In this document: one piece after another, positions 1-64,000 of the stretch
Position numbering within the stretch: position 1 is the first letter of the stretch
Layout of the letters: each line of letters begins with the position of its first letter
Source: Candidatus Binatia bacterium
Lineage (GTDB): Bacteria > Desulfobacterota > Binatia > UBA12015
Direction: 5' to 3'
Assembly (NCBI GenBank): GCA_029243485.1
Contig: JAQWRY010000088.1
Span: forward strand, 27,221-91,220
DNA length: 64,000 nt
Notes under the pieces: model-generated
The model's database searches: none
What the model was told of the DNA's origin: nothing
The model's input: the letters and a program-made list of their open reading frames with translations, nothing else
Program-made: the position numbers and the translations under genes

Positions 1-659
1 TTCAGATCACGGCGGAAGAGCAGGCCCGCCTCGATGCGGCCGATGCGTTCGCCGAGGAGAACGGGCTCAAGTCGCTCATTCTCGGCGTCGATCACATGGC
101 GTCGCGGATTCTGGCTGGCGAGCGCGAGGACGCGATTCTCGAGTTCCTGACGATGTCTCCCTACTACCTCTGGGGCGCCTACAACATCGCCGAACAGAAC
201 TCGTCCACCAACGTGAGCCGCAATCCGAACGTGGAAGACGACAAGGACTCGCCCGCCAAGGTGTTTACGGCGAACAACACGCCGTCCTTCGTGAACTCCT
301 TCGAGAATCTCCCGATGCCGACGGAGGATTTCGTCCGAAACTTCGGCCGCCGCATGCATCACATCGCGCAGGAGGTGAAGGACGGCGATCATGCGAGCGG
401 CGTGAAGAACCTCGACTTCGTCGTCGATACGCTTCGCGACTCCGGGGTTCCCTTCCTGGCGCAGGTCGTCGGGGAGTGCACGGACAAGCCCAACCTGAAA
501 CAGATCTTCTCGAAGCACTCGGCTTACAGCCTGCTGATCACAGAGTACGTCGAGCGTTGTCTGGGCTACGAGGGGTTCTTCACCAAGGACAACGTAGCCG
601 CTCTGACCCAGGCGGCGGGGCAGGACGAGCACTACAAACACGGCAACGTGTTCGACTGA
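1..659 (+). CDS. hypothetical protein, C-terminal fragment (5' end lies outside the window)
   Basis: The open frame runs from position 3 to the stop at 659 with no upstream stop. Composition is protein-like and not Arg-rich. I recognised no family. Confidence 0.45.
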
Positions 660-672
660 TCACGAAGGGGCA

Positions 673-2343
673 ATGATGAAGACCTCCGGACAGAGCCTGC
701 GCGGACGCGAGCTCATCGATGAGCCGCTGTGGAACAAGGGGACGGCGTTCTCGGAGGGCGAGCGCGCTGCACTCGGCCTTTACGGGCTCCTCCCCCCGCA
801 CGTCGAAACGCTCGAGGAGCAAGCCTCTCGGGCGTACGAGGCGTTCGGCGGATTCGAGACCGAGATCGAACGGCACGTGTACTTGCGTTCGGTTCAGGAT
901 ACGAACGAGGTCCTCTTCTATCGACTCGTCATCGACCATCTCGCGGAGATGATGCCCATCATTTACACGCCCGTCGTCGGCGCGGCCTGCCAGCAGTTCA
1001 GTGAGATCTACAGGCGTCCTCGGGGGCTCTTCGTCCCGTATCCGCATCGGGATCGAATCGAAGAGATGCTGCGCAACTACGTTGCGGAGGATGTCGAAGC
1101 GATCGTGGTGACCGATGGCGAGCGGATCCTCGGTCTGGGCGATCAGGGCGCCGGCGGTATGGGGATCCCGATCGGGAAGCTTTCGCTCTACGTCGCATGC
1201 GGCGGGATCCATCCGAAGAACACCCTGCCGATCCTCCTCGATGTCGGAACGAACAACGAGGAACGGCTGAAAGATCCGCACTACATCGGTTGGCGACACG
1301 AGCGTGTCGCCGGCGACGAGTACATCGCCTTCGTCGATGCGTTCGTGGACGCTGTGAAAAAGGTCTGGCCGCATGTCCTCCTCCAATTCGAGGACTTCGC
1401 GTTCCAGCACGCCACGCCGCTGCTTGGTCGCTACCGTGACCAGCTCTGCATGTTCAACGACGACGTTCAGGGGACGGCCGCCGTGGCTCTCGGGACGTTG
1501 TTCTCGGCGGTGAACGCCGCCGGCAGCAACTTGTGCGACCAGACGGTTGCGATCCTCGGTGGCGGTTCGGCCGGTTGTGGCATCGCCGAGCAGATCGTGG
1601 CAGCGATGGGGGAGGAGGGCCTGTCCGACCGGGAGGCGCGCGACCGGATCTACATGGTCGACCGTCCCGGATTGCTCCACGACGGTATGACCGGACTTCC
1701 GTCCTTCCAAGAAGCGCTCGCGCAACCGCAGGCGCGGCTCGAGAGCTGGACGCGCAACGGGCCCGATGGTGGCATTTCGATGCTGGACGTCGCGCAGCAG
1801 GGGAAGCCAACGATTCTGATCGGCGTGTCCGGGCAACCCGGGCTCTTTACCGAAGAGATTCTCCGGGCGATGGCGGCCCATTCCGACCGGCCAATCGTGT
1901 TCCCGCTCTCCAACCCGACCTCCCGTATGGAGGCCGCGCCCGCCGACGTGATCAAGTGGACCGAGGGTCGCGCGCTCGTGGCGACCGGGAGTCCGATCGA
2001 CCCCGTTTCGTACGACGGACGCACCTTCCCGATCGCGCAGTGCAACAACACGTATATCTTCCCGGCGGTTGGACTCGGCGTGATCGCGTCGGGTGCGAAG
2101 CGTGTGACCGATGAAATGATGCGTGCCGCGGCACGCGCCCTGGGGGCGGCCGCGCCCGCCAGCAAGGATCCGACGGCGGCGCTACTGCCGCCGCTGGCCG
2201 AAATCCGGAGGGTCACGCGCGACCTCGCCGAAGCGGTAGGAGCCGAGGCGCAGCGGCAGGGGCATGCAGAGAAGACGTCGCCCGAGGAGTTGCGTCGTCG
2301 GATCGATGAACGGTTCTGGGAGCCCGCGTATTCCGGCGGGTGA
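673..2343 (+). CDS. maeA: NAD(P)-dependent malic enzyme
   Basis: 556 aa. Motifs include LWNKGTAF, the glycine-rich [20 protein letters not shown] and [20 protein letters not shown] precedes the ATG. Confidence 0.9.
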
Positions 2344-2386
2344 AACACGGGCGCCGGGTGGGAGTACTGGACCCGCGACGCTCGCC

Positions 2387-3346
2387 CTACGAGCCGAGGT
2401 GGTCCAAGAGCAGAGCCGAAACCTGGGGACCTGCGACTTCGGGCACCCAGTGATTCGCGCCTTCGATGACCTCGAACCGGTACGCTGCGTCGATGTAGTC
2501 GCCGGTGGCTTCCGCGCCCTCACGGCAAAGAGCGAAGTCCTCGTCGCTCCAGATGAACATCGTCGGGACTCGGATGGAGCCCGACAGGTTCGGGGTGAGG
2601 CTGGTCGATCGGCCGGTGAGGTTCGCCCGATACCAGTTGAGGCCGGCGCGCATCGCCTCACGGTTGCCGATGAGCTGCACGTGGACCTCGACGTCCTCAG
2701 CGGGCACGCCCTCGAAGATGGACCGTAAGATCGTATTGTCGTTGCCGACCAACACCTCCTCGAAACCGGGCTGGACGAACGTGTCGAAGTAGCTCGATGC
2801 TTCGTACTGACACGAGGTCGGGTCGGAGAGCTCCGACTGGAAGGCGTCGGGGTGAGGAACGGAGATCGGGTTCAGCGTGAGCAGGCGATCCGGGGCGGCG
2901 AGACCCACCGCCCAGGCGACGCTCGCGCCCCAGTCGTGCCCGACGAGGTGGAATCGATCGAAACCGAGCGCGTCTGCGATGTTCAGGACGTCGGCGAGGA
3001 GATTGGAGATCGCGTAGGCCTCGACCGCCGACGGTCGGGCGCCCGGTGAGTACCCACGCTGGTTCGGTGCTACGGCTCGGTAGCCGGCTTCGCCGAGCGC
3101 GCGGAGCTGGTCCTTCCACTCCCACGACGAGGACGGGAACCCATGGAGCAGTATGACGGGCACGCCGTTTTCGGGACCCGCCGCCCGTGCGTCGAATACG
3201 AATCCGCTCGCCTCGATCTGGATATCGTGGATTTCTCCGCTGCCGACGGGCGCTGCGGGGCTTGTACCGGAGCCGGTCGTGGCGTTGTCTCCACAAGCGG
3301 CGAAGAGGAGCAGCGCGGGAAGGGCGAGGCGGAGAAGTGTCGGCAT
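2387..3346 (-). CDS. alpha/beta-hydrolase fold lipoprotein (epoxide-hydrolase-like)
   Basis: Signal peptide with lipobox LLLFAAC-GD. Has the HGFPSSSWEW (HGxP) motif and the nucleophile elbow GHDWGA. Confidence 0.75.
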   Translation of the reverse strand: MPTLLRLALPALLLFAACGDNATTGSGTSPAAPVGSGEIHDIQIEASGFVFDARAAGPENGVPVILLHGFPSSSWEWKDQLRALGEAGYRAVAPNQRGYSPGARPSAVEAYAISNLLADVLNIADALGFDRFHLVGHDWGASVAWAVGLAAPDRLLTLNPISVPHPDAFQSELSDPTSCQYEASSYFDTFVQPGFEEVLVGNDNTILRSIFEGVPAEDVEVHVQLIGNREAMRAGLNWYRANLTGRSTSLTPNLSGSIRVPTMFIWSDEDFALCREGAEATGDYIDAAYRFEVIEGANHWVPEVAGPQVSALLLDHLGS

Positions 3347-3472
3347 GGCTTTTCGCTACCGAAGTAAATCGCCGGATGCACCTCCTTGTTCCAACGTGGA
3401 ATCCGGTCGACCCTCCCTTTGGTAGATGGACTGTTATACGCCGAGGCGAACCGCAGCCGGTGGGAGTGGAAA

Positions 3473-4714
3473 ATGAGTGATCTCGAAGCGCTTCGCGCAC
3501 AGTACGAAGAGAAGAAGAGTCTCGGCCTCGCGCTGAACATTCAGCGGGGCCAGCCGTCGGATGAGGATTTCGACCTGTCGTCTGGAATTCTGACGTGCGT
3601 TGGCGTGGACGACATGACGTCGCCGAGCGGCGTGGCGTTGCGGAACTACCCGGGCGGGGTTGCTGGATTGAAGGAGGCGCGCGAGCTGTTCGGCGCGATC
3701 TTTGGTGCGACGGCCGAGGACACCATCGTCGGCAACAATTCGAGCCTCGCGATGTTCTCGAACACGCTGAAGTGGGCGCTCGTTCGGGGCCTCGCGGGAA
3801 GCCCCCGTCCGTGGGCCGACGGCACTCGGAAGGTGATCGTGACCGTGCCGGGGTACGACCGGCACTTCACGCTTCTCGACGCGCTCGGCTTCGAGATGGT
3901 GCCCGTACCGATGACAGCGGAGGGGCCGGACCTCGACGCGGTCGAGAAGCTCGCCGCGAGCGACGCCGCGATCCGCGGCGTCGTCTTCGTGCCGACCTAC
4001 AGCAACCCCACTGGCGAGACGATCTCGGATGCGAACGTCGATCGGCTTGCGAGTATGAAGACGGCCGCGCCCGACTTCACAATTTTCGCAGACGACGCCT
4101 ACGCGGTGCACCACCTCACGGAGACGCCGGCTCGACCGAAGTCGCTGCTCGCAGCGTGTCGTGAGGCCGGGAATCCGAATCGCGCGTACGTCTACGGTTC
4201 GACCTCGAAGGTCACGTTCTCGGGGGCGGGCGTCGGTTTTGTGTCGACGAGTACCGATAACGTATCGCTGATCTCCAAGTATCTTTCGTCGGAGTTCATC
4301 GGCCCCAACAAGATCGAACAGTATCGACACGTGAAGTTCCTGAGCAGCTATCCGGGTGGCATCGAGGGGTTGATGCGGGAGCACGCCAAGATTCTGCGTC
4401 CGAAGTTCGAGGCCGTGCAGCGGGTGCTGGCGCGGGAGCTCGGGGACACCGGTCTCGCGACGTGGACCGACCCCAAGGGGGGCTACTTCGTCAGCCTCGA
4501 CACGGCAAAGCCCGTCGTCGAGCGGATCGTGGAACTCGCGAACGAGGCGGGGGTGTCTCTCACGCCGGCCGGCGCGAGCTACCCGTTTGGGAAAGACCCC
4601 ACGGGTTCAAATCTCCGCATCGCGCCGAGCCGCCCGCCCCTCGAGGAGGTCGAGAAGGCGATGGAGGTCGTCGCTCTGTGCGTCAAGCTTGCCTCGGCGG
4701 AGCACTCGGAGTAG
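3473..4714 (+). CDS. PLP-dependent aminotransferase (class I/II fold)
   Basis: Has the STSK lysine region and the conserved NPTG motif. ATG at 3473 follows a GGAGTGGAAA RBS. The ORF-track start at 3386 adds a non-conserved 29-aa leader. Confidence 0.75.
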   Translation: MSDLEALRAQYEEKKSLGLALNIQRGQPSDEDFDLSSGILTCVGVDDMTSPSGVALRNYPGGVAGLKEARELFGAIFGATAEDTIVGNNSSLAMFSNTLKWALVRGLAGSPRPWADGTRKVIVTVPGYDRHFTLLDALGFEMVPVPMTAEGPDLDAVEKLAASDAAIRGVVFVPTYSNPTGETISDANVDRLASMKTAAPDFTIFADDAYAVHHLTETPARPKSLLAACREAGNPNRAYVYGSTSKVTFSGAGVGFVSTSTDNVSLISKYLSSEFIGPNKIEQYRHVKFLSSYPGGIEGLMREHAKILRPKFEAVQRVLARELGDTGLATWTDPKGGYFVSLDTAKPVVERIVELANEAGVSLTPAGASYPFGKDPTGSNLRIAPSRPPLEEVEKAMEVVALCVKLASAEHSE

Positions 4715-4723
4715 GCCCGATGC

Positions 4724-6169
4724 ATGGCAAGCATCCCGCAGGAGACGCTCGATTTTTCGGATGACAGTCCGCGCGTAGCCGCAGAGTGGGCGGGGCTCTT
4801 CGACACGATCGAGGAAGCCGATGCTCCGGTCACACAGATCGAAGGCACGGTGCCCGCTGGCCTCGTCGGGACGCTCTATCGAAACGGTCCGGGGGTGCAC
4901 GACTACGCCGAGTCGTTCTTCGACGGCGACGGCCTGATTCGCGCGCTGACGTTCCGGGAGGACGGAGGCGTCCACTTCAAGAGCCGGTACGTCCGCACGC
5001 CGAAGTATGAGAAGCAGACGAAGCTCGGCCGCGCGGTCTCGCGTGGCGTCGGTACGAATCTGCCGGGGGGCTGGTTTCGCAACGCATTCCGGACGCCGGC
5101 GCACGAGGCGAACACGAGCGTCCTCTGGCACGAGGGCGAGCTCTTCGCGCTCGAAGAAGGCGGCCATCCGTATCGGATTGGAGCCGACGATCTCTCGACG
5201 ATCGGCATGACCGACTTCGACGGCGCACTTTCGATGCGCAACGCCTTCACTGCGCATCCGCACGTCGATCCGGAGACCGGCGACGCGATCTGCTTCGGGA
5301 CCGTCTTCGGAATGAAAATGGGGCTCCGAGCGTTCCGTCTCGACCGCGGGGGTCGATTCCACGACATCGGGACTGTGCCGAAGCTGCGTGACTCGTTCGT
5401 GCACGATTTCGCCATCACGCCCAACTGGCTCGTGTTTTTCTTCACCCCGACGATCACGAATATTCTTCCGATTCTCTTGGGGACCAGCACGTACTTCGAC
5501 GAGATCGAGTACAAGCCCGAACTCGGCACCGCGATCGCGCTGATGCCGCGCGGCGGCGGCGACATCATCGAACTGGAGACGGATCCCTTCCAGGTCGGGC
5601 ACTTCGTCGGAGCCTTCGAGGAAGGCGGCGAGGTCATCGTCGATCTCTGCCAGCTCGACAACTGGAGCCAGATGGGGGACGCCGCAACCTCGTACCGAAC
5701 GAGCGATTGGGAAGGCTACGGTGGGAGTACGGTGCGCCGACACCGGATCGATCCCAAAACGAAGAACCTGTCGAGCGAGACGATTTGCTCGTTGCCGGCC
5801 GAGTTTCCGCGGATTTGCGCCGACACGGAGACCCGCCGGGGCCGCTACGCGTACTTCGCAGCGAACACCCGCGAGAAAGAGGGCGGCTGGTTCCGCGCCA
5901 CGATGAAGCTCGACCGGGAAACGGGCGCGACCGATCTACACGACTACGGCCGGTACAAGGTCGGACTCGAGCCGCTCTTCGTGCCTCGCCCGGGCGGGAC
6001 CGACGAGGACGACGGGTGGCTGCTGACCTACGTCCACGACGGCAAGAACCGCGCGAGTCAGGTCGCGATCCTCGACGCGCGCAACGTGTCGGACGGCCCG
6101 GTCGCGACGCTGACTCTCCCCGGTAATACCGGGATCACGTTCCACGGCACCTGGCGTCCCGGCGCGTAG
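4724..6169 (+). CDS. carotenoid-cleavage oxygenase family (RPE65/lignostilbene dioxygenase-like)
   Basis: 481 aa. Has GTLYRNGPG...FDGDGL and four conserved His-containing blades. Sits 9 nt downstream of the aminotransferase. Confidence 0.85.
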   Translation: MASIPQETLDFSDDSPRVAAEWAGLFDTIEEADAPVTQIEGTVPAGLVGTLYRNGPGVHDYAESFFDGDGLIRALTFREDGGVHFKSRYVRTPKYEKQTKLGRAVSRGVGTNLPGGWFRNAFRTPAHEANTSVLWHEGELFALEEGGHPYRIGADDLSTIGMTDFDGALSMRNAFTAHPHVDPETGDAICFGTVFGMKMGLRAFRLDRGGRFHDIGTVPKLRDSFVHDFAITPNWLVFFFTPTITNILPILLGTSTYFDEIEYKPELGTAIALMPRGGGDIIELETDPFQVGHFVGAFEEGGEVIVDLCQLDNWSQMGDAATSYRTSDWEGYGGSTVRRHRIDPKTKNLSSETICSLPAEFPRICADTETRRGRYAYFAANTREKEGGWFRATMKLDRETGATDLHDYGRYKVGLEPLFVPRPGGTDEDDGWLLTYVHDGKNRASQVAILDARNVSDGPVATLTLPGNTGITFHGTWRPGA

Positions 6170-6346
6170 ACGTCTGCCGACGGCAGTCGCAACTAGTCCG
6201 CGAGGTATCCCAGGGCGCGAAGGCGGTCTGTGAGGGCCGGGTCGGTGGCGAGTGTCCCCGCGTTTGTCTCCACCGCTAGGCCCGGCAGGGGACCTGCTTC
6301 GACGTGCCGCGGCGCCCCCGTTGCCTCGTTCGACTGACGGCTCGGT

Positions 6347-7225
6347 TCACCCCGCCGAAAACGGTCCTTTCCCCATCTGATCGCGCACGGACACCACCTC
6401 CGGGTTCGTCAGCGATCGGCGCTGCCAGTTGGCGCCGTCGACGACGAGGGTGTGGCCGGAGATAAATCGGCCGTACGGGGAGGCAAGGAAGGTCGCCGCC
6501 CAGCCCAGTTCGCGCGGGCGCCCGACACGGAGCGCCGGTTGGCAGGGGTCCTTGTCGTTCGTGCGGTCGAGGTTGCCGCGGATGTCGGCGGTCATGTCCT
6601 CGTGGGGCATGAGGCCCGGCACGAGGCCGTTCACCTGAATGCCGTACGGCCCCCACTCGACAGCGAGGGTCTCGACCATGTTTTTCACGCCCGCTTTCGC
6701 GGCGGCGGAGTGAGCGAAGCCGGGGCCGCCCGTCCACGCGTAAGACGCACCGACGTTGATGATCGAGCCCGGCGTTTCGGCGTTGAGGTGGCGGCGTCCA
6801 AATTCGCGGGCGCAAAAAAACGTCCCGTTGAGCGTGATGTCCACGACGGTGCGCCAGGCGTTCGGGCTCATGTCTTCTGCGGGGACCGGGAAGTTCGCGG
6901 CGGCGTTGTTCACCAACACGTTCGGTCGGCCGAGCGCGCCTTCGATAGCGTCGAACGCAGTCGCGATCGATTCGGGATCCCGAATGTCGCACGGTGTGAC
7001 GAACACTTCGGCGCCGAGTTCTTGCATCGCCGCTCGGCCTGCGTCGAGATGCTCTTCTTTGCGGCTCGAGATCGCGATCTTCGCTCCGAGGCGCGCGAAT
7101 TCGGATGCGATGGCCTTTCCGAGTCCCGTGCCGCCACCGGTCACGAGGACCGTCTGGCCGTCGAACGTGCCGGGTTGGAGCGCGCTGGCGCCGATTTCGG
7201 GAGCGTCGGGGATTCCGTTGGCCAT
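6347..7225 (-). CDS. SDR oxidoreductase, 2,4-dienoyl-CoA reductase-like
   Basis: TGGGTGLGK Rossmann motif. NNAAANFPVPAEDMSPNAWRTVVDITLNGTFF is typical of DECR-type SDRs. Confidence 0.8.
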   Translation of the reverse strand: MANGIPDAPEIGASALQPGTFDGQTVLVTGGGTGLGKAIASEFARLGAKIAISSRKEEHLDAGRAAMQELGAEVFVTPCDIRDPESIATAFDAIEGALGRPNVLVNNAAANFPVPAEDMSPNAWRTVVDITLNGTFFCAREFGRRHLNAETPGSIINVGASYAWTGGPGFAHSAAAKAGVKNMVETLAVEWGPYGIQVNGLVPGLMPHEDMTADIRGNLDRTNDKDPCQPALRVGRPRELGWAATFLASPYGRFISGHTLVVDGANWQRRSLTNPEVVSVRDQMGKGPFSAG

Positions 7226-7229
7226 CGGA

Positions 7230-8045
7230 TCAGTCCTCCTCTGCGGGGGTGGCTGGCTTTACCCAGACGCCGGGGAATTTAGGGTCGCGTTCTTCGCCGC
7301 GCGCCGCTTTGAGCTCTTCAAAGTCCGGCGCTTTGTTGATGACGGTTTGCATCAGAAGCTCGTCGTTCATCGACGTCCGGATCTCGGGCTCGTGGAGATT
7401 TCGGATCACGCGACGGGCGAGCTTCACCGAGACCGGAGGAATCTTGGCGATCTTGTCGGCCATCTCGCGCACGGTCGTGTCGAGTTCTTCGCGGGGGACG
7501 ATGCGCGAGATGACGCCGTAGCGCAGCGCCTCTTCGGCCAGGAGCGGACGCCCGGTGAGGACCATGTCGCTTACGACGCCGTGTCCGCACATCTGGAAGA
7601 GGCACGCCACGCCGCCGGTATCCGCGATCACGCCGTGCGTGAGTTCGGGAAGCATGAAGCGGGCTCCTTCCGCTGCGATGCGCACGTCGCAGAGCAGGGT
7701 TCGCTGGAAGGACCCACCGATCGTCCAGCCGTGGTTCGCGACCAGGATCGGGATGTCGAGATCGAACACTTGCTGGATGCCGCGGTGGCCGCGAGTCATG
7801 AGCTGGTGGTGGCTCATCTCCATCTGTTGGCGACCGATCTGGGAGACGTCGCGGCCGGAGGAGAACGACTTCCCTTCTGCCCTCCAGATCGCCACCCGGA
7901 CGTCCGGGTTGTTGCGAAGCTCGGCCAGGATCTCGAACAATCGCGCATCCATCGAGTCGTCGAACGCGTTATGCTTGTCCTGGTTGTCGTTGGTGATGAT
8001 GGCGACCGGCCCCTCGTACGAGAGGCGAACCCGATCTTCGCTCAT
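7230..8045 (-). CDS. enoyl-CoA hydratase/isomerase (crotonase fold)
   Basis: 271 aa from MSEDRV. AAGGAG RBS sits immediately upstream. Oxyanion-hole region GKSFSSGRDV...ANHGWTIGGS is present. The longer ORF-track N-terminus is Arg-rich junk. Confidence 0.85.
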   Translation of the reverse strand: MSEDRVRLSYEGPVAIITNDNQDKHNAFDDSMDARLFEILAELRNNPDVRVAIWRAEGKSFSSGRDVSQIGRQQMEMSHHQLMTRGHRGIQQVFDLDIPILVANHGWTIGGSFQRTLLCDVRIAAEGARFMLPELTHGVIADTGGVACLFQMCGHGVVSDMVLTGRPLLAEEALRYGVISRIVPREELDTTVREMADKIAKIPPVSVKLARRVIRNLHEPEIRTSMNDELLMQTVINKAPDFEELKAARGEERDPKFPGVWVKPATPAEED

Positions 8046-8107
8046 GATGGCTCCTTGGTTCGTCCGCGTGGAATTCGCACGGCAGAGATTCGCCGCGCGC
8101 AGACGTT

Positions 8108-9712
8108 TTATCGCAGGGGGCTGGGCCCGTCCACGGCTCGCTTGGCGGCGTCGTCTCGCAGAACTTTCTTTGCGATCTTTCCGCCGGAGGAGCGCGGCAG
8201 TTCCTCGAGCACGACCAGCCGCTCGGGCAGCGATTCCTTGGAGGAGCCGGCTGCTTTGAGGTGGCTGACGAGCCCTTCGAGAGTGAGCTCGGTGGTCGAT
8301 CGCAGCTCGACGTAGACGCATACCCGTTCCCCGAACGTCGGGTCGGGCATCGCGACCGCGGCGGCGACGCGGACGTTGGGGTGGGATTCCACGGCTTCCT
8401 CGACGGAGGGCGCGCTGATATTCTTGCCTCCCCGGATGATGAAGTCGCCGACGCGCCCTTCCACGGTGAGGTAGCCCTCTTCGTCGATGCAGACGATGTC
8501 GCCCACTAGAAACCACCCGTCGTCGCGAATCAGCTCGCGATTCGCTTCCTTGTCGTCGAAGTAGCCCAGGCTCAGCGTCCCACCTTTGCACCCCGGCTGA
8601 CCCCGTCCCTCGTCCGTGATGTCGTTCCCCGCTTCGTCGAAGAGACGGACCTGCATCTCCTCCAGAACGCGCCCCGCGGTCGTGAGGCGTTTTTCCCGCG
8701 AGTCGCGTGTGGTCGTGCCGCAGAGCGCTCCGGTTTCGTTCGAGCCGTAGAACTGCAGCACGCTCGCGCCCGTGCGCTCCTCGAACTCTGCCGCGCGGGC
8801 GTAAGGAACTTTCTCTCCACCGGTGAACAAGGCGCGCAGGTGGCTCAAGTCCCGGCGGTCGGCCTCGGGCGAGTCGAGGAGCATCATGAACTGCGTGCTC
8901 ACGGCGGCGAGGACCGTCACGCGATGTTCCTCGATCGCGGCCAGCGTGTCTTTAGCGGTGAAGCGCGGCATCACGATCGTGGGCGCTCCGAGCAGCGCCG
9001 GGCTGAAGTGGGCGGTCCAGAGTCCGAAGCCGAACGGCGCGGGCACGGCGGAGAGGAACACGTCGTGGGTGGAGAGGTCGCCGGATCGCACCGCGAGGTC
9101 GTGGAAGAAGAACCAACGTGCCTGATGATGCATCACGCACTTGGGCATGCCGGTCGTGCCGGACGTCGAATTGATGAGCCAGAGATCGTCCTCGCCCAGG
9201 CGGCGCTCGTCGATCCGACGCAGCAGCGTTGCGTCGTTCGCGGCCGAATCCGGAAGGACCGCCGCCGCACCGTCGACCGTGACGGTATCTCCCGGCTCGA
9301 GTTCTCCGTCGATCGTGACGTGGTGTCGCAGAGGAGTTCCGGTCGCGCGCAGGGCCGGCGCGAGTCCGTTCATGTCGAATTCCCGGTAGGTGGGGCGGCT
9401 GATCAGCGCGGTCGCCCCCGTGACCCGCAGGAGGTGCTCGACTTCCTTGCGTCCGGCACGTGGCCCAATCCCGACGGCGACGAGTCCGGCCTTCTCGGTC
9501 GCTACGAAGGCGACGTGTACGCCGGGACCGTCGGGCAGCAGCACCGCGACCCGCTCGCCCGGCGCCAGCCCGAGATCGAGGAGCAGACCTGCGAGCGCGT
9601 CGGAACGTCCCGCGTACTCGGCCCAACTCAGACGGTGACTTCCCGCCGCGAATGCGAGCCCCTCGGGTTGCTGGGAGGCATTTTTTTGGATCACCTGTGA
9701 CAGCGTTCGCAT
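8108..9712 (-). CDS. acyl-CoA synthetase (AMP-dependent synthetase/ligase)
   Basis: AMP-binding motif STSGTTGMPKCV and C-terminal GDFIIRGGKNIS...SGGKIAKK. Forms a minus-strand operon with the hydratase and SDR. Start taken at MRTLSQ; a GTG at 9730 is the alternative. Confidence 0.85.
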   Translation of the reverse strand: MRTLSQVIQKNASQQPEGLAFAAGSHRLSWAEYAGRSDALAGLLLDLGLAPGERVAVLLPDGPGVHVAFVATEKAGLVAVGIGPRAGRKEVEHLLRVTGATALISRPTYREFDMNGLAPALRATGTPLRHHVTIDGELEPGDTVTVDGAAAVLPDSAANDATLLRRIDERRLGEDDLWLINSTSGTTGMPKCVMHHQARWFFFHDLAVRSGDLSTHDVFLSAVPAPFGFGLWTAHFSPALLGAPTIVMPRFTAKDTLAAIEEHRVTVLAAVSTQFMMLLDSPEADRRDLSHLRALFTGGEKVPYARAAEFEERTGASVLQFYGSNETGALCGTTTRDSREKRLTTAGRVLEEMQVRLFDEAGNDITDEGRGQPGCKGGTLSLGYFDDKEANRELIRDDGWFLVGDIVCIDEEGYLTVEGRVGDFIIRGGKNISAPSVEEAVESHPNVRVAAAVAMPDPTFGERVCVYVELRSTTELTLEGLVSHLKAAGSSKESLPERLVVLEELPRSSGGKIAKKVLRDDAAKRAVDGPSPLR

Positions 9713-9942
9713 CGGTGGAAGCTCTAACACGGTCGATTGAGAGCCACTTGCTGCAGCATCGGGACGCTCTCGCTACTTCCGGTTCTCACGCGCCCCGCCT
9801 TCGCGAAGCAATGGATGGTCACCTCCCGGCTCCGCCAGCAAGGGGCGTTACGGCATGGGGCGACGGAGGTTGAATTGCGGATCTGAGGGGGCCCTTGCAA
9901 AGGCCGCTTCCCGCGAGCGAAGAAGAGGGTAGGAGGACACCC

Positions 9943-11379
9943 ATGGCACAGACTGCGCAGATCCGTCGTATCGGTACCGTCGAAAACGAGGCCCAACGAA
10001 TCTTCAAGATTCAACGCGAGGCCTACCTCAAGAGCCCGTACCCGTCGCACGAGGAGCGGCTCGCGCGGCTGAGCAAAGTCGAGTCGATCCTCGTCGACAA
10101 TGCCGACGCGATTGCCGCTGCGATCAACGAGGACTTCGGGCATCGGAGCGAGCAGGAAACCAAGATGCTCGAGCTCTTCGGTTGTGTGGACGGTCTGCGC
10201 CAGACCAAGAAGAAGCTCCGCAAGTGGATGAAGCCTCAGAAGCGGAAGGTCTCGGTCCTGTTTGCAACGGGTAAGAACCAGCTCATTCCGCAGCCAAAGG
10301 GCGTCGTCGGCATCGTGTCTCCCTGGAACTACCCTCTGTTCCTGACCATCAGCCCGCTCACGGGCATCCTCGCCGCCGGCAATCGCGCGATGATCAAGAT
10401 GGCGACCAACTCTTCGACTCTGTGCCGCCTGCTGGCGGAGAAGTTCTCCGAGCAGTTCGACGAGTCGGAAGTTGCGATCCTACCCGGCGTGCGCGGATCG
10501 GACTTCTCGACGCTCCCGTACGACCACATCATCTTCACCGGCTCAGCCGACGCGGGACGCACCGTGATGCAGTCCGCGGCGGAGAACCTCACGCCGGTCA
10601 CGCTCGAACTTGGCGGAAAATCCCCGACCGTCCTTTGCGACGACTTCGACGTGAAAGAGGCGGCTTCGCGCATCCTCTACGCCAAGCTCGTGAACGCCGG
10701 GCAGACCTGCCTTGCTCCGGACTATCTCTTCGTTCCGGAGGCCAAGAGGGATGCGTTCGTGGACGCGGCGAAGGGGCTCGTCGCGCACCGCTATCCCGAC
10801 ACGAATGATCGCAGCTACACCTCCGTGATCGATGAGAAGTCCTATCGTCGGCTGCGGGAGACCCTCGACGACGCCGAAGCGAAGGGTGCCACACTGGTGC
10901 CGCTCGTCCCTGGTGCCGAGTTCAACGACTCGAACCGGAAGCTTCCGCCCCATCTCGTGCTCGACGTCACCGAAGACATGCGGATCATGCAGGAGGAGAT
11001 CTTCGGACCCCTCTTTCCGGTGAAGACCTACCAAACGCTCGACGAGGTGATCGAGTACGTGAACGAGCGGGACCGGCCCCTGGGCGCCTACTTCTTCACG
11101 AACGACAAGGCGGTCGAGCAGAAGCTCCTTTACAGCACGATCTCCGGTGGCGTGACCATCAACAACTGTGTTTTCCACATCGCTCAGCACGACCTGCCGT
11201 TTGGCGGCGTCGGCGCGAGCGGCATGGGGCACTACCACGGCCACGAGGGCTTCGTGGAGTTCAGTAAGATGCGTCCGGTCTTCACGAGTCCCAAGATCGA
11301 CGGGCTCTCGATGTTCTACCCGCCGTACACGAAGAAGCACTCGCGGCTGGTGAATCTCTTGTTGAAGTTCAAACGTTGA
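9943..11379 (+). CDS. aldehyde dehydrogenase (coniferyl-aldehyde DH-like family)
   Basis: Has ELGGKSP, NAGQTCLAPDY and EEIFGPL motifs. AGGAGGA RBS precedes the ATG at 9943. Confidence 0.85.
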   Translation: MAQTAQIRRIGTVENEAQRIFKIQREAYLKSPYPSHEERLARLSKVESILVDNADAIAAAINEDFGHRSEQETKMLELFGCVDGLRQTKKKLRKWMKPQKRKVSVLFATGKNQLIPQPKGVVGIVSPWNYPLFLTISPLTGILAAGNRAMIKMATNSSTLCRLLAEKFSEQFDESEVAILPGVRGSDFSTLPYDHIIFTGSADAGRTVMQSAAENLTPVTLELGGKSPTVLCDDFDVKEAASRILYAKLVNAGQTCLAPDYLFVPEAKRDAFVDAAKGLVAHRYPDTNDRSYTSVIDEKSYRRLRETLDDAEAKGATLVPLVPGAEFNDSNRKLPPHLVLDVTEDMRIMQEEIFGPLFPVKTYQTLDEVIEYVNERDRPLGAYFFTNDKAVEQKLLYSTISGGVTINNCVFHIAQHDLPFGGVGASGMGHYHGHEGFVEFSKMRPVFTSPKIDGLSMFYPPYTKKHSRLVNLLLKFKR

Positions 11380-11663
11380 CGGCCGCGGGAGGCGCTTCGG
11401 TGCTTCTCCGCTCTCTCTCCCTGACTCATTGGATTCTCCTTCTCTTTGGGCCGGGAGTGTCTCTTATTTCAAACCCTTAGCTGGTCCAACTTCTGCTGAA
11501 CCCGAACAAAGGCCGAAGCGGATGCTGAAGTCCGCGCGTCGCCCGGGAGCCCCAAGGGACTTCAATTCTGGATTGCGTCCGAGGCCGCTAGCAAGACAGT
11601 CCGCCGACGCCTACCCCGCCGGCGATCTGCATCGAGGATATCGATGCGCTTTGGACGCTCTGG

Positions 11664-12221
11664 GTGCTCGAGAACCCGGCGGTGCTTCCGCCGGCGTGCA
11701 GGACCCTGCATGCCGCGGTCGATGCCTCGGCCTCGGGTGGCGTGGTGTGCGTCTACGCGCGGGCGACCGAGAACGTCGTGATCAACAAGGGGCCCGATCT
11801 CGAGATCACGCAATGCACGGTCGCCGAGGCGGCCGCGCTGAACCTGGGTCTGCCCGTCGTCCAGATCCTGGGCGCCGGTCCGGTCCTCGTCATCGGCCTC
11901 GACGAGACTGGCGGCACGGCCGGCTGGCGTCTCGATGGCGATGGCTACGAGTTGCGCGGTGTTCGCTCCTACGACAACTCGGTCGATGGGATTCTCGTGA
12001 ACGGAAACGACAACGAGATTTCGGTGAATCGTGTCGGGCACAACGGCGCCTGTGGTGTCTGCGGCACCGCGTCCGGCACGCTCGTGCGGGACAACAAGAT
12101 GGATGACAGCGGTCTCTGCGAGCACGAGGTGCTCGGGGCCGGCACGACCGATGGCGGGGGTTCGAACCGCGCTAGCGGTGTGAAGTTCTTCGACATCGAA
12201 GCCGGCGGCTGTTTCGAGTAG
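11664..12221 (+). CDS. hypothetical protein with parallel beta-helix-like repeats (start uncertain, possibly a gene fragment)
   Basis: Repeats such as NSVDGILVNGNDNEISVNRVGHNG look like a right-handed beta-helix. Only a GTG start is available, no in-frame ATG exists, and there is no signal peptide. Confidence 0.35.
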   Translation: MLENPAVLPPACRTLHAAVDASASGGVVCVYARATENVVINKGPDLEITQCTVAEAAALNLGLPVVQILGAGPVLVIGLDETGGTAGWRLDGDGYELRGVRSYDNSVDGILVNGNDNEISVNRVGHNGACGVCGTASGTLVRDNKMDDSGLCEHEVLGAGTTDGGGSNRASGVKFFDIEAGGCFE

Positions 12222-12225
12222 CCGC

Positions 12226-13290
12226 TTACGTACGACGATCCGGCAAGAGCTTCTGTTCTTTCAGGAAGATCAGGAGCTCTCGCGCGGTGATCTCGTGCCC
12301 GCGATCCGTGAAGTGAAGTAGATCGCGGAAGAGGACGTCGGGCGCCGCGGCTCGGAACGCCGGGTGCAGGTCGAGCAGGGGGATCCCTTCGCGCTCCGCG
12401 AACGCCGCCAGGCGTCGCTGGGGTGCGAGTACGATGGCTTCGTTCCAGTCGAGCCACCGTGGTTCCAGCTGCTCGGCGATCGGTGGCACCAGGATCGCGA
12501 AGCCCGCGCCTTGGGCTTGGACCGCGTCGCGCATCGCGATCAGATGCTCTTCGACGGCGCGGAATGGCTCGTCTTGCCAGGCGGGCCCGAAGTGGTGGCT
12601 CTGTCGCGCGAGGAAGGCGTTTCCATCGATCTCGATCGGGGCACGGACGGCGAAGCGGAGCTGTCGGACGAGAGCGCTATGCCGTGTCAGGTAGGCCCCC
12701 CATCCGTCACCGTCCAACTGGAGTCGTTGTTTGGCTTCCTCGGTGACGAGCCAGTCTCCGCTGCCGTTCACGAAGTGCAGGAATCGATGGTGGTCGTTCA
12801 AGCAGTACTGGACGAGAACGAGATCGGGGTCGAATCCCAGTAGGTCTCGCTCGAGGAGCGTTCGTTCCTGGAAGGTGGTGTAGCCTGGAATCGCCGCGTT
12901 GATTACCTCGATGCTCATGCCCGGAGGTGCCTCGAGCCGGTCCGCGATCTGGGGGACGAAGCCCCGTTCGTCCCAGGCGACCGAGTCGCCCACCACGATG
13001 ACTCGGAAGCGGCCCGGCGGCTTGGGCACCCGGACCTCCGGCGCGCGGATTCCGATCATGTTCACGGCGTCGGCGGCCGGGTTCAGCCGGTAGCCGAGGT
13101 CGGGGTCGGTGACGAGCCAGTCGCGTCGATTCTCCGTGCCGCCGAACCGCGAAGGCTCCGGCTGCAGGAGCGAGGAGAGCGCGTTGCGAACGCCGCCGTA
13201 GTCACGGGCGCGTGCCCCGATCTCGAGAAGACCGAGGCCGCCCGCGAGGAGCAGTAAGTTGACCGCGAGGATGTAGAGAGTGCGTCGCAA
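12226..13290 (-). CDS. SGNH/GDSL-family hydrolase with N-terminal signal anchor
   Basis: A TTG start gives MRRTLYILAVNLLLLAGG. VVGDSVAWD is the Ser block. DHHRF is provisionally read as the C-terminal D-x-x-H block. The 52 aa upstream of the TTG look spurious. Confidence 0.65.
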   Translation of the reverse strand: MRRTLYILAVNLLLLAGGLGLLEIGARARDYGGVRNALSSLLQPEPSRFGGTENRRDWLVTDPDLGYRLNPAADAVNMIGIRAPEVRVPKPPGRFRVIVVGDSVAWDERGFVPQIADRLEAPPGMSIEVINAAIPGYTTFQERTLLERDLLGFDPDLVLVQYCLNDHHRFLHFVNGSGDWLVTEEAKQRLQLDGDGWGAYLTRHSALVRQLRFAVRAPIEIDGNAFLARQSHHFGPAWQDEPFRAVEEHLIAMRDAVQAQGAGFAILVPPIAEQLEPRWLDWNEAIVLAPQRRLAAFAEREGIPLLDLHPAFRAAAPDVLFRDLLHFTDRGHEITARELLIFLKEQKLLPDRRT

Positions 13291-13373
13291 CGCGCCGGGG
13301 ATACCCTCGGTGGCGACCGTTTGGCAAGCGCCGTCGAATTGACTCCCGGGGCCAAGTCCCGAAGACTCGCTCC

Positions 13374-14414
13374 GTGTCGAGCAGGATGTGGGCGACCGCT
13401 TGTGTGTGGGCTTTCCTGGCCGTCCTCGTCTTCGGGGCGTTTGCATCCGCCGGAACTCTTCTCGTGGCGAACAAGAGTGAGGACACGGTGTCGGTTTTCG
13501 CGACTCCGGCTCATGAAGAGATCATTCGGCTTCCTACCGGCGCCGGCCCCCACGAAGTCGAGGTGGACCCGACCGGAACGTTCGCTGCAGTTTCCAACTA
13601 CCACGAGGAGAAGAGCGGGACGCTGAGCATCGTCCACCTGGGCGACCTCTCGGTGCGCACGATTGGGTTGGGGGAGCACTCCGGCGTGCATGGACTGGGT
13701 TGGCTCCCGGGCTCGAAGCGGATCGCCGCCACGTCGGAGTCGGCGAACGCGCTTTTGTTGGTCGACGTTCCGACGGGGGTCGTACTCGGGGCGATCCCGG
13801 TGGAGGGAGAGTCTCCTCACATGTTGGTTCTCAGCGAAGACGGGCGTTTCGCGTGGACCGCGAACGTGGGAAGCGGATCCGTGTCGAAAGTCGACCTTCA
13901 GGAGCGCAGAACGGTGGCGACCGCCGCGACCGGAGACGGAGCTGAGGGGATTGCTCTCGCGCCGGATGGCGCCCGGCTCTGGGTGTCGAATAGGGACGAG
14001 GATGCGGTGGTGGTATTGGACCCGGAGGATCTGCGCGAGATCGGCCGGGTCGAGGTGGATGGAATGCCGATCCGCGTGGAACTCGCCCGTGACGGTGCGC
14101 TCGCGCTCGTGACGTCGGCGGTGGGGGCCAAGATCACCGTGATCGACGCGCAGAGCTTAGAAATCGTCGGCGAGGTGAGTACGCGAGGCGAGACGAACTG
14201 GTCGACCGGGCGCTTTCTCGCCGGCCTGTTCGGTCTGCTGCCCGTGCCGGTGGGCGCCCAGATCAGCGAGGCGGGCGACTCGTTCTACGTCGCGAACTCG
14301 TTCGGCGGGGTGGTCGTCGAGTACGGCCTCGACGATCTCGAGGTTCGTCGTCGGATCGTTGCCGGGGAGGAGCCCGACGGAATGGCGGTCACGACTACTC
14401 GAAGCGGTAGCTGA
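13374..14414 (+). CDS. secreted YVTN-type (lactonase-like) beta-propeller repeat protein
   Basis: Signal peptide followed by repeated ~40-aa units (…WVSNRDEDAVVVLD…, …LVTSAVGAKITVID…). Confidence 0.7.
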   Translation: MSSRMWATACVWAFLAVLVFGAFASAGTLLVANKSEDTVSVFATPAHEEIIRLPTGAGPHEVEVDPTGTFAAVSNYHEEKSGTLSIVHLGDLSVRTIGLGEHSGVHGLGWLPGSKRIAATSESANALLLVDVPTGVVLGAIPVEGESPHMLVLSEDGRFAWTANVGSGSVSKVDLQERRTVATAATGDGAEGIALAPDGARLWVSNRDEDAVVVLDPEDLREIGRVEVDGMPIRVELARDGALALVTSAVGAKITVIDAQSLEIVGEVSTRGETNWSTGRFLAGLFGLLPVPVGAQISEAGDSFYVANSFGGVVVEYGLDDLEVRRRIVAGEEPDGMAVTTTRSGS

Positions 14415-14870
14415 GCTCGCCGTCCACTAGGTTGTAGTCGCGTTGAATCGCTTGCGGGACTTCGGGTCCCAGGGCGTGGTTGCGGTCCCGGTACGCCCCG
14501 TCGACGCGGGACGTGATCCGGCCGTTCAGCCAGGTTGAACGATTCGCCGGTTCGATCGATGACGGAGCCGTCGAAATCCGTTTGGTTGCGGGTCGTGCGT
14601 TGGCGCCAGGAGGTCAGTGACTTCACGGACACGTCCTCGAAGATCGATAGACCCCCGAACTCGTATCGGATGACGTCCCAAGTGCCATAGTTCGCGTTGT
14701 TCGAAAGCGGCGCCGTGTCGCTCTGCGCGACGAGCGGCTCAGGCTTCTTCCCGCCTGGGGGCGAGCGACGTGAGGTCCTGATTCACCAGGAAGCGCACCG
14801 AGCCCACGAAGCTCAGCGAGTCGTTGTTGGACTGGCATTTGTCGCGTGTCGAGTTGTAGACGCACCTGCG
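14395..14870 (-). pseudogene. TonB-dependent receptor C-terminal remnant, multi-frameshifted
   Basis: Three reading frames each carry pieces of a TBDR barrel. Examples are …SWRQRTTRNQTDFDGSVIDRTGESFNL… and the terminal …RDYNLVDGELSYRFE*, which matches the C-terminus of the intact TBDR at 48696-51125. No N-terminal plug or barrel is present. Confidence 0.5.
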
Positions 14871-14948
14871 GGACGTTGGCGTCGCTCTCCAGCCCGCCGT
14901 CTCGATGGGCTCTTGTTGCGCACCCTTCGGTCGAACCTCGGCGGGAGG

Positions 14949-15584
14949 CTAGATTCCCCGGATCTTGAGTCCCGTCCGGGACCGGTAGCGGAGGTTCAGA
15001 CCGATCAAGACGGGCGTCAGTGTCTCGAGTGCGGCGGCGTTCACCAGCGGCCCAGCATCAATTGCCCGTAGTCCATCGATGGAGTCTAAGAGGCCCATGA
15101 CTTGATCCAGCGCGGCGCGGTTATCGCCGCAGGTCAGCACGTCGAAGTCGAGCGCGGTTCTTCGCCTGGCCAGGAGCTTAGCCGGAACGTGATGGAGCGC
15201 GGCGACGACGTGACTTCGGGTTAGTTGCGCTTGCAGCCCGAGCGCGACTGACCCGGAGGGCGGCACGATGGGCTCGGGCTCGCCGTCGATGAAGACGACC
15301 GCGTTCACCATGGAGAGAACGATGCGACTCGCGAGCTCGTTCTCGACCTCGGCGGCCGTCCCGTGCGCGGATTCCCAGGGGACCGCGACCACGACCACGT
15401 CGCCGAAGGAGGCCGCGTCGCGATTGTCACCGCCGGATAGGTTGTCGTGGGTGAGTTCCGCGACGGCTTCGACGGCGCGCTCGGTGGAGCGAGAGCCGAG
15501 GCGTACCTCGTGTCCGGCCATCGCCAGACGGAGCCCGACGCCCCGCCCGGCTTCGCCGGTGCCCCCAAGGATGCCGACCCGCAA
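14949..15584 (-). CDS. NADPH-dependent F420 reductase (Fno/NpdG; PF03807 family)
   Basis: MRVGILGGTGEAGRGVGLRLA…PWESAH…CGDN…IDGLRAIDAGPL…LTP closely resembles archaeal Fno. The TTG start abuts the purE stop (TAG-TTG). Confidence 0.75.
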   Translation of the reverse strand: MRVGILGGTGEAGRGVGLRLAMAGHEVRLGSRSTERAVEAVAELTHDNLSGGDNRDAASFGDVVVVAVPWESAHGTAAEVENELASRIVLSMVNAVVFIDGEPEPIVPPSGSVALGLQAQLTRSHVVAALHHVPAKLLARRRTALDFDVLTCGDNRAALDQVMGLLDSIDGLRAIDAGPLVNAAALETLTPVLIGLNLRYRSRTGLKIRGI

Positions 15585-15986
15585 CTACTTCCCCATGTCG
15601 AGGATGCGTTTGACGGCTTCGGCGCAGTTGCCCGGATCCAGCACGGTGAGGACCGGGGTCTTGCTCGGCATCTGGAGTGTCGACTGGATGTTCACCATCA
15701 TGTCGACCTTGTCCGCGAACGGCGGGCAGGCCACCGTCGGATGGGTCGAGTTCGCAGCGACGAATCCGGACAGCGCGTTCGAGCGGCCCGCGATCGTAAC
15801 GTACACGACGCCCTTCTCGTTCGCGTTCGCGTCGAGCACCTCGAGCACCTTGCGCGGTTGCTTGTGCGCGGACGCGGCGTGGGTCTCCGAGGTGACCCCG
15901 TACTCGTCGAGTCGGTCGGTGATCTTCTTTGCGTGGCTCGAGTCGGACTCCGAGCCCATCAGGATGACGACTTTCATGTTATGCCT
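15585..15986 (-). CDS. purE: class II PurE (AIR carboxylase type)
   Basis: 133 aa. AGRSNALSGFVAANSTHPTVACPP matches the class II (eukaryote-PAICS-like) motif AGRSNGLGPV…CPP, not the class I AGGAAHLPGM. Confidence 0.8.
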   Translation of the reverse strand, partial: RHNMKVVILMGSESDSSHAKKITDRLDEYGVTSETHAASAHKQPRKVLEVLDANANEKGVVYVTIAGRSNALSGFVAANSTHPTVACPPFADKVDMMVNIQSTLQMPSKTPVLTVLDPGNCAEAVKRILDMGK

Positions 15987-16963
15987 TCGAGGTTGGCGCT
16001 CATGCGCTTCTGAATTGATTTTCCGGCTTCGGGGAACTCGAACGTGCGTCCGGTGATTCTCTCGTAGAGGTAGATGTATCGCCGCGAGAGTTCGACCACG
16101 AGTTCCTCCGGGGCGGCCGGAAGCGTTTCGTCTTTGTACGGGTCGCAGTTGTCCTTGAACCAGAGCCGCAGAAATTCTTTGTCGACGTTCTCCGGCTCCT
16201 CGCCGTTTTTCATGCGGCTCTCGTAGGAATCGGCGATCCAGTAGCGGCTCGAGTCGGGCGTGTGGATCTCGTCGATGAGGCAGACGTTGCCGTCCGGGTC
16301 GCGGCCCATTTCGTACTTCGTGTCGACCAGGATCAGTCCGTGCTGGGCCGCCTTCTCCTGCCCGAAAGAGAACAGCTGATGCGCGATGCGGGCACACTTC
16401 TCCCAGTCCTCGATCGACATCCACTCTTCGGAGATGATGTCGGCGGGGCTGATGGGTCGGTCGTGATCCTCTTCCTTGGTCGTCGGCGTGAGGAGGTTCA
16501 GCGCGAGCTTCTGGTTCTTGACCAGGTCCTCGGGCAGATCGTTCCCGCAGTAGTGGCGCTGGCCGCTGTCGTAGACCGTCCACAGCGACGTGCTGGTCGT
16601 CCCGGTGATGTACCCTCGCACGACGAACTCGATGGGGAAGACGTCGCATTTCTTCGCGATGGTCACGTTGGGGTCGGGGATCGAGATCACCTGGTTCGGG
16701 ACGATGTGCTCCGTCTGCTCGAACCACCAGGCGCTGGTCGTGTTGAGTACCTGGCCCTTGAACGGGATCGCTGCGAGTACGCGATCGAAGGCGCTCTGTC
16801 GGTCCGTCGTAATGAGGGCCATCTTGTCGCCGAGATCGTACCGATCGCGGACCTTGCCCTCGTACTTCTCGCCGCTCGAGAGCGACGTCTCGACGAGACA
16901 GTTCTTCAGTTCACTTCGTATCCGGTCGGTGTACCCAGCCGGCGTGTTGATCGAATTTGCCAT
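15974..16963 (-). CDS. purC: SAICAR synthetase, long form
   Basis: 329 aa from MANSINTP. It is homologous along the full length of long-form PurC and overlaps purE by 13 nt. Confidence 0.85.
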   Translation of the reverse strand: MANSINTPAGYTDRIRSELKNCLVETSLSSGEKYEGKVRDRYDLGDKMALITTDRQSAFDRVLAAIPFKGQVLNTTSAWWFEQTEHIVPNQVISIPDPNVTIAKKCDVFPIEFVVRGYITGTTSTSLWTVYDSGQRHYCGNDLPEDLVKNQKLALNLLTPTTKEEDHDRPISPADIISEEWMSIEDWEKCARIAHQLFSFGQEKAAQHGLILVDTKYEMGRDPDGNVCLIDEIHTPDSSRYWIADSYESRMKNGEEPENVDKEFLRLWFKDNCDPYKDETLPAAPEELVVELSRRYIYLYERITGRTFEFPEAGKSIQKRMSANLEGIT

Positions 16964-17061
16964 ACTTTTTCCGAGATCCGTTTGGTGCGCCTCGCAGGGG
17001 CGAGGGGAAAGAAGGAAGCTATACAAGATGGTAGCGAGGGGTAAAGGTGGGGCTCACCCCG

Positions 17062-17661
17062 ATGTCCGATCGATATCCGCTCCCGGTTTACTACGATTTC
17101 GCGTCGACCACTTGCTACGTGGCGCACCGCGTCTTGGGTCGATTGGCTCCGAAGATCGACGAGATCGGTGTGGAACTGGAATGGCGGCCGGTCGACCTGA
17201 CCAGCCTGACGGGTTGGCGCCGCGGGGCGCGCGTCGTGGGGCCCGGAAGGGAAAACGCACTACGGGTCGCGGCGGAGCTGAATGTACCCGTGCGGATGCC
17301 GGGCTTCTGGATCGACTCCCGCCTGGCCCATGCCGTCGCCCTCGGCCCGAGTGAAGACCCGGCGAAGGAGGCTGTCTGGCGGGAGCGCATCTGGACCGCC
17401 GTTTTCGAGGAGGGCCGGGACATCGGCGAGAAGGAGGAAATCTCGGTCTTCCTCTCGGAGGTCCAGATCTCGACCGAATCGGGTTCGGGTCTCGCACGGC
17501 TCGAAGAAGAGACGGAGCGTGCGCGGCAGGCCGGCATCCAGGGGGTCCCGGCCTTCCTGATCGACGCCTGGCCGATGGCGGGCATCCAGGACGACCAGTC
17601 GATGGTCGCTTTCTTCGAACGATACGCGCGCAAGCGGCGCCGGGAGAACGCGGCGAGCTGA
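17062..17661 (+). CDS. DsbA-like thioredoxin-fold protein (HCCA isomerase / GST-kappa family)
   Basis: YYDFASTTCY replaces the DxxCPWC motif with a single Cys or Ser-type site, as in 2-hydroxychromene-2-carboxylate isomerases. Confidence 0.65.
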   Translation: MSDRYPLPVYYDFASTTCYVAHRVLGRLAPKIDEIGVELEWRPVDLTSLTGWRRGARVVGPGRENALRVAAELNVPVRMPGFWIDSRLAHAVALGPSEDPAKEAVWRERIWTAVFEEGRDIGEKEEISVFLSEVQISTESGSGLARLEEETERARQAGIQGVPAFLIDAWPMAGIQDDQSMVAFFERYARKRRRENAAS

Positions 17662-17677
17662 ACGCCGGTCCGGCCGG

Positions 17678-18322
17678 TCAACTGGCGTAGTGCTCGGCCA
17701 GCCAGGAGAGCAGGGCCTCGTTGGTTGCCTGGGGCAGTTCCTGCTGGATCCAGTGGCCACACGGTAGGGTGAGGGTCGTCAGGCTGGGTACTCGCGTTCC
17801 GAGGGTCTCGGACTTCGGTACCGCGTCGTACTCGCCGTAGATCATCAGGGTTGGTTGCGTGATGCGCTGCTCATAGGCACCGATGATCTCCCAGTTGCGG
17901 GAGAAGTTTCGGTACCACTGGATGCCTCCGGTGAAGCCGGAGTGCTCGAACGTCTCGATGAATACCCCGAGCTCGGTATCGCTCATTAGTGGATCCCCCG
18001 AGGCGATGTCGGACTGCGCGACAGCGAGAAGCGGCATGCCGTCGGGGAGCCCGCGCGGCGGCGCGTTCCACTGGTTCGTGCGGTACATGTTGCGCAGGAA
18101 TCGCGCGCAGTTGTCGTCGAGCACGCGGTCGGCGACACCCGGCTGGCGATTGAAGTGGACGATGTAGAAGTCCGGGCCCATCTGGTGTCGCCAGGAGTAC
18201 GCGATCTCGGGCCAGCCATGGCACAGGACGATCGGCTTGCCACGACCGGAATCGAACACTTCCAGTTCGATTCCGTTCGTCGCGATTCGGATCGGTGTCG
18301 GAAACTCCATGGCCGCCGTCAT
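17678..18322 (-). pseudogene. epoxide hydrolase-like alpha/beta hydrolase with an in-frame internal deletion
   Basis: HGWPEIAYSWRHQ joins directly to GPDFYIVHFNRQPGVAD (the start of the cap domain). About 75 residues, including the GHDxG nucleophile elbow, are absent. The C-terminal catalytic His (CGHW) is retained. Confidence 0.55.
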
Positions 18323-18682
18323 AGCGCCGTCGTGTCAGTACGGCCACGACTCGACGCGCGTCGATCCGCCATCTCATCCTCGGGCCCGCTGAAGGAGGGC
18401 AGGGCGATCGCGCCGGCAAACACTGCGGGGCAGAAGCCGAGGAGCTGATTTTCGATCCCCTGCAGCCGCAAGACGATGAGGTCTCCCGGCTGGACGCCGG
18501 CTCGGGCGAGCCCGCGGGCGAGCTGCTCCGCCCGCGTCCTGAGGGATGCGTAGCTCCGTTCGACCTCGCGGCCGTCTCGCTCGAGGATCGAGACTCCGCG
18601 GGATGGTCGGCCCATCCGTTGCAACCGACGTGCGGTTCGCCCCGAAACTACGCAGGGTCGAAAGAATCGACTCGAACCGTCG

Positions 18683-18705
18683 TCGGTTCCCGACGTGTCG
18701 GGAAT
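18683..18705. promoter_or_regulatory. 18-bp palindrome TTCCCGAC-GT-GTCGGGAA overlapping the GTG start of the acyltransferase gene
   Basis: Perfect 8-bp arms with a 2-nt spacer, read directly from the sequence. It lies in the divergent intergenic region 18323-18694. Confidence 0.4.
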
Positions 18706-19648
18706 TGCACGCTTCTGGGCCTGGGTTCGCTACAAACACCTCCTCCCCTTCGCCGCGAAGAGTCGGCCGCGCGGTCGGTTCTACGCGCTGGTGGCGGGCA
18801 CGGTCGACTACTGGCTCGATCGGCCGCGGCGGACGTCGGGTGCGGCGCGTGCCCGGCGCTGGTTATCCGTGCCGGCACCGGTCGCGTTCCCGATCTCGAG
18901 GGCCGTCGTCCGGAACAGTCTCGTGGTCGAGGCGCAGGAGGAGGCGGACTCGGTCTTCCTCATCCGGCATCCCGGGGAGTTCAGAGGTCATCTCCCCGGT
19001 GCGTCGGAGCTGCCGCCGTTGCCCGCGCGTACGGTGTTCGCAACGATTCACACGGGTGCCCACGTGTTCGCCTACGCGTACCTCCGCAAGGTGTGCCGTC
19101 TGAACGTACGGGCCATCGCCCGCCCTCTCGGGCCGGACAATCTCATGCCCGACGCGAAGCGGCGCTACGCCGAGAAGAAGCTCGCCTGGCTCCACATGCA
19201 GCTCGGAGTGGACTTCTTAGGGACGGATCTCGCATCGCTCGCGTTCGCACGTGAGCATCTCTTGGGCGGAAACCCGATCTTCGCGACGTTCGACGCCTCC
19301 GGCGACCTGGCGTCGCGCACGCAGGAGGTGTGCGACGAGCGACTGGTCGCCTCTTCGGGGGTCGCGACTCTCGCCCGCCTGACCGAGAGCATGATCGTAC
19401 CGCTCGTGGCGATCTGGACTCCGCAAGGGGTTCGAGTCCACTTCGGGAACCCCGTGCCGCCCGGCGAGGCCGATCCGCTGCCCGCCGTCTTCCGCCAACT
19501 CGAGAATTTCATTCGGCGTTTCCCGGATCACTGGAGCTTATGGCCCTACGTCCAGGCGGCGCAGGGCCCGGCCGCGCCCGCTCGGTGGCCCGAGGTTGCG
19601 GCGGCCCCGCGGGTCACCAGTGCCGCGCCCTCCTTTGGCGGAGGCTGA
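18695..19648 (+). CDS. lysophospholipid/lipid A-type acyltransferase (LpxL/HtrB-like family)
   Basis: 317 aa. The region NPIFATFDASGD…VATLARLTESMIVPLVAIW resembles the Lip_A_acyltrans core. The start is a GTG. Confidence 0.55.
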   Translation: MSGIARFWAWVRYKHLLPFAAKSRPRGRFYALVAGTVDYWLDRPRRTSGAARARRWLSVPAPVAFPISRAVVRNSLVVEAQEEADSVFLIRHPGEFRGHLPGASELPPLPARTVFATIHTGAHVFAYAYLRKVCRLNVRAIARPLGPDNLMPDAKRRYAEKKLAWLHMQLGVDFLGTDLASLAFAREHLLGGNPIFATFDASGDLASRTQEVCDERLVASSGVATLARLTESMIVPLVAIWTPQGVRVHFGNPVPPGEADPLPAVFRQLENFIRRFPDHWSLWPYVQAAQGPAAPARWPEVAAAPRVTSAAPSFGGG

Positions 19649-19716
19649 GCCCGGACTGGCGCGCGACGATCCGACGATTATGGTTCCCACGGTAGTCTCA
19701 ACCCCGAGGGAGCCCG

Positions 19717-21354
19717 ATGGAATTCAATTTCGCTGACGTTCACGAGACGATTGCCGCTTCCATTCCCGACCGCGAGGCCTTCGTCTTCCGCGACCGTCGG
19801 TTCACGCATGCCCAATTCGCGGCCCGGACCCGGCGTCTCGCCAACTACCTTCTGAGCCGAGGCCTGACGGTCCACACGGAGCGGAGAGAGTTGGCCGGGC
19901 ACGAGTCGGGTCAGGATCACGTCGCGCTCTATCTCTACAACGGCAACGAGTACCTCGAGGGGATGCTCGCGTCGTGGAAGGCGCGGCTGGCGTCGTTCAA
20001 CGTCAACTATCGGTACGTCGAAGAGGAGCTTCTCTATCTCTTCGAGAACTCGCAGGCGCGCGCGGTGATCTATCACGCCGAGTTCGCGCCGCAGATCGCC
20101 GCCATCCGCGAGAAGCTCCCGAGGTTGGAGGTTCTGATTCAGGTCTCCGACGACTCTGGGAACGGGCTGCTTCCGGGCGCCGTCGACTACGAGGAGGCGC
20201 TTGCCGGTTCGTCGGACGGGAAGCCGGATGTCACGCCCTCCGGCGACGACCTCTATCTCCTCTACACCGGCGGGACCACGGGAATGCCGAAGGGCGTTTT
20301 GTGGCGTTCGGCCGACATCTTCATCGCCGCGATGGGCGGCCGAAAGCCCGACGGCGTGATCCTCGCGTCCTACGAGGAACTCGCGGAGCAGGTGAAGGCG
20401 ATGGAAGGGATGCGGGGCCTCGTCGGTCCGCCGTTCATGCACGGTGCGGCGCAGTGGTCGAGCATGATCATGATGACCCTGGGGGCCTGTTTGGTTGTAC
20501 CCGACATTGTGAAGAAGCTGGACCCGGACGACTTTCTAACCAAGATCGGCGAAGAGAAGATCACCAGCATCACGATGGTGGGAGACGCCTTCGCGCGGCC
20601 GTTGCTCGATCAACTCGAGAAGAAGACGTACGACCTTTCCACCCTCTTCGTTCTGGGTTCCGGGGGCGCACCTCTTTCCACCAAGAACAAAGAGGCGCTC
20701 CTCGAGAAGATTCCGCACGGGATGATCTTCGATGGGATCGGGTCGTCCGAGACCGGCGCGCAGGCGACCAACACCTCCACGAAGGCCACCGGCGCGACGA
20801 CCGGCAAGTTCCAGCCCGGGCCCGGCGCCGGCGTCCTGTCCGAGGACCTCTCTCGAGTGCTCGAGCCGGGGAGTGAGGATATGGGTTGGTTTGCGCAGAG
20901 CGGCCGGGTCCCTCTCGGCTACTTCGGCGATCCGGAGAAGACTGCGCGCACCTTCCCGGTCGTGGACGGCGCGCGCTACTCGGTTCCGGGAGATAGGGCG
21001 AGGCACAAGGACGACGGTACGATCGAGGTGCTCGGTCGCGACTCGGTGACCATCAATTCCGGGGGAGAGAAGATCTTTGCCGAGGAGGTGGAGCAGGCGT
21101 TGAAGCAGCATCCGGATGTGTACGACACCGTCGTGACCGGCCGCGCCAGCGACCGTTGGGGGCAGGAGGTCGTAGCCGTCGTTCAGCTTCGAGCGGACGC
21201 GAAAACGGGTGCGGCGGAGCTTCTCGAAGAAGCCGCGAAACACATCGCGCGGTACAAGCTCCCGAAGTCGTTCGTCTTCCGGCCGAGTATCGTGCGGAGC
21301 CCGAGCGGCAAGGCCGACTATCGGTGGGCCAAAGAGCAGGCCGCGCAGAGTTGA
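19717..21354 (+). CDS. acyl-CoA synthetase (FadD3-like)
   Basis: N-terminus MEFNFADVHE…, AMP motif YTGGTTGMPKGV, C-terminal SGKADYRW. Confidence 0.85.
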   Translation: MEFNFADVHETIAASIPDREAFVFRDRRFTHAQFAARTRRLANYLLSRGLTVHTERRELAGHESGQDHVALYLYNGNEYLEGMLASWKARLASFNVNYRYVEEELLYLFENSQARAVIYHAEFAPQIAAIREKLPRLEVLIQVSDDSGNGLLPGAVDYEEALAGSSDGKPDVTPSGDDLYLLYTGGTTGMPKGVLWRSADIFIAAMGGRKPDGVILASYEELAEQVKAMEGMRGLVGPPFMHGAAQWSSMIMMTLGACLVVPDIVKKLDPDDFLTKIGEEKITSITMVGDAFARPLLDQLEKKTYDLSTLFVLGSGGAPLSTKNKEALLEKIPHGMIFDGIGSSETGAQATNTSTKATGATTGKFQPGPGAGVLSEDLSRVLEPGSEDMGWFAQSGRVPLGYFGDPEKTARTFPVVDGARYSVPGDRARHKDDGTIEVLGRDSVTINSGGEKIFAEEVEQALKQHPDVYDTVVTGRASDRWGQEVVAVVQLRADAKTGAAELLEEAAKHIARYKLPKSFVFRPSIVRSPSGKADYRWAKEQAAQS

Positions 21355-21361
21355 GCTGACG

Positions 21362-22564
21362 ATGACTCTTCCGGATTGGGGGCGCGCCGAGCCGTACGAG
21401 AACGTCTCGGGAGAGATCGGGATCGTCGGTGTAGGCGAGGCGGCCTACAGCAAGGCATCGGGTAGAACGAGCCGGGAGATCGCAGGGGATGCGGTCGCGC
21501 GTGCCCTCGAGGACGCGGGCCTCGAGCCGGGCGACGTCGACGGCATCACGCTCAGTCTCCTCGACACCGATTTCGACGCTGACGCGTTCCGAGAGCACTT
21601 CGGCACCTCCCAGGAGATCTGGGTGTCGCACTGCGGCGGCGGAATGACGTGGGCCGCCACCGCCGCCTACGATGCGGCCCTCGCCATTCGGCGGGGAGAT
21701 GCGAAGACCGTGGTGAACGTTTTCTCGGTGGATTGGGCGAGCAAGCGGGGCGAGATGGTCGGGGGCCCGGGGAAATTCCACGCCGAAGAGCTCTTCAAGC
21801 AGAACGTGGAGGTGCCGTTCGGCTGGTTCCCCCAACCGGTCTATTTCGCCTCGATCGCCCGGCGACACATGGCGGAGTTCGGCACGACCCAGGAGCAGCT
21901 CGGAGCCATCGCCGTCGCGTGCCGCCGCCATGCGAATCTGTCGACGAACGCAGTCATGCGCGAGAAGCCGCTCACGCTTGAGAAGTACCTCGCGAGCCCG
22001 CCGATCGCGGATCCGTTTCGGAAGGAAGACTGCTGTCTCATTTCCGATGGCGGCGCCGCCTACGTGATGACTTCGATCGAGCGCGCTCGAGACCTGCGCC
22101 GGCCACTCGTCGAGGTCGCAGGCGTAGGCCTCGGGACTTCGAAGACCGGTCGGTACTGGGCGCAGCAGCCGGACTTCACCGCGACGCCGCAGGTGTTCTC
22201 CGCGCCCACCGCGTTCGGAATGGCCGGACTCTCGCCGGCTGATGTCGATGTCCTGACTTGTTACGATCCGTTCACGATTGTCTCGCTCATGCAGATCGAG
22301 GACATGGGGTTCTGTTCGAAGGGGGAGGGAGGGCCATTCGTCGAAGGTCAGGCGCTGCACTTCGACGGCGGGAAGCTGCCGTACAACACCCACGGCGGAT
22401 TGCTCTCCCACGCGTACGTTCTCGGGATCGCCCACGTCGTCGAGGTCGTTCGGCAGCTCCGCGGGGAGTCGTCCGCGCAGGTGCCCGATGCTCGCGTCGG
22501 GATCTACGGCGGCTATACCGGCCCCCAGGCGTCGACCCTGATCCTGCGAACGGGAGATTCGTGA
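21362..22564 (+). CDS. SCP2-type thiolase-like protein (Ltp/aldolase-like, lipid-transfer protein family)
   Basis: 400 aa from MTLPDW. Thiolase fold with the GIVGVGEAAYSK N-terminus. Starts 8 nt after the ligase stop. Confidence 0.75.
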   Translation: MTLPDWGRAEPYENVSGEIGIVGVGEAAYSKASGRTSREIAGDAVARALEDAGLEPGDVDGITLSLLDTDFDADAFREHFGTSQEIWVSHCGGGMTWAATAAYDAALAIRRGDAKTVVNVFSVDWASKRGEMVGGPGKFHAEELFKQNVEVPFGWFPQPVYFASIARRHMAEFGTTQEQLGAIAVACRRHANLSTNAVMREKPLTLEKYLASPPIADPFRKEDCCLISDGGAAYVMTSIERARDLRRPLVEVAGVGLGTSKTGRYWAQQPDFTATPQVFSAPTAFGMAGLSPADVDVLTCYDPFTIVSLMQIEDMGFCSKGEGGPFVEGQALHFDGGKLPYNTHGGLLSHAYVLGIAHVVEVVRQLRGESSAQVPDARVGIYGGYTGPQASTLILRTGDS

Positions 22565-22995
22565 TGCGTGAGGGATTCCCTCTGCCCGATGTCGACTGGG
22601 AGCCGACCCGCGAGTTCTGGGCGGCCGCCGCACGCGAGGAACTCCGTATGCCGCGTTGCACGGCATGTCGCAGGTTCCACTGGTACCCGCAGGGCGCTTG
22701 CTCCCATTGTGGCGAAGAGTCGGTCGCGTGGGAGCGCATGAGTGGCTGCGCGCGCCTCTTTACTTGGGTCGTGCTCGAGCATGCCTTCCTGCCTCAGTAC
22801 GCCGGCAACCTGCCGTTCGTCAGTGCCCTGGTGACCCTCGACGAAGATGAGCGGGTTCGGCTCCCGACCCGCATCGTCGAGTGTGAGCCGGCGACGCTCG
22901 CGATCGACCAGCCGATGGAGGTCTGTTTCCGGACGCTTCGCTTCGATGGGGTGGAGGGAGAGGTCTTGGCGCCGTTCTTTCGTCCTGTCGGCTGA
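22564..22995 (+). CDS. DUF35 OB-fold/zinc-ribbon protein, partner of the SCP2-thiolase
   Basis: 143 aa. Zn-ribbon CTACRRFHWYPQGACSHC followed by an OB-fold. The start overlaps the thiolase stop (TGATG). Confidence 0.75.
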   Translation: MREGFPLPDVDWEPTREFWAAAAREELRMPRCTACRRFHWYPQGACSHCGEESVAWERMSGCARLFTWVVLEHAFLPQYAGNLPFVSALVTLDEDERVRLPTRIVECEPATLAIDQPMEVCFRTLRFDGVEGEVLAPFFRPVG

Positions 22996-23051
22996 TAGAT
23001 TGTTGCCTGAGGCGGGAGAAACGGGGAAAACTAGCTTGCTTGGCGCATGTA

Positions 23052-23070
23052 AATGGGAATAATTCCCATT
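23052..23070. promoter_or_regulatory. AT-rich perfect palindrome AATGGGAAT-A-ATTCCCATT upstream of 23105
   Basis: 9-bp inverted arms around a single central base, 35 bp upstream of the ATG, in DNA that is otherwise very GC-rich. Confidence 0.45.
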
Positions 23071-23104
23071 CACGAATCGACCCAGCATTCGGAGAAGAAC
23101 CCGT

Positions 23105-24307
23105 ATGAGCTTGTTGAAAATTGGAACCGGCGCCGGCGTCGTGGGGCTCGCGATTGCCACCGTCGTCGGTCTCGTACAGGCGCAGGATGTCCGTGAGTCT
23201 GGGTTGCAGATCACGGCGGATGAGAAGCGGACGCTCCTCAGCAAAGACGTGGGTACCGAGCGCTGGGCGATCACGCGCAACGCCGACGACATGTCGGTGA
23301 CCGGGAATGTGTTCTTCCCGTCTGGCGGCGATCCGCTGTTCGTTTTCTGTGAGCAGACCGGCACCGCAGGCAGCGATCTCCTTCTGGACTGCTTTGGTGC
23401 GGACGTCTGCGCGGGAGCCCCGTGCGGTGGCGATCAGTGGTCAGCGCTCGCGGCGGTCACGCTGCCCGAGGCGTTCTTTCTGCCGACGCCGGCATCGACG
23501 GTTGAGCTCAGCGAGGTGTTTGCTGCGGTCGCCGCGGCCGCGCAAGAGGCGGTCGAGTCTCGAGCCGGCGGCGTTCGCCAGTCGGGGCTTCAGGTGACGC
23601 CTGACGGTAGGCGTACGGTTCTCAGTAAGGACGTTGGGACGGAGCGCTGGGCTATCACGCGCAATGCAGACGACAACTCGGTGACCGGCAACGTCTTCTT
23701 CCCGTCCGGCGGCGATCCGCTCTTCGTGTTCTGTAACCAAACGGGAACTTCGGGGGAGGACCTCCTCCTCGAGTGTTTTGGCGCGGATGTCTGTCTGGCT
23801 GCGCCGTGCCCGGGCGATCAGTGGTCATTCCTGGCTGACGTGACGTTGCCGGAGTCGTTCTTCCTGCCCGACGGCACCACGCCTTCGCCGACGCCCGCGC
23901 CGACGCCCGCGCCTACGAACGGCCCGCTACCCACGGCGACGCCCGCACCGACGCCGAGCGACGGCGGGGTCTGCGGCAACGGCATCGTCGAAGGCGCCGA
24001 GGAGTGCGACGGCGTTGATCTCAACGGGGAGTCGTGCGACGGCCTCGTCTCGATTTTCGAGAACTGCACCTCCGGCGCCCTGGCTTGCAACTCGGACTGC
24101 ACCTACGATGCCACATCGTGCGTGTGTCCCTGCGTGGAGGATTTCGATTGCTTCTACGAGATCGATTGCGACGAGGCGGGCGACTTCTGCGGGTTCATCG
24201 AGGCGTGTGACGGCAGCAAGTGCATCACGACGCGGATCGGGTCGTCCGAGGTCTGTAATGGCTTCGATCCGGGGGACCCCGACCCGGACTTCCTCCGCTG
24301 CGACTAG
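23105..24307 (+). CDS. secreted protein: tandem duplicated ~100-aa domain, Pro/Thr linker, Myxococcus-type Cys-rich repeat module
   Basis: Signal peptide. Two repeats each carry SGLQ(I/V)T…TERWAITRNADD…GNVFFPSGGDPLFVFC…DQWS…TLPE(A/S)FFLP. A PTPAPTPAPT linker follows. The C-terminus has CGNGIVEGAEECDGVDLNGESCD and 16 more Cys. Confidence 0.75.
   Translation: MSLLKIGTGAGVVGLAIATVVGLVQAQDVRESGLQITADEKRTLLSKDVGTERWAITRNADDMSVTGNVFFPSGGDPLFVFCEQTGTAGSDLLLDCFGADVCAGAPCGGDQWSALAAVTLPEAFFLPTPASTVELSEVFAAVAAAAQEAVESRAGGVRQSGLQVTPDGRRTVLSKDVGTERWAITRNADDNSVTGNVFFPSGGDPLFVFCNQTGTSGEDLLLECFGADVCLAAPCPGDQWSFLADVTLPESFFLPDGTTPSPTPAPTPAPTNGPLPTATPAPTPSDGGVCGNGIVEGAEECDGVDLNGESCDGLVSIFENCTSGALACNSDCTYDATSCVCPCVEDFDCFYEIDCDEAGDFCGFIEACDGSKCITTRIGSSEVCNGFDPGDPDPDFLRCD
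23190..23870 (+). repeat. intragenic tandem duplication (two ~300-bp units, diverged mostly at synonymous sites)
   Basis: DNA units at ~23200-23500 and ~23570-23870 align throughout and encode near-identical protein repeats. Confidence 0.7.
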
Positions 24308-24372
24308 GCTCGGCTTGGGATCGGGCGCCCCCCGGGATCGACGGGGGGCGCCACATCCCATACGAATCGGGC

Positions 24373-25290
24373 ATGGCTGCCGAATTCACAGAGGAATCCG
24401 TCCCCGACCAAGGAGAACGCACGGCCTTCGTCACGGGAGCCAACAGCGGGATCGGTTTCGAAGCCGCACGGGTTCTCGCCGGCCGCGGCGCGCGGGTCCT
24501 GATCGGCTGTCGGTCGCCGGGACGTGCGGCCGGAGCGCGGGACCGGATTCTGTCCGCGCACCCGAGCGCCGACGTCGAAATCGTCGAACTCGATCTGGCG
24601 AGCCTCGCGTCCGTACGTGAGGCCGCGGAGCGCGTAAGCGAGGAGCCGCGTCTCGATCTTTTGATCAACAACGCGGGGATCATGATCCCGCCGCGTGAGG
24701 AGACGAGCGACGGGTTCGAGTCTCAGTTCGGCGTGAATCATCTCGGGCACTTTGCACTGACGGGGTTGTTGCTCGACAAGGTGCGGAGCACGGCAGGCTC
24801 GCGGATCGTCTCAGTGAGCAGCAACGCACACAAGGGTGGGGCGATCGACTTCGACGACCTCCAGGCGGAGAAGTCGTACAGCAGGGTCGGCCGCTACAAC
24901 ATGAGCAAGCTCGCGAACCTGCTCTTCATCTTCGAGTTGCAGCGGCGGCTCGAGGCGGCGGGAGGGAAGACGATCGCGGTGGCGTGTCATCCGGGCGTCT
25001 CGGATACCGAACTGAAGCGCTACATTCCGAGCTGGGTCATGTTGTTTTCTCCAATCATGAACCTGATGTCGCACGATCCGCCGGAGGCGGCCCTCCCGAC
25101 GTTGCGGGCGGCGACCGATCCGGCCGCGGAAGGCGGACAGTACTTCGGGCCCTCGAACTTCTTCGAGTTCTACGGCCCGCCGATTCTCGTCGATCCGATC
25201 GCGGCGAGCCGCGACGAAGAGACCGCGCGTCGCCTGTGGGACGTCTCGATTGAGCTGACGGGCGTGGATCCCGGGCTCGCCGCCGGCTGA
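24373..25290 (+). CDS. SDR oxidoreductase (retinol dehydrogenase/WWOX-like classical SDR)
   Basis: TGANSGIGFE, NNAG, S…YxxSK. Confidence 0.85.
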   Translation: MAAEFTEESVPDQGERTAFVTGANSGIGFEAARVLAGRGARVLIGCRSPGRAAGARDRILSAHPSADVEIVELDLASLASVREAAERVSEEPRLDLLINNAGIMIPPREETSDGFESQFGVNHLGHFALTGLLLDKVRSTAGSRIVSVSSNAHKGGAIDFDDLQAEKSYSRVGRYNMSKLANLLFIFELQRRLEAAGGKTIAVACHPGVSDTELKRYIPSWVMLFSPIMNLMSHDPPEAALPTLRAATDPAAEGGQYFGPSNFFEFYGPPILVDPIAASRDEETARRLWDVSIELTGVDPGLAAG

Positions 25291-25305
25291 CCACGCTCCG
25301 AACGT

Positions 25306-26784
25306 TCAGTCGGCGAAGCCGAGGAGCAGGCCGTCCTTAAGCCGGGCCCGACGTCCGCAACTTTCGCGTTCCAGCACCTCGCCGAGGAGGGCCGGGTCCT
25401 CCGACTTGGCCCATGTGCGTCGCCCGTCGTCGAGCAGGCACGCGAAGCCGGCTTTCGAGGGCGCAGCGTCGTCGTACCGTAGTACGTACGTCTCGACGGT
25501 GGCCTCGCCCTCGTGGCCCGACACCGACTCTCTGTGCGGCAGCTTCTCGGCCTCGGCATCGAGGTCCGCGTACTGAAAGCCCGACGGTGCCGGCTCAGTC
25601 GAGTAGATGCCGAAGGCGTGCTTGGAGAAGGCGCCGCCGACGGAACTCACGAAGCCGAGGCTGCCCGGATCCCCGCGCAGGCGTTCCATCATCGTCGCGA
25701 TGGAGTGCAGCACGTAGCTGTTGAGCGGCGCACCGGCGTACGCAAGCCCGCCCGTCACGGTGAGGGGATCATCGAGTGAGAATCCGAGGGTTTCGGCGGC
25801 AACCTGCACTGCCGCCGGGAAGCAGCTGTAGAGATCCACGTGCGCAAAGTCGGCCGGCTCATGCCCGGACAGTTGGAGAGCGCGCTTGCCGGCAAGCTCG
25901 AGTGCCGGAACGCCCCGGAAGTCCATTCGGTGGGAGAGCAGAGGCGTCTCCATGCAGTCGGTCGCGGTTTGCAGGAAGACCCAGCGATCCCGAGGGACGC
26001 CGAGACGTTCGGCCAGCTCGGCCGAGCAGACGATCACCGCGGCGCCGAGGTCGACGACCATGTTGGCGCAGAGACGCTTCGTATATGGATACGAGATCAT
26101 CCGGTTGTCGGTGGTCTCGTCCCGGATCGTCTCGATGCTCGGCGCCTCGCGAGTCCAGGCGCACGGATTGGTTTCGGCCACGCGGGCGAAGCCATGCCAG
26201 AGTCGCGCGATGCGGTCGCGGTTGTCCTCGAGGCTCTCGCCGCGCGCCTGTCGCATCGCGTTCTCGTAGAGGGTGAAGATCGCGGCGGGTTGGCCGATTC
26301 CCGCGTCGAACTCGTCGCGGGTCATGCCGGGATCGTCTTTGCCGAAGTTGCGGTCCGGTTCCGGGGCCTCCGGTTGGGTCCACGCGAGCTCCTGCCCGGC
26401 CTTTTTCGCCTGTCGCTTGCTTCGCTCGGCTTCCGCGCCGACGACGAGGACCGCGTCGCGGACCCCCGCCGCGATATCGCGCGCGCCGTCGCTGATCATC
26501 CTCTGCACCATGTTCCCACTGATTGGGGACAAGGCGGTTTCGGCGCCGGGCGCGCCCAGGCGCTCCCGAAGAGCGTGGCCCGGGTTCGTATAGGGCCACA
26601 GGCCCTTCGGCACCCGAATCGAGTCGAGGTGGGTGAGGAGGGCACGGCAGCGTGCGTCGGCGGCCGCGCGCCGAGCCGCCTGCTCCATGAGTCCTAGGGG
26701 GTCGAGGGATCCTTCGTGGGATTCGTTGCGTTGTAGGATCTGGCCGGCTCCGACGAGGATCGGTGCCCGCGGATCAATCGACAT
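25306..26784 (-). CDS. thiolase-fold protein lacking the nucleophilic Cys (non-canonical ~490-aa thiolase-like family)
   Basis: 492 aa from MSIDPRAP. Thiolase-like N and C domains are present, but the position of the NRxCxSG Cys reads LSPISGNMVQ. Its ATG shares a base with the GST stop (TGATG). Confidence 0.6.
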   Translation of the reverse strand: MSIDPRAPILVGAGQILQRNESHEGSLDPLGLMEQAARRAAADARCRALLTHLDSIRVPKGLWPYTNPGHALRERLGAPGAETALSPISGNMVQRMISDGARDIAAGVRDAVLVVGAEAERSKRQAKKAGQELAWTQPEAPEPDRNFGKDDPGMTRDEFDAGIGQPAAIFTLYENAMRQARGESLEDNRDRIARLWHGFARVAETNPCAWTREAPSIETIRDETTDNRMISYPYTKRLCANMVVDLGAAVIVCSAELAERLGVPRDRWVFLQTATDCMETPLLSHRMDFRGVPALELAGKRALQLSGHEPADFAHVDLYSCFPAAVQVAAETLGFSLDDPLTVTGGLAYAGAPLNSYVLHSIATMMERLRGDPGSLGFVSSVGGAFSKHAFGIYSTEPAPSGFQYADLDAEAEKLPHRESVSGHEGEATVETYVLRYDDAAPSKAGFACLLDDGRRTWAKSEDPALLGEVLERESCGRRARLKDGLLLGFAD

Positions 26785-27812
26785 CAGGCGAACAGGGCTT
26801 CGCAGCCCGTTCCGGCGAGAATCGCATCCACCTTGGCGCGGTCGTCCGCCGACAGCGCGGCGTGGTGTTCGCGGAGCCACCGGAGGCACTTGGCCTGGTA
26901 GGGGAAGGGCTTCTGGGTCCAGGGGAGATCTTCGATCGTGGTCTCGACGCGCTCGGCGCCCTTCTGGATCGCTTCGGCATTTGCGAGGAGGAACGGGGTG
27001 TACACGCGGCCGACCTCGCAGAGCAGCGCCTTGATAGTCTCGGGTACGGCGTCGCTCTTGATCCAGTCGTCTTCGGTCGGCTCGAGCCCGGACAGTTCTT
27101 CGGCGCCCTCGACCCACGCGTAAACGCGCGGTGCCTCGGCGAGGGCAATCGCCGCGGGGGTGGGGTCGAACAGGACCAGACACGTGAGCTGCCCGAGGAA
27201 CGCGAAGTCACTCGACCCGGGGCGGTTCCCCATGAGGAACGGCTGCGTCTGCAGGTGTGCGTCGAACAACTTCAGGATCCGTTTGTAGCTTCCCTCGATC
27301 ACCGGTGCGGTGGTGTCGTTCGAGCCGACGACCCAGAGCCGATCGATCTGGCGCTTTGCGATGAAGTCGCAGAACGGCTTCACGTCTTCGTCGCTGACGT
27401 TGACCTGTCGCCAGAGCGGCAGGATCGAGGCCGCCTTGTCGACGTCCGCCTGGTAGTACCAGCGGTAGTGGAACATCGGCTTCGTGAGCCACTCGTCGGC
27501 GAAGTCCTCGAGGAGGGCATCGAGGAAGCCGATCACCGGATCGGTGGGGACGGCGTTGCGTCCCGCGAACTCTTTCTCGAAGCGCCGAATGAGCGGCGTC
27601 GAGTCGGTGACGGCGACCTCGTTCCCGGATTCATCGGGAAGGTAGAACGTCGGCAGGAGCTCGACCTTGGGCTTGGGGCGAGCGGCGTGCTGGGGTCCAC
27701 CCTGCTGGATCATCCGATACGGGATGTGCCGGTAGCGCATGAGCGCTCTCATCTTGCGGGTGTACGGAGAGCCGGGTGCGCCCATCATCCAAAGCGGGGT
27801 CGGGATCGTCAT
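26784..27812 (-). CDS. glutathione S-transferase-like protein
   Basis: N-terminal thioredoxin-like MMGAPGSPYTRKMRALMRYRHIPY and a C-terminal helical GST domain. Confidence 0.65.
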   Translation of the reverse strand: MTIPTPLWMMGAPGSPYTRKMRALMRYRHIPYRMIQQGGPQHAARPKPKVELLPTFYLPDESGNEVAVTDSTPLIRRFEKEFAGRNAVPTDPVIGFLDALLEDFADEWLTKPMFHYRWYYQADVDKAASILPLWRQVNVSDEDVKPFCDFIAKRQIDRLWVVGSNDTTAPVIEGSYKRILKLFDAHLQTQPFLMGNRPGSSDFAFLGQLTCLVLFDPTPAAIALAEAPRVYAWVEGAEELSGLEPTEDDWIKSDAVPETIKALLCEVGRVYTPFLLANAEAIQKGAERVETTIEDLPWTQKPFPYQAKCLRWLREHHAALSADDRAKVDAILAGTGCEALFA

Positions 27813-27877
27813 GGGGCTGGATCATGGCCTATTGGCATGTCGCATGCCAGTAGAAGGTAGCCGGGCCGAACCGGGGC

Positions 27878-28726
27878 TCACGAGTAGCCGAGGCGGGGCG
27901 GGCGACCGCTGGTGGGGGTGGGGGGTAAGTCGTTGCTCCGGCGGGGCCACACGATGGGGGACACGTCGCCGGCGATTGGTTGGCCGACCTCAATTTTTTG
28001 GCGATCGGGCACGATGTGGGGGACCGCAGACCGGCGCAGGCAGCCGTCGGCGAAGTAGATCACGCAGTAGACCCTTCGCGTGCTGGTGTCCGTGTTGGGT
28101 TCGGCGAAGTGCACGGTGAGGGAGTGGTGGAACACGACCGAGCCCGGATCGACCTCGACCCACACGGGTTCGATGTCGGCGATCGCTGGGTCGTTCAGGA
28201 TGTCGTACGGCTCCTGGAACAGGTGTGAGATGTCGCAGAAGCGCTCGAGGCCGGCGCGGTGTGAGCCGGGGACGTAGGCCATCGCACCTCGACCGCGACG
28301 CGAGCCGTCGAACGGAATCCACGCGGTCACCTGATTAGCGGGCTCGATCGGCCAGAAGGGACGATCCTGGTGGGCGTCCGTCTCGCGACCACCACCTTCC
28401 TTGTAAAGCGCTTGGTCGTGCCAGATTCGGACGGCGTCGGCGTCCAAGAGGCGCGTTGCCATCTCGCCGATGCGGGCGTCGAACGTGAGCGGTCGGACGT
28501 CGACGTTGTCCTCCCACAGGTTGATGCACTGGATGAAGCTCTGCTCGTAGATCGTCTTCTCGTCGAGCGAGCGAGTGTCGACCGATGCGCGTCCCGCCAC
28601 GGCGGCGTCGACGGCTGTGCCGAACGTCGCTCGCTCGGCTTCGGAGAACACGTCGTCGACGACGAGGAAGCCATCGCGGCGGAACGTCTCGATCTGTTCG
28701 TCGGTCAGGATTGCCGGAGTGCTCAC
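27878..28726 (-). CDS. phytanoyl-CoA dioxygenase (PhyH) family Fe(II)/2-oxoglutarate oxygenase
   Basis: WHQD…H facial-triad region and the overall PhyH pattern. Confidence 0.8.
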   Translation of the reverse strand: MSTPAILTDEQIETFRRDGFLVVDDVFSEAERATFGTAVDAAVAGRASVDTRSLDEKTIYEQSFIQCINLWEDNVDVRPLTFDARIGEMATRLLDADAVRIWHDQALYKEGGGRETDAHQDRPFWPIEPANQVTAWIPFDGSRRGRGAMAYVPGSHRAGLERFCDISHLFQEPYDILNDPAIADIEPVWVEVDPGSVVFHHSLTVHFAEPNTDTSTRRVYCVIYFADGCLRRSAVPHIVPDRQKIEVGQPIAGDVSPIVWPRRSNDLPPTPTSGRPPRLGYS

Positions 28727-29622
28727 AGCCAGGTCTCCATCAGATGGTCGCGCAGCGCGTTTGCGTCGACGCTGGTCGCTACGGTGATGTTGGGGGCACC
28801 ATCGATCGTCTCCGAAACGGCGTTGTCGTCGACATGGATACGGCGCTCTTCAAACGGGCAGAGCCCATCCTGTACGAGGACGGCGGCGGTGAGGGGGTCG
28901 TGCAACGCGACGCGGGGTTCGTCTCGTCCGAAGCGCTCGCGCAGGAAGCGCAGCCACTCGGCGCTCAGGGTCGAGATCTGGCGGGCGAGTGCGTCTCCGC
29001 CGGCGAGCTTCTCCACATCGCCGGGGGCGAGTGCGGTCCGAAACGTGACCTCGGCCGGCACGATCTTAGGCAGAGCGGGGTGGGACGCGCCGAGGACGTG
29101 TTGGACCGAGAGAGGGTCGCAGTACCAGTTCCACTCGGAGATGCCGGGAACCATCCCGTCGAGCATTACGTCGGCCAGCTTGCCGCCCATGATCGCGAGG
29201 GGCGGGAGGTCGACTCCGGCGCGCACGAGGGCTCCCAGGTTCGAGAGCGGCCCGATCGCCACGACGGCGTCCGGCTTCGCGGTTTCCAGCGCCGAGGCGA
29301 GCGCGTCGATACGGGCTTGGGCGTCACCGTCTTCGCGCGTTTGCATCTGCGGTTCGCGGCCCTCGAGGATGCCCCGACCCTCGTGCCCGAACATGAGCCC
29401 GATCCGGCCCTCGGTGAGGGGGACGCCCAGGCCGCTCTGCACCGGAACGTCCGAAGCTCCACCGGCGGCGAGGACGCCGCGTGCGATGTCGCTGCGCAGT
29501 TCGACGTCGCCGAAGACCGTCGAGACACCGACGAGCTCCAGCTCCGGATGGCGGAGCGCGTAGGCCAGGGTCAGCGCGTCGTCGACGTCGCTGCCGACGT
29601 CGGTATCGATCCAGATCCGCAT
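28723..29622 (-). CDS. nucleoside hydrolase (IU-NH family)
   Basis: N-terminal DTDVGSDVDDALTLAYAL aspartate cluster. The stop overlaps the PhyH start by 4 nt. Confidence 0.85.
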   Translation of the reverse strand: MRIWIDTDVGSDVDDALTLAYALRHPELELVGVSTVFGDVELRSDIARGVLAAGGASDVPVQSGLGVPLTEGRIGLMFGHEGRGILEGREPQMQTREDGDAQARIDALASALETAKPDAVVAIGPLSNLGALVRAGVDLPPLAIMGGKLADVMLDGMVPGISEWNWYCDPLSVQHVLGASHPALPKIVPAEVTFRTALAPGDVEKLAGGDALARQISTLSAEWLRFLRERFGRDEPRVALHDPLTAAVLVQDGLCPFEERRIHVDDNAVSETIDGAPNITVATSVDANALRDHLMETWL

Positions 29623-29633
29623 TGGGTTCCAGA

Positions 29634-31883
29634 CTAGCTAGGCGCCGGGATCGCGCCAACTCTTGTCGGCTGGTCGACCCAGATAGGGGAGGACCAGGCT
29701 CGTTCTTCGATGTCGCTCAGGCAATCGTCCTCGTAGTCGGTTTTCGCGTCCTCGCCGTGGCACGGGTCGAGCGCGATGCAGTTGCCGTCGCCGTCGTAGC
29801 TACACCGCAGGTTCTTCCCGTTCACGGCGGGGCTCGGTTCCTGGATGGCCCGGACATAGTAAATCGTGTCGCGGCCGGTGGCGACGAACTCTTGGTCGTC
29901 GAACTCGGCGACGCAGCCCGCGGCGCCGCCGTCGCAGGGGAGCGTTTGCCAAGGGTCCTCGATGAGACCTCCCACCGGTTCGTCGTCGTGGAGTTGCGGT
30001 CGCATGCGCACGACTTCGATGCGCGTGATCCGCTTCCGCTCGTCGGCCGGGTGATAGCACTCGTTGCGGCAGAGGTCGTGGAGCCTCTCTTCACTGAGAG
30101 CGGCCGTTACAAACTCGGGGCAGCCGGGGTTCTGCTCCAGGGCACCTACGGCCCGAACCCGGAACCGAGGCGTCTCCGAGAGGGTGACTTCCGACCCCAT
30201 CGGCAGCGCGCCGCCTTGTGCGCTCAGCAGATCGAACCACAGGAGGATTCGGTCTCCGCTCGTCCCGTAGACCTCGCGCTGCTTCAGGCCTTGCCAGATG
30301 GCATCACGACCGCGACCGGCGGAGTGTACCGCGACCAGGCCTCCGGTCGTGAAGAACGAGGACATCCGCTCGACGTCGCGCGTGGCGAAGGGAACTTCGG
30401 GTTGCTCGTCGAGCGCGACCGAGTACGGGACCGGCGGGTTCTGGTTGTTCAGGAGGTCGGGGGCATCGGCGCGGGGCCCCTTGCCCTCGGTCATCTCGCT
30501 GCGATCGACTTCCTTGTAGCCGGTCCCCGGTCGCGCCGTGTGATTGTCGCTCGATGCGATGAAGCCCATCCGCGTAGCGACTGGGACTTCGCCCTCGAAG
30601 TTCTTTCGCACGAGCATGTATTGCGCCGACATGCGCGGCCGGTAGTCGAAGGCAGGGAGGAAGCAGTCGCGGCACTGGCCGGCATCGAGCCAGTCCTCGA
30701 CAGCCGTCCCTGGCACTGTGCGGAAGCCGGTCTTGCCCCCGGCAACGTGGTTCGCGCGAGCGAGCGCGGCGCGTGTCTGACACTCGTCCTCGCTCTCGCC
30801 CGCCGCGAGGCAGCGATCCCGGATGATCTCGCCGGCCCGCCTGCAGTTGGGCAGGTACCCCGACGGTCCCGGCAGAGTCGGGGGACAGATCTCGTTTCCG
30901 TTTGCGTCGAGCTCCACGTCGAGGAAGTCGCGGTACTCTTCGGAGTTGCCGTGGCCGGAGTAGATCTCCACGAGCGTCTGTCGCTTCGGGTCATCGTTCG
31001 CGGGGCCGATCTGGGAGTCCCAGGTGGATCCGGGCGGTGACGTGTTCCCCCACGTCGTCCCGTGCGGGATGACGATCGACTCGACGCCCCATTCGTCGAG
31101 CTTCGCGAACAGCTCCCCCGGAGTGCGGGCGCTCTCCTTGCAAGAGTCGGGGAGCTCGCGGACCGGGACACCCGTGGGGCACGGCGGGACGGTCGACGTC
31201 TCCTCGAGAAAGCGCGTGAAGTCGAGGGTCCGCCGGTCGTGGATCAGGAGAGCCAGGCCGGCGCGGGCTATCGGAGGCATCGCGACGATGTCGCCGCCAT
31301 CGGGGTAGATGGAAGCGATCGGCCGGGTCGGGACGCGCGCTTCGTCGAGATCCTTCAGCAAGATGTTCTTGTGCCCGAAGTGATTCTTCGCGGTCGCCCC
31401 GTCCTGCGTCCATTCCCAACCGAGAAAGGCGGTGACGTCGGGGTCTTCGGGTGTGGTGACGGCGTTGCATTGGCGGATGCTGTCGACGGTCTCCCGCCAA
31501 TGCTCGGGGGTGAGCGACTCGGCGTGATCGTTGATGGACCAGAAATCGAGTGCCGAGCAGAAACGTGCGAAGTCGCAGGCGTCGGCCGGAGGATGCGCCC
31601 CTTCGCCGGACACGAGAGGCAGGCTCATCACGAAGGCATCGGACGAGAAGGTGGTGTGCACGTGGAGGTCGCCGAAGAGGATCTGCTTCTCGGCCTGGCC
31701 GAGGGCGGCCGCGGCCGCCTCTCTTTCTGCCGCACGTTGCGCGAGGGCGCCCGGGGGGAGCGCGACGGCTGTCACCTCTCCCGCAGGCTCGTGATTGCCG
31801 AAGGCACCTCGGCCGAGTGCGTAGAACCCGCCGGCGGCGAGAACCACGAGGACGATCAGGGCATAGACAAGGCGTCGCAGCAC
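29634..31883 (-). CDS. DUF3604-family protein (PHP-like metal-dependent phosphoesterase N-terminus), membrane-anchored/secreted
   Basis: 749 aa. GTG start gives a signal anchor MLRRLVYALIVLVVLAAGG. GDLHVHTTFSSDAF and later HGTTWGN metal motifs. Many Cys in the C-terminal half. Confidence 0.7.
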   Translation of the reverse strand: MLRRLVYALIVLVVLAAGGFYALGRGAFGNHEPAGEVTAVALPPGALAQRAAEREAAAAALGQAEKQILFGDLHVHTTFSSDAFVMSLPLVSGEGAHPPADACDFARFCSALDFWSINDHAESLTPEHWRETVDSIRQCNAVTTPEDPDVTAFLGWEWTQDGATAKNHFGHKNILLKDLDEARVPTRPIASIYPDGGDIVAMPPIARAGLALLIHDRRTLDFTRFLEETSTVPPCPTGVPVRELPDSCKESARTPGELFAKLDEWGVESIVIPHGTTWGNTSPPGSTWDSQIGPANDDPKRQTLVEIYSGHGNSEEYRDFLDVELDANGNEICPPTLPGPSGYLPNCRRAGEIIRDRCLAAGESEDECQTRAALARANHVAGGKTGFRTVPGTAVEDWLDAGQCRDCFLPAFDYRPRMSAQYMLVRKNFEGEVPVATRMGFIASSDNHTARPGTGYKEVDRSEMTEGKGPRADAPDLLNNQNPPVPYSVALDEQPEVPFATRDVERMSSFFTTGGLVAVHSAGRGRDAIWQGLKQREVYGTSGDRILLWFDLLSAQGGALPMGSEVTLSETPRFRVRAVGALEQNPGCPEFVTAALSEERLHDLCRNECYHPADERKRITRIEVVRMRPQLHDDEPVGGLIEDPWQTLPCDGGAAGCVAEFDDQEFVATGRDTIYYVRAIQEPSPAVNGKNLRCSYDGDGNCIALDPCHGEDAKTDYEDDCLSDIEERAWSSPIWVDQPTRVGAIPAPS

Positions 31884-31968
31884 GGTCCACTGAAATAAGC
31901 CTCCGGGCGCTCGAGCGCCAGCGGCGCGGGACTCGCTGTCAGCGCGATCTTCGATTAACCATTACCCC

Positions 31969-33216
31969 ATGGCCGCGCACAACAATCCCGTTCTCGTTCC
32001 CTCATTCATCGGTACCGCCGCCCCCGGAGTTCACGTGTTGGGAGGGATGGGGAATGCCCTTTCGGTGGAGATGGCGGAAGGGGTCCTGCAACTCGACACC
32101 GGAAATGCACCGAAGAAAGCGAAGAAGGCGCTCGCACGGCTGCGGGAGCTGACGGACGCTCCGGTGTTCGCGATCCTCTATTCCCACGGCCATCTCGGGT
32201 ACAACGATGCGGTAGGCGTCTGGCTCGAGGACGCGGAAATGCGCGGTGATCCGCGACCTCGGATCATCGCCCACGAGAACCTGGTGACGCGGTGGACGCG
32301 CTACCGCGAGACCGAGGGCTTACAAAAGCACTTCGCCGAGCTGCAGCTCTGTCTCCCGATCGGCACCCTCGATGCTCATCGACTCCCCCTCGAGATGCCG
32401 AGCGAGACGTTCACGGACACGCTCGTCTTCGAAGACGGCGATCGGCGCGTCGAGGTCTTCTGGGCGCCCTCGGAGACAGACGACGCGGTTGCGCTGTGGC
32501 TGCCGAAGGAGAGGGTGCTCTACGGTGGCGCGGCCGTCACGCCGACCATCCCCAACATCGGCACGCCCCTGCGAACCCAACGGTATGCAATCCGTTGGGC
32601 AGAGACGCTGGAGCGCCTCGCCGCACTCGATCCGAAGTTGATGGTGATGGAGTTCGGCCCCTCCGTTGAAGGCGAGACGGACATCCAGAAGATGCTTCTC
32701 TCGATGGCCGAGGCCCTTCGGTGGATCCGCGGCCAGGTCGTCACGGGATTGAACGCGGGCAAAGGCGTCGAGCAGATCGTTGCGGAGATCGAGTATCCCG
32801 ACGAGCTCTTCTCGTTGCCGTGGATGTCGCCGACCTACGGTCATCCGGACTTCATCACGCGTGACATCTTCCGTTCCGAGAACGGTTGGTGGGACCGCAA
32901 CCCGACCCATCTGCACCCGGCGACACCCGAGGCCGCCGGTGCGGCCGTTCTCTCGGCGATCACGGATCGGGAAGCGGTGCTCACGAAGGCACGGGAGTTG
33001 TTCCGGACCGGCGACGGCGCGACCGCTCTGCACGTGGTTGACGTACTAGCGCTCGCGCCCGGCGACGACCCGGATGTCGTGCGAGCGCGCGCCCTGAAGG
33101 CCGAGATTTGCCGGTCCCTCGGTGAGAACGCGCCGAGTTTTGTCTCGCAGAGCCTCTACGGTTCGTGCGCCGACATCATCGAGCATGGGGCGAAGCGGCC
33201 TACCGGCGTGAGGTAG
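31969..33216 (+). CDS. MBL-fold protein related to alkyl/aryl-sulfatases (MBL plus dimerisation domain, no SCP2 tail)
   Basis: 415 aa. The metal motif is degenerate (YSHGHLGYND rather than the canonical HxHxDH). Confidence 0.5.
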   Translation: MAAHNNPVLVPSFIGTAAPGVHVLGGMGNALSVEMAEGVLQLDTGNAPKKAKKALARLRELTDAPVFAILYSHGHLGYNDAVGVWLEDAEMRGDPRPRIIAHENLVTRWTRYRETEGLQKHFAELQLCLPIGTLDAHRLPLEMPSETFTDTLVFEDGDRRVEVFWAPSETDDAVALWLPKERVLYGGAAVTPTIPNIGTPLRTQRYAIRWAETLERLAALDPKLMVMEFGPSVEGETDIQKMLLSMAEALRWIRGQVVTGLNAGKGVEQIVAEIEYPDELFSLPWMSPTYGHPDFITRDIFRSENGWWDRNPTHLHPATPEAAGAAVLSAITDREAVLTKARELFRTGDGATALHVVDVLALAPGDDPDVVRARALKAEICRSLGENAPSFVSQSLYGSCADIIEHGAKRPTGVR

Positions 33217-33220
33217 CCGC

Positions 33221-34291
33221 CTACGAGAGCTGGAGCCGCTGCAGGGCCTCGTCGGCCTCGCTCATGATTCGCGAGATGAGTTCGGCGCAGGTCGGCCGGT
33301 CGTCGATCACCCCGGCGACTGAACCGCTCGGCAGATAGCCGCCGACGGGGTCTCCGTCCTGCATGGCGCGTTTGGCGAGCATCGGGGCATTCGCGGCGAG
33401 GAGCATCTGAGATCGCGTGAGCTTTTCGTTCTGGCGCATGGCGAGTCCGGACTTGAGGAGATCGAAGAGCGAGGCGCCCGAGGTCTTTCGGAACTCGAGC
33501 GCGTTCCGCGCCGCGAATATCAATCGGCTCAAACCGCTCTTGGTCTCCAGTTCCCGGACGAGCTCGTTCACGATCACACGCTGGGGAAGGCCGTCGATCT
33601 CCGAGGTGACGATCACGTCGGTGAGGCTCGCGCCGATGTAGCGGTCCGTCGTGACTTCGGGGACGGGGCTCTCTGCGGTCATGAGGAAGCGCGTCCCCAT
33701 CGCGATGCCGGCGGCGCCCCGTGCGACGGCCGCGACGAGTCCACGACCATCCTTGAAGCCGCCTGCCGCGATGACCGGGATCTTCACGGCATCCGAGCAG
33801 GCGGAAACCTGAAGGGACGTCGCGATCACCCCGGTGTGCCCGCCGCCCTCACCGCCCTGAACGATCACGGCATCGGCGCCGAGCTTCTCAGCTTTCTGCA
33901 CGTGCCGGGGCGCACCGCATGTGGGGATGCATAGGACGCCTCCGTTCTTCAGCTTGTTGATTAGATCGGCACTGGGCGCGCGGTTGTATCCGGCGGCACG
34001 GACCCCGTGCGTGAGGATCATCTGCGCGATCTCCTCGGCGCCCGGAGCGTCCATGAGGAAGTTCACACCGAAGGGACGGTCGGTCAGTTCCTTCGTTCGG
34101 ACGATGGCTTTCTCGACCTCGGGCAGCGGGAGTGCCGCTGCGGCGAGGAACCCGAATGCACCGGCGTTGCAGGCACCAGCCACGAGCTCGGGCGTCGCGA
34201 CCCAGCCCATGCCGGTCTGGATGATGGGGGTCGGCATGCCGAGCAACTCGGTGAGGCGGGTCTTCAGCGGGTGTCCGTCCGGCAGGTTCAT
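33221..34291 (-). CDS. nitronate monooxygenase / 2-nitropropane dioxygenase family (FMN, FabK-like)
   Basis: …LLGMPTPIIQTGMGWVATPELVAGACNAGAFGFLAAA… and GGEGGGHTG. Start taken at MNLPDG (AAGGGG RBS); MSPHDD at 34333 is the alternative. Confidence 0.8.
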   Translation of the reverse strand: MNLPDGHPLKTRLTELLGMPTPIIQTGMGWVATPELVAGACNAGAFGFLAAAALPLPEVEKAIVRTKELTDRPFGVNFLMDAPGAEEIAQMILTHGVRAAGYNRAPSADLINKLKNGGVLCIPTCGAPRHVQKAEKLGADAVIVQGGEGGGHTGVIATSLQVSACSDAVKIPVIAAGGFKDGRGLVAAVARGAAGIAMGTRFLMTAESPVPEVTTDRYIGASLTDVIVTSEIDGLPQRVIVNELVRELETKSGLSRLIFAARNALEFRKTSGASLFDLLKSGLAMRQNEKLTRSQMLLAANAPMLAKRAMQDGDPVGGYLPSGSVAGVIDDRPTCAELISRIMSEADEALQRLQLS

Positions 34292-34397
34292 CCACCCCTT
34301 AGTAACAGCCAGAACGTCATCATGGGGTGACATTCCCCCGGTTCTGTCGCATTCTCCCGGTCGGATCCTGGACCCGTGAGGCCGGGCGGAGGCGCGC

Positions 34398-37388
34398 ATG
34401 AAGAATTCGCTCTGTAAATTGGGAGTTTTAGCGACGGTTCTGGCCCTGGCAGTGGGACTGCCCGCGCCGGGTGCGGCCGCGGACAAGAAATCGGCGAGTC
34501 CGACCGAGGCCGATGCGGGCACGGGGAGGCCTGGGTCGAGCAAGCGCGTGCGCACGCCGAAGCCCGCTGCGGTGAACGTCACCAAGAAGTCGTTCCAGAG
34601 CCTGGAGAAGGAAGGTCAACTCACGCTCTCGAGCCCGAAGCTCAGCGCCGAAGGCGCGCGCGAGAACCGGAGCCTCGACGAGGCCATGGGTGCGATTCTG
34701 GCCGAGCAGCTCGGGAAGACCAAGCTCGTAGATCGGTACACCGAGGTTCCGGCCGCAGACGGGAAGAGATTCGCGCGGACCGAGGCCGGCAACTACGTCA
34801 CGCGTCTCGGGACGCGCGACGGTCGCGTGGAGCAGGTCGTACTTCTGGGGCCGAGCTTTGCCACACGGGAGCTGTCGGAGACGCTCGCCGAGCTGGGGCG
34901 GCCGATGAACGCGGAGTCCAACTACGCCGCCCTCTACGAAGGCTTCCAGGGTGCGCTCGCGGCGGACCCGGCCGGACTCGGGGTCCTGCTGAAGGGAATG
35001 CCGGCTCCGGGAAAGCTCGGCAAGAAGGATCCGAAGAAGCTGCTGCGAGACCTCGCAAAACGTTGGACCAAGGCTCCCCCGACGAAGATCCCGCCGACCA
35101 AGGGCAAGCAGGACTGCGGGCTGAGCTGCGGGAAGCTCGCATCGCCGCGTACGCTCGTCGCCGGGAGTGACGGAGGTGCGTGTTACGAGAAGTCGAAGAC
35201 CGGCCTATGGGCAACCGCGGATTGGCAGATGAAGGGATCCTCGACCTGCGTGAAGGACCAAGGGGAGACGCGAGGCGCCAGCGTCGCGTTCGCGATCAAC
35301 GCAGCGGTGGAGACTTCCATCCGGCGGGAGCACGATCTTTGCGCGGATCTCTCGGAGCAGCATCTCCACTATCAGCAGAAGAACCATTGGTTCCCGATCC
35401 CGCCGAACTTCGGTGATGATCTGAATTCGCCGAGTTCCGTGTTCGGGATGATGGTGGGCGACTACGAGTTTCGCGGCGAGGCGCAGTGGAAATACAACCT
35501 CTCCCCGCAGCGAACCGAGGTTACGTCGAAGACCAAGGCCTTGGGCATTCTGCAGGGGTACCAGGGCTCTTGTGCGGGCTACGCCGACAAGCCGTGCTCC
35601 GACACGAATCACCAGGGCCAGTACGTCTGTGCGAAGGGAACTCGCTCTTGTGGCTATAGCGCGCAGATTCCGCCTGCGAAGGGCGAAATCAAGGTGCTCT
35701 CGTACAACACGTTCTTCGACGTAACGAACAGCAATCAGACCATCGATGTCGCACCGATGTTCCTTGGGATAGGCCTGCCGGTCGTCGCGTCATTCCAGGT
35801 CACGCAGAGCTTCCTCGACGCGGCGGACGACGGCTGGGTGAAGTCCGTGCCGAAGCCGAACAAGTCGAAGAAGGGAGCGCTCGATCCGCTTCGCGGGTGG
35901 CACGTCGCAATGATCGAGGGGTACGTGCGCAATCAGGACCTTGCCAAGAACACGCCGCCGGCGGCAGGTGGTGGTTACTTCATCGTTAAGAACTCCTGGG
36001 GCCCGTGCGTCGGGGACGGGGGCTACTGGTACGTCCCGAAGAGATGGATGGCGGACCACGCGCTCTCGATGACGGCGCTCACGGGGGTCCAGGCTTACGG
36101 GAAGAGCAGCGTGATCAGCGGTGCATTCAACTCCGCGCTGCAGCCGCCCGAGCCGCCCAGCCTGTTGGTTAGCCCGGCCTACATGCCGGTTTATCCGCGG
36201 TACTCGGCGCTTCGGTGGAGCGACACGAACCCGACTACGACCAGCTACAGCGTTTGTCTTCGTGAGGCCGTCGAATCGAGCCAGGGCAATGTAGACTGCA
36301 CGCTCTTTCCGGTACCGCCTGCAGTCGCCGCGCAGAAGAAGTTCATGATCGACTCCTTCGCGTACGAGGAGCCTTACCGCGGCGAGTCCTATTACTGGAC
36401 CGTTCTCGCCTGCAACGCGGCGGGCTGCCAGTACTCCGACATGAACCGAGTGATTCGGTTCACGCTCCCCAACCCGCGCCTGCAATCGCCTGTTCCTGGC
36501 TTCACCGCGACGACCCGAAGTCCGAACTTCCAGTGGTACCGCCTGACGAAGGGCTTCGACGGGCAGGGTAACCCGATCTACGACGAAGAAGTCGAGTCGT
36601 ACCGCATCACGGTGGGGCCGACGCCGCTTCCCGCGCCGGAACCGCCGTGGGAAGACGAGATGTTCAAGCACTACTCCTCGCCGGGCATTCCGGCAGGAAG
36701 CGCCGGAGGAGTGCAGACCCTGCGCTTCCCGGTGCCGGTAACCGATGAGATTCCAGCGAACCTCGGCAGTACCGTCCACTGGTACGTGGAGGCCTGCAAG
36801 ACCATTGACGGGACGCTAGAGTGTAGTCGGTTCCCGCACTTCCAGAACCGGCCGATGCAGCACGAAGGGGTGTTCTACTTCGGCACCCTGAATCTGCCGG
36901 GCGGCGAGGACCCGATGACGTTTGCCCAGGCCTGCGATGTCATCGGTGACGTGGTCGATTCGCCACGTTGTCGGAACTGCCACGCGTCCATCACCGAGGT
37001 CACGCGGTACGACACGATGCAGAACCACGGACTGTCGCCGGGTGAGACGTGTTCGAACTGTCACAACCCGAACGGAGGCAACACGCCGTGGCCCGGCCAG
37101 GGCGAGCCCGTATGGCACCAGCCCACCGACGCGGGCATGCAGTGGACGGGGCTCTCCACGGGCGAGGTCATCAGTCGAATGGCCGACGAGAACACGAATG
37201 GGGACCGCTCGCTGAACCAGATCGCGAGCCACGTCGTGATGGACCACCTGGTTCTGTGGGCCTTCGACCCCGCGGGCGGAAACGGGAACACGGGTGACCG
37301 CACCCCGGCTCCCTATGCGGACTCCTATTCCCAGGCGTTCCTCGTGTGGGCGGCGAACTGGGTCGCAAACGGCTCGAGCTGTGATTGA
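34398..37388 (+). CDS. large secreted papain-like (C1) peptidase-homologue with Ser at the nucleophile position and a C-terminal double-CxxCH region
   Basis: Signal peptide and GGAGG RBS. ADWQMKGSSTCVKDQGETRGASVAFAINAAVE aligns with VDWRxKG…QGxCGSCWAFS with Cys25 replaced by Ser. GWHVAMIEGY (His) and VKNSWG (Asn) are conserved. CRNCH at ~36968 and CSNCH at ~37049. Confidence 0.8.
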   Translation: MKNSLCKLGVLATVLALAVGLPAPGAAADKKSASPTEADAGTGRPGSSKRVRTPKPAAVNVTKKSFQSLEKEGQLTLSSPKLSAEGARENRSLDEAMGAILAEQLGKTKLVDRYTEVPAADGKRFARTEAGNYVTRLGTRDGRVEQVVLLGPSFATRELSETLAELGRPMNAESNYAALYEGFQGALAADPAGLGVLLKGMPAPGKLGKKDPKKLLRDLAKRWTKAPPTKIPPTKGKQDCGLSCGKLASPRTLVAGSDGGACYEKSKTGLWATADWQMKGSSTCVKDQGETRGASVAFAINAAVETSIRREHDLCADLSEQHLHYQQKNHWFPIPPNFGDDLNSPSSVFGMMVGDYEFRGEAQWKYNLSPQRTEVTSKTKALGILQGYQGSCAGYADKPCSDTNHQGQYVCAKGTRSCGYSAQIPPAKGEIKVLSYNTFFDVTNSNQTIDVAPMFLGIGLPVVASFQVTQSFLDAADDGWVKSVPKPNKSKKGALDPLRGWHVAMIEGYVRNQDLAKNTPPAAGGGYFIVKNSWGPCVGDGGYWYVPKRWMADHALSMTALTGVQAYGKSSVISGAFNSALQPPEPPSLLVSPAYMPVYPRYSALRWSDTNPTTTSYSVCLREAVESSQGNVDCTLFPVPPAVAAQKKFMIDSFAYEEPYRGESYYWTVLACNAAGCQYSDMNRVIRFTLPNPRLQSPVPGFTATTRSPNFQWYRLTKGFDGQGNPIYDEEVESYRITVGPTPLPAPEPPWEDEMFKHYSSPGIPAGSAGGVQTLRFPVPVTDEIPANLGSTVHWYVEACKTIDGTLECSRFPHFQNRPMQHEGVFYFGTLNLPGGEDPMTFAQACDVIGDVVDSPRCRNCHASITEVTRYDTMQNHGLSPGETCSNCHNPNGGNTPWPGQGEPVWHQPTDAGMQWTGLSTGEVISRMADENTNGDRSLNQIASHVVMDHLVLWAFDPAGGNGNTGDRTPAPYADSYSQAFLVWAANWVANGSSCD

Positions 37389-37605
37389 GGGGGGGGCTCT
37401 CCGCACTCCTGCAAGTCGCCGGTGGGCACGGGAGCCTTTCGTGATTTCGGCCGGGCGCGGGAGTCGCTGGCGGGTCGCCGAGGACCATGCGGAACCGGTA
37501 GTGGCTCCCGTGCCCAGGTCGTGCGCATCAGCCCGCGTCTCGGAGTCGGGCTGGCCGAGTTGGGGGGCGGTGGAGGGTCACCTCGTGATGGGATAGTGCG
37601 AACCC

Positions 37606-38394
37606 ATGGCGACATTTCAACAGGACCTCGTGAAGAACAGGGTGGCCCTCGTAACCGGCGGAGCGACGGGGATTGGCAAGGGCATCTCGATCTCGCTCGG
37701 AGAACACGGAGCGAAGGTGGTGATCGCAAGTCGCAAGCAGGAGAACCTGGATGCGGCGCGCGCGGAGTTCGAAGGTCGTCAGATCGATTGCCTCGCCATC
37801 GTTTGCGACATTCGCGAGCCCGAGCAGGTCGAGAGCTTGATGGCAGAGATCCTCGCCAAGTACGGGAGGCTCGACATCTTGGTGAACTGCGCGGCAGGAA
37901 ACTTTCCCGCGAAGATCGAAGGGCTGTCCTACAACGGGTTTCGCACGGTCGTCGCGATCGATCTTCTGGGGACCTACAACGTTTCGAAGGCGGCGTTCGA
38001 GGCGTACTTGAAGGACAATGGGGGCAGTGTCGTCAACATCACCGCGCCATTCGCGGGCATGGGTGTTCCGTTCCAGGCGCACGCGGCATCGGCGAAGGCC
38101 GGTGTCGACTCCCTCACGCGAACCTGCGCCGCCGAGTGGGGGCCACTCGGGATTCGGGTGAATGCGATCGCCCCCGGGGCGATCGACAACACAGAAGGGC
38201 TCGATCGGCTTTCCGACATCGGAGGCGGAGGCGGAGGCGGAGGGGACCCCGGTAGCGGCAACCCGCTGCGTCGGGTCGGAACGCGTGAGGACATCGCGAA
38301 CGCGATCCTCTTTCTGGTGAGCGACGCCTCGTCGTACGTCACCGGTCAAATTCTGAACGTCGATGGCGGCGGCTCGATGGCGATGTCGTCTTGA
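37606..38394 (+). CDS. SDR oxidoreductase, peroxisomal 2,4-dienoyl-CoA reductase-like
   Basis: TGGATGIGKG and NCAAGNFPAKIEGLSYNGFRTVVAIDLLGTYN. Contains a Gly8 run encoded by a (GGAGGC)n repeat. Confidence 0.8.
   Translation: MATFQQDLVKNRVALVTGGATGIGKGISISLGEHGAKVVIASRKQENLDAARAEFEGRQIDCLAIVCDIREPEQVESLMAEILAKYGRLDILVNCAAGNFPAKIEGLSYNGFRTVVAIDLLGTYNVSKAAFEAYLKDNGGSVVNITAPFAGMGVPFQAHAASAKAGVDSLTRTCAAEWGPLGIRVNAIAPGAIDNTEGLDRLSDIGGGGGGGGDPGSGNPLRRVGTREDIANAILFLVSDASSYVTGQILNVDGGGSMAMSS
38218..38244 (+). repeat. hexanucleotide microsatellite (GGAGGC)x4 and a variant inside the SDR coding sequence
   Basis: ggaggcggaggcggaggcggaggg encodes GGGGGGGG in a loop where DECR homologues have no poly-Gly. 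Confidence 0.6.
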
Positions 38395-38592
38395 GATCTA
38401 CTCGGCGCGGTCCGTGTCCGTCAGCACTCCGGTCACATAGTCGACGGCTGATACTTCGGAGAGGACGTCGTCGTGGCCCATCGCGAAGCCGCGTTCCCCG
38501 GTTGCTTCCATCTGTGCTCGTGCCCCGAACTTCCGCGCGCCAGGATCGCGTCGCGCGATCCTCAGGTCATCGCGCGCGGGATTGAACATACG

Positions 38593-40962
38593 TCAGGCGC
38601 CGGCGGGTCGCGTACCGATGACGTCCTGCTCAACGAGGGCGTCGTACTCCTCACCGCTGAGTCCGAGCAGGTCGCACAGGATCTCACGATTGTTCTGGCC
38701 GAGGGTCGGCGCAGGCGTTCGGATCCACCTCTCGAGGCTTTCGTACCGGAAGGGAAGGGTTGGTGTGGGGTGCGTCCCCGCGACGGAGTGGGTTACGGTC
38801 TCGAAAAAGCCTCGCGCCTGCAGTTGCGGATGATCGGTTCCTCGTCGGGTGTCCCACACGCGCCCGGCAGGCACGCCGGCTGCGACGAGCTCCTCCACGG
38901 TCGAATCGAGGTCGCGGTCGGCGAAGAATGTGCGGAGCTCCGCATCGATCCGGTCGTGCGCGGCCCGACGTCCGGGCTCGCTCGCGAGAGCGGCCTCACG
39001 CGTCCAGGGTGCGTCGCCGAGCACACGGATGAGCGCTGTCCACTGCTCGTCGCTCGCCACGGAAAGCGCGAGCCATTGCTCGAGTTCCGGAGCGTGTCCC
39101 CGGCAAGGATAGATCCCCTGCGGCGCGGCCATCGGGGACCGGTTCCCCATTCGCTGCGGGACGTTGCCGTACGCGGTGTACTCGATCACCTGCTCGGCGG
39201 CGGCGTTCAGTGCGCCTTCCACCATCGGGCATTCGACGTGGACGCCGCGGCCGGTGTGGTCGCGTTCCGCAAGTGCGACCATCGATGCGAAGGCGGCGTT
39301 CATTCCGGCGAGCGGGTCACACGGCCCCCGTTGTATTCGCGGCTGATCGTCCGCGTGGCCGGTGACCCACGCGAGACCGGAGATCTGATCCATCGTTTGG
39401 GCGAACCCGACGTTGTCGCGCCACGGGCCGTCGAGCCCGAACGCCGGCATGCGAACGAGTGAGAGTCGTGGATTCAGTTCCTGCAGCCGCTCCCAGCCGA
39501 GTCCGAAGCCGTCGAGGACGCGGGGGCTGTAGTTCTCCACGAGCAGGTCGCACTTCGCGGCGAGTCGCTCGATGACTTCCTTGCCGCGGTCGCCACTGAG
39601 ATCGATGCAGAGGTCGCGCTTGTTCGAGTCGGCTGCGAGAAAGAAAGCGGAGCATTCCCACCACTCCTCGACCGTTCCTTTGAGAATACCGCCGGTGTAG
39701 CGAACGCCGTCCGGTCGGCGGGCGGACTCGACGTGGATGACGTCCGCGCCGAGCGATGCGAGGACGTGGGTTCCGGCCGGGCCGGCCCACCAGTTCGTCA
39801 TGTCGAGAACGCGCAGGCCCGCGAAGGGGAGGGGCGGCGTCCCTTGGGCAGGGGGGCGGTCCGCGGCGCCCGTCGATGTCTGGTTGGTGTGTTGGCCGAG
39901 TGTCGGAGCCGGCCGAGGGGCCTCGGCCGCATTGCCGCCGACGAGATAGGGGCGGCGCGGGTGCTGGAAGCTGCCGTCGGCCGAGTCGACGAAGATGCCG
40001 CGGGCGACGAAGTGTTCGTGGAGGAGCGCGTTCTTGCCGTCATTCACGGGTGCGACCGGGATGCGCAGCGCGCTCGCACGCTCCACGATCTCGGCCGTCG
40101 TGTGCTTCGTCGTCCAGGCACGAACGGCGTCCTGCCATTCGTCGAATCGCATGGTGCGTCCCGCGACGGTCTCGAGTCCCTCGCCCTCCAAGTCCGGGCG
40201 CTCGATCAAGACCAGGAAGTCGGCGAATTGTTGAGCCGAGTTTGTGTTGAAGCCGACCCATCCATCGGCGGTTGGCTCGATCGACGGCGTCTCCGTCGTT
40301 CGGGAGGGCCACGGAGCCTCGCGCAGACCCATCAGCCGATAGATCAGATCCATGAAGATGCTGCCAGACAGATTGATGGCGTCGAGCATTGCGAGGTCGA
40401 CGTGTTCGCCGTGTCCGGTGCTTCGTGCGCGCAGCACCGCGGCGAGAGCGCCCACCGCGCCGAAGGCACCGGCGACCCACTCCGCGATGCGGCCGCCGGC
40501 CTGGTAGGGCTCCTGTTCCGGTCGTCCTCGAAGGGCGACGGATCCGCCTTCGGCTTGAACGATGAACTCCGTCCACGGGCGGTGGGCGTAGGGGCCCGAC
40601 TGTCCGTAGGGGGTGATGGACAGCACGACGGCGCCGGGATGGGCCGAACGCACCCCGGCGACGTCGAAGGCGCCGGGAGTGAAGTCCTCGACGATGAGAT
40701 CGGCCCCGGTCAGGAGCTCTCGTACGTGCGCGTCCGAGGCGTCGCCGACGATGGATTGCTTCCCCGCGTTCAGAAACCGGAAGAGCGCACCGTCGGTGCC
40801 GCCGAGGTCTGCGCCCGTAGACGAGCTGCGCCGAAGGGGGTCTCCGGCCGGGCTCTCGATCTTGAGAACGTCGGCTCCGGCGTCGACGAACAGCTTCGTT
40901 GCGTACGGCCCGGCGATCTCCGATGTGAAGTCGACGATGCGGACGCCTTTGAGTCCGTGCAT
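38593..40962 (-). CDS. tandem family-III CoA-transferase (two CaiB/BaiF domains fused)
   Basis: 789 aa. Both the N-half (VRIVDFTSEIAGPYATKLF…) and the C-half (LRVLDMTNWWAGPAGTHVLASLGADVIHVES…) have the CoA-transferase III signature. Confidence 0.8.
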   Translation of the reverse strand: MHGLKGVRIVDFTSEIAGPYATKLFVDAGADVLKIESPAGDPLRRSSSTGADLGGTDGALFRFLNAGKQSIVGDASDAHVRELLTGADLIVEDFTPGAFDVAGVRSAHPGAVVLSITPYGQSGPYAHRPWTEFIVQAEGGSVALRGRPEQEPYQAGGRIAEWVAGAFGAVGALAAVLRARSTGHGEHVDLAMLDAINLSGSIFMDLIYRLMGLREAPWPSRTTETPSIEPTADGWVGFNTNSAQQFADFLVLIERPDLEGEGLETVAGRTMRFDEWQDAVRAWTTKHTTAEIVERASALRIPVAPVNDGKNALLHEHFVARGIFVDSADGSFQHPRRPYLVGGNAAEAPRPAPTLGQHTNQTSTGAADRPPAQGTPPLPFAGLRVLDMTNWWAGPAGTHVLASLGADVIHVESARRPDGVRYTGGILKGTVEEWWECSAFFLAADSNKRDLCIDLSGDRGKEVIERLAAKCDLLVENYSPRVLDGFGLGWERLQELNPRLSLVRMPAFGLDGPWRDNVGFAQTMDQISGLAWVTGHADDQPRIQRGPCDPLAGMNAAFASMVALAERDHTGRGVHVECPMVEGALNAAAEQVIEYTAYGNVPQRMGNRSPMAAPQGIYPCRGHAPELEQWLALSVASDEQWTALIRVLGDAPWTREAALASEPGRRAAHDRIDAELRTFFADRDLDSTVEELVAAGVPAGRVWDTRRGTDHPQLQARGFFETVTHSVAGTHPTPTLPFRYESLERWIRTPAPTLGQNNREILCDLLGLSGEEYDALVEQDVIGTRPAGA

Positions 40963-40966
40963 GTCG

Positions 40967-41626
40967 TCAGCCTCCCGCCGAGCGGGCCGGCCACTGCGCG
41001 AAGATTTCGGCGATTGCTTCGGGGATTCGTTTCTTTCGGAGCTCTGGGTTCACCACGGCAGTGGCGCTGCCGTACCACAGCAGGGCTCGGTTGCGGCTAT
41101 CGCGTGCCTCGATGACGAGCGAGCCCTCTTCGTATCCGTCCATCCAGGCATCGGCGGGGCCCTCGGTCCCACCCTCGGCTTTGTATTGCGCGAAGTCGCC
41201 CCACGTATCCTGGATCTGCTTGTGCTGCGTCGAAATGTGCCACGAGAACAACATCTGCGGCTTGGCTGCGCGGACGTAGCCGCGCGCGGCCAGCTCGGCA
41301 TCGGCGCGCCCACGGATCTCCTGGTCGGTGCGCTCGACGGCCCAGTTGCCGGCCCCCGCGGGATGTAGGGTACCTCTCGAACCGGTGGCGGGCGGTGCGA
41401 AGTCGTCGCGATAGCCCACGCGCTGGGGCGGCCCCGGCTGTGTCCATTCGTATGTGCGGTACAACGAGAGGTCCACGCGCGGGTTCGTTTCGACATGGAT
41501 TCGCATCGGGGGCTGCTTGCCCGCGCACCCGACCGCAGCGACCAACGACAACAAGACGACGAGGTTTTTCAGCTCTCTAGCTCCTGCGTGATGGCGGCGG
41601 CGAGTTTCTCGGGATCGAAACCCCAC
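40967..41626 (-). CDS. DUF4136-family lipoprotein (start uncertain: GTG at 41626 or CUG at 41572)
   Basis: Lipobox LVVLLSLVAAVGC-AG. The mature part (VETNPRVDLSLYRTYEWTQP…) matches the DUF4136 pattern. Stop is 4 nt before the CoA-transferase ATG. Confidence 0.6.
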   Translation of the reverse strand: MGFRSRETRRRHHAGARELKNLVVLLSLVAAVGCAGKQPPMRIHVETNPRVDLSLYRTYEWTQPGPPQRVGYRDDFAPPATGSRGTLHPAGAGNWAVERTDQEIRGRADAELAARGYVRAAKPQMLFSWHISTQHKQIQDTWGDFAQYKAEGGTEGPADAWMDGYEEGSLVIEARDSRNRALLWYGSATAVVNPELRKKRIPEAIAEIFAQWPARSAGG

Positions 41627-42237
41627 GGCCCGGGTTCTCCCTGGAAGGCGATCCTTCCTCCGCGCCCGATGAGGTAGAGCGGATCGGGCAGGCCGCCGTA
41701 GGCGCTCGCGAGTCGGTCGCCGATGGGGTCGATCACGACCGGCATGCGAATTTGGAGACGAAGGGCGCACGAAGTGGCGACGTCTTCCCGCTCGGCGTCG
41801 CTCGTGGGGTCGTTTACGCGGATGTCCTGATCGCGATTCATCGTGATGACCCACCCCTCTTCCGGATGCGCTTCTCGGATGTGCACGACGAGGAAGTCGA
41901 CCTGGTTTCGATGGGCTTCATGGAGATCGTGGAGGCGCCCCAACTGGACACGGAACGGAGGTCAAGTATGGGAGCCGAAGATCAGGGCGACTGGGCGGTT
42001 CTTGGACACTTCTGAGAGGTGGAAGGTCTTGCCGGTCTCTTGCTTCGTGCCGCCGCTGTAGTCGAACAGCGGGAGCTCGAAATCGAATGCTGGTCCGTCG
42101 GCCTCGACGGTGGCGGTCGAGAGGTCGATCATCTTCGCATCCGCGTGCAGATCGTCGGGGGTGAGAGGCGAGTCGTCCGGCGTGAGCGACTTCCAGTCCA
42201 GTCCTTCGGGCATTTTGGTAGCCATGATGGCGCCCAT
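41569..42237 (-). CDS. iodothyronine-deiodinase-like thioredoxin-fold selenoprotein (in-frame UGA, probable Sec)
   Basis: Two adjacent same-frame ORFs are separated only by a TGA at 41962-41964. Read-through gives …RPVALIFGSHT-U-PPFRVQ…FLVVHIREAHPEEGW…, the deiodinase active-site motif FGSxTUPPF plus the downstream EAHPxDGW block. Confidence 0.6.
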
Positions 42238-42299
42238 CCTTGCACCCCAGGCGGGGTGGTTCCACTCCCGGCGGCTTCAGCTGCTACGGAGGGAGCGGC

Positions 42300-43967
42300 A
42301 TGAGCGCGGAGAGTAGCGGAGAACCGGTGTCGCTCCGGCAAGTGATCCCCGCGGCCCTCGCGGGGATCGCCGTGCTCGCCGTCGTGGTCGGTAGCTTCGT
42401 CGCCTCCGAGCGCTTCATCTACTACTGGGATTTCTCGGGCTACTGGCTCGCCACGATCCAGCTGGGGGAGCTGCTCGGTGATCCCAGTGCGGCGCTCGAG
42501 CTTCTGGTCGAATCCGTCCGCCACGAGAAGTACAACCTGTTGGCGGCCGTACCGCTCGCTCCGCTCAGTCGGGTCTTTGACTACGACCGCACGGCCTGGG
42601 TTCTCGTCGTGCTCGCCGTATACGGCCTGCCCGCCGTGATCGCCCTCGCCATGGTCTCGTTGCGGATGGCCGATGCGGCACGGGTCCGGTGGGCTCCGCT
42701 CGTCGCTGTTGCGACGGTGGTCCTTCTTCCCGCCTTGTGGGCGCCACTCCTGCGCGGGTCGATCGGGATCGGAGGAGTCTGGCTCGCCGTCGTCGTGTGG
42801 CTGGTCTCCCCGTTTCCGGTGCGGGAGATGTCGATCCGGCGTGCGGTTGGAATCGGCGCGATGCTGGCCGGCCTGATTCTCTTCCGACGTTGGTACGGCT
42901 TCTGGGTTCTCTGCTGGGTCCTGGCGCTTGGGATTGAGGCGATGATCGCGCGTGGCGCGTGGCGCGACCGGCTCTCCGGCCTTCGGAAGGTCGCGGTGCA
43001 GGCCGCGTCTGCGGGCGTCTTGCTGCTGCTCATCGCGACGCCGATCGCTCTGCAGATGCTCACGACGGATCCGGCCGCGAGCCGCGCAGCGTATCGTGCA
43101 CTCGACTTCTATGCCGATGGCCTGGGTCGTGCGTCGAATCGGTTCGGCTTCGTGCCACTCGCGTTCGCAGCCGCCGGGTTGGCCGTCGCGTGGCGCAGCC
43201 CGGCGCATCGCAGCCTCGCGCGGGTGATGGCCCTGCAAACCTTTCTCATCCTGGTGATCTTCCTGCGGGCACAGCCGTTCGATCGCCACCACTACTATCT
43301 GATCGCCCCGCAGATCGGCGTGCTCGCCGCGGTGTTTCTCGTCGATCTCGCGCGCCGTGCCGGCGAGGCGGTCCTGCCGCGCGTCGGTCTCGCCGCGGGC
43401 CTGGCCGTTCTGGCGCTCGGGTCGGTCCTCGCGTTCGGTGCTCCGGTGGGACAGGGGTTGAGCGACCCGTGGGGCGTGCTCGCTACCCCGCGGTATCAGC
43501 CGCAGGTTCGATACGATCTGCCGGAGATCGTCCGTCTCTCCCGGACACTCGAGGCGCTCGCGGACGAGCCGAAGGACAAGATCTACGTTCTGTCGAGCTA
43601 CTGGCTGCTCAACGAGGACATCCTGAAGAACGCGCACCTGACGACGGAGGCTCCGAACATCGCGGCCCACGTGGAACTCTCGGCGCATCTCGATCGCAAG
43701 GAGCGATTCCCGACGCGGCTCCTTACGGCCGACTATGCGGTGGTGACGGATCCGCCGCGGGTGCACGTGCGAGCGGAGGAACAGGACGTCATCCTCGTGC
43801 CGGCCGCGCAGATTCTCGCCGGCACCGGGATCGGTCGCTCCTTCCAGCGCTTGCCCGGCGAGTTCACGCTTCAGGACGGGACGACGGTTTCGATCTACGA
43901 GCGTACCGGACCTGTCCGGTCGATGGCGAAGCGACGTCTGCGCGAGCGCCTGGAGCGGGATCTCTAG
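42300..43967 (+). CDS. polytopic inner-membrane protein, possibly GT-C-fold glycosyltransferase-like
   Basis: 556 aa from MSAESSG with a GGAGGGA RBS. Has about 10 predicted transmembrane helices and a soluble ~200-aa C-terminal domain. Confidence 0.6.
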   Translation: MSAESSGEPVSLRQVIPAALAGIAVLAVVVGSFVASERFIYYWDFSGYWLATIQLGELLGDPSAALELLVESVRHEKYNLLAAVPLAPLSRVFDYDRTAWVLVVLAVYGLPAVIALAMVSLRMADAARVRWAPLVAVATVVLLPALWAPLLRGSIGIGGVWLAVVVWLVSPFPVREMSIRRAVGIGAMLAGLILFRRWYGFWVLCWVLALGIEAMIARGAWRDRLSGLRKVAVQAASAGVLLLLIATPIALQMLTTDPAASRAAYRALDFYADGLGRASNRFGFVPLAFAAAGLAVAWRSPAHRSLARVMALQTFLILVIFLRAQPFDRHHYYLIAPQIGVLAAVFLVDLARRAGEAVLPRVGLAAGLAVLALGSVLAFGAPVGQGLSDPWGVLATPRYQPQVRYDLPEIVRLSRTLEALADEPKDKIYVLSSYWLLNEDILKNAHLTTEAPNIAAHVELSAHLDRKERFPTRLLTADYAVVTDPPRVHVRAEEQDVILVPAAQILAGTGIGRSFQRLPGEFTLQDGTTVSIYERTGPVRSMAKRRLRERLERDL

Positions 43968-43974
43968 TGCGGGG

Positions 43975-44700
43975 CTACTGAACGAGGCGCTCGTATCGCC
44001 GCGCGAGGGGCGCGCCGCAGCCGAGACACATCGCGATCGGGATCGCCGAGTACGCCAGTTCCGCGTCGACCGGCACGGGAACCCCGGCGGCCCGAAGCTT
44101 TGCTGCGCTCGCCCAACCCCGGAGGAGCCCGAGATAGATCCAGTACCAGGGGTTCCACCACAGGGCCCACTGCGAACCGGTCGGGAGAAGGAATATTAGG
44201 ATGGGCGCCGTGGTGATCGAGCCGGCGACCTTCTGCATCGCGAGTGCCTCGATCTTGTTGGATGCATACGCCCCGAAAAACAGGACGAACACGGGCGAGC
44301 CCATTGAAGCAGCGGCGAGGGCACCGAAGAACGCTCCCGGGTGCACGAGGGGGCGCCCGTACACGACGCGTATCTTCATGCCCTTGGAATAGTGATCCAC
44401 CCGGGCGGGTCGTTCGCGGGCAGGTCGAGTTGGGCGAGCAGGTCGGCGCTCGTCTCGCACGAGCCCTGGAAGAACGAGGTGGAGAAATCGAGGTTCTCGA
44501 CCGCTGTGAGCTTCCCGTACAGGTTCGGGATCTCGAACGAGACGCCGATCCGTTGGTGATAGTCGGGGCCTTGCGCAGACAAGTCTTCGCCGAAGACCTC
44601 TCCCTCCTCGGTCGAGAAGTCGAGACTGTGCGAAACTCCGCCGGAGGAACCGGGGCAGGCGCACGAGAGGCCTGCGACTCCCGCGACAATGGGGGTCCCA
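43975..44700 (-). pseudogene. ABC transporter remnant (degenerate ATPase fragments fused to a permease C-terminus)
   Basis: One frame has the Q-loop region GPDYHQRIGVSFEIPNLYGKLTAVENLDF with a degenerate Walker A. After a frameshift the signature-like YSKGMKIRVVYGRPLVHP runs straight into transmembrane helices. There is no Walker B. Confidence 0.45.
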
Positions 44701-44703
44701 GCC

Positions 44704-45057
44704 CTACGCCAGTGGGACGAAGATGGAAACGCGCGGCTCGTCGTCGATCGCACGGCTGATGTGGCCGCGGCCGGTCGTGTCTTCGGCGAGCAGCACGTCC
44801 CCGGCGTAGAGGCGGCGTTTGGTGCCATTGCCGACCTCGATCTCGACACCGCCGCCCGAGAGCATGATCACGAACTGGCGCTGTGGGGCATTGTGCCACT
44901 GGTAGTCGTAGTCGCGCTCGGTCTGGCGAAACATCACGCTTTTGGCGGCGAGCGGCTTCGAGATCGCGCCGATGGTGCCCCGATCGATCAGGTCGATCTC
45001 GACGTCGTCGAAATGGGACTCGCCGTCTTCGCCCGTGTAGATCCGTGTGACGTTCAT
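44704..45057 (-). CDS. small cupin-domain protein
   Basis: 117 aa beta-rich ORF: …WHNAPQRQFVIMLSGGGVEIEVGNGTKRRLYAGDVLLAED…. Confidence 0.55.
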   Translation of the reverse strand: MNVTRIYTGEDGESHFDDVEIDLIDRGTIGAISKPLAAKSVMFRQTERDYDYQWHNAPQRQFVIMLSGGGVEIEVGNGTKRRLYAGDVLLAEDTTGRGHISRAIDDEPRVSIFVPLA

Positions 45058-45231
45058 GGTCGCTCCTTGGTCGCCGCAGTATGACGGTTTTTTCAGCGCT
45101 CGCCCACGGAATGGGCAGATCGCGCCGCCTTTGTGCTGAATGAATCACCGGAATCCGCCGTCCGTCCGTGGCACGCGCACTGCTTTGACGGTGAGGGCGC
45201 TGCGCGCCATCGCGTGGGAGAGGAGCGACCG

Positions 45232-46698
45232 ATGCCCAAATACATGTACGAGCGCCTTTCGGCGCAGGACAATAGTTTTCTTGTCTCCGAGCAGCCGAAC
45301 GTGCCTCTGCACGTCGCGGCGGTCGGAATCTACCAGCTTGGCGATCTGGCCTCCGAGGCCGGCGGCGTCGATGTCCGGAAGTTCAAGCGGGCTCTCGAGG
45401 CGCAGCTCCACCGGATCCCGCGGTACCGGGAGAAGCTCCAGTACGTTCCGGTCGAGGGGCGTCCCGTGTGGGTCGACGACGCCCACTTCAACATCGACTA
45501 TCACGTCCGCCACGCGGCGCTGCCGAAGCCGGGTGACGTCGAAGAGCTGAAGAAGCTGACAGCCCGAATCACCACGCGAGCCCTGGATCGTACTCGGCCG
45601 CTCTGGGAGATGTGGATCATCGAGGGGCTGTCTGACGATCGATTCGCAATCGTGAACAAGATCCATCACTGCATGGTCGACGGCTCGTCGGGTGCGGATG
45701 TAGCCCAGATCCTCATGTCGCCGACTCCCGAACACGAGATCGGGACTCCGCGGCCCTTCATGCCGCGACCGGCGCCGACGAGTTCAGAGCTCGCGCTCGA
45801 TGCGGCAAAGCGCCTGGTCCTATCGCCCGTCGAAGTCATCGGGGGTCTAGGGGCATTTGCGCGTGGGTCGTCCGATGTCGCGGGTGAGCTCGGAGCGCGG
45901 GCGCGGGCCGTCGTCGACTTCACGAAGAACGCGCTCGCGCCGTCGTCCGATACACCGATCAACGGCCCTCTCGGCCCGCACCGTCGAATCGATTGGCTGA
46001 GCCTGCCACTCGACGACGTGAAGGCCGTTCGCCGTGCGCTCGGGTGTACTGTGAACGACGTGGTGCTGGCGACCGTTACGGGAGCGGTCCGGCAGTACCT
46101 GCTTCGTCGCGGCGTCTCTCCCGCCGGCATGGACTTCCGGATTTCGGCGCCGGTGAGCGTGCGTCGCGACGACGAGCAGGGTCGGCTCGGCAATCGCGTT
46201 TCGGCGTGGATCCTTCGTCTCCCGATCGGCGAGAGCGATCCGCTCGAGTGGGTTCGCCAGGTTAGCCAGGAAACTCGTGACCTGAAGGATTCGCGTCAGG
46301 CGCTAGCATTCGACCTGATGATGAAAGCCGCCGAGTACGCTCCGTCGTCCGTCCTGGCCCTCGGCTCTCGCCTCGCATCGGGACCGATCAACATGATCGT
46401 CACGAACGTGCCCGGCCCCCAGTTCCCCCTCTACATTCTGGGGGCGCGGCTTCTGGAGATGCACCCGCTGGTGCCGCTACTCGACGGCACCGGCCTCGGG
46501 ATCGCGCTCTTCAGCTACGATGGCATGCTTCACGTCGGCCTGAACGCGGACTACGAGATGATCCCGGACCTGAGCGCTTTCATGGCCTTCTTCGCACAGT
46601 CGTTCATGACTCTCTTCGATGCGGCAGGGCTGGGTGCGCCCGCGGAGTCCGAGCAGCCCGTCGACGCCGCGGCGTCGACGCTCGCGAAGACCGCGTAG
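45232..46698 (+). CDS. wax ester synthase/diacylglycerol acyltransferase (WS/DGAT)
   Basis: HHCMVDGSSG catalytic motif. GGAGAGGAG RBS precedes the ATG at 45232. Confidence 0.85.
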   Translation: MPKYMYERLSAQDNSFLVSEQPNVPLHVAAVGIYQLGDLASEAGGVDVRKFKRALEAQLHRIPRYREKLQYVPVEGRPVWVDDAHFNIDYHVRHAALPKPGDVEELKKLTARITTRALDRTRPLWEMWIIEGLSDDRFAIVNKIHHCMVDGSSGADVAQILMSPTPEHEIGTPRPFMPRPAPTSSELALDAAKRLVLSPVEVIGGLGAFARGSSDVAGELGARARAVVDFTKNALAPSSDTPINGPLGPHRRIDWLSLPLDDVKAVRRALGCTVNDVVLATVTGAVRQYLLRRGVSPAGMDFRISAPVSVRRDDEQGRLGNRVSAWILRLPIGESDPLEWVRQVSQETRDLKDSRQALAFDLMMKAAEYAPSSVLALGSRLASGPINMIVTNVPGPQFPLYILGARLLEMHPLVPLLDGTGLGIALFSYDGMLHVGLNADYEMIPDLSAFMAFFAQSFMTLFDAAGLGAPAESEQPVDAAASTLAKTA

Positions 46699-46813
46699 TC
46701 TTCTTGGGTGGCGAGTTCGACGAATCGGGCATCGTCCCTCGATGAGAGTTTTGTGGGGCGCCCTCGCGTAGGGACTCGCACGGCTGCGTCGAGATCTGAT
46801 ACGTCGGCACTCG

Positions 46814-47500
46814 ATGGCCGACCAACAGGAGCTGGTCGATCGCGCGGTCGCGTTGGAGTCCCTTGCCAAGGAGGCGGCGTCCGAGGGCGGAGGCCGGTTT
46901 GTATCGGCTGGCGGTGCCGGAGGCGCTCGGAGGTTTAGAGGCGAGCCCGGCGATGCAGATTCGCGCGATCGAGGCGATCTCGCAGGGCGATGGGGCGGCG
47001 GGGTGGAACCTCATGATCGGAATCGAGACGACGAGTCTCGTCTCATTCGCGCCGGACTGCGTGGTGGAGGTCTCCACCGATCCCACCGCGATTCTCTGCG
47101 GGTCGACCGCGGCCGTCGGCCAGGCGACGATCGAGGAAGGAGGCGTTCGGGTGACCGGCCGGGCTTGCAGGTTCTGGACGACGAACGTCTCGGGGCCGCT
47201 CGGAGAATCCGGACTGGTTCACGGCTCGCGTACAACAAGACCGGTGTCGCGTTGGGAAGCGCGCCCGTCTGGAGATCGCGTGCAGTCACGCCGTGGCTGC
47301 GTTGGCCCGTGCCGTTGCGGAGGTGCATCGAGCCGCAGGGACGGATACGAACCGTGCGGGCTCGGTTCTCGACCGATGTCAGCGGGACGTTCTGGTGGTG
47401 GGCCAGCACTTGACCGTCGCGCAGCCGCTAATCGAAGATGCGGCGCGGATGCTCTTCGGCTTGGAGCCGACTTCGTTCGTTCTCGCGACCTGAGCGCCCG
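46814..47500 (+). pseudogene. acyl-CoA dehydrogenase-superfamily remnant, frameshifted and truncated
   Basis: Frame A: MADQQELVDRAVALESLAKEAA… Frame B: …GLYRLAVPEALGGLE…IEAISQGDGAAGW… Then a compressed middle-domain-like …ILCGSTAAVGQATIEEGGVRVTGRA… No C-terminal domain follows. Confidence 0.4.
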
Positions 47501-47539
47501 GGGGTTGCCCGCCGGCGAGAGGGGTGAGAGTACGCAGGC

Positions 47540-48271
47540 ATGGGTGATTCGCGCGCAGCGCTCGTCATTGGTGCGGGTCCTGGTCTCGGCGCGTCGATTT
47601 GTCGCCGTTTCGGCCGCGAGGGGTTCACGATCTGTGGGGTCCGTCGTCGCCACGCCGATGAGCTCGACGATCTGTGCCGAGAGATCGGAGATGCGGGCGG
47701 CGAGGCGCACGGCTTCACGACCGACATGCGCAACGAAGAAGAGGTCGTCGCGCTCTTCGACAAAATCGAAAAGGACATCGGCCCCCTCAGGGTCGTCGTG
47801 TTCAACCCCGGGGCGAACGTCAGCTTCTCGATCGAGGAGACGACCACGCGCGTGTTCACGAAGGTCTGGGAGATGGCCTGCTTCGCGGGCTTCCTCGTCG
47901 GCCGCGAGGCCGCGCGTCGCATGTTGCCGCGCGCCGAAGGGACGATTCTCTTCACCGGAGCGACCGCGAGTGTGCGCGGCGGCGCCGGCTTCTCCGCCTT
48001 TGCCAGCGCGAAAGCGGGGCTCCGTTCCGTCGCGCAGAGCATGGCGCGTGAACTCGGCCCGAAGGGGATCCACGTCGGACACGTCGTGATCGACGGGGGG
48101 ATCGACGGTGCTTTCATTCGCGAGATGATGGGCGACCGACTGAAGGAGATGCCGCCGGACGCGATCCTCGATCCGGAAGATATCGCGGAGACCTATTGGG
48201 CTCTGCACGCACAGCGGCGCAGCGCGTGGACGTTCGAGGCGGACGTTCGACCGTGGACCGAGCGCTGGTGA
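47540..48271 (+). CDS. SDR oxidoreductase
   Basis: IGAGPGLGAS…NPGAN…S…FASAKAG. Confidence 0.8.
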   Translation: MGDSRAALVIGAGPGLGASICRRFGREGFTICGVRRRHADELDDLCREIGDAGGEAHGFTTDMRNEEEVVALFDKIEKDIGPLRVVVFNPGANVSFSIEETTTRVFTKVWEMACFAGFLVGREAARRMLPRAEGTILFTGATASVRGGAGFSAFASAKAGLRSVAQSMARELGPKGIHVGHVVIDGGIDGAFIREMMGDRLKEMPPDAILDPEDIAETYWALHAQRRSAWTFEADVRPWTERW

Positions 48272-48272
48272 T

Positions 48273-48650
48273 TGACTAGCTCCGCATCGGTGAGGTCGCC
48301 AAGCGGGCCGGGGCCGCGTCGTCCGCGATACGCTACTACGAGATCGAAGGTCTGATTTCGCGACCGGCGCTACGCGGTGGGAGACGGATCTACGACGAGG
48401 GTGTCGTCTCTCGCCTTGCGCTGATTGATCTCGCAAAAGCGCGGGGTTCACGGTGGCGGAAGTGAAGCTTCTGCGCGGCGACTTCAGGGGCCGGGCCTCG
48501 ACCGGTGAGCGCTCGCGGACGAGAAGGTCGGCGAACTCGATCGCCCCATCGAAGAGGCGGAGCAGATGAAGCGTGTTCTGAAGGTCATGATGAGTTGCGA
48601 ATGCCCGCCGTTCGAGGACTGCTCCCGGGCGATCGGGGTGTGTGATTGAC
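48273..48650 (+). pseudogene. MerR-family transcriptional regulator, start lost and at least 2 frameshifts
   Basis: HTH LRIGEVAKRAGAASSAIRYYEIEGLISRPALRGGRRIYDEGVVSRLALIDLAKARG stops after …RWRK*. The expected …GFTVAEVKLL… requires +1 nt at ~48447. A C-terminal coiled coil and Cys cluster (…ELDRPIEEAEQMKRVLKVMMSCECPPFEDC…) lie in a third frame. A TAG sits immediately 5' of the HTH. Confidence 0.45.
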
Positions 48651-48695
48651 CGGCTTTTGCGTTCCGGGCACGGTCGTGGGAACACGATCCCGGCC

Positions 48696-51125
48696 ATGCA
48701 TCCCATTCGATTGATCCCCATCGCCTTGATTCTCCTGACACTTCTCTCGCCGGGCTCCGCAGCCGGACAGGTAGAGGCTCCGTCCGATCTCCAAAAGTCG
48801 CTCGACACGGGTGTCGAGACGGTGGGGGAGGAGGACGAGGTCGATGCCGGCGCGGCGCAGGCCGAGGCGGCGGAGCGCGGTGACCCGACACCTGGGCTGG
48901 ACCGGGGGGCGCGGCAGCGAATCGAGGAGATCGTGGTGAGCGCACGGAAGCGTGCAGAGCTGCTCGAGGATACTCCGGTGGCCGTCACCGTCCTCGGCGA
49001 GACCGCGCTGCGCCAGTCCGGGATCACGCGGATCGATCAGATTCAGGATCTAGTGCCGAACATGACGTTCGCCCAGGGGCTCGCTGGGCAGGCACCGCAG
49101 ATTCGCATTCGCGGGGTCGGGACCACGACCGTCGAGGTGGCGTTCGATCCCGGCGTCGGGGTGTACGTGGACGGAGTTTTCCTTGCCCGCGCGGTGGGGC
49201 AGCTGCTCGACACCGTCGATATCGAGCAGGTGGAAGTGTTGCGAGGTCCGCAGGGGACCCTCTTCGGGAAGAACACCGTCGGCGGAGCGGTGAGTGTGAC
49301 GACCGTGAAGCCGAAGCCCGAGCTCGAGGGCTTCGTGTTCGTGCGCCCGGGCAACTTCGGGTCCGTCATGACGCGCGCGATGGTGAATCTGCCGGTCTAC
49401 GAAGACAAGGTGATGACACGCTTCGCACTCTCGTCGAGGAACAGCGCCGGTTACGTCTACAATCAGTATCGTGACGAGTACATGTCCGGGCTCAGCTCGA
49501 TCGACACGCTGGGCTCTATCCGTCTCGCGCTGATCGATGATCTCACGATCGACGTGAGCGGCCAGTACTCGACCGCGCACACCAACGCACGGGGTGGGGA
49601 GTGTGTCTTCTCGGCCCCGGGTGCTCTCGAGGGCCTCGTTCCCGGCTTCAAGCCGGGGTGCGAGGCAGTGTCGGGACCCTTCCTCACGAACGAAGCCGTC
49701 GCGCAGATCAACAGTGTAACGAGCAGTGGCACCTGGGGTGTCATCGAGTACGCACCGGGCGGCTTCGCTTTTCTCGACGACCTGCTTGTGAAATCGATCT
49801 CGTCGTGGCGCCAGCAGGCGTCGGCACAGCGCTTCGATCTGGACGGCAGTTCCTACCCGGCGATTCAGCTCTCGAATGCCGGCGGAGGAGCGTTGTTCGA
49901 TGGCGAGCCGACCGAGCAAGAGCAGGTCCAGCAGGAACTGCAGTTCAACGCGTCTGCTTGGGACGGCCGAATCAACTTTATCACGGGCCTCTTTGCTTAC
50001 TGGGAGAACGCCACCGCGCCGAACACCGTGCGGGCCGAGACCGCGACGTTCGTGACCGCGACGGCCAATCGGATCACGACCGACAATTTCACGTGGGCGC
50101 TGTACGGGCAGGGGACGGCGGACGTCACGGACTGGCTCTCGCTCACGGCCGGCCTCCGGTACACCGCGGACCGAAAATCGTTCACGCAGGAGGCCTATGA
50201 CCCTCGCGCGCCCGACGTGCCGCCGGAGATGGGCGCGGATTCCAACACGTTCACGTCGTGGACGCCCGCGGCGACGCTGGCGCTGCTGACCCCGCAGGAG
50301 TGGCTCGACGGAACTCCGGTCGATCACCTGATGGGCTACTTCACGTACTCGCGGGGCTTCAAGGGCGGAGGGTTCAACGCCGTTCTGCAATCTCAGGTCG
50401 GTTCGTTGAGCCCGGTACCGTTCGACCCGGAGACGCTCGACAACTTCGAACTCGGTGTGAAGACGACCGCACTGGAGCAGCGTCTCACGCTCAACTTGGC
50501 GGTCTTCCGCGGGAAGTATGACGACATTCAGGTCTCGCAGTTCGTGACCTCGCTGGATGATCAGGGAATGGTCGTTTCGCAGCGCGTGACGCAGAACGCG
50601 GCGAAGGCGACGATCCAGGGGTTCGAGGCGGAGGCTTGGGTGCAGCCGATCGACGGACTCGTCTTCACGGGGTCGTTCGGCTACCTCGACGCGCGCTACG
50701 ACGAGTACTCCGGCTCGGAGTCGCAGATGACGTCCGCGCCTATCGATCGGGCCGGCGAGACCTTCGATCAGTCGCCGCAGCTTCAGTCGTTCGTGTCCGC
50801 CCAGTATTCCTTCGGGATCGACATCGCCGCGGACTCGCTGCTCAACGGATGGCTCACGCCACGGCTCGAGTGGGCGTACCGCGATCGGTTCCACACGGTG
50901 GCGCCGGAGGTCCGGCAGGGCTTTCAGGCGGGATACAACCTCCTGAACGCGCGGCTCTCGTACGACTTCCTAGACGACCGCGCGCAGGTCGCCGTGTGGG
51001 CGAAGAACTTGCTCGACGAGGCGTACTTCAACCAGACGTTCGCCTACGTGACGACGTTTGGGGGCGTCTCGCGGTTCTATGAGCCGCCTCTGACGTTCGG
51101 CGGCGAGCTCAGCTACGTTTTCTAG
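48696..51125 (+). CDS. TonB-dependent outer-membrane receptor
   Basis: Signal peptide, TonB box and plug (IEEIVVSARKRAELLEDTPVAVTVL), a long barrel, and a C-terminal …GGELSYVF. Confidence 0.9.
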   Translation: MHPIRLIPIALILLTLLSPGSAAGQVEAPSDLQKSLDTGVETVGEEDEVDAGAAQAEAAERGDPTPGLDRGARQRIEEIVVSARKRAELLEDTPVAVTVLGETALRQSGITRIDQIQDLVPNMTFAQGLAGQAPQIRIRGVGTTTVEVAFDPGVGVYVDGVFLARAVGQLLDTVDIEQVEVLRGPQGTLFGKNTVGGAVSVTTVKPKPELEGFVFVRPGNFGSVMTRAMVNLPVYEDKVMTRFALSSRNSAGYVYNQYRDEYMSGLSSIDTLGSIRLALIDDLTIDVSGQYSTAHTNARGGECVFSAPGALEGLVPGFKPGCEAVSGPFLTNEAVAQINSVTSSGTWGVIEYAPGGFAFLDDLLVKSISSWRQQASAQRFDLDGSSYPAIQLSNAGGGALFDGEPTEQEQVQQELQFNASAWDGRINFITGLFAYWENATAPNTVRAETATFVTATANRITTDNFTWALYGQGTADVTDWLSLTAGLRYTADRKSFTQEAYDPRAPDVPPEMGADSNTFTSWTPAATLALLTPQEWLDGTPVDHLMGYFTYSRGFKGGGFNAVLQSQVGSLSPVPFDPETLDNFELGVKTTALEQRLTLNLAVFRGKYDDIQVSQFVTSLDDQGMVVSQRVTQNAAKATIQGFEAEAWVQPIDGLVFTGSFGYLDARYDEYSGSESQMTSAPIDRAGETFDQSPQLQSFVSAQYSFGIDIAADSLLNGWLTPRLEWAYRDRFHTVAPEVRQGFQAGYNLLNARLSYDFLDDRAQVAVWAKNLLDEAYFNQTFAYVTTFGGVSRFYEPPLTFGGELSYVF

Positions 51126-51134
51126 TGCACCGGT

Positions 51135-51749
51135 TTACTGCGGGTTCCGCGCGAGCCGATACGGGTCGGTGTCCTCGAACTCTCCCTCGTTTCCCCGGGT
51201 TGGGTGCATTCCTAGCCGAAAGACGCCGCTGAGAGACAGGTAGGCGCGGAGAGCGAAGATCGGGCTGCCGAGGAGAATCCGAGTCCACGTCCCGAAGACG
51301 AAACTGTTCCAACCGGGGAACGACAGCGCGAAGAGCGGGAAGTTGATGAACGGCCCCGTGAAGGCGTTGAGCCGGTAGGCGATCCCCGACCGGCACGGTG
51401 GCGGCCACGTGCGCCTCTCGGGTTTCCTTCGAATCGAGCTTGCGCCCGGCGGCGGCTTCGAAGAGCCCACCGCTCGCATAGAAGCCGAGCACGACGTGGT
51501 AGATCGCCAGGACCGCCAGCGTGAGCTCCGGCTCCCCGATGCGGCGGTCCCCGGGGGTCTTCTTCCTCCAGCCGCGGGTTCGCGTGAGCGCGGCTGCGAG
51601 GCGACATCGCGCATCGATGTGCCGTCGTACCCTTGGTCGGCAAAGAGGCGTTCGGCGGCATCGAGGATGCTTGTGGCGGTGGCGTTGCCGCTTCCGGTGG
51701 CCGCGCGGCGACTGCGAGTGGTTTTCTTGGATCTTCGGGCTCTCGACAT
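51135..51749 (-). pseudogene. TetR-family HTH N-terminus followed by out-of-frame or degenerate sequence
   Basis: …TSILDAAERLFADQGYDGTSMRDVAS is a canonical TetR HTH. The same frame then becomes Arg/Pro-rich low complexity. Hydrophobic segments in two other frames (…LTLAVLAIYHVVLGFYASGGLFEAAAG… and …FTGPFINFPLFALSFPGWNSFVFG…) suggest a different, also broken, membrane-protein gene. Confidence 0.35.
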
Positions 51750-52099
51750 GACCAGCGGTTGCTAGTCCATTGGTCGCCGGCTTAGGCTAGCAAGTGCTAG
51801 TTTCAAGAAATCCGCAATGGAGGATCTCTACGCCACGTGCGAGAGGGTCGTTTCGGGCGGCTCGATCGCCCTCCTCATGTTCGGGATGGGGCGACCCTTC
51901 GGGCGGCTGATTCCGTAGACCTGGCGCGACGCCCGCGGGCGTTCATCGACCTGCGCAGTTCGAGATGCCGGTTGGCCAGATCGCGTTCGACGTGGTCGTG
52001 TATCTGTTCGTGTTCCTGGTCTACGGTTGGCTCAGCTTTGTAGTGGTCGTCGCGGCGGTGCTCTGGCGCCGCGCGGAGCCGGTGCCGGAGTCGTAGCCG

Positions 52100-55057
52100 C
52101 TACGGACCCTTGGACTTGAACTTCGACCCGTCGTTCACGAGCGACAGCGGGAAGGTGCTCTGCCAGCAGTCCTGCGTCACGCCGTCGTCGATGACGAGCT
52201 GCGTCGTCACCGTGGTCGTGAGCGGAAGACTGGGGATCGTGAGGAAGCTGCCCTGGCCCTTCGCAAGGACCTTCGTCTTTCCGGCGTCGCCTTCCTTGAA
52301 CTTCATGAGCGTCACGCCGTCTGAGCTCTGGCCGGTCTTGTTCTTGTATTTGAAGCCCTTGCCGTTGAGGCTCTTCCAGCAGTCCTTGCCGCTGCACTGG
52401 CCGGCGCTCCCGATGGTTGCCTCATAGATGGGCTGGCTGGCCCCCGAGTCGTCGTAGAAGCAGACGCTCAGGTTGCGTCCCGTCTGGGTCGGGTCGAGGA
52501 AGTCGGCCGTCGCAGTAGCGTCGCCGCGGTTCATCTTCCAGACGAACTTGTCTTTGCTCCCGTCGATGATGGTGAGGATCGAGCCGAACGGCTGGCTCAG
52601 TCGGCAGCCGGTGGCGGGCGTCTCCTGACAGAGGATCTCGTCGGCGCACGAGAAGAGGTGGACGTCGTCGACGTACCAGCCGATTTGCCCGTTGCAGCCG
52701 TCGAGGCCCATCTCGAAGCGGAGCTGAATCGTGTCGCCATCGTCAGCGAAGTCGGACAGGTCTACCTGGGACTGTCCCCAGCTGCCGGTGAGGCTGCCGC
52801 CGTCGGCGCCGGTGAAGGCCTCTTGGCCCGCGAGCGGGTTGTCGTTGCCCTGGCCGGAGGAGTTGAGCGTGTCGTTGTACGGATTGAAGTCATACGCGGA
52901 GGCCGGAACGAGGGTGTACCCGCCGCCGTTCACGCTGATCTTCACGTTGGCACCGTCCCATCCCTCCTCGGTCGACACCCAATGGTCGAACGCGAGTCGC
53001 ACCTTCTTGACTCCGGAGGGAATGACGATCTCCGGGCTTTGGAGGAACAAGACGCCGGCTTCGGTGTCCGCTTGGCAGTTGCCCAGGGCCGGGTCGTCCG
53101 CCACGAAGGCGGCGGAGCCCGCGACGCTATCCGGCAGGCTTCCGACGACAGCCCAATCGAGCGTGTCGAAGGTACCGAGATTCGCGACGCTGCGGGTGCC
53201 CACGGTCCAGGAGCCGAGCCCGCTCTCCCAGTCCTGGAGGTGAATCGTGTCGACGGTGCTACCGCCACAGAGCGCGGGCGGGCTCGCGTCGAGCATTGGC
53301 GTGAAGCTGCACTGCGTCGGGGCGGTGCGGAGCTCGACCGCGGCGATCGCGTCGGAGACCTCGGTGCAGTCGGCCGCGCTGATCGTGGAGCCGAGCGTGC
53401 CCCCCCACGTACCCGACCCTGTCGTGAGAGGGGTGTACAGGGCGGCGCCGAGGAGGTCGGTGCAGCTAGCCTCCAGCGCATTCGCGTGATCTTCGAAGTC
53501 GCTCGCCGCTACCTGATAGACGGTCGCGGCGCGCCAGTAGATGTGGGCGGCCTTCTCGAGGCCGATTCCGGTGATAGTCTGTCCGTTGTAGGTGCCACCG
53601 TCGACGAGAAGAGCGAAGGCGTGATTCGGAACGCCGGAGTTGGTGTGGACGCCGCCGTTGTCCGCACTGCTGCAGACGTAGCTCCCGGAGGAGACCTTGT
53701 CGGGGTCGCCGTAGCAGAGAGGCTGCCACATATCGCGAATGGCGCCGCCGAATCCGGGGTCGTCCTCGCCCGACAGCCAGCGATACGTCGCGTCGGTCGA
53801 TGGAGAGCCGTTGCCGAACGTGGAGCAGGCGGAGCCGTCGGAGGCGCGAAGGCCGAGGGGCGAGTCCGTGCCGCGACCGTTCAGGAAGTCGACGACCTCG
53901 CCGAAGATGTCCGAGTAGGACTCATTCAGCGCGCCAGCCTGCCAAGCGTAGATCAAGTTGTGCGTGTACTCGGTGTAGGCGTGCATCCATTCGTGCGCGA
54001 CCGTGTCGTCCCCGGTCACGCCGTCGCAGTAGTTCGTGGAGACGCCGTTCCAGGTCGCGTTCGGACAGCTGATCCCGGGATCGTTGTTGACCGTGTACAT
54101 GATCGCGTCGAGCCCATCGTAGGAGAGGTACGCGCCGTTCGTCATGCTGCCGAACAGATTGTAGGACTCCTTTGCGCCGTCGTTCGCACCATTCCACGCA
54201 GTGACCTGCGCCGCGGTACCACTGGCCCAGCCGGCGGTGATCGGATCGGGGTGGCCGAGTCCTTCGTCCCAGATGATGTTGCCCAAACTGGTTTCGCCGA
54301 CGCGGCGATGAAGCGTTTCGTGAACGCCGGAGATGCGCTCGAGGATGCCGCCCGATGCGGCGTCGACGAAGACCCACTCGTGGACCGTCAGATCGGCGTT
54401 GCCGATCTCGACTTCCCACGCGAGGTGCGCCGTCCCGGGTATGCCGCGAAGGAGTCCCGTGTCGTAGATGACCAGGCGGCGACCGATCGCTTCGGCCGCG
54501 CTCTTGGCGGTAGCAATGGCGTCCGCTTCTGGTCCGGGGAGCGCAGGAGTAGTGGAGAGGGGGCCTCGCACCGCGACGACCGAGCCGCCGATGGACGTGA
54601 GGTCGAGGCCGGGGCCGAAGTGGGCACGGAGCTCGCCGCCGAACACTTCGATGCCATCGACGACCTGGCGGTAGCGCACGCGGCGGGTGCCGAGCGCGTC
54701 GCTCGATTCCCCGATGACCTCGAGCTGATCGCCGGGCTCCGAGAGACCGAACAGATCAGCGTGGTCTCGAAGGAACTCGTTGGCCTTCGCCCGAGCCGAG
54801 CCCGCCCGGCTGCCGGGCAGAAGATCGCGGCCGCTGTCGGCGCGCACGAAGCCCGCCACTGAGGTGCCCCGGCGCGCTCGCACCCGGGCGCCGGGGCCGG
54901 CGTCTCGTTCGAGGCGCTCGACGGCACCCGGATCGACCTCGCGAGCCTGCCGGTCGGGGCCCGCGGCCGCCGCTGGGAGGGCCAGGGCTGTGGCGAGGGC
55001 CACCCAAAGGCCGAGGAAGAAAGGTCGGCCGGTCCAGGGGCGTCCAGGCGAGCTCAT
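52100..55057 (-). CDS. secreted M4 (thermolysin/vibriolysin-like) zinc metallopeptidase with C-terminal accessory domains
   Basis: Signal peptide, N-terminal propeptide, VAHEWMHAYTE (HExxH) and NESYSDIFGE. About 350 extra C-terminal residues. Confidence 0.9.
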   Translation of the reverse strand: MSSPGRPWTGRPFFLGLWVALATALALPAAAAGPDRQAREVDPGAVERLERDAGPGARVRARRGTSVAGFVRADSGRDLLPGSRAGSARAKANEFLRDHADLFGLSEPGDQLEVIGESSDALGTRRVRYRQVVDGIEVFGGELRAHFGPGLDLTSIGGSVVAVRGPLSTTPALPGPEADAIATAKSAAEAIGRRLVIYDTGLLRGIPGTAHLAWEVEIGNADLTVHEWVFVDAASGGILERISGVHETLHRRVGETSLGNIIWDEGLGHPDPITAGWASGTAAQVTAWNGANDGAKESYNLFGSMTNGAYLSYDGLDAIMYTVNNDPGISCPNATWNGVSTNYCDGVTGDDTVAHEWMHAYTEYTHNLIYAWQAGALNESYSDIFGEVVDFLNGRGTDSPLGLRASDGSACSTFGNGSPSTDATYRWLSGEDDPGFGGAIRDMWQPLCYGDPDKVSSGSYVCSSADNGGVHTNSGVPNHAFALLVDGGTYNGQTITGIGLEKAAHIYWRAATVYQVAASDFEDHANALEASCTDLLGAALYTPLTTGSGTWGGTLGSTISAADCTEVSDAIAAVELRTAPTQCSFTPMLDASPPALCGGSTVDTIHLQDWESGLGSWTVGTRSVANLGTFDTLDWAVVGSLPDSVAGSAAFVADDPALGNCQADTEAGVLFLQSPEIVIPSGVKKVRLAFDHWVSTEEGWDGANVKISVNGGGYTLVPASAYDFNPYNDTLNSSGQGNDNPLAGQEAFTGADGGSLTGSWGQSQVDLSDFADDGDTIQLRFEMGLDGCNGQIGWYVDDVHLFSCADEILCQETPATGCRLSQPFGSILTIIDGSKDKFVWKMNRGDATATADFLDPTQTGRNLSVCFYDDSGASQPIYEATIGSAGQCSGKDCWKSLNGKGFKYKNKTGQSSDGVTLMKFKEGDAGKTKVLAKGQGSFLTIPSLPLTTTVTTQLVIDDGVTQDCWQSTFPLSLVNDGSKFKSKGP

Positions 55058-55201
55058 CTGTTGTTTGTATCGGGCCCCGGCGGCGAGGTCGAGCCACTTT
55101 CCCTTCCTCCATAGGGGTCGCGATACCGCCGCCGACCGTTTCGGGGCGACTGGGGCGGGGGAGTGGCTCCAGCCAGACCAGAGTAGTAGGGTTTCCGGTT
55201 C

Positions 55202-56227
55202 ATGGAAAAGTCACAAGTCGGCACGACGCTCACCCACCACGCCCTCGTCAGCCAGCGCGCTCACGCCAAGCGCACGGGAGAGCAGCCTGCCGGCGACTTC
55301 AGCGAATTGCTGAATCAGCTGGCCGTGGCGGGCAAGATCATCTCCGCCGAGGTCAACATGGCCGGGCTCGCGGATATCCTGGGCGTCGCCGGCCGGACGA
55401 ACGTGCAGGGCGAAGAGGTGATGAAGCTCGACGTGTTCGCGAACAACACCATCGTCGAGATTCTGCGCCGCTCGGGTCACGTCTGCATCATGGCGTCCGA
55501 AGAGGTGGATGATCCCATCGACGTTCCGGAGCCACACTACCCCGGGAAGTATGCCGTCGCCTTCGATCCTCTCGACGGATCTTCCAACATCGACGTCAAC
55601 GTTAGCATCGGCACGATCTTCTCCATTCACCGCCGCCGCGATCCCTACGGGGTACCGGGCAGGGCCGAAGATCTGCTCCGCCCCGGCAGCGAGCTCGCCG
55701 CCGCGGGTTACATCATCTTCGGTTCCTCGACGATGTTCGTCTACACGACCGGGCACGGCGTTCACGGTTTCACGCTCGATCCGTCCATTGGCGAGTTCCT
55801 GCTCTCGCACGAGAACATCGTGATCCCCGAGAAGTGCGGCACCTACAGCGTCAACGAGGGGAACAGCAGCAAGTGGACTCCGGCGACGCAGAAGTTCGTC
55901 GAGTACGTGAAGTCCCCGGACGCGAGTCCTCTGGGCGGAATGAAGTCGCGTTACATCGGCTCACTCGTGGCCGACTTCCATCGCAACCTTCTGAAGGGCG
56001 GGATCTTCCTGTATCCGGCGGACGCCGCAACCGGGAAGGGAAAGCTGCGGTTGCTCTACGAGGCGGCGCCGCTGGGCTTCATCGCGAAGCACGCCGGTGG
56101 GTACGCGTCGACCGGGACCCAGGGAATCCTCGACGTCGAGCCCGACGGTCTTCATCAGAGGGTGCCGCTCATCATCGGCAATCGTGACGCGGTCGAGATG
56201 TACGAGCGGAGTGTGGCCGGGGAGTAG
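55202..56227 (+). CDS. fbp: fructose-1,6-bisphosphatase class 1
   Basis: DPLDGSSNIDVNVSIGTIFSI and GKLRLLYEAAPL motifs. Confidence 0.9.
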   Translation: MEKSQVGTTLTHHALVSQRAHAKRTGEQPAGDFSELLNQLAVAGKIISAEVNMAGLADILGVAGRTNVQGEEVMKLDVFANNTIVEILRRSGHVCIMASEEVDDPIDVPEPHYPGKYAVAFDPLDGSSNIDVNVSIGTIFSIHRRRDPYGVPGRAEDLLRPGSELAAAGYIIFGSSTMFVYTTGHGVHGFTLDPSIGEFLLSHENIVIPEKCGTYSVNEGNSSKWTPATQKFVEYVKSPDASPLGGMKSRYIGSLVADFHRNLLKGGIFLYPADAATGKGKLRLLYEAAPLGFIAKHAGGYASTGTQGILDVEPDGLHQRVPLIIGNRDAVEMYERSVAGE

Positions 56228-56255
56228 CTGCCGCGCCCGGCGGGCTCTGCGTGGC

Positions 56256-57056
56256 CTATACGCAGTCCGCGGCTCCGCCGTCGATTCGCAGGTCGGCTCC
56301 GTTGATCGAGGCCGCCCAGCCGCTGCAGACGAATGCGACCAGAGCGCCGACCTCGTCCGGTCGGGCTATGCGCCCACTCGGGGTCGGCATGAAGTCGCTC
56401 GCGGCGCGTTTCTCAAGCTCTTCCCAACTGCCGGTCCAGCCCTTCTTCTCCGCTCGCCGCTCTACCATGGCGCGCACCTCTGCGGTTGCGATGAGTCCCG
56501 GACTGATGAGGTTGACGGTGACGCCGGAGCCGGAGAGTTCCTTGCTCAGGCTGACCGTCATCGCAGGCAGAGAGGCTTTGGCCGCGTAGTAGCCCGGTGT
56601 CTGTTTGCGCGGGCGCACGCTCCCGACCGTGCCGACGAACACGATCCGCCCCCAGCCGCGCGACTTCATGTCGCCGGCGAGGCGTCGGACGAGCCGGACG
56701 CCGGAGAGCACGTTGGTCTCGAACATCGACGTCCAGTCTTCGGAGGAGCCGTCCAGCCAGCCACCGCCGGCGGCGGCGCCGTAGTTGTTCACGAGGATGT
56801 CAATCGGGTGCCCGTGTGTCGCGAGCCCGCGGGCGATCTCGTCCGCGCCCTCCTCGCTTCTTGGGTCGCCGGTGACTGACGAGGCATTGCCGCCCGCCTC
56901 GCGAATGGCAGCGACGATCGGGTCTGGCTGGCCCGCTTCGAGTCCGTGAACCACGACCGATGCACCCTCGGCAGCGAGCACCTGTGCGATCCCGGCCCCG
57001 GTACCGCGATGGCTCCCGGTGACCAGCGCCGTCTTGCTCGTGAGATTCAAGTCCAT
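56256..57056 (-). CDS. SDR oxidoreductase
   Basis: 266 aa from MDLNLTSKTALVTGSHRGTGAG. The longer ORF-track N-terminus is junk. Confidence 0.8.
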   Translation of the reverse strand: MDLNLTSKTALVTGSHRGTGAGIAQVLAAEGASVVVHGLEAGQPDPIVAAIREAGGNASSVTGDPRSEEGADEIARGLATHGHPIDILVNNYGAAAGGGWLDGSSEDWTSMFETNVLSGVRLVRRLAGDMKSRGWGRIVFVGTVGSVRPRKQTPGYYAAKASLPAMTVSLSKELSGSGVTVNLISPGLIATAEVRAMVERRAEKKGWTGSWEELEKRAASDFMPTPSGRIARPDEVGALVAFVCSGWAASINGADLRIDGGAADCV

Positions 57057-57106
57057 GGGGACTCTTCTCACGGCAGCCGGAGTGGGGCCAATCGGTCGCG
57101 CTCTCG

Positions 57107-57241
57107 TCAGCTGAGGATCGTGGCCAGGAGGCCGGGCGCTTCGATTGGTTTGCGAACGGCGTCCACGGTCGACAGCCACGCGGCGAGATTCACGGCCAGA
57201 ACGGCGATCGTTTCTACACGGCACAACGTCTTCATTCCCAT
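57107..57241 (-). CDS. candidate small hydrophobic protein (44 aa)
   Basis: GGAGGAGAG immediately upstream of ATGGGAATG. MGMKTLCRVETIAVLAVNLAAWLSTVDAVRKPIEAPGLLATILS has one predicted TM helix. Lies in a 317-bp gap between same-strand genes. Confidence 0.3.
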   Translation of the reverse strand: MGMKTLCRVETIAVLAVNLAAWLSTVDAVRKPIEAPGLLATILS

Positions 57242-57373
57242 CTCTCCTCCGGGGCAGACGTGTTGTAACTCGGGTGCCGCGCACGCCACAGGCAGGCCGG
57301 GTTCGCGAAATCCTCCAGAGTTTTCGGTATCCTTCCAGGCGGCGCCGACACAATGCGTGCGCCGGGCTCGGCT

Positions 57374-58492
57374 CTACGCGACCTTCGCGAGTCGCATGAA
57401 TCCTCGTTTCTCGAGGCGCCAGCCGGGCTCGGTCCGGCACAAGGAAAGGAGGCCCGCCGGTTCGAGGATACGGTCGGCATCCGCGCGGTCCGACTCGGGG
57501 ATGGCCCGGTAGCAGTCGAGGACGCGTTGGAGTTTCCATGCGACGTAGCTGGATACGGGAAATGTGGTGGGGACGCCGGCGAGAGTCGTCTCGTGAGCCC
57601 CGAGGAACTGTCGCGGCTCTGCGTCCGGCTCGAGCGTCGCGAATTTGGCCTCGGCCACGGCGAGCGTGGTCGCCGCGTACGCACCGTATGTGGTCCCAAA
57701 CGTTTCGAGCACGGGGGCCAAGCTGTCGGAGAAGAAGAGGTCGCCCCGGTCGGACTCCCCGGCCGCCGCGAGCATGTGATCGATCCATAGGGAGAGGCTG
57801 ATGCACTTCCAATGGATGTGGTCACACATCGCCCCCGGGTCGCGGTACAGATGCCCGAACAGAGCGTTCATCATGCCCAGATCCGCTAGGCTCGGTCGGT
57901 CGCCGAGGAGGAAGGGTGTGTTCTCCAAATGCGCGTCGAGTCGGTCGCAGATTTCGCGGGTCTGCCGCTCACAGACTGCGACGATTTCGGGGGACTGCGT
58001 CATCTGCCCCTTGAATCTCTTCTGGATCGATCGAGCGATTCGAACCGCATTCTCGCGGGTCGCTGCGCGCGGCTTGGGCTCGGGCATGCGCTCCGTGCAG
58101 ATCTGTTGAAACATCCGTACGGCCCACGCCGAGGTGTCCTCCGGCACCCAGCGATAGCGAATGCTCGTGAGGATCATGAAGTCGTCCGCAATGGTCTCGA
58201 ACAACGTAGCCAACAATCGGAGCACGGGGTCGTAGGGGATCACGGGTCGTGCGGGGTGGCGTTGCTCGAGTGCGTCGACGATGTCGCAGCTGTCCTGTAG
58301 GACCGTGCCGTCGGGGCAGAGCACGACCGGATACATGTGGCTGCCCGTCTTTTCCTTTGCGCGGCGGATCGTGTCGCCGTTGGCGCAGACCTCGCTGTAG
58401 GGGAGGCGTTTGTACTGGAGGCAGGCTCTCACCTTGGCGGAGTAGTAGGAGTTCTTCGATCCGATGAATTCGTAGTCCGCGGACGCCGTCAT
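57374..58492 (-). CDS. GST-like protein with extended C-terminal region (372 aa)
   Basis: From MTASADYEFIGSKNSYYSAKVRACL, a GST N-terminal thioredoxin-like fold. A helical GST-C region follows, then about 150 extra residues. Confidence 0.55.
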   Translation of the reverse strand: MTASADYEFIGSKNSYYSAKVRACLQYKRLPYSEVCANGDTIRRAKEKTGSHMYPVVLCPDGTVLQDSCDIVDALEQRHPARPVIPYDPVLRLLATLFETIADDFMILTSIRYRWVPEDTSAWAVRMFQQICTERMPEPKPRAATRENAVRIARSIQKRFKGQMTQSPEIVAVCERQTREICDRLDAHLENTPFLLGDRPSLADLGMMNALFGHLYRDPGAMCDHIHWKCISLSLWIDHMLAAAGESDRGDLFFSDSLAPVLETFGTTYGAYAATTLAVAEAKFATLEPDAEPRQFLGAHETTLAGVPTTFPVSSYVAWKLQRVLDCYRAIPESDRADADRILEPAGLLSLCRTEPGWRLEKRGFMRLAKVA

Positions 58493-58574
58493 GGCGTCTT
58501 GGAATAGACCCCGCCGGGCCGGTTGTCGATTGCAGCACCGCATCGTACTCGAAGGTGTGGACTTCGATCGCTTC

Positions 58575-59021
58575 ATGACCAGAGTGAATCCCCTGATCGT
58601 CGGGATTCTGCGATCGCCGCTGCACGGGCTCATGAGTTCGGGGTTGCTCGCCCTCACCGTGACGGGCCGCCGGACCGGCCGTCGGTACACGATCCCGGTG
58701 GGCTACCAGCGCGACGGAGATCGGTTCGTCATCCTGGTTTCGAAGGCGCGGCGGAAGAACTGGTGGCGGAACTATCTGGAGCCGGCGCCGGTTGAGATGC
58801 TCATTGCGGGGCAGAAGGTGCCTGGAATGGGCTGGGTCGTGCAGCCGGAGTCGTTCGAGTTCCGGAAGAACGCCGAGCGGACCTTCCGGCGGATGCCGTG
58901 GCTCGGGAAGCAGTTCGCGATCGAGTACGACACAAGGACCGGCCTGACCGAAGCCCAAGTGGCCCACCTCGGCGTCGAAGGTGCGATGGTACAGATCGAA
59001 TCCGCGCCCGCGGGAAGTTGA
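58575..59021 (+). CDS. deazaflavin-dependent nitroreductase-like protein (DUF385/Ddn family, PNPOx-like split barrel)
   Basis: …LALTVTGRRTGRRYTIPVGYQRDGDRFVILVSKARRKNWWRNYLEPAPVEMLIAGQ… matches the Ddn/DUF385 pattern (GRKSG…NWYRNL). Confidence 0.6.
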   Translation: MTRVNPLIVGILRSPLHGLMSSGLLALTVTGRRTGRRYTIPVGYQRDGDRFVILVSKARRKNWWRNYLEPAPVEMLIAGQKVPGMGWVVQPESFEFRKNAERTFRRMPWLGKQFAIEYDTRTGLTEAQVAHLGVEGAMVQIESAPAGS

Positions 59022-59070
59022 CTGAAGTCCGGATTCTGGAGACTCTCGCCCCGTTCCGCCGGACCGAACG

Positions 59071-60811
59071 TTGTTCTCGAGATTGACCGAAGGCGTGCGT
59101 GGTTTTCGGGCCGCCTGGGCCCGAGCCCCGGAGGATTCGGACGCGGGCGAGGTCGCCCACGAGGGGCAGCTCCGAGACAGCGAGGAACTGCACCGAATCG
59201 TCTCGGAGTTGGGCTACGAGTTCAGCTTTCGTGCTCGCGTGAAGGGCGACGAGATGGACTTCTACACGCCGGACCCCAAGACGCTCGAGCGTCTTCTGGG
59301 ACCCGGTGTCGGAGCCGGCCTGGACTGGTCGGGAATCATCGACCCGCGCGATGCCGGGAAGGTGGAAGAGTCGATCCAAGTGCTCCTGCGCGATGGCATC
59401 TGTCGAACCGAGTTCCGTACCCGAGCCGGAGCCGATGACGTGCGCTGGCGCGAGATGGTCGAGCGGTGCACTCGCGACCCCGAGTCCGGGGAGCGGACGA
59501 TCTACGGCGCCGTTCGCGACGTGACCGTGGCGCGAGAGGCGGACGTTCATCTGAAGGAGAGCGAGGGGCGGCTCCGCGCGATCCTCGATTCCGAGCCGGA
59601 GTGCGTGATGACCGTCGACGAAGAGCACCGGCTTCTCCACATGAACCCGGCGGGGCTGCGGATGATCGAGGCCGACTCGTTCGATGAAGTCTCCAAGGCG
59701 GACTTGCTGAAGATCGTCGAGCCGGAGTATCGCGAGGTGTTTCGCGACTTGAACCGTCGGGCTTTCGCCGGCGAGACCGTCACGGCCGAATTCCAGATCC
59801 GTGGGCTCAAGGGGACGCGTAGGTGGATGGAGACCCACGCCGTGCCCCTCCGGAACGCGACCGGCAAGGTGATCGCACAGCTCTCGATCACGCGCGACAT
59901 GGGCGAGCAGCGACGAATTCAGGAGGGCCTGCTCCGTGCGCAGCGCCGCGAGGCGTTGGGCGTCATGGCAGGCGGTATCGCGCACGATTTCAACAACATG
60001 CTGTACGTCATCCTCGGTCGGGCGGAGTTGGCGCTGCGGCGGCCGGGCATCGGCGACGATGTGAAGCGCGATCTCACCGAGCTCGAATCTGCAGCGCGGC
60101 GTGCGGCCGCCATCACGCAGCAGATCCTCACGTTCAGCCGTGGGCCGACGGGCGAGGAGCAGAGCGTCGATCTCTCGGGTGTCGTGGCCGACGCCGTTCA
60201 ACTCCTGCGGGCGACGGTTCCGGCGACGCGCTCTCGAGCCGTACTTCACGACGAAGGCGGCCGGGGAGGGCAGCGGCCTCGGGCTGGCCGTCGTCGACGG
60301 CATCGTCCGAAGAGCGCGGGGCGCGGTTTCGGTTCACAGCGAGCTGGGCAGCGGGACGACGGTGGAGGTCCTGTTGCCCGAGCATCTCGGTGATGCTCCG
60401 CGTCCGAATGATGCTACCTCGGTCCTGCCGCGTGGCCACGAGAAGATTCTCCTGATCGACGACGAGCCCCTCGTAGGCCGGACGGCTCAAGGTCTGCTCG
60501 AAGCCCTGGGTTACGCAGTCGAGTCGACGACCCGCAGCGGCGAGGCGCTTGCGAGCGTTCGGGAGGATCCGACCCAGTTTGATCTAGTCGTGACGGATCA
60601 GACCATGCCCGAGATGACCGGGGACACCCTGGCGCGAGAGATCCTGCGGATCCGCGCAGACATGCCGATCACCCTGTGTAGCGGGCATGCCGACGGGGCG
60701 GTCGCACAGCGCGCGATCGACCACGGGATCCGGGAGTACCTGACGAAGCCCGTAGAGTTGGTGCAGTTGGCCGAGAGCGTCCGGCGCGTGCTCGACAACG
60801 GCACCGGCTAG
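59071..60811 (+). pseudogene. hybrid sensor histidine kinase/response regulator (PAS-PAS-HisKA … HATPase_c(partial)-REC), disrupted by a deletion and frameshift
   Basis: Frame 1 has PAS repeats and the H-box GIAHDFNNML. After ~60210-60235 the F/G2 boxes (EPYFTTKAAGEGSGLGLAVV) and a complete receiver (KILLIDDEP…DLVVTDQTMPEMTG…KPV) continue in frame 2. The N and G1 boxes are missing. Confidence 0.5.
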
Positions 60812-60815
60812 GCCG

Positions 60816-61994
60816 CTAGGGCCGCAGGGCGTTCAGCTCGCTTGCGTTGTCGCGCATGATTCGCTGGCGCGCGGCATCGTCGAAGGCTGAGAGCTCGGAC
60901 GCGTAGTCGAGAGGCTGCGGCATGCCCTCGATATGCGGCCAGTCTGAGCCAAAGATCACGCGCTCGGCGCCCATCAACGCCACGACCTCGTTCACGTCGT
61001 CTTCCCAGAAGGGATTCATCCAGACGTGTTCTTTGAAGCTCTCGGCGGGGTCGACCTTGTAGTAGCCCGGCGTGCGTCTCGCGCTCGAGCGCAGCTTGTT
61101 GAAGAGATCGCGCAAGAACTCCGAGCCGTTCTCGACCGAGGCGATTCGCAGGTTGGGAAAGCGTTCGAAGAGCTTTCCGAACGCGAGTGTGATGAGGAAG
61201 TCGTACGCGGCACGCTCGATGTTGAACGCCTTGATCGAGGGCTGCCATCCACCGTCGAACTTCGCGCCGAAGCCGTCGTTCGCATACCCGTGCGTCGTAT
61301 ACCCGCTATCGCCGGCGTGGACGACGACGGTGATTCCCGCTTCGTCCGCGCGCGCCCAGAACGGGTCGAACATCGGGTCGGTCGGGGCTTTCGGGCCGGT
61401 TTCCGTCCAGATGGCGGCGGGTCGCATGCAGACGACCCGCGCGCCGCGCTCGATCGCCCACTCCAATTCGGCCACGGCGTCCTCGACCTTGCCGAGTGCC
61501 ATGTATGGCGCGGCGAAGATGCGGTCCTTGTAGGCGAAGCCCCAGTCCTCCTCGAGCCACCGATTGAACGCGCGGAACGTAATCTGGACGCCCTCGGGGT
61601 CTTCCTTGAGGAGTTCTTCGTACAGGACGCCGAGGGTCGGGAAGAGCCAGATGGCTTCGAGGTTCTGTTGGTCCATGACCTCGATTCGCGCGTCGCGGTT
61701 GCGATACTCGGGGCGGATCGGCTCGCGGTCGCGCAGGAACTCGATCGGGCTCTTTTGGTCCGGGTTTCCCCGGAAGTAGTCGTGCAACGCACCTGCGCGA
61801 GCAATCGGATCGAACGTCGGGTTCACGACGGCCCGGCTGACCTTTCCGCCGACGACGTGGTAACGCCGCCCGTCGATCTCCGCCCACTGGACCGTCCGCG
61901 GCCCCACCTTCGGCGGAAGATGACGGGTGAAGGCGTCGAGGGCCTCGTAGTAGTGATTGTCTGCGTCGAAGACGGGAAGGTTCGCGTTGCTCAT
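60816..61994 (-). CDS. amidohydrolase-2 family metal-dependent hydrolase (ACMSD-like, PF04909)
   Basis: 392 aa from MSNANLPVFDADNHYYE. GGGGA RBS. Confidence 0.8.
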   Translation of the reverse strand: MSNANLPVFDADNHYYEALDAFTRHLPPKVGPRTVQWAEIDGRRYHVVGGKVSRAVVNPTFDPIARAGALHDYFRGNPDQKSPIEFLRDREPIRPEYRNRDARIEVMDQQNLEAIWLFPTLGVLYEELLKEDPEGVQITFRAFNRWLEEDWGFAYKDRIFAAPYMALGKVEDAVAELEWAIERGARVVCMRPAAIWTETGPKAPTDPMFDPFWARADEAGITVVVHAGDSGYTTHGYANDGFGAKFDGGWQPSIKAFNIERAAYDFLITLAFGKLFERFPNLRIASVENGSEFLRDLFNKLRSSARRTPGYYKVDPAESFKEHVWMNPFWEDDVNEVVALMGAERVIFGSDWPHIEGMPQPLDYASELSAFDDAARQRIMRDNASELNALRP

Positions 61995-62066
61995 GACGTT
62001 TCCCCTAGCGCAGGCGCACGCCGATTTCCTATTTAATATTCCCATCCGAGATCTGGCGCGATAGGA

Positions 62067-63254
62067 ATGGATCCCATGAGCTACGCCGGAGATCGATTCT
62101 GCTGGGACGCCGACAGCCACCTCATGCCGGACGCGGATTTTCTCGCGAAGCACGCCGATCCGGCCTTTCGCGACGAGATGTGGATTCTCGGCGGAAAGAA
62201 CGGCGGCGAGAAGTTCGAGAAGCAGTTCGGACGGATGCTCGAGAACGTGCGCGCGCGCCTGGCGGACCCCGAGAAGACCGCTGAACTCGAAACCCGGGTG
62301 ATCTCGACCGCAAAGGGCTGGGACGCACACGGGGCGGTCGACCCGGGAGAGCGGTCCCGGACCTTGGATCTTCTCGGATTCCAGGGGCAGCTCATCTTCT
62401 CGACGTTCGCCGGCCGCTACCGCTTCGCGCGCGAACCGGAGTTGATGTACGCGGGCGCCCGAGCGCATACGCGCGCGATGGCGGCGTTCTGTGAAGCGGA
62501 CGAGCGCATGATGGCGGTCACGATGATCCCACTCGACGATCCGCAGCGTGCGCTCGTCGAGTTGAAGGAGGCACTGAGTCTCGGCGTGGGCGCCGTGCAG
62601 GTGCCGTCAGATGCGCCGGGCGGCGTAAACGAGGGGTTCTCTCCCGCGCACGTCGATCTCGAACCGTTCTGGGCGTGTCTCGCCGAAGCGCGGGTGCCGT
62701 TGGTGCTCCACGTTGGAGGCGGCCACCTGGCGCCGCGGGCGTACCATGAGAACGGGCGACCGCGGCCGAGCGATTGGCTCGGCGGTGGAGAGAACCTGCG
62801 CGGGAAGGACTACCCGTCGCTGCATCATTCCCCGGCGAACTTCCTCACTGCGCTCGTGCTCGACGGGGTCTTCGAGCGCCACCCGGAGCTGCGCTGCGGC
62901 GTGATCGAGCTCGGTGCTTCGTGGGTACCGTCCCTCCTGGTGAATTTGGATCACGCGCAGAAGTCCTTCAGCCGCAGCGAGCCGCTGCTGAAGGATCTTC
63001 CGATGAAGCCGTCCGACTATCTACGGCGTCAGGTGCGCTTTACACCGTTCCCGTTCGAGGACGTCGGGTGGCTGGTGCAACACTGCGGGGAAGAGCTCTT
63101 CCTCTTCTCATCCGACTACCCACACCCCGAAGGCGGTCGCGACCCGATCAAGAAGTTCGAAACGTCCTTCGAAGAGGCCGGCACCCAGGCGACCGCCCGC
63201 GAGCGGTTCTACCGCACCAACTTCGAAGAGCTCATGCGCATCGGCGGCGCCTGA
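62067..63254 (+). CDS. amidohydrolase-2 family metal-dependent hydrolase (paralogue, divergently transcribed)
   Basis: …FCWDADSHLMP…, HVGGGH and …SSDYPHPEGG. Confidence 0.75.
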   Translation: MDPMSYAGDRFCWDADSHLMPDADFLAKHADPAFRDEMWILGGKNGGEKFEKQFGRMLENVRARLADPEKTAELETRVISTAKGWDAHGAVDPGERSRTLDLLGFQGQLIFSTFAGRYRFAREPELMYAGARAHTRAMAAFCEADERMMAVTMIPLDDPQRALVELKEALSLGVGAVQVPSDAPGGVNEGFSPAHVDLEPFWACLAEARVPLVLHVGGGHLAPRAYHENGRPRPSDWLGGGENLRGKDYPSLHHSPANFLTALVLDGVFERHPELRCGVIELGASWVPSLLVNLDHAQKSFSRSEPLLKDLPMKPSDYLRRQVRFTPFPFEDVGWLVQHCGEELFLFSSDYPHPEGGRDPIKKFETSFEEAGTQATARERFYRTNFEELMRIGGA

Positions 63255-63358
63255 CAGGGGCACACTCAAGCTCGTCCCACGCGGTCTCGCGCACCGGCTT
63301 CCCCTCGCTATCGGCCCGGGCGGCGCATCCGGTTGGCGGCTCTGCTAGCCTCCGCGCC

Positions 63359-64000
63359 ATGCCGAGCCCCTACAAAGCAGCATTTTTCGATTTCGGCGGG
63401 ACACTCTACAGCTACCGGAACAAGGGATTGGGGCTGCGGGACGTTCTGACGGCTCTTGTGCAGGAACTCGGTGCCACGCCGGACGCAGGTAGCGTCCGCG
63501 ATGCGTTCCGGGCGGCCAGTCGAGACGCCTACGCAGCGCACCTGCCTCGGGACTTCTACCTGCACCGCGATCTCTTCGAGGATACGTACCGCCGCTTCGC
63601 CGTCACGATCACCGGTGACGAGCCCGGGCCGGAGCTTCTGCGTTGGTGTCACGAGCAGCAGTGCGCCCGCGTCATCGCCAACTTCGAGTTGCGCGCGGAT
63701 TGCCTCGAGACGCTCCGCGCGCTTCGGGCCGCTGGCCTTCACGTCGCCATCGTCTCGAACATCGACGACGACTACCTACACCCCATGATCGACCGGGCCG
63801 CCCTTCACGAGGTTCTGGATGCGTGGACCAGCTCGGAAGAGGCCGGTTCGTGTAAGCCGCACGATGCGATCTTCCGCACGGCGCTCGGCAAGGCGGGATG
63901 TGGACCGACGGAAGCGCTCTTCGTCGGAGATGCGCTCGAAGCCGACGTCGCCGGAGCAAATCCCCTCGGCATGACGAGCGTCTATCTCCGCGCGGATGGC
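63359..64000 (+). CDS. HAD-superfamily hydrolase (3' end beyond the window)
   Basis: FFDFGGTL (motif I), SCKPHDAIF (motif III Lys) and FVGDALEADVAGA (motif IV). No stop before the window edge. Confidence 0.65.
   Translation, partial: MPSPYKAAFFDFGGTLYSYRNKGLGLRDVLTALVQELGATPDAGSVRDAFRAASRDAYAAHLPRDFYLHRDLFEDTYRRFAVTITGDEPGPELLRWCHEQQCARVIANFELRADCLETLRALRAAGLHVAIVSNIDDDYLHPMIDRAALHEVLDAWTSSEEAGSCKPHDAIFRTALGKAGCGPTEALFVGDALEADVAGANPLGMTSVYLRADG

Follow-up and report, generated by a model that had tools for sequence, protein, structure and literature searches.

The window, i.e., the whole 64-kb stretch of DNA that was analysed, contains what is most likely a self-contained gene, in which a promoter-like block, a putative operator, a ribosome-binding site, a coding sequence and a 3′ stem-loop follow each other; all of these lie on the plus strand, except the palindromic operator, to which no strand is assigned. 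The coding sequence (23105-24307, stop codon included, from the list of open reading frames) encodes a protein of 400 amino acids composed of a signal peptide, two 100-residue repeats, a PT linker and a Cys-rich tail. A Candidatus Binatia MAG encodes the identical protein (P0001), where it is labelled hypothetical. The signal peptide (residues 1-26, MSLLKIGTGAGVVGLAIATVVGLVQA; 23105-23182) is predicted by eye from a basic n-region (K5), a hydrophobic stretch at residues 8-24 and small residues at positions -3 and -1, with probable cleavage by signal peptidase I after VQA and before QD; it is kept in the orthologues and appears in the model as a low-pLDDT helix. The protein is probably exported by the Sec route.

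Repeat unit 1 (residues 29-128; 23189-23488), delimited by HMM domain bounds, the model and invariant columns, is all-beta, with seven strands modelled at pLDDT >90 and four invariant Cys (82, 96, 102 and 107), and repeat unit 2 (residues 157-256; 23573-23872), delimited by the same three means, carries its four invariant Cys at 210, 224, 230 and 235. The units are joined by an Ala-rich linker (residues 129-156; 23489-23572), modelled as a helix at 130-151 with pLDDT 65-76, the length of which differs among homologues. Then come a Pro/Thr-rich low-complexity linker (residues 257-289; 23873-23971; pLDDT <50), a CGNG-type Cys module (residues 290-339; 23972-24121), recognised by alignment with 23 modules of other proteins, and an acidic C-terminal tail (residues 340-400; 24122-24304) with nine Cys (CPC...DCxxxIDC...). 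This tail is restricted to the full-length orthologues P0002-P0020, is modelled at pLDDT 60-80, and has no family match in Pfam or NCBIfam searches. The protein has 24 Cys in total (four in each repeat and 16 in the C-terminal 111 residues), a number that most of P0002-P0020 keep, and the even, conserved number suggests that they form disulfides. It is also very acidic (pI about 4) and contains no His, while the closest eight orthologues (P0001-P0008) contain 0-1.

The ribosome-binding site GGAGAA (23091-23096) lies 8 nt before the ATG, and an AGGAG-like block is kept in the orthologous leaders. Past the stop codon, folding gives a GC-rich stem-loop, GGCGCCCCCC-N9-GGGGGGCGCC (24324-24352; MFE of the 76-nt segment -45.3 kcal/mol, z -4.7), which resembles a terminator but has no T run/U tract, and a terminator scan makes no call there.

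The initial annotation had described two repeats of about 100 residues, about 80% identical in protein and diverged at synonymous sites, and the comparison of residues 25-127 with residues 153-255 agrees with this: 83 of 103 residues are identical (80.6%) at a nucleotide identity of 73.5%, identity per codon position is 86%, 88% and, for the third, 46%, and different codons are used at 41 of the 83 identical residues. By the Nei-Gojobori method, dS between the repeats is about 1.6 and dN about 0.15 (dN/dS about 0.09). Both units are present in 118 of 120 homologues, and the four Cys are invariant in 234 of 238 units. For 87 of 114 units the closest unit comes from another protein and holds the same position there, and the unit's own partner is the closest for 16 of 114. 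The presence of both units nearly throughout the homologues and their grouping by position across proteins uphold the earlier view of an old duplication under selection, here purifying, and not an assembly artefact.

The repeated domain had not been recognised before, and the HMM searches (Pfam, NCBIfam, PDB sequences) also end without a known family. The whole protein has no significant match in Pfam and NCBIfam, nor any hit at E<=1 for the DUF4215 models, the best Pfam match of 27 diverse repeat units is not below E 0.02, and a profile of the unit gives 0 matches at E<=10 among PDB sequences. A match of the whole protein to FlgB was rejected as far under threshold (30.8 bits vs a cutoff of 158). 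A profile search finds 2318 clusters (50% identity) at E<=1e-3 and 330 at 1e-30, where both numbers include both domain types, as the profile also spans the CGNG module. Judged from these searches and from a confidently predicted all-beta model, this domain of about 100 residues with four Cys is an unannotated family, abundant in Binatia. The paired domain forms a large family of hundreds of 50%-identity clusters, mostly in the uncultured phylum Binatia, which no database describes, and it clearly qualifies as a candidate for a domain entry of its own.

Among homologues, the pair is found in at least six architectures; in other proteins it is joined to S8 proteases, Kazal inhibitors, beta-propellers, TSP3 or lamin-tail domains, and the pair also stands alone. 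Since the same pair carries such varied effector domains, its most likely role, on the ground of architecture, is to bind or anchor outside the cell and so to place different effectors. In the 400-residue protein the effector would be the CGNG Cys module together with the 9-Cys acidic tail. Its presence on secreted proteases, protease inhibitors and propellers makes the domain worth structural and ligand-binding study.

The CGNG module begins with CGNGIVEGAEECDGVDLNGESC at residue 290, right after the PT-rich linker, and shows the opening motif CGxG-x5-E-x-CD (CGNGIVEGAEECDG); six of its seven Cys align with the invariant Cys of the module family. The designation "Myxococcus-type module" holds for its first 18 residues, which match DUF4215 (hhalign against the canonical DUF4215 repeat of L074 gives a probability of 87.6% over 18 columns, where the alignment ends), but not for the rest, as there is no HMM match and the second half differs. 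The protein does not reach the PF13948 and TIGR02232 thresholds, the C-terminal 116 residues and three orthologous tails have no Pfam or NCBIfam match even at E<=10, and the second half of DUF4215 (GDGC...C...C spacing) is absent from the module. In L074, modules of the same type form arrays whose last repeat is a canonical DUF4215 repeat, and large arrays build up weak DUF4215 scores.

Upstream of the gene, the palindrome AATGGGAAT-A-ATTCCCATT (23052-23070) is exact, as the initial annotation had it, with a perfect 9-1-9 arrangement and a 7-1-7 core, TGGGAAT-A-ATTCCCA, at 23054-23068. The 100-nt stretch that holds it has the lowest GC content in the region (0.49 vs about 0.65 nearby), which agrees with the described AT island in GC-rich DNA. 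Its end is 34 nt from the ATG (23105); the earlier figure of 35 bp is off by one, and the other coordinates were right. The palindrome had 0 matches in 100 dinucleotide shuffles, and exact and relaxed scans of the 64-kb window found no second box.

A promoter-like block, TTGCCT (23003-23008), 18 nt and AAAACT (23027-23032), sits just past the stop codon of the upstream gene. Its TTGC and a second element of the CCAWAGTG type are kept in 8 of 8 orthologous leaders, whether the palindrome is present or not, and judging from this conservation the block at 23003-23032 would act as the promoter; a consensus scan of the leader called no sigma-70 promoter. The box stands 20 nt past the conserved -10-like element and 20 nt ahead of the ribosome-binding site, with no scan-called promoter. 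A sigma-54 promoter, an ECF -35/-10 pair and another sigma-70 promoter spanning the box were rejected by eye for poor spacing and hexamers, and the scan calls none of them.

In the three closest orthologous loci (L041, L045 and L046) the TGGGAA/TTCCCA arms are unchanged, so that over four loci, the window included, all 12 arm positions are invariant, whereas this holds for 19 of 76 other leader columns (25%). The distance from box to ATG is 34-49 nt in all four, and the central AAT-N-ATT is imperfect in the three orthologous loci (1-2 mismatches). Invariant arms in a diverged leader favour the earlier suggestion of an operator for a dimeric regulator. The box is missing from orthologues at 58-64% identity, from distant homologues and from paralogue loci, and regulation through it, if real, would be clade-specific. 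In Binatia-type loci totalling about 200 kb, relaxed scans found it at the orthologous loci L041 and L045 only, and a metagenome search for close orthologues returned only relatives at 32-53% and CGNG-module proteins, all without the box.

The palindrome could also be left over, with no function, from a small palindromic insertion, and its conservation could be due to a short divergence time. The putative insertion is a block of roughly 45-60 nt, present in the box-bearing clade and missing from the other clade, where it appears as an indel relative to L042, L047, L049 and L050, and the palindrome is single in the window. However, protein identity among the same four loci goes down to 67-86%, and a short divergence time does not sit well with arms that are intact where a quarter of the other leader columns are; in addition, no repeat family was found in the window or the loci. 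We regard a remnant as very unlikely.

With the conserved TTGC...CAWAGT block as promoter, the transcript would include the palindrome (roughly +12 to +31), which could then act in the 5′ mRNA leader as a stem-loop (UGGGAA-NNN-UUCCCA with flanking pairs), either by influencing stability or translation or as the target of an RNA-binding protein. Extended core hairpins are predicted in all four loci (-12.6, -18.3, -13.7 and -21.3 kcal/mol, with z of -2.3, -3.2, -1.3 and -4.5, respectively), the stem is fixed while the 3-nt "loop" changes (TAA, TAT, TAT and GTT), and L041 and L046 have an outer stem in common, in which one pair changes from G-C to U-A. On the other hand, RNAalifold gives only six core pairs and no covariation, the outer stems are non-homologous across the four loci (the stem of L041 and L046 is degraded in the window), and there is no Rfam match. 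The 12 arm bases are strictly invariant with no compensatory change, which argues for sequence-specific recognition over pairing alone, and an RNA element leaves identical sequences at metal-uptake promoters of other phyla unexplained. An RNA-level role is therefore unlikely, although it keeps some chance of being right.

Those identical sequences come from an exact scan of GTDB genomes, which gave no Binatia match but 40 matches in unrelated loci, 15 of them directly upstream of metal-related genes. The box precedes cluster A-I Zn/Mn ABC binding proteins (L001, L020, L038 and L007, the last by motif only, with no family match), operons in which a binding-protein gene comes after a Fur-family gene (L002, L013 and L014; the Fur-family gene of L014, unlike the other two, gave no family match), Fur-family and binding-protein genes in divergent orientation (L010 and L024), TonB-dependent receptors (L019, L028, L033 and L034), a NikA/CntA binding protein (L018) and a FecI-like sigma factor (L012). 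For eleven of the 40 exact matches the GC content of the locus is 59% or more, at which chance is not expected to produce such an AT-rich 18-mer. At least four phyla appear to use the sequence TGGGAAT-N-ATTCCCA as a variant of the Fur-family box. A literature search on the half-site strings returned unrelated primer matches only.

As exact copies stand at the promoters of Zn/Mn/Fe uptake genes and of Fur-family genes, the palindrome is most likely an operator, still putative, of a Fur-family metalloregulator. Within this family Zur-type is our best guess, and the proteobacterial contexts (TonB-dependent receptors and the FecI-like sigma factor) fit Fur and iron as well as Zur and zinc. Searches by phmmer and hmmsearch found no Fur-family, ZnuA-like or other zinc genes in the window or the Binatia loci.

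The operator could instead belong to another dimeric regulator, for example one of the IclR or TetR type tied to the neighbouring genes, which look like genes of lipid or steroid side-chain catabolism. The block Thiolase_C_1, ChsH2-OB, the gene itself and SDR is conserved in eight loci, and the 7-1-7 layout is shared by the E. coli IclR box (TGGAAATNATTTCCA), each half of which differs by one base from the palindrome described here. Yet no conserved regulator gene stands beside the block (LysR in L046, PadR in L049 and none in the window), the box is downstream of the upstream operon and so controls this gene only, and the exact matches elsewhere sit with metal uptake and not with catabolism. 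More distant homologues are in unrelated neighbourhoods, and a functional tie of the protein to the flanking thiolase, ChsH2 and SDR genes was dropped for this reason. Such a regulator is quite improbable.

Overall, the best explanation, to which we give about an even chance, is repression, through a Fur-family (Zur-type) operator, of a secreted modular protein whose tandem pair would serve for binding or anchoring. The metal-loaded dimer would sit on TGGGAAT-N-ATTCCCA, between the -10 region and the ribosome-binding site, and block transcription, and starvation for zinc (possibly iron) would free the regulator, so that the protein is made and secreted. Since the matching palindromes stand in metal-uptake contexts, the gene is probably turned on under metal starvation. 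Several results speak against this reading: the scans found no further box in the window or, beyond the orthologues, in the Binatia-type loci, the searches found no Fur-family or zinc genes nearby, more distant orthologues lack the box, its centre is imperfect in three loci, the scan calls no promoter, and the protein, with no His and an even, conserved number of Cys, has nothing that points to zinc handling. The data establish the layout of the region, the protein family, how old the duplication is, the conserved box arms and the contexts of identical boxes in other genomes; we infer the identity of the regulator in Binatia, the metal sensed, the position of the promoter and the biochemical role of the protein.

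To go further, this could be the first member seen of a metal-starvation-induced extracellular system in Binatia, with a Zur-type repressor over a secreted, acidic, disulfide-rich protein, whose tandem domain and Cys tail capture or deliver metal (a "zincophore") or remodel the cell surface at zinc or iron scarcity. This extension is speculative, with a small chance of being right. Should the Binatia copy of the box be bound by Zur or Fur, an uncharacterised secreted protein would be tied to metal starvation, which would then be a concrete condition for seeking its function. The domain family and the box are both ordinary in kind, and neither overturns current understanding.

Zur boxes have been described as 9-1-9 or 7-1-7 palindromes, and Zur regulons take in znuABC, TonB-dependent receptors and cnt operons (PMC6103462). 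In mycobacteria, the published Zur boxes resemble AATGAAAATNATTTTCATT and have TGGGAAT and ATTCCCA among their half-sites (PMC4298942). The palindrome of the window has the same 9-1-9 and 7-1-7 inverted repeat, the same AAT-N-ATT centre and the same TG...CA ends, and it equals the mycobacterial Zur consensus at 14 of 18 non-central positions, the sole difference being GG for AA at half-site positions 3-4; its half-sites are also found in MAP Zur boxes (PMC4298942). Zur boxes likewise stand shortly before the start codon, close to the -10 region, a type of position that the palindrome would share. Unlike in known Zur and Fur regulons, the putative target is a secreted protein that is no recognised member of either.

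On the side of the protein, the CGNG module has in common with DUF4215 (PF13948) and the Myxococcus cysteine-rich repeat (TIGR02232) the opening CGNG-x5-EECD-x-x-L, while its second half reads G-x-x-C...G-x-L-x-C-x3-C-x-x-D-x-S-x-C against GDGC...C in DUF4215. For the repeat domain, the closest known systems include the FAIM N-terminal domain (PDB 3mx7) and small up-and-down beta barrels or sandwiches (avidin-like proteins, TbpB lobes and designed barrels). Secreted bacterial subtilases bear C-terminal accessory modules, such as PPC (pre-peptidase C-terminal) domains and CBM-type binding modules, and the repeat resembles these in being a small, beta-rich module that occurs in tandem, is joined to S8 proteases and to other secreted proteins, and is reused across architectures. 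It differs from them in having no Pfam match to such families and in being always present in exactly two copies, and the pair can also stand at the N-terminus or make up a protein by itself.

The open reading frame at 23105-24307 (+) encodes 400 residues, in which two repeats (aa 25-127 and aa 153-255) are followed by a Pro/Thr linker (aa 257-289), a CGNG...EECD module (aa 290-339) and, 3' of the module, a 61-residue C-terminal tail with nine further Cys. The features described in the initial annotation, i.e., the upstream palindrome, repeats, linker and Cys module, were all recovered from the sequence. An identical protein is annotated as a "hypothetical protein" on a 458-kb contig of a Candidatus Binatia MAG, and Pfam and NCBIfam searches with the whole protein recognised no part of it, in agreement with the earlier remark that the repeated domain was not recognised.

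The repeats are 80.6% identical as protein and 73.5% as DNA, with just 46% identity at third codon positions, different codons at 41 of the 83 identical residues, dS of ~1.6 and dN/dS of ~0.09. Exactly two units are present in 118 of the 120 best homologues. In a closest-unit test on 57 non-redundant proteins (114 units), the nearest unit occupied the same position in a different protein in 87 cases; in 16 it was the partner within the unit's protein, and in 11 it held the opposite position elsewhere. Since units are mostly nearest to same-position units of other proteins, the compared sequences indicate a duplication older than the radiation of the family, and the tandem pair is a fixed module maintained by purifying selection; this same-position grouping, fixed pairing and selection uphold the old duplication first proposed and exclude an assembly artefact.

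The pair was seen in at least six settings among homologues: C-terminal to a putative signal peptide (window protein), on its own as a protein of 237 aa (P0078, P0085), at the very C-terminal end of S8 subtilases (P0014, P0060, P0116), N-terminal to Kazal inhibitor domains in a protein that otherwise resembles the orthologues (P0011), N-terminal to a PQQ/BamB-type propeller (P0073), and C-terminal either to TSP3 repeats (P0040) or to an N-terminal extension resembling, by eye, a lamin-tail domain (P0023). When a profile was run against 1.84 billion representative proteins, it hit 2318 clusters at E<=1e-3, of which 330 reached E<=1e-30; these counts mix both domain types, as the profile also spans the CGNG module. 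Source names of the homologues are nearly all Binatia or unclassified MAGs, and the domain family to which the protein belongs is large, undescribed and from an uncultured phylum. The Candidatus Binatia MAG protein P0011 (366 aa) has the putative signal peptide and tandem pair of the window protein, with units 73% and 66% identical to those of the latter; where the window protein has its CGNG module and Cys-rich tail, P0011 carries two Kazal-type serine protease inhibitor domains. Because many family members are S8 proteases, the pair may bring proteases and inhibitors to one place.

In the AlphaFold2 model, built with an 84-sequence alignment, both units are confident (pLDDT >90, seven strands each), the inter-unit linker is helical and Ala-rich, and the Cys-rich tail has pLDDT 60-80. 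Four Cys per unit are invariant in 234 of 238 units, where His is nearly absent; the closest eight proteins (P0001-P0008) contain 0-1 His, all with pI 4.0-4.3, and the window protein has no metal-binding signature. As the 24 Cys, an even number, are retained in most orthologues of a probably exported protein, about 12 disulfides in total would be expected.

The C-terminal 116 residues, and the equivalents from three orthologues or relatives, gave no Pfam or NCBIfam match even at E<=10. The same ~48-residue module (consensus CGNG-x5-E-x-CDG-x-x-L-x-G-x-x-C...G-x-L-x-C-x3-C-x-x-D-x-S-x-C) occurs in long arrays in other metagenomic proteins; in one such array (L074), the terminal repeat is a canonical DUF4215 (E 9e-14), and the remaining modules score weakly and partially. 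With hhalign, a 24-module alignment matched this canonical repeat at 88% probability, confined to the first 18 columns. The "Myxococcus-type" label first given to the module thus holds for the opening half, which is shared with DUF4215, but not for membership by DUF4215's own model, and the module is a fringe relative of that family.

The palindrome, AATGGGAAT-A-ATTCCCATT, lies at 23052-23070, with the ATG (23105) 34 nt downstream. It occurs once in the window, had no match in 100 dinucleotide-preserving shuffles, and its stretch has the lowest GC of the region (0.49 vs. ~0.65). The TGGGAAT-N-ATTCCCA core within the 9-1-9 repeat has the form of Fur-family boxes. A scan of GTDB genomes with AATGGGAATNATTCCCATT matched 40 loci, none from Binatia; 11 of the matches come from sequence with a GC content of 59% or more, in which chance would essentially never produce such an AT-rich 18-mer. 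When flanking genes were read, the site stood immediately 5' of a metal-related gene in 15 of the 40 loci: genes of cluster A-I Zn/Mn ABC substrate-binding proteins (Ilumatobacteraceae, Bifidobacterium, Pseudarthrobacter and, by motif only, probably Nakamurella), operons in which a Fur-family gene precedes a gene for a binding protein of this kind (three Saccharibacteria-type loci, the Fur-family gene being detected in L002 and L013), divergent Fur-family and binding-protein genes (two Peptoniphilus genomes), TonB-dependent receptor genes (Burkholderia, Duganella, a gammaproteobacterium, Ca. Eutrophovita), a NikA/CntA-type binding protein gene above its curated cutoff (Sutterella), and a FecI-like ECF sigma factor gene (one locus). 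Several other matches are coding coincidences, in which frame and centre base decide whether the 19-mer encodes NGN(D/N/H/Y)SH, MG(I/M)IPI or WE(S/L)FP(F/L). Zur boxes are described as 9-1-9 or 7-1-7 palindromes, and Zur regulons typically include znuABC, TonB-dependent receptors and cnt operons (PMC6103462). The boxes of Mycobacterium avium are AATGAAAATNATTTTCATT-like, TGGGAATCATTTTCA and TGAAAATGATTCCCA among them (PMC4298942). Because identical sites stand at metal-gene promoters and published Zur boxes take these forms, the palindrome is, as far as sequence tells, one that serves as a Fur-family operator in other organisms; Gram-positive and CPR contexts point to Zur, and in proteobacterial contexts Fur is equally possible.

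Some matches have other surroundings. Near-identical flanks accompany three copies in bin AM-2014-D4_bin-189 (L023:6054-6072, L035:3153-3171, L036:9-27) and two in Leptospira alexanderi (L017:3320-3338, L039:4572-4590, with an adjoining small HTH-like gene), which look like a repeated or mobile element and not metal operators. In four gut Lachnospiraceae, Bacteroides or unclassified MAGs (L005:1673, L009:6073, L027:1190, L029:4765), the site with identical flanks lies ~100 nt 5' of a conserved aldo/keto-reductase-like gene (MQTV[KR]LGKT[EG]IVTNKNAFGALPIQRISDEEAV...), which suggests a horizontally shared locus using the site in its own way. Two Solirubrobacterales genomes, both 70% GC, keep it within a conserved amidohydrolase-like CDS (MLVDMHAHVIPG...), ~340-360 nt from the gene start (L011:5757-5775, L022:2535-2553). 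In a Hyphomicrobium MAG, it is ~57 nt 5' of a gene for a 369-aa secreted beta-propeller protein with weak TolB/PQQ-propeller matches (L015:4568-5674, -); periplasmic propeller zinc chaperones exist (AztD), and a link to the Binatia pair-propeller fusion P0073 is possible.

TGGGAA-N3-TTCCCA recurs at the equivalent position in the three nearest orthologous loci, as TGGGAATATTTCCCA in both L041 (86% orthologue) and L045 (68%) and TGGGAAGTTTTCCCA in L046 (67%), with imperfect centres. Across the four loci, 12 of 12 arm positions are invariant, vs. 19 of 76 other leader columns. Orthologues at 58-64% identity are without the entire ~45-60-nt block, and the palindrome was not found in more distant homologues or in 25 loci from more distant relatives, which comprise paralogues of the family as well as proteins with CGNG modules; the box is confined to one subclade. 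The palindrome may instead serve another dimeric regulator as its operator, or be an insertion in decay, but both readings leave the strict arm invariance and the metal-gene contexts of identical sites unexplained. It is also possible that it forms an RNA stem-loop in the leader, since extended hairpins fold in all four box loci (z -1.3 to -4.5) and one outer pair changes compensatorily between L041 and L046; however, RNAalifold retains six invariant core pairs only, with no covariation, the outer stems are non-homologous between loci, and Rfam gives no match. For the Fur-family operator, no second box was found in the 64-kb window, nor in ~200 kb of Binatia-type loci except the orthologous L041 and L045, and no Fur-family or zinc genes in the window or the Binatia loci searched. 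All eight orthologous leaders contain a promoter-like TTGC-N~21-CCAWAGTG element immediately 3' of the upstream gene's stop codon; if this is the promoter, the palindrome would sit between the -10 region and the RBS. A consensus scan calls no sigma-70 promoter.

Eight orthologous loci, whose proteins are 58-86% identical to the window's, share the block of Thiolase_C_1, ChsH2-type OB protein, the gene under study and SDR; the flanks outside it vary, and no regulator gene is conserved around it. Conserved cytoplasmic genes of lipid/steroid-side-chain type surround the putative secreted-protein gene on the same strand (window 19717-22995 and 24373-28726; L042-L050): AMP-binding ligase, Thiolase_C_1 with ChsH2-type zinc-ribbon/OB protein, SDR, TLP1-type thiolase-like protein, GST_N_3 and PhyH, an odd arrangement yet stable within the clade. 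A functional link to these neighbours was dropped because same-architecture homologues at 45-47% identity have unrelated neighbourhoods and one stand-alone pair gene sits 3' of thaumatin-domain and GH3 genes. Genes of the distant same-architecture homologues P0016 and P0018 (L077:1-3082, L078:38-2263) lie 3' of Methyltransf_33, DinB_2 and FGE-sulfatase (ergothioneine-type EgtD/EgtB) genes with an SDR, wholly unlike the window's context. Past the stop codon, at 24324-24352 (+), lies a strong stem-loop (z -4.7 for a 76-nt segment) that has no U tract. Elsewhere, a MerR-type HTH frame at 48262-48650 (+) (LRIGEVAKRAGAASSAIRYYEIEGL..., ending ...MSCECPPFEDCSRAIGVCD) is broken across three frames by two apparent frameshifts, either as a pseudogene or through MAG assembly errors; it lies immediately 5' of ORF 48594-51122 (+), which is weakly TonB-dependent-receptor-like (phmmer E 6e-7) and has no Fur-type box in front of it.

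To hypothesize, under metal sufficiency a Fur-family (Zur-type) dimer on 23052-23070 would block transcription from the adjacent upstream promoter, and zinc or iron limitation would allow expression; the product would be exported and folded with ~12 disulfides, and the tandem beta pair would serve the Cys-rich acidic C-terminal part as a module for binding or anchoring. We consider this whole model evenly poised between right and wrong. Its regulatory half draws on the occurrence of identical sites in other phyla and on conservation of the box in four loci, and its functional half is suggested by domain architecture; its weak points are the single box, imperfect orthologue centres, confinement to one subclade, and lack of a nearby Fur-family or zinc gene and of a metal-binding signature. 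Compared with known systems, the regulatory element adds one more example, perhaps with half-sites of a distinct type, to an operator class that is already well known; the locus is a solid lead for annotation and not a system of a new kind.

Follow-up and report, generated by a model that had tools for sequence, protein, structure and literature searches.

We found that a single gene of a Candidatus Binatia bacterium encodes a 996-aa protein in which a papain-like (C1) domain that has lost its catalytic nucleophile is joined to a C-terminal domain of 157 aa that is, judged by homology and residue conservation, a genuine dihaem module. The gene lies in a stretch of 64,000 nt that was analysed as a whole (the window), and its product is identical to NCBI protein P8R42_28715 from a Candidatus Binatia MAG. 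From the amino-acid sequence we infer a Sec-exported protein composed of a signal peptide, a linker, a family-specific N-domain, the papain-fold domain, two spacer modules and a dihaem cytochrome c domain (Table 1). The role that we consider most likely, with moderate confidence, is that of an exported electron-transfer protein that would be docked via its dead protease cleft. The combination is rare. Six sequences with a dead C1 domain fused to the dihaem domain are known, all of them monocistronic and without a conserved partner gene, and the 148 other C1-subfamily representatives all lack a CxxCH motif, in line with the original prediction that a cytochrome is an unusual partner for a peptidase domain. 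A search of the literature for papain-cytochrome fusions or for the dihaem family returned nothing.

Table 1 Features of the gene and its product, in coordinates of the window
Feature	Position (nt)	Strand	Remarks
Whole gene	34398..37388	+	ATG start, 996 codons and TGA stop; 996 aa
Sec-type signal peptide, aa 1-28	34398..34481	+	Read by eye; predicted cleavage AAA|DKK
Low-complexity K/S/T/P/G linker, aa 29-57	34482..34568	+	31% mean identity; length differs among homologues
Family-specific N-terminal domain, aa 58-235	34569..35102	+	Conserved in the wider C1 subfamily
Cys-containing linker, aa 236-272	35103..35213	+	C240, C244, C262
Papain-like (C1) domain, aa 273-571	35214..36110	+	Large insertion relative to papain; Gln288, His502 and Asn532 retained, nucleophile replaced
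Gln288 (oxyanion, Gln19 equivalent)	35259-35261	+	Profile alignment
Ser295 codon AGC, column of Cys25 (nucleophile)	35280..35282	+	Profile alignment
His502 (papain His159)	35901..35903	+	Invariant in clade
Asn532 (Asn175 equivalent)	35991-35993	+	Profile alignment
Middle module 1, aa 572-689	36111..36464	+	C-terminal motif YYWTVLACNAAGC; no match in Pfam or PDB
Middle module 2, aa 690-839	36465..36914	+	C-terminal motif VHWYVEACKTIDGTLEC
Dihaem c-type cytochrome domain (predicted), aa 840-996 (157 aa)	36915..37385	+	Homologous to free-standing 'isoquinoline 1-oxidoreductase subunit' proteins
Haem-attachment motif 1 (predicted), C858-R-N-C861-H862	36969..36983	+	Inside invariant PRCxNCH
His877, candidate distal haem ligand	37026..37028	+	Invariant; H38 in domain numbering
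Haem-attachment motif 2 (predicted), C885-S-N-C888-H889	37050..37064	+	Invariant in 98 homologues
His945, candidate distal haem ligand	37230..37232	+	Invariant; H106 in domain numbering
G8 homopolymer	37389..37396	+	Immediately 3′ of the stop codon

The open reading frame (34398-37388, 996 aa) and every motif listed in the original prediction are present, but the motif positions given there were one base off (the Ser codon, for example, occupies 35280-35282 and not 35279-35281). The same shift applies to the CRNCH and CSNCH motifs, which are separated by 27 residues.

Residues 273-548 match the Pfam Peptidase_C1 model (PF00112) with an E-value of 4.6e-5 and 24 bits against a cut-off of 20.7, and a profile of the family matches cathepsin F, falcipain-2 and cathepsin L in the PDB with E-values of about 1e-9 (about 3e-9 for cathepsin F and falcipain-2). 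The Peptidase_C1 profile and the solved structures cover both lobes and place the domain in the C1 fold. In the family-profile alignment, GxxVAF corresponds to GSCWAF, GWHVA to nHAVM and KNSWG to KNSWG. The domain is thus homologous over both lobes to the papain-family (MEROPS C1A) peptidases such as cathepsin F, cathepsin L and falcipain-2, with which it shares NSWG and GxxxAF; of the residues that characterize an active cysteine peptidase, the equivalents of Gln19, His159 and Asn175 are conserved and Cys25 is missing. It further differs from these peptidases by (i) one extra residue in the loop from Gln19 to Cys25, (ii) loss of the Cys22-Cys63 disulfide, with Arg at position 22, (iii) a family-specific N-domain of about 180 aa instead of an I29 propeptide (no Inhibitor_I29 match in Pfam at E<=1), and (iv) about 80 additional residues within the domain and a C-terminal extension of about 430 aa. 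These matches, together with a signal peptide recognized by inspection, support the earlier description of a secreted papain-fold protein without a Cys nucleophile. Among the long forms, conservation is highest in the C1 domain, where mean identity reaches 74% compared with 47-63% elsewhere; Asn532 has been lost in one member of the clade, P0008.

The wider family to which the domain belongs is a large, unnamed family of secreted proteins, 157 members of which were aligned. The full Gln/Cys/His/Asn tetrad is found in 131 of them. A comparison of relatives at the nucleophile column, as proposed with the original prediction, revealed Cys in 140 of the 157 and in none of the ten members of the small clade of the query, in which one extra residue (QGxTRG) separates the oxyanion Gln from the nucleophile position. 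In this clade the column reads S, G, G, G, G, G, A, A, S and Q (including G in L015 and Q in L016); Gly is present in all five other long-form sequences, which are 58-68% identical to the query over their full length, and Ser in only two members. The codon is AGC in the query and GGC or GCG in its relatives. AGC is a single transition away from GGC, the Gly codon of the nearest relatives, which identifies the Ser of the query as a recent and unconserved change from Gly. More distant Binatia paralogues retain RG[ST]C and the His. On this alignment evidence, the ancestry of the papain-fold domain lies in a large family of peptidases with an intact Cys/His/Asn set, and its nucleophile was lost in the clade of the query.

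Nucleophile-substituted C1 homologues include Plasmodium SERA5 (Ser), sponge silicatein (Ser) and TINAG/TINAGL1, and as in these proteins the papain fold, His and Asn are retained in the query while the catalytic Cys is replaced. To our knowledge, however, the replacement residue is fixed across orthologues in the SERA5, silicatein and TINAG families, whereas in the clade of the query, a bacterial and cytochrome-fused protein, the column has drifted and holds G, A, S or Q. Because of this drift, and because the Ser is one transition from Gly, the domain is by comparison with its relatives a pseudo-peptidase and not a serine enzyme in the style of SERA or silicatein, and the originally implied SERA-type Cys-to-Ser reading, with a Ser that matters, is not supported. 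We also looked for a true Cys nucleophile elsewhere. The only nearby invariant Cys, C284, was rejected as a relocated nucleophile and judged to be structural, since this position is Cys in 110 of the 157 family members as well, alongside the normal Cys25. The retained His502, Gln288 and Asn532 could still allow residual or altered catalysis instead of binding alone.

The two CxxCH motifs of the C-terminal domain are the only ones in a credible reading frame within the 64-kb window, and their invariance in 98 homologues indicates that they have not arisen by chance. Invariant positions across these homologues (domain numbering) are R18, C19, N21, C22, H23, H38, C46, C49, H50 and H106, i.e. both CxxCH motifs are accompanied by exactly two further invariant His. 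This is the number required for two bis-His haems, with His877 and His945 as the putative distal ligands, so that by their sequence the conserved attachment motifs and available axial ligands of a c-type cytochrome both appear to be in place. An AF2 model built from the 98-sequence alignment (pLDDT 87, pTM 0.83) is helical, with a short helix around each CxxCH, and a separate covarying Cys pair accounts for a disulfide. No curated cytochrome family model in Pfam or NCBIfam reaches its cut-off and no fold match was obtained in the PDB; the weak sequence matches in Pfam, NCBIfam and PDB are mostly to c-type cytochromes and are located at the haem motifs. Conservation and the predicted structure thus support the original assignment of the CxxCH pair as c-type haem attachment sites, in a domain predicted to be alpha-helical and not a beta-sandwich. 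The motifs and the gene context of relatives point to haem attachment, axial ligation and electron transfer.

A profile of the dihaem domain retrieved 27 and then at least 1454 free-standing proteins of about 200 aa with signal peptides, the latter number being a lower bound counted in clusters. Fused domains and free-standing proteins match each other with profile E-values of 3e-16 to 1e-9, and tblastn with free-standing members detects the domain in the window at E=3e-20. Homology extends over the entire 157-aa domain at 28-39% identity, with PRCxNCH, H, CxxCH, H, W, G, P, R and P in common; in the query, a shorter loop connects His877 to the second CxxCH, and one Cys of the probable disulfide has its place in the first helix (C846) and no longer in the mid-domain helix. 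This widespread periplasmic family has no model in Pfam or NCBIfam, and JGI labels some members 'mono/diheme cytochrome c family protein'. All six free-standing homologues whose surroundings were examined adjoin Fer2/Fer2_2 and MoCoBD (IorA/IorB-type) genes, often with overlapping stop and start codons, which makes the family a candidate natural electron acceptor of IorA/IorB-type molybdenum hydroxylases. IorAB-like periplasmic dehydrogenases are known to have an operon-encoded cytochrome c as a partner, for example in the deoxyribose dehydrogenase cluster of P. simiae (PMC6365646). That protein is likewise of c-type and the proposed electron acceptor of an IorAB-like enzyme, a parallel in concept; it is described as membrane-anchored (PMC6365646), and the query has no accompanying catalytic Mo subunit. 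The query thus shares homology and the invariant residues with the IorAB-associated family, but whereas the free-standing proteins are single domains beside IorA/IorB-type genes, its copy forms the C-terminus of a 996-aa protein and has no such genes nearby.

The N-terminus was read by inspection as a K-rich n-region, a hydrophobic core and AAA|DKK, and all homologues have a comparable hydrophobic N-terminus followed by A-A/G-A|D; such a Sec-type signal suits cytochrome c maturation. For the N-domain (aa 58-235), neither a Pfam match nor a PDB relative by profile search was obtained. Many matches of the wider C1 subfamily span profile positions 1-509 and thus include this domain, which may be a prodomain or a lid. 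The middle region (aa 572-839) likewise yielded nothing in Pfam or by PDB profile search, and similarity between internal repeats is marginal (E=0.02-0.12). Longer relatives have Big_7 Ig domains; a relationship of the middle region to these was rejected (hhalign probability 0.2%), and to regard the middle modules as beta-sandwich spacers is a guess.

The gene appears to be monocistronic, with a divergent nitronate-monooxygenase (NMO) gene upstream and an SDR gene downstream, and promoter and terminator scans around it gave nothing exceeding shuffled expectation. The homopolymer after the stop codon, originally counted as G9, is a G8 tract and the sole run of >=8 in the window. It is probably incidental: a phase-variation or slippage tract was rejected, as the run lies outside the open reading frame, comprises 8 G and is unconserved, with no G-run 3′ of the stop codon in two orthologues. 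Synteny of NMO, CoA-transferase and DUF4136 genes is common to the window, L001 and L003, in all three of which the NMO gene is immediately upstream of the target, and is absent from L002, L012 and L013. Across these six loci no redox or peptidase partner gene recurs, and no neighbour is common to the five long-form loci compared (window, L001, L002, L012 and L013). With synteny only partial and no recurring partner, operon context was rejected as a clue to function. Redox partners such as an IorA/IorB-like gene or a cytochrome are absent from the 64-kb window, and gene calls around the long forms of L001, L002, L012 and L013 include no IorA-like [2Fe-2S] or IorB-like molybdopterin genes. The redox role is therefore not anchored by genomic context, either in the window or in a neighbour common to the long-form loci.

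In the mechanism that we propose, the dihaem domain would be matured in the periplasm to a covalent dihaem cytochrome that carries electrons. Given that conservation within the protein peaks in the C1 domain, which still has its Gln, His and Asn, the dead cleft has probably been kept for binding or docking a partner, be it a peptide or a protein, without catalysis. Docking of the partner would position the tethered cytochrome, with the two middle modules serving as spacers. A structural domain in which the motifs bind no haem but are engaged in disulfides or a metal site is the least probable alternative: it is in keeping with the failure of every curated cytochrome model to reach its cut-off, and it conflicts with the invariance of both CxxCH His and exactly two more His in 98 sequences, the predicted placement of CxxCH in helical turns of a helical domain, the disulfide already explained by another Cys pair, the JGI names, and the fact that these proteins are exported and partnered with Fe-S/Mo dehydrogenases. 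An active serine-type hydrolase, in which Ser295 would act as nucleophile with His502 and Asn532, is very improbable as well. A nucleophilic Ser has been proposed for silicatein and is debated for the SERA proteins; here the Ser lies exactly in the Cys25 column with Gln, His and Asn kept, and the best single-sequence PDB match, a cathepsin L/silicatein chimera (2vhs), has the motif GAS.AF in common with the query. Against this stand the recent origin of the Ser, by one transition from GGC, its restriction to two of ten clade members while the five other long forms have Gly and others Ala or Gln, and the clade-wide insertion between Gln19 and position 25, which changes the oxyanion loop.

Two further readings assign another task to the pseudo-peptidase. 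The short forms of the dead clade have no cytochrome, so the peptidase-like part must have a haem-independent function, and it might act on active paralogous peptidases, or on the substrates of these, as a regulator or decoy, in which case the haem domain would sense redox state or a gas or serve for stabilization instead of carrying electrons. The haem-less short forms fit this proposal, as do the active-looking paralogues (RG[ST]C and His) in Binatia MAGs and one MAG that carries both the long form L015 and a second dead paralogue, L016. Regulatory bacterial pseudoproteases are documented in C. difficile, where CspA and CspC keep a dead protease fold for binding or regulation (PMC7200643); they offer an analogy only, being subtilisin-like proteins of another organism without a cytochrome fusion. 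We nevertheless consider a regulator or decoy rather unlikely, as redox enzymes accompany the dihaem family elsewhere, in six of six contexts, no active paralogue is encoded within the window, and the invariant residues fit six-coordinate bis-His haems. Such haems are typical of electron carriers, not of ligand sensors. A self-contained oxidoreductase, in which His502, Gln288 and Asn532 would have acquired a new non-proteolytic catalysis that is redox-coupled to the dihaem domain, is distinctly doubtful. The identity of 74% in the C1 domain despite loss of the nucleophile and the invariant His502 speak for it, and in all six contexts the parent-family module is the candidate electron acceptor of a catalytic subunit, for which the fused domain is the sole candidate neighbour here. 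However, Pfam and NCBIfam revealed no motif for binding a redox cofactor in the C1 domain or N-domain, the short forms are entirely without the haem domain, P0008 has lost Asn532, and we know of no precedent.

The electron-transfer role with a docking cleft thus remains our preferred reading. It is unlikely, yet conceivable, that the fusion represents an unrecognized kind of exported redox protein, a cytochrome whose head, a papain fold without its nucleophile, binds the substrate or partner or even acts as a catalyst, and that the dihaem module is a structurally new cytochrome c family and the missing physiological acceptor of many IorAB-type molybdenum hydroxylases. The function is inferred, and no long-standing open question is touched. 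The protein provides a clear bacterial papain-family pseudoenzyme, in which the nucleophile column drifts freely while the remaining domain is strongly constrained, and which is useful for understanding the reuse of dead proteases. It also draws attention to a large, uncurated family of putative dihaem cytochromes (at least 1454 clusters) without a solved structural relative. The fusion itself offers an experimental handle, as the ligand of the cleft would presumably be the electron-exchange partner of the cytochrome.

The predicted 996-residue reading frame was borne out, and its product matches hypothetical protein P8R42_28715 from a Candidatus Binatia MAG at every residue. Judged by eye, the protein starts with a Sec-type signal (MKNSLCK, a hydrophobic core and AAA/DKK), and the G+C content of the gene (64%) is close to that of the window (65%). 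All motifs named in the original prediction are present, each one base downstream of the position it gave, and the run of nine G that it placed behind the stop codon has eight (G8). This run is the sole homopolymer of at least 8 nt in the 64-kb window and is missing from two orthologous loci; no terminator-like hairpin was found after it.

Coordinates of the target gene and of surrounding features (window positions unless a locus is named)
Feature	Position	Strand	Remark
Target ORF	34398-37388	+	996 aa
Ser295 codon AGC	35280-35282	+	Cys25 column
CRNCH	36969-36983	+	residues 858-862
CSNCH	37050-37064	+	residues 885-889
G8 homopolymer	37389-37396		directly 3' of target stop codon
Nitronate monooxygenase (NMO), mechanical ORF	33221-34585	-	overlaps target start
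NMO in-frame ATG	34291	-	~356-aa product; orthologues 364 and 377 aa
Divergent intergenic region	34292-34397		~106 bp with NMO start at 34291
DUF3604 protein	29634-31883	-	upstream of target
Alkyl-sulfatase-like metallo-beta-lactamase	31969-33216	+	upstream of target
TonB-dependent receptor	48642-51125	+	Plug + beta-barrel
ORF antisense to the receptor	49050-50894	-	probably spurious
CEACH	~49427	-	in the antisense frame; only other CxxCH in window
M4 ORF	52100-55057	-	985 aa; Peptidase_M4_C
Rieske [2Fe-2S] gene at locus L001	11126-11983	+	63 bp after target orthologue P0002, same strand

The papain-like domain is a pseudo-peptidase. Peptidase_C1 matches residues 273-548 (24 bits; cut-off 20.7), enclosing Gln288, Ser295, His502 and Asn532, and PDB searches, whether with the single sequence or with a profile, returned cathepsins F, L and S and falcipain-2. 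In these alignments GxxVAF pairs with GSCWAF, and GWHVA and KNSWG cover the catalytic His and Asn, respectively; Ser295 therefore sits in the Cys25 column. Among eight relatives from a word-indexed search this column reads Gly in the four other ~1000-aa forms (58-65% identical), Ala, Ala and Ser in three ~560-aa forms and Cys in the most distant (36% identity). An exhaustive HMM search with a profile of the N-domain plus C1 retrieved 4517 representatives at E<=1e-3 (358 at E<=1e-30); when the best 148 were aligned with the original nine sequences, the column held Cys in 140 of the 157, Ser in 6, Gly in 5 and Ala in 3, and the full Gln/Cys/His/Asn tetrad was found in 131. Only in the clade of the target is the stretch from the oxyanion Gln to the nucleophile position longer by one residue (QGxTRG vs QGxRG), and no member of this clade has Cys at that position. 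Two further clade members, both from the MAG 'Deltaproteobacteria bacterium OFTM293', emerged when GTDB species genomes were scanned: a sixth long form with Gly (L015, JAJCZO010000273.1) and a short paralogue with 42% identity and Gln (L016, JAJCZO010000137.1), both keeping the insertion, His and Asn. More distant Binatia paralogues retain RG[ST]C and His; the clade descends from intact peptidases and has lost the nucleophile.

The original prediction likened the Ser to the SERA-type replacement; the absence of Cys stands, and a conserved Ser does not, the clade's column being Gly, Ala, Ser or Gln. The target codons GCC-AGC (Ala-Ser) correspond to ACC-GGC (Thr-Gly) in the long forms at L001 and L002 and to ACG-GCG (Thr-Ala) in the short form at L003. 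The Ser thus lies one transition from Gly, and the simplest interpretation is that it arose recently and without selection. A true serine hydrolase is accordingly placed among the very improbable readings. A search for a true Cys nucleophile elsewhere revealed none: C284, the only other invariant Cys nearby, is equally conserved in relatives with the canonical Cys and is therefore structural. The target thus very probably has no catalytic nucleophile. It belongs to family C1 by fold and lacks Cys25, the defining feature of an active C1 peptidase; its resemblance to SERA, silicatein and TINAG-type homologues goes no further than the missing Cys, and, unlike them, it has no conserved replacement residue.

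The rest of the C1 domain is strongly conserved. No clade member departs from His502 or Gln288. Among the long forms, pairwise identity averages 74% in C1, more than in any other region: the N-domain reaches 63%, the haem domain 62% and the two middle modules 47% and 57%. Such conservation without a nucleophile marks a pseudoenzyme retained for a non-nucleophilic role, which would most simply be the binding of a ligand or partner in the old cleft. Elsewhere in the C1 subfamily, P0166, P0168 and P0265 have independently exchanged Cys for Ser and His for Gln, and Cys alone is lost in P0199 (Ala), P0216 (Ser) and P0293 (Gly); nucleophile loss has therefore been repeated.

CxxCH occurs in none of the 148 other C1 subfamily representatives, in line with the view that it is an odd partner for a peptidase domain; longer relatives have repeats of the Ig-like Big_7 type and beta-helix regions instead. 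The fusion is restricted to six sequences from marine and other metagenomes (the target, P0002-P0005 and L015). Between the domains, residues 572-839 (~270 aa) showed no similarity to Pfam, PDB or Big_7 and comprise two weakly similar modules, each terminating in W-x-V-x-A-C...C, which we treat as putative spacers.

Searching with a profile built from the C-terminal ~157 aa of the five long forms retrieved 27 free-standing ~200-aa proteins and, in a second round, at least 1454. They are labelled 'Isoquinoline 1-oxidoreductase subunit' (NCBI, UniRef) or 'mono/diheme cytochrome c family protein' (JGI), begin with signal peptides or lipoprotein-like N-termini, and match no Pfam or NCBIfam model above cut-off. 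In an alignment of 98 sequences, R18, C19, N21, C22, H23, H38, C46, C49, H50, P60, W67, G96, H106, P119, R129, P133 and G153 are invariant (add 839 for protein numbering). These include both CxxCH motifs and exactly two additional His, the number required for two bis-His haems, which supports the proposed c-type haem sites; the signature residues are intact in the target, whose C-terminal domain is predicted with high confidence to be a dihaem cytochrome. CxxCH motifs without haem are the least probable of the alternatives. A separate Cys pair probably forms a disulfide: free-standing P0012 and P0025 (alignments A3/A5) lack the mid-domain and the C-terminal Cys together, a covariation consistent with such a bond. 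The fused forms have another residue in place of the mid-domain Cys; their new Cys, C846 in the first helix, presumably pairs with C995.

Genes for IorA-like [2Fe-2S] and IorB-like molybdopterin subunits adjoin all six free-standing homologues whose contigs were examined, often with overlapping stop and start codons, and XdhC or molybdenum-cofactor biosynthesis genes accompany two of the six. IorAB-like periplasmic dehydrogenases are known to come with a cytochrome c, their proposed electron acceptor (PMC6365646); from this context, the parent family most plausibly supplies the electron acceptor of IorAB-type enzymes. The target's domain is homologous to these partners of Mo-hydroxylases and lies outside the IorAB context: tblastn of the window turned up neither IorA-like nor IorB-like genes, nor another copy of the dihaem domain. 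The target gene stands alone between a divergent NMO gene and a downstream SDR gene; no sigma-70-like promoter matched in the intergenic region. NMO/CoA-transferase/DUF4136 synteny, with NMO directly upstream, is common to the window, L001 and L003 (short form) and absent at L002, L012 and L013, and no redox partner recurs across these six loci. The Rieske gene at L001 has no counterpart in the window or at the other long-form loci examined, and L013 likewise has a DUF3604 gene close to its orthologue. The window's second large secreted-protease-like gene, the M4 ORF, belongs to a recognisable catalytic family (thermolysin type; an FTP propeptide motif is present, as is a weak InhA-like MAM domain).

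We lean towards an exported dihaem electron-transfer protein docked via its dead protease cleft. The target would be exported by Sec, carry two covalently attached haems, act in the periplasm or at the surface in electron transfer, and dock through the cleft onto a peptide or protein partner. It could instead be a pseudoprotease serving as regulator or decoy with the haem as sensor, which we consider unlikely, or carry a catalytic head of newly acquired function that is coupled to the haems, which is more doubtful still. Both kinds of domain were already known; what is new is their combination and the drift of the nucleophile column, and the dihaem family, which is large, uncurated and structurally unmatched, is the most useful by-product of the analysis.

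Follow-up and report, generated by a model that had tools for sequence, protein, structure and literature searches.

A bacterial "deiodinase-like protein" selenoprotein family was described from the Sargasso Sea by Zhang, Fomenko & Gladyshev in 2005 (PMC1088965). It also appears in the GOS survey (PMC2398784) and in reviews (PMC9312934, PMC13188914), and has been published as a selenoprotein family with a bacterial SECIS (PMC1088965, PMC2398784, PMC13188914). In the animal enzyme Dio3, proton relay and thyronine binding are assigned to Tyr197, His219, Phe258 and Arg275 (PMC11592359). No experiments on any bacterial member were found in the literature searched. The gene described here belongs to the family reported in 2005; its identification is a correct call, not a discovery, and by itself opens no new question. 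Among bacterial recoding signals, that of E. coli fdhF consists of the UGA and, after about 10-11 nt, a hairpin that is part of the coding sequence, the apical loop of which exposes G-U ~21-24 nt from the U of the UGA.

The window, that is the whole stretch of DNA that was analysed, is 64 kb long. On its minus strand we identified a gene (42225..41569) with a single in-frame TGA at 41964-41962 that most likely encodes selenocysteine, judging from the comparisons below. The earlier note had described two same-frame minus-strand ORFs with only this TGA between them, a layout that we confirmed from the ORF list and the translation: ORF 42237..41962 (91 aa, C-terminal end ALIFGSHT before the TGA) shares its frame with ORF 41943..41569. 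Translated through the TGA, the region reads RPVALIFGSHT, then the TGA codon, then PPFRVQLGRLHDLHEAHRNQVDFLVVHIREAHPEEGW. The features of the gene are:

41569..42225, minus strand: predicted deiodinase-like selenoprotein coding sequence, 218 codons including Sec88, plus the terminal TGA (41571-41569)
41965..42225, minus strand: N-terminal part, residues 1-87, with a conserved TPxDSPLTxxD motif, Prx-like N-terminal strands and beta1 (PVALIFGS)
41962..41964, minus strand: predicted selenocysteine codon UGA (U88) in the motif FGSHT-U-PPF, aligned to the Sec/Cys of mouse Dio3 and Dio2
41572..41961, minus strand: C-terminal part, residues 89-218, with the PPF helix start, the (Y/H)IREAHPEEGW loop-D base, conserved Cys153, and the YGG/LPD(R/P)LYL and QGxxGPxGF motifs
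41935..41951, minus strand: predicted bacterial SECIS hairpin, from RNAfold and family covariation
41941..41943, minus strand: UUG codon of Leu95 inside the SECIS loop, taken by ORF finders and gene callers as the start of a separate 124-aa gene

The selenoprotein likely starts at ATG 42225 (MATKMPEG) and not at the alternative upstream ATG at 42237, because orthologue N-termini read MASKMPEG... and MANKLPDG...; ATG 42225 is preceded, at 11 nt, by an AAGGA. By direct reading of the sequence, the N-terminus (MATKMPEGLDWKSLTPDDSPLTPDDLHADAK...) is hydrophilic and acidic and lacks any hydrophobic stretch.

With the two ORFs joined, the protein matches Pfam T4_deiodinase (PF00837) with E = 1.1e-26 (94.1 bits, cutoff 27), mouse Dio3 (PDB 4tr3) with E = 5e-18 and mouse Dio2 (PDB 9h48) with E = 2e-15. 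In the alignments with these two crystal constructs, the TGA coincides with the residue changed from Sec to Cys, so that the iodothyronine-deiodinase/thioredoxin-fold active-site arrangement recognised in the earlier note stands, with the TGA on the catalytic Sec/Cys column. The further motif that the note had placed ~25 residues beyond the TGA, FLVVHIREAHPEEGW, is present, at a spacing of 23 residues. The HMM alignment covers Dio3 chain residues 43-173 and includes the insertion region; the protein has a Trx/Prx-like catalytic domain with the deiodinase-specific inserted segment. Weak Pfam matches were to AhpC-TSA, Thioredoxin_8 and Redoxin. The peroxiredoxin family PF00578 (AhpC/TSA) scores 24.9 bits, below its gathering threshold of 26, a likeness at fold level only. 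With NCBIfam NF038285 (deiodinase_rel, "deiodinase family protein", a 347-aa model) the match is E = 6e-49 over profile positions 174-341 of 347, at 167.3 bits and below the curated cutoff of 250; the C-terminal 170 positions of the model match the window protein and the ~170 N-terminal positions have no counterpart in it. For the AlphaFold model of the Cys homologue P0055, which is not the window protein, the top two PDB matches are Dio2 and Dio3 (TM 0.75/0.74), followed by ResA/TlpA-type thiol-disulfide oxidoreductases and 1-Cys peroxiredoxins (AhpE).

The catalytic codon is TGA in 144 of 150 distinct homologous sequences, Cys (TGC/TGT) in five and Ser (TCA) in one. In a genome scan, 84/84 matched loci carry TGA, as do five further loci missed by the pattern. 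The TGA-bearing homologues span Proteobacteria, Myxococcota, Chloroflexota, Actinomycetota and others. The flanks are invariant, with PVALIFGS.T upstream of the UGA and PPFR downstream, and U-P-P-F/Y is read in the window protein and in all 163 others compared. By alignment, Cys occupies the UGA column in P0055/L169 (TGC), L176 (TGT), L089, L174 and L175, and these Cys forms are uninterrupted ORFs of 225-245 aa. The placement of the TGA is far beyond chance, in agreement with the earlier argument that a random nonsense mutation would not be expected on the one catalytic position. The orthologues are not pseudogenised; their frame is unbroken but for the same one TGA. Against L009, dN/dS is 0.133/1.108, or about 0.12 against the nearest relative, with similar values in relatives; both halves are conserved as protein and are under purifying selection. 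The split into pieces of 87-91 aa and 123-130 aa recurs in unrelated gene contexts. Such proteins had been called rare in bacteria, a claim that we correct: relatives occur in at least 546 species-representative genomes and, among metagenome contigs, in at least 527, and the family is present in MAGs of marine Proteobacteria and in those of Actinomycetota and Chloroflexota. Complete MAG chromosomes with the gene include OZ244143.1, OZ245781.1, OZ252299.1 and OZ245002.1.

At 10 nt beyond the UGA a hairpin begins, with the 5' arm GUGUCC (41951-41946), the loop AGUUG (41945-41941) and the 3' arm GGGCGC (41940-41935), giving a stem of 6 bp of which two are G.U; its RNAfold energy is -8.0 kcal/mol (positions 10-39). 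Taken alone, the window element is not distinctive: the 91-nt fold around the UGA has z = +1.34, and on synonymous recoding of the window sequence 38% fold equally well or better (p ~0.38). A search of Rfam gave no SECIS match in the window and nothing relevant at any threshold. Because neither the single-sequence fold nor the recoding is significant, the SECIS call rests on comparative data.

In a fixed 6-bp register, 72% of cells pair across 74 genome-derived sequences (71% at slide -1), and sub-lineages differ in having a 4-nt or a 5-nt loop. As the fixed register pairs just 72% of cells, per-sequence folding was added. A hairpin lies at the equivalent place in 132-136 of the 144 TGA orthologues. 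A strict SECIS-like criterion picked out 132/144 TGA forms and 1/5 Cys forms; after synonymous resampling the average was 27.6/144 and the highest value 34. The covariation score is 0.388 against 0.169 for shuffled data (0/500), with 80 double-change cells and the best value at slide 0. The loop codon is UUG or UUA in 97/97 Leu cases, against a 10% background elsewhere in these genes, and GUU in 35/46 Val cases, against 9%, while usage at the next Leu codon, beyond the hairpin, is like background. In L169, a Cys form, the same RVQL is encoded with CUC and the hairpin is missing. A SECIS-type hairpin, which the earlier note could not confidently fold by eye, is found where expected 3' of the UGA, with covariation and synonymous-codon constraint across the TGA orthologues. 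A conserved G-U-loop hairpin at the canonical distance is the signature of SelB-dependent recoding.

Two genes follow on the same strand:

40967..41571, minus strand: DUF4136 lipoprotein gene, downstream (Pfam PF13590, E = 9e-22; alignment with L001 and L009; synteny)
38593..40962, minus strand: double-domain family III CoA-transferase gene (Pfam PF02515, E = 6e-165; synteny with L001-L003)

The DUF4136 frame opens at a CTG that overlaps the selenoprotein stop (CTGA), and the CoA-transferase gene, which starts 4 nt after the DUF4136 gene, probably belongs to the same operon, and does so in this lineage alone. This DUF4136/CoA-transferase arrangement is not conserved in other lineages, and across 83 loci we found no conserved gene neighbour beyond close relatives. 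The sel genes, as previously stated for this DNA, are absent from the 64-kb window: selA, selB and selD were not found there, and neither was tRNA-Sec. Searching the window and 60 related loci for tRNA-Sec gave none, and tblastn with E. coli SelD, SelA and SelB queries (the SelD query validated against PDB 3u0o) over 1.6 Mb of window and loci returned a single weak GTPase-domain match, in L067, which is no evidence of SelB. When the window was screened for a second selenoprotein gene (in-frame TGA with coding potential; CxxU/UxxC-type motifs), only the deiodinase-like gene survived.

Three residues set the window copy apart:

41968..41970, minus strand: His86 (CAT), Tyr in 162/164 homologues, two residues before Sec
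41881..41883, minus strand: His115 (CAC), Tyr in 163/164 homologues, equivalent to mouse Dio3 Tyr197
41680..41682, minus strand: Pro182 (CCG), Arg in 163/164 homologues, equivalent to mouse Dio3 Arg260 (ERLY motif)

Only the window copy carries Y86H, Y115H and R182P; conservation at these sites is 99% or higher, and two of them are also conserved in mouse Dio2/Dio3. Substitutions at near-invariant sites are absent from 134 of the 164 homologues, and only four have three or more. The three changes could mean altered or impaired function.

We consider that the two ORFs make up a single gene, the product of which is a soluble, cytoplasmic enzyme with a thioredoxin/peroxiredoxin fold that belongs to the bacterial deiodinase-like selenoprotein family, with UGA88 decoded as Sec via SECIS/SelB, and we put the probability of this reading at about 0.82. 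An ordinary pseudogene, in which a random nonsense change turned TGC or TGT into TGA in a Cys-type deiodinase-like gene, would require a single-base change and would fit a single-sequence fold that is not significant, but it is highly improbable given that 144/150 distinct homologues from many phyla have the TGA, that the sequence on either side of it is under purifying selection and that an RNA-level constraint is specific to the TGA forms; on the sequences compared, the comparative data already contradict it. Gene callers consistently give both pieces, as they would for two separate small genes, one of 87-91 aa and one of 124 aa (41569..41943) from TTG 41943. The split would then cut a single thioredoxin-fold domain within its beta1-alpha1 active-site motif, the TTG "start" (41943-41941) is Leu95 of the full protein in the hairpin loop and gives way to Val (GTT/GTC) in 43 distinct sequences, and the Cys forms are single ORFs, all of which leaves the two-gene explanation scarcely credible. 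It is very unlikely that the UGA is decoded as something other than Sec, whether by reassignment (Trp/Gly), near-cognate read-through or Cys insertion. Database entry P0028 does show Trp at the UGA column, but we rejected it as a Trp form, since this Trp is a translation-table artefact of a TGA codon. The UGA is not reassigned here, because TGA closes at least 16 genes of the window that have Pfam support, making it otherwise an ordinary stop; the conserved hairpin at the canonical distance also argues against such decoding, as does the catalytic column, where animal homologues have Sec and bacterial ones Cys.

It is also unlikely, on present evidence, that the selenoprotein family is real and the window copy itself functionally shifted or in early decay, yielding a truncated 87-aa product or a crippled enzyme; the host lineage could have lost, or be losing, Sec decoding. 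The three unique, non-conservative substitutions point this way, together with a hairpin that is weaker than those of L001 and L009 and contains two G.U pairs, an identity to outgroups somewhat lower than for L009 and L001, and 64 kb without Sec machinery or another selenoprotein. The absence of sel genes from the window carries little weight because 64 kb is ~1% of a genome. Against decay, dN/dS is ~0.12 as in relatives, no frameshift or additional stop lies on either side of UGA88, GC3 is high in both halves (0.82 in the N-terminal part), and the hairpin is still SECIS-like by the same criterion and keeps the UUG loop codon and the CAG.

For the single-gene selenoprotein, we infer that Sec is inserted in this organism as follows. 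UGA88 would not be read as a stop, and the hairpin 10 nt downstream would act as a bacterial SECIS, its AGUUG loop presenting G21-U22. SelB carrying Sec-tRNA(Sec) would bind the hairpin and selenocysteine would be inserted; where selenium or the machinery is lacking, translation would stop after 87 residues. In the enzyme, the Sec88 selenolate at the N-terminus of helix alpha1 (FGS-x-T-U-PPF) would be the nucleophile. On the model of animal deiodinases and peroxiredoxins, it may attack an electrophilic atom of a putative substrate, either an aromatic-ring halogen or the oxygen or sulfur of a peroxide or disulfide. The oxidised Sec88 would then be re-reduced, probably via a selenenyl-sulfide with conserved Cys153 and then a thiol reductant. 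Thyroid hormones are not the expected substrate of the bacterial protein. A more speculative proposal, which we regard as doubtful, is that the window protein is a functionally re-tuned family variant, with two tyrosines close to the active site turned into histidines (one of them the counterpart of Dio3 Tyr197 in the proposed proton relay) and with the loss of an Arg shared by bacteria and mammals, and, more broadly, that the family consists of cytoplasmic reductive dehalogenases of halogenated aromatics and not of generic redox proteins; if true, the family would represent the ancestral chemistry of thyroid-hormone deiodination. A tractable family member could reveal the role of deiodinase-type chemistry outside animals.

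The result matters for annotation. Gene callers split the window gene and hundreds of relatives into an unnamed ORF of 87-91 aa and a "T4_deiodinase" fragment of 123-127 aa that falsely begins at the TTG inside the SECIS loop, and the public entry P0028 shows Trp at the Sec position.

Compared with E. coli fdhF, the window hairpin is alike in its spacing, its loop G-U and its position in the coding region; it differs in a shorter stem (6 bp) with no bulged U identified and in an unrelated sequence, and its binding by SelB is putative. ResA/TlpA oxidoreductases and AhpE place the nucleophile at the N-terminus of alpha1, as the window protein does, whereas the window protein lacks a CxxC and contains the deiodinase-specific IREAHPEEGW and inserted segment.

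Dio1-3 (4TR3, 9H48) have the Trx/Prx-type catalytic domain and the FGSxT-U-PPF active-site motif in common with the window protein, and Sec is their nucleophile, as proposed for the bacterial family. Equivalents of Dio3 Ser167, Thr169, Glu200, His202 and Trp207 are kept in both the bacterial family and the window protein; that of Arg260 is conserved in the family and lost in the window copy. At the positions of Dio3 Tyr197, His219, Phe258 and Arg275 the family has Tyr, Pro, Pro and Glu/Pro, and in the window protein the last three (proton relay, thyronine binding) correspond to Pro140, Pro180 and Pro198. The loop-D of the window protein is 3 residues shorter than that of Dio, and the N-terminal transmembrane anchor of Dio1-3 is absent. 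The distal Cys239 of Dio is not conserved in the bacterial family, in which a different Cys, C153, is conserved. The Dio SECIS is a 3'-UTR kink-turn element, as opposed to the coding-region bacterial-type hairpin of the window, presumably read by SelB.

The closest match is the family of Zhang et al. 2005. The window gene shares its PF00837 homology, its catalytic column occupied by an in-frame UGA (by Cys in part of the homologues) and its stem-loop of bacterial type, which follows the UGA directly and has a G in a small loop at the apex; the hosts of the family are environmental bacteria, as here. The family motif is tabulated as UxxC in reviews (PMC9312934, PMC13188914), in contrast to the U-P-P-F/Y read here. 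The family reaches much further than the first surveys had indicated and depends overwhelmingly on Sec, with 144 Sec to 5 Cys among the distinct sequences examined, far above the ratios of 4:6 (2005) and 22:21 (2008) reported. Nothing essential separates the window gene from this family, and Y86H, Y115H and R182P are unique to the window copy.

A minus-strand ORF whose product ends in ...RPVALIFGSHT is followed by TGA 41964-41962, past which the unchanged frame runs on as PPFRVQLGRLHDLHEAHRNQVDFLVVHIREAHPEEGW... until the stop at 41571-41569, confirming the earlier note's description of two same-frame ORFs parted by a TGA. Comparison with the N-termini of orthologues (MASKMPEG..., MANKLPDG...) indicates that translation truly starts at ATG 42225; the gene then has 218 codons, one of them the UGA of the predicted Sec88 (U88). 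What the ORF finder gives as a 124-aa 'second ORF' begins at TTG 41943, which is Leu95 of the joined protein. A divergent ORF for a 575-aa multi-pass membrane protein (42228-43967, plus strand) has a likely start codon ~74 nt from that of the selenoprotein gene. It has good coding signal and no Pfam match at E≤1e-5, as does a large ORF at 34380-37388 (plus strand) with a 1002-aa product.

Searched with Cys substituted for the stop, the joined protein matched Pfam PF00837 T4_deiodinase (E=1.1e-26) and two mouse crystal constructs, Dio3 (4tr3, E=5e-18) and Dio2 (9h48, E=2e-15). The UGA aligns exactly to the Sec-to-Cys residue of both constructs, which bears out its assignment to the deiodinase catalytic position. 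When a Cys homologue was modelled with AlphaFold (pLDDT 74, pTM 0.73), the two top-ranking PDB structures were Dio2 and Dio3, followed by ResA/TlpA-type oxidoreductases and 1-Cys peroxiredoxins.

Most of the protein search output consisted of fragments of 123-127 aa that lie wholly downstream of the UGA, the outcome to be expected where gene callers take a conserved UGA for a stop. The DNA of three fragments, from three unrelated gene contexts, has one architecture: an 87-91-aa ORF ending in TGA and, 18 nt after the TGA and in the same frame, the start of the 'T4_deiodinase' fragment. Most public entries (P0001-P0120) are likewise C-terminal fragments, beginning at a TTG (or GTT/GTG) in the SECIS loop. 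One entry with Trp at the Sec column (P0028; locus L171, 410-1093) is an artefact in which TGA was translated as Trp.

Relatives turned up in at least 546 genomes when one genome per species was scanned; TGA occupied the Sec column in 84/84 loci matched by motif and also in 5 loci that the motif missed. Even with Cys-type sequences as seeds, a metagenome scan gave almost exclusively TGA forms. The pooled distinct sequences (n = 150) comprise 144 TGA, 4 TGC, 1 TGT and 1 TCA, the TGC and TGT forms supplying the Cys that the earlier note had proposed to look for at this column. With these numbers, its view that Sec-containing Dio-like proteins are rare in bacteria is only partly right. Host labels include Deltaproteobacteria/Myxococcota, Gammaproteobacteria (Pseudomonadales, Azotimanducaceae), Chloroflexota, Actinomycetota (Gaiellales and others), Acidobacteria, Spirochaetaceae and Limisphaerales. 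A random nonsense mutation, already doubted in the earlier note, is excluded by the TGA in 144 of the 150 homologues, by flanks with little or no variation (PVAL-FGS-T upstream, PPFR-Q downstream) and by a dN/dS of 0.133/1.108 between the window gene and its nearest relative. Reassignment of UGA is excluded as well, since at least 16 Pfam-supported genes of the window terminate in TGA.

The hairpin after the window UGA is predicted as follows.

41951-41935, minus strand: predicted SECIS hairpin, GUGUCC-AGUUG-GGGCGC

Its stem, which begins 10 nt after the UGA, comprises 6 bp, two of them G.U, and the second of the five loop nucleotides is G. Taken alone it is unremarkable: the 91-nt fold around the UGA has z=+1.34, and 38% of synonymous recodings of the window sequence fold equally well. 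The SECIS case therefore rests on comparative evidence. In 136/144 TGA forms, an apical loop (AGUUG, AGUU, AGUUA or (A)GGU(U)) occupies positions 18-22, counted from the U of UGA. Under our strict criterion, the loop had to span 3-7 nt, begin at position 18-22 and have G within its first two positions, with at least 4 contiguous pairs in the stem and an energy ≤−7.5 kcal/mol. The hairpin that the earlier note had sought 3' of the UGA passes in 132/144 TGA forms, as against a mean of 27.6/144 (maximum 34) under synonymous resampling, and in 1/5 Cys forms. The E. coli fdhF element has a similar geometry, with G-U in the loop ~21-22 nt from the U of UGA.

With the register fixed at 6 bp, covariation scored 0.388 vs 0.169 in shuffles (0/500 reaching 0.388), with 80 double-change cells, and was highest in the true register against all slid registers. 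Only 72% of cells pair, because sub-lineages with 4-nt loops use the −1 register. Codon choice in the loop is also constrained: Leu is encoded by UUG (90) or UUA (7) and never by CUN, with UUR making up 10% of Leu codons elsewhere in the same genes, and Val is GUU in 35/46 vs a 9% background. The Gln codon ahead is CAG in 143/143, and the first Leu codon beyond the hairpin has background-like usage. The Cys form L169 likewise encodes R-V-Q-L, as ...CAG CUC GAU GCC, with the hairpin absent. Together, hairpin, covariation and loop codons argue for RNA-level selection tied to the UGA, the signature expected of a bacterial SECIS.

Two homologues depart from this pattern. The P0004 gene (L172 and L173, two assemblies, 446-1054) has TCA (Ser) at the Sec column and Ser also at the conserved Cys153 equivalent, yet its hairpin, CGCCGGC-AGUU-GCCGGCG, still pairs perfectly over 7 bp; perhaps its redox function was lost recently, or it is a non-catalytic derivative. 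In locus L175, a SelW-like/Rdx gene with MGFRITYCVQ-TGA-NYEP (CxxU motif) adjoins a Cys-form deiodinase-like gene (GSYDCPPF) that retains the CAGTTG of the SECIS loop; its organism appears to use Sec despite the Cys form.

135-360 (minus strand) and 675-1112: SelW-like/Rdx and Cys-form deiodinase-like genes of L175

Using Dio3 numbering (chain index + 113), the bacterial family keeps the equivalents of mouse Dio3 Ser167 (S85), Thr169 (T87), Sec170 (U88), Glu200 (E118), His202 (H120), Trp207 (W125) and Arg260 (R182). C153 is present in 162/164 sequences. Most likely, the Sec selenolate would act as a nucleophile oxidised by the substrate and would be recycled via C153 and a thiol reductant. The window protein alone among the 164 has His86 (41968-41970), His115 (41881-41883; Dio3 Tyr197) and Pro182 (41680-41682; Dio3 Arg260), all on the minus strand, where the others have Tyr, Tyr and Arg. 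These sites are conserved in at least 162/164 homologues, and two of the three in mouse Dio2/Dio3 too. At the 45 most conserved columns, 134/164 sequences have zero deviations and only four have three or more. Y86H, Y115H and R182P may reflect a shift in function, incipient decay or an error in the sequence; the dN/dS of ~0.12 indicates that the gene is not an old pseudogene.

As the earlier note had it, no sel genes lie in the window: none of AIRS/SelA/SelB type was found among the 40 ORFs scanned, nor were any tRNA genes or a second selenoprotein candidate found in the 64 kb, although such a stretch amounts to some 1% of a genome. A DSBA-like thioredoxin-fold protein and two GST_N-type proteins (17035-17661, plus; 26784-27821 and 57374-58702, minus) belong to families with Sec-containing members elsewhere, and their genes have no in-frame TGA. 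Across 83 loci the Dio-like gene has no conserved neighbour; its arrangement with a DUF4136 lipoprotein and a CoA-transferase is confined to close relatives. The downstream DUF4136 gene has an apparent CTG start overlapping the selenoprotein stop (CTGA, 41568-41571, minus strand), yielding M/L-KNLVVLLSLVAAVGC, a good lipoprotein signal. CTGA recurs in the 81%-identical relative L009 (about 10650), and the relative L001 has GTGA (10369), which suggests non-canonical CTG initiation or termination-reinitiation coupling. The window also encodes DUF3604, a PhyH dioxygenase, nitronate monooxygenase, WS/DGAT wax-ester synthase, a TonB-dependent receptor and many SDRs, CoA ligases and transferases, a content that suggests a Gram-negative heterotroph able to degrade lipids or hydrocarbons. 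The Dio-like gene of the unrelated locus L005 also has DUF3604 and PhyH at its flanks.

29634-31961, 27878-28849 and 33221-34615, minus strand; 45085-46698 and 48594-51125, plus strand: listed genes behind the lifestyle reading

Sec- and Cys-containing bacterial deiodinase-like proteins (Pfam00837) were reported from the Sargasso Sea, with bacterial SECIS elements, by Zhang, Fomenko and Gladyshev in 2005 (PMC1088965). The GOS survey had 22 sequences with Sec and 21 with Cys (PMC2398784), and reviews of 2022 and 2026 list the family and describe the functions of such selenoproteins as largely unknown (PMC9312934, PMC13188914). The conserved TGA, the conserved hairpin and the PF00837/Dio homology support the earlier reading of a deiodinase-like bacterial selenoprotein. 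The window gene shows every sequence-level feature of the 2005 family, scores below the cutoff of NCBIfam NF038285 and differs from animal deiodinases in membrane anchor, thyronine-binding residues and eukaryotic SECIS. By these sequence features it is a further predicted member of the already published family, and the discovery is not new. As read from its sequence, the protein is soluble, with no hydrophobic N-terminal segment. Nearly all bacterial homologues carry before the catalytic domain a conserved motif, T-P-x-D-S-P-L-T-x-x-D, that has no animal counterpart; its region (42162-42225, minus strand; residues 1-21 and on to ~45) has low confidence in the structure model. His219 and Phe258 of Dio3, assigned with Arg275 to the proton relay and thyronine binding (PMC11592359), are replaced in the bacterial family by invariant Pro (P140, P180), the Arg275 position is Glu or Pro, and the distal Cys239 of Dio3 is not conserved.
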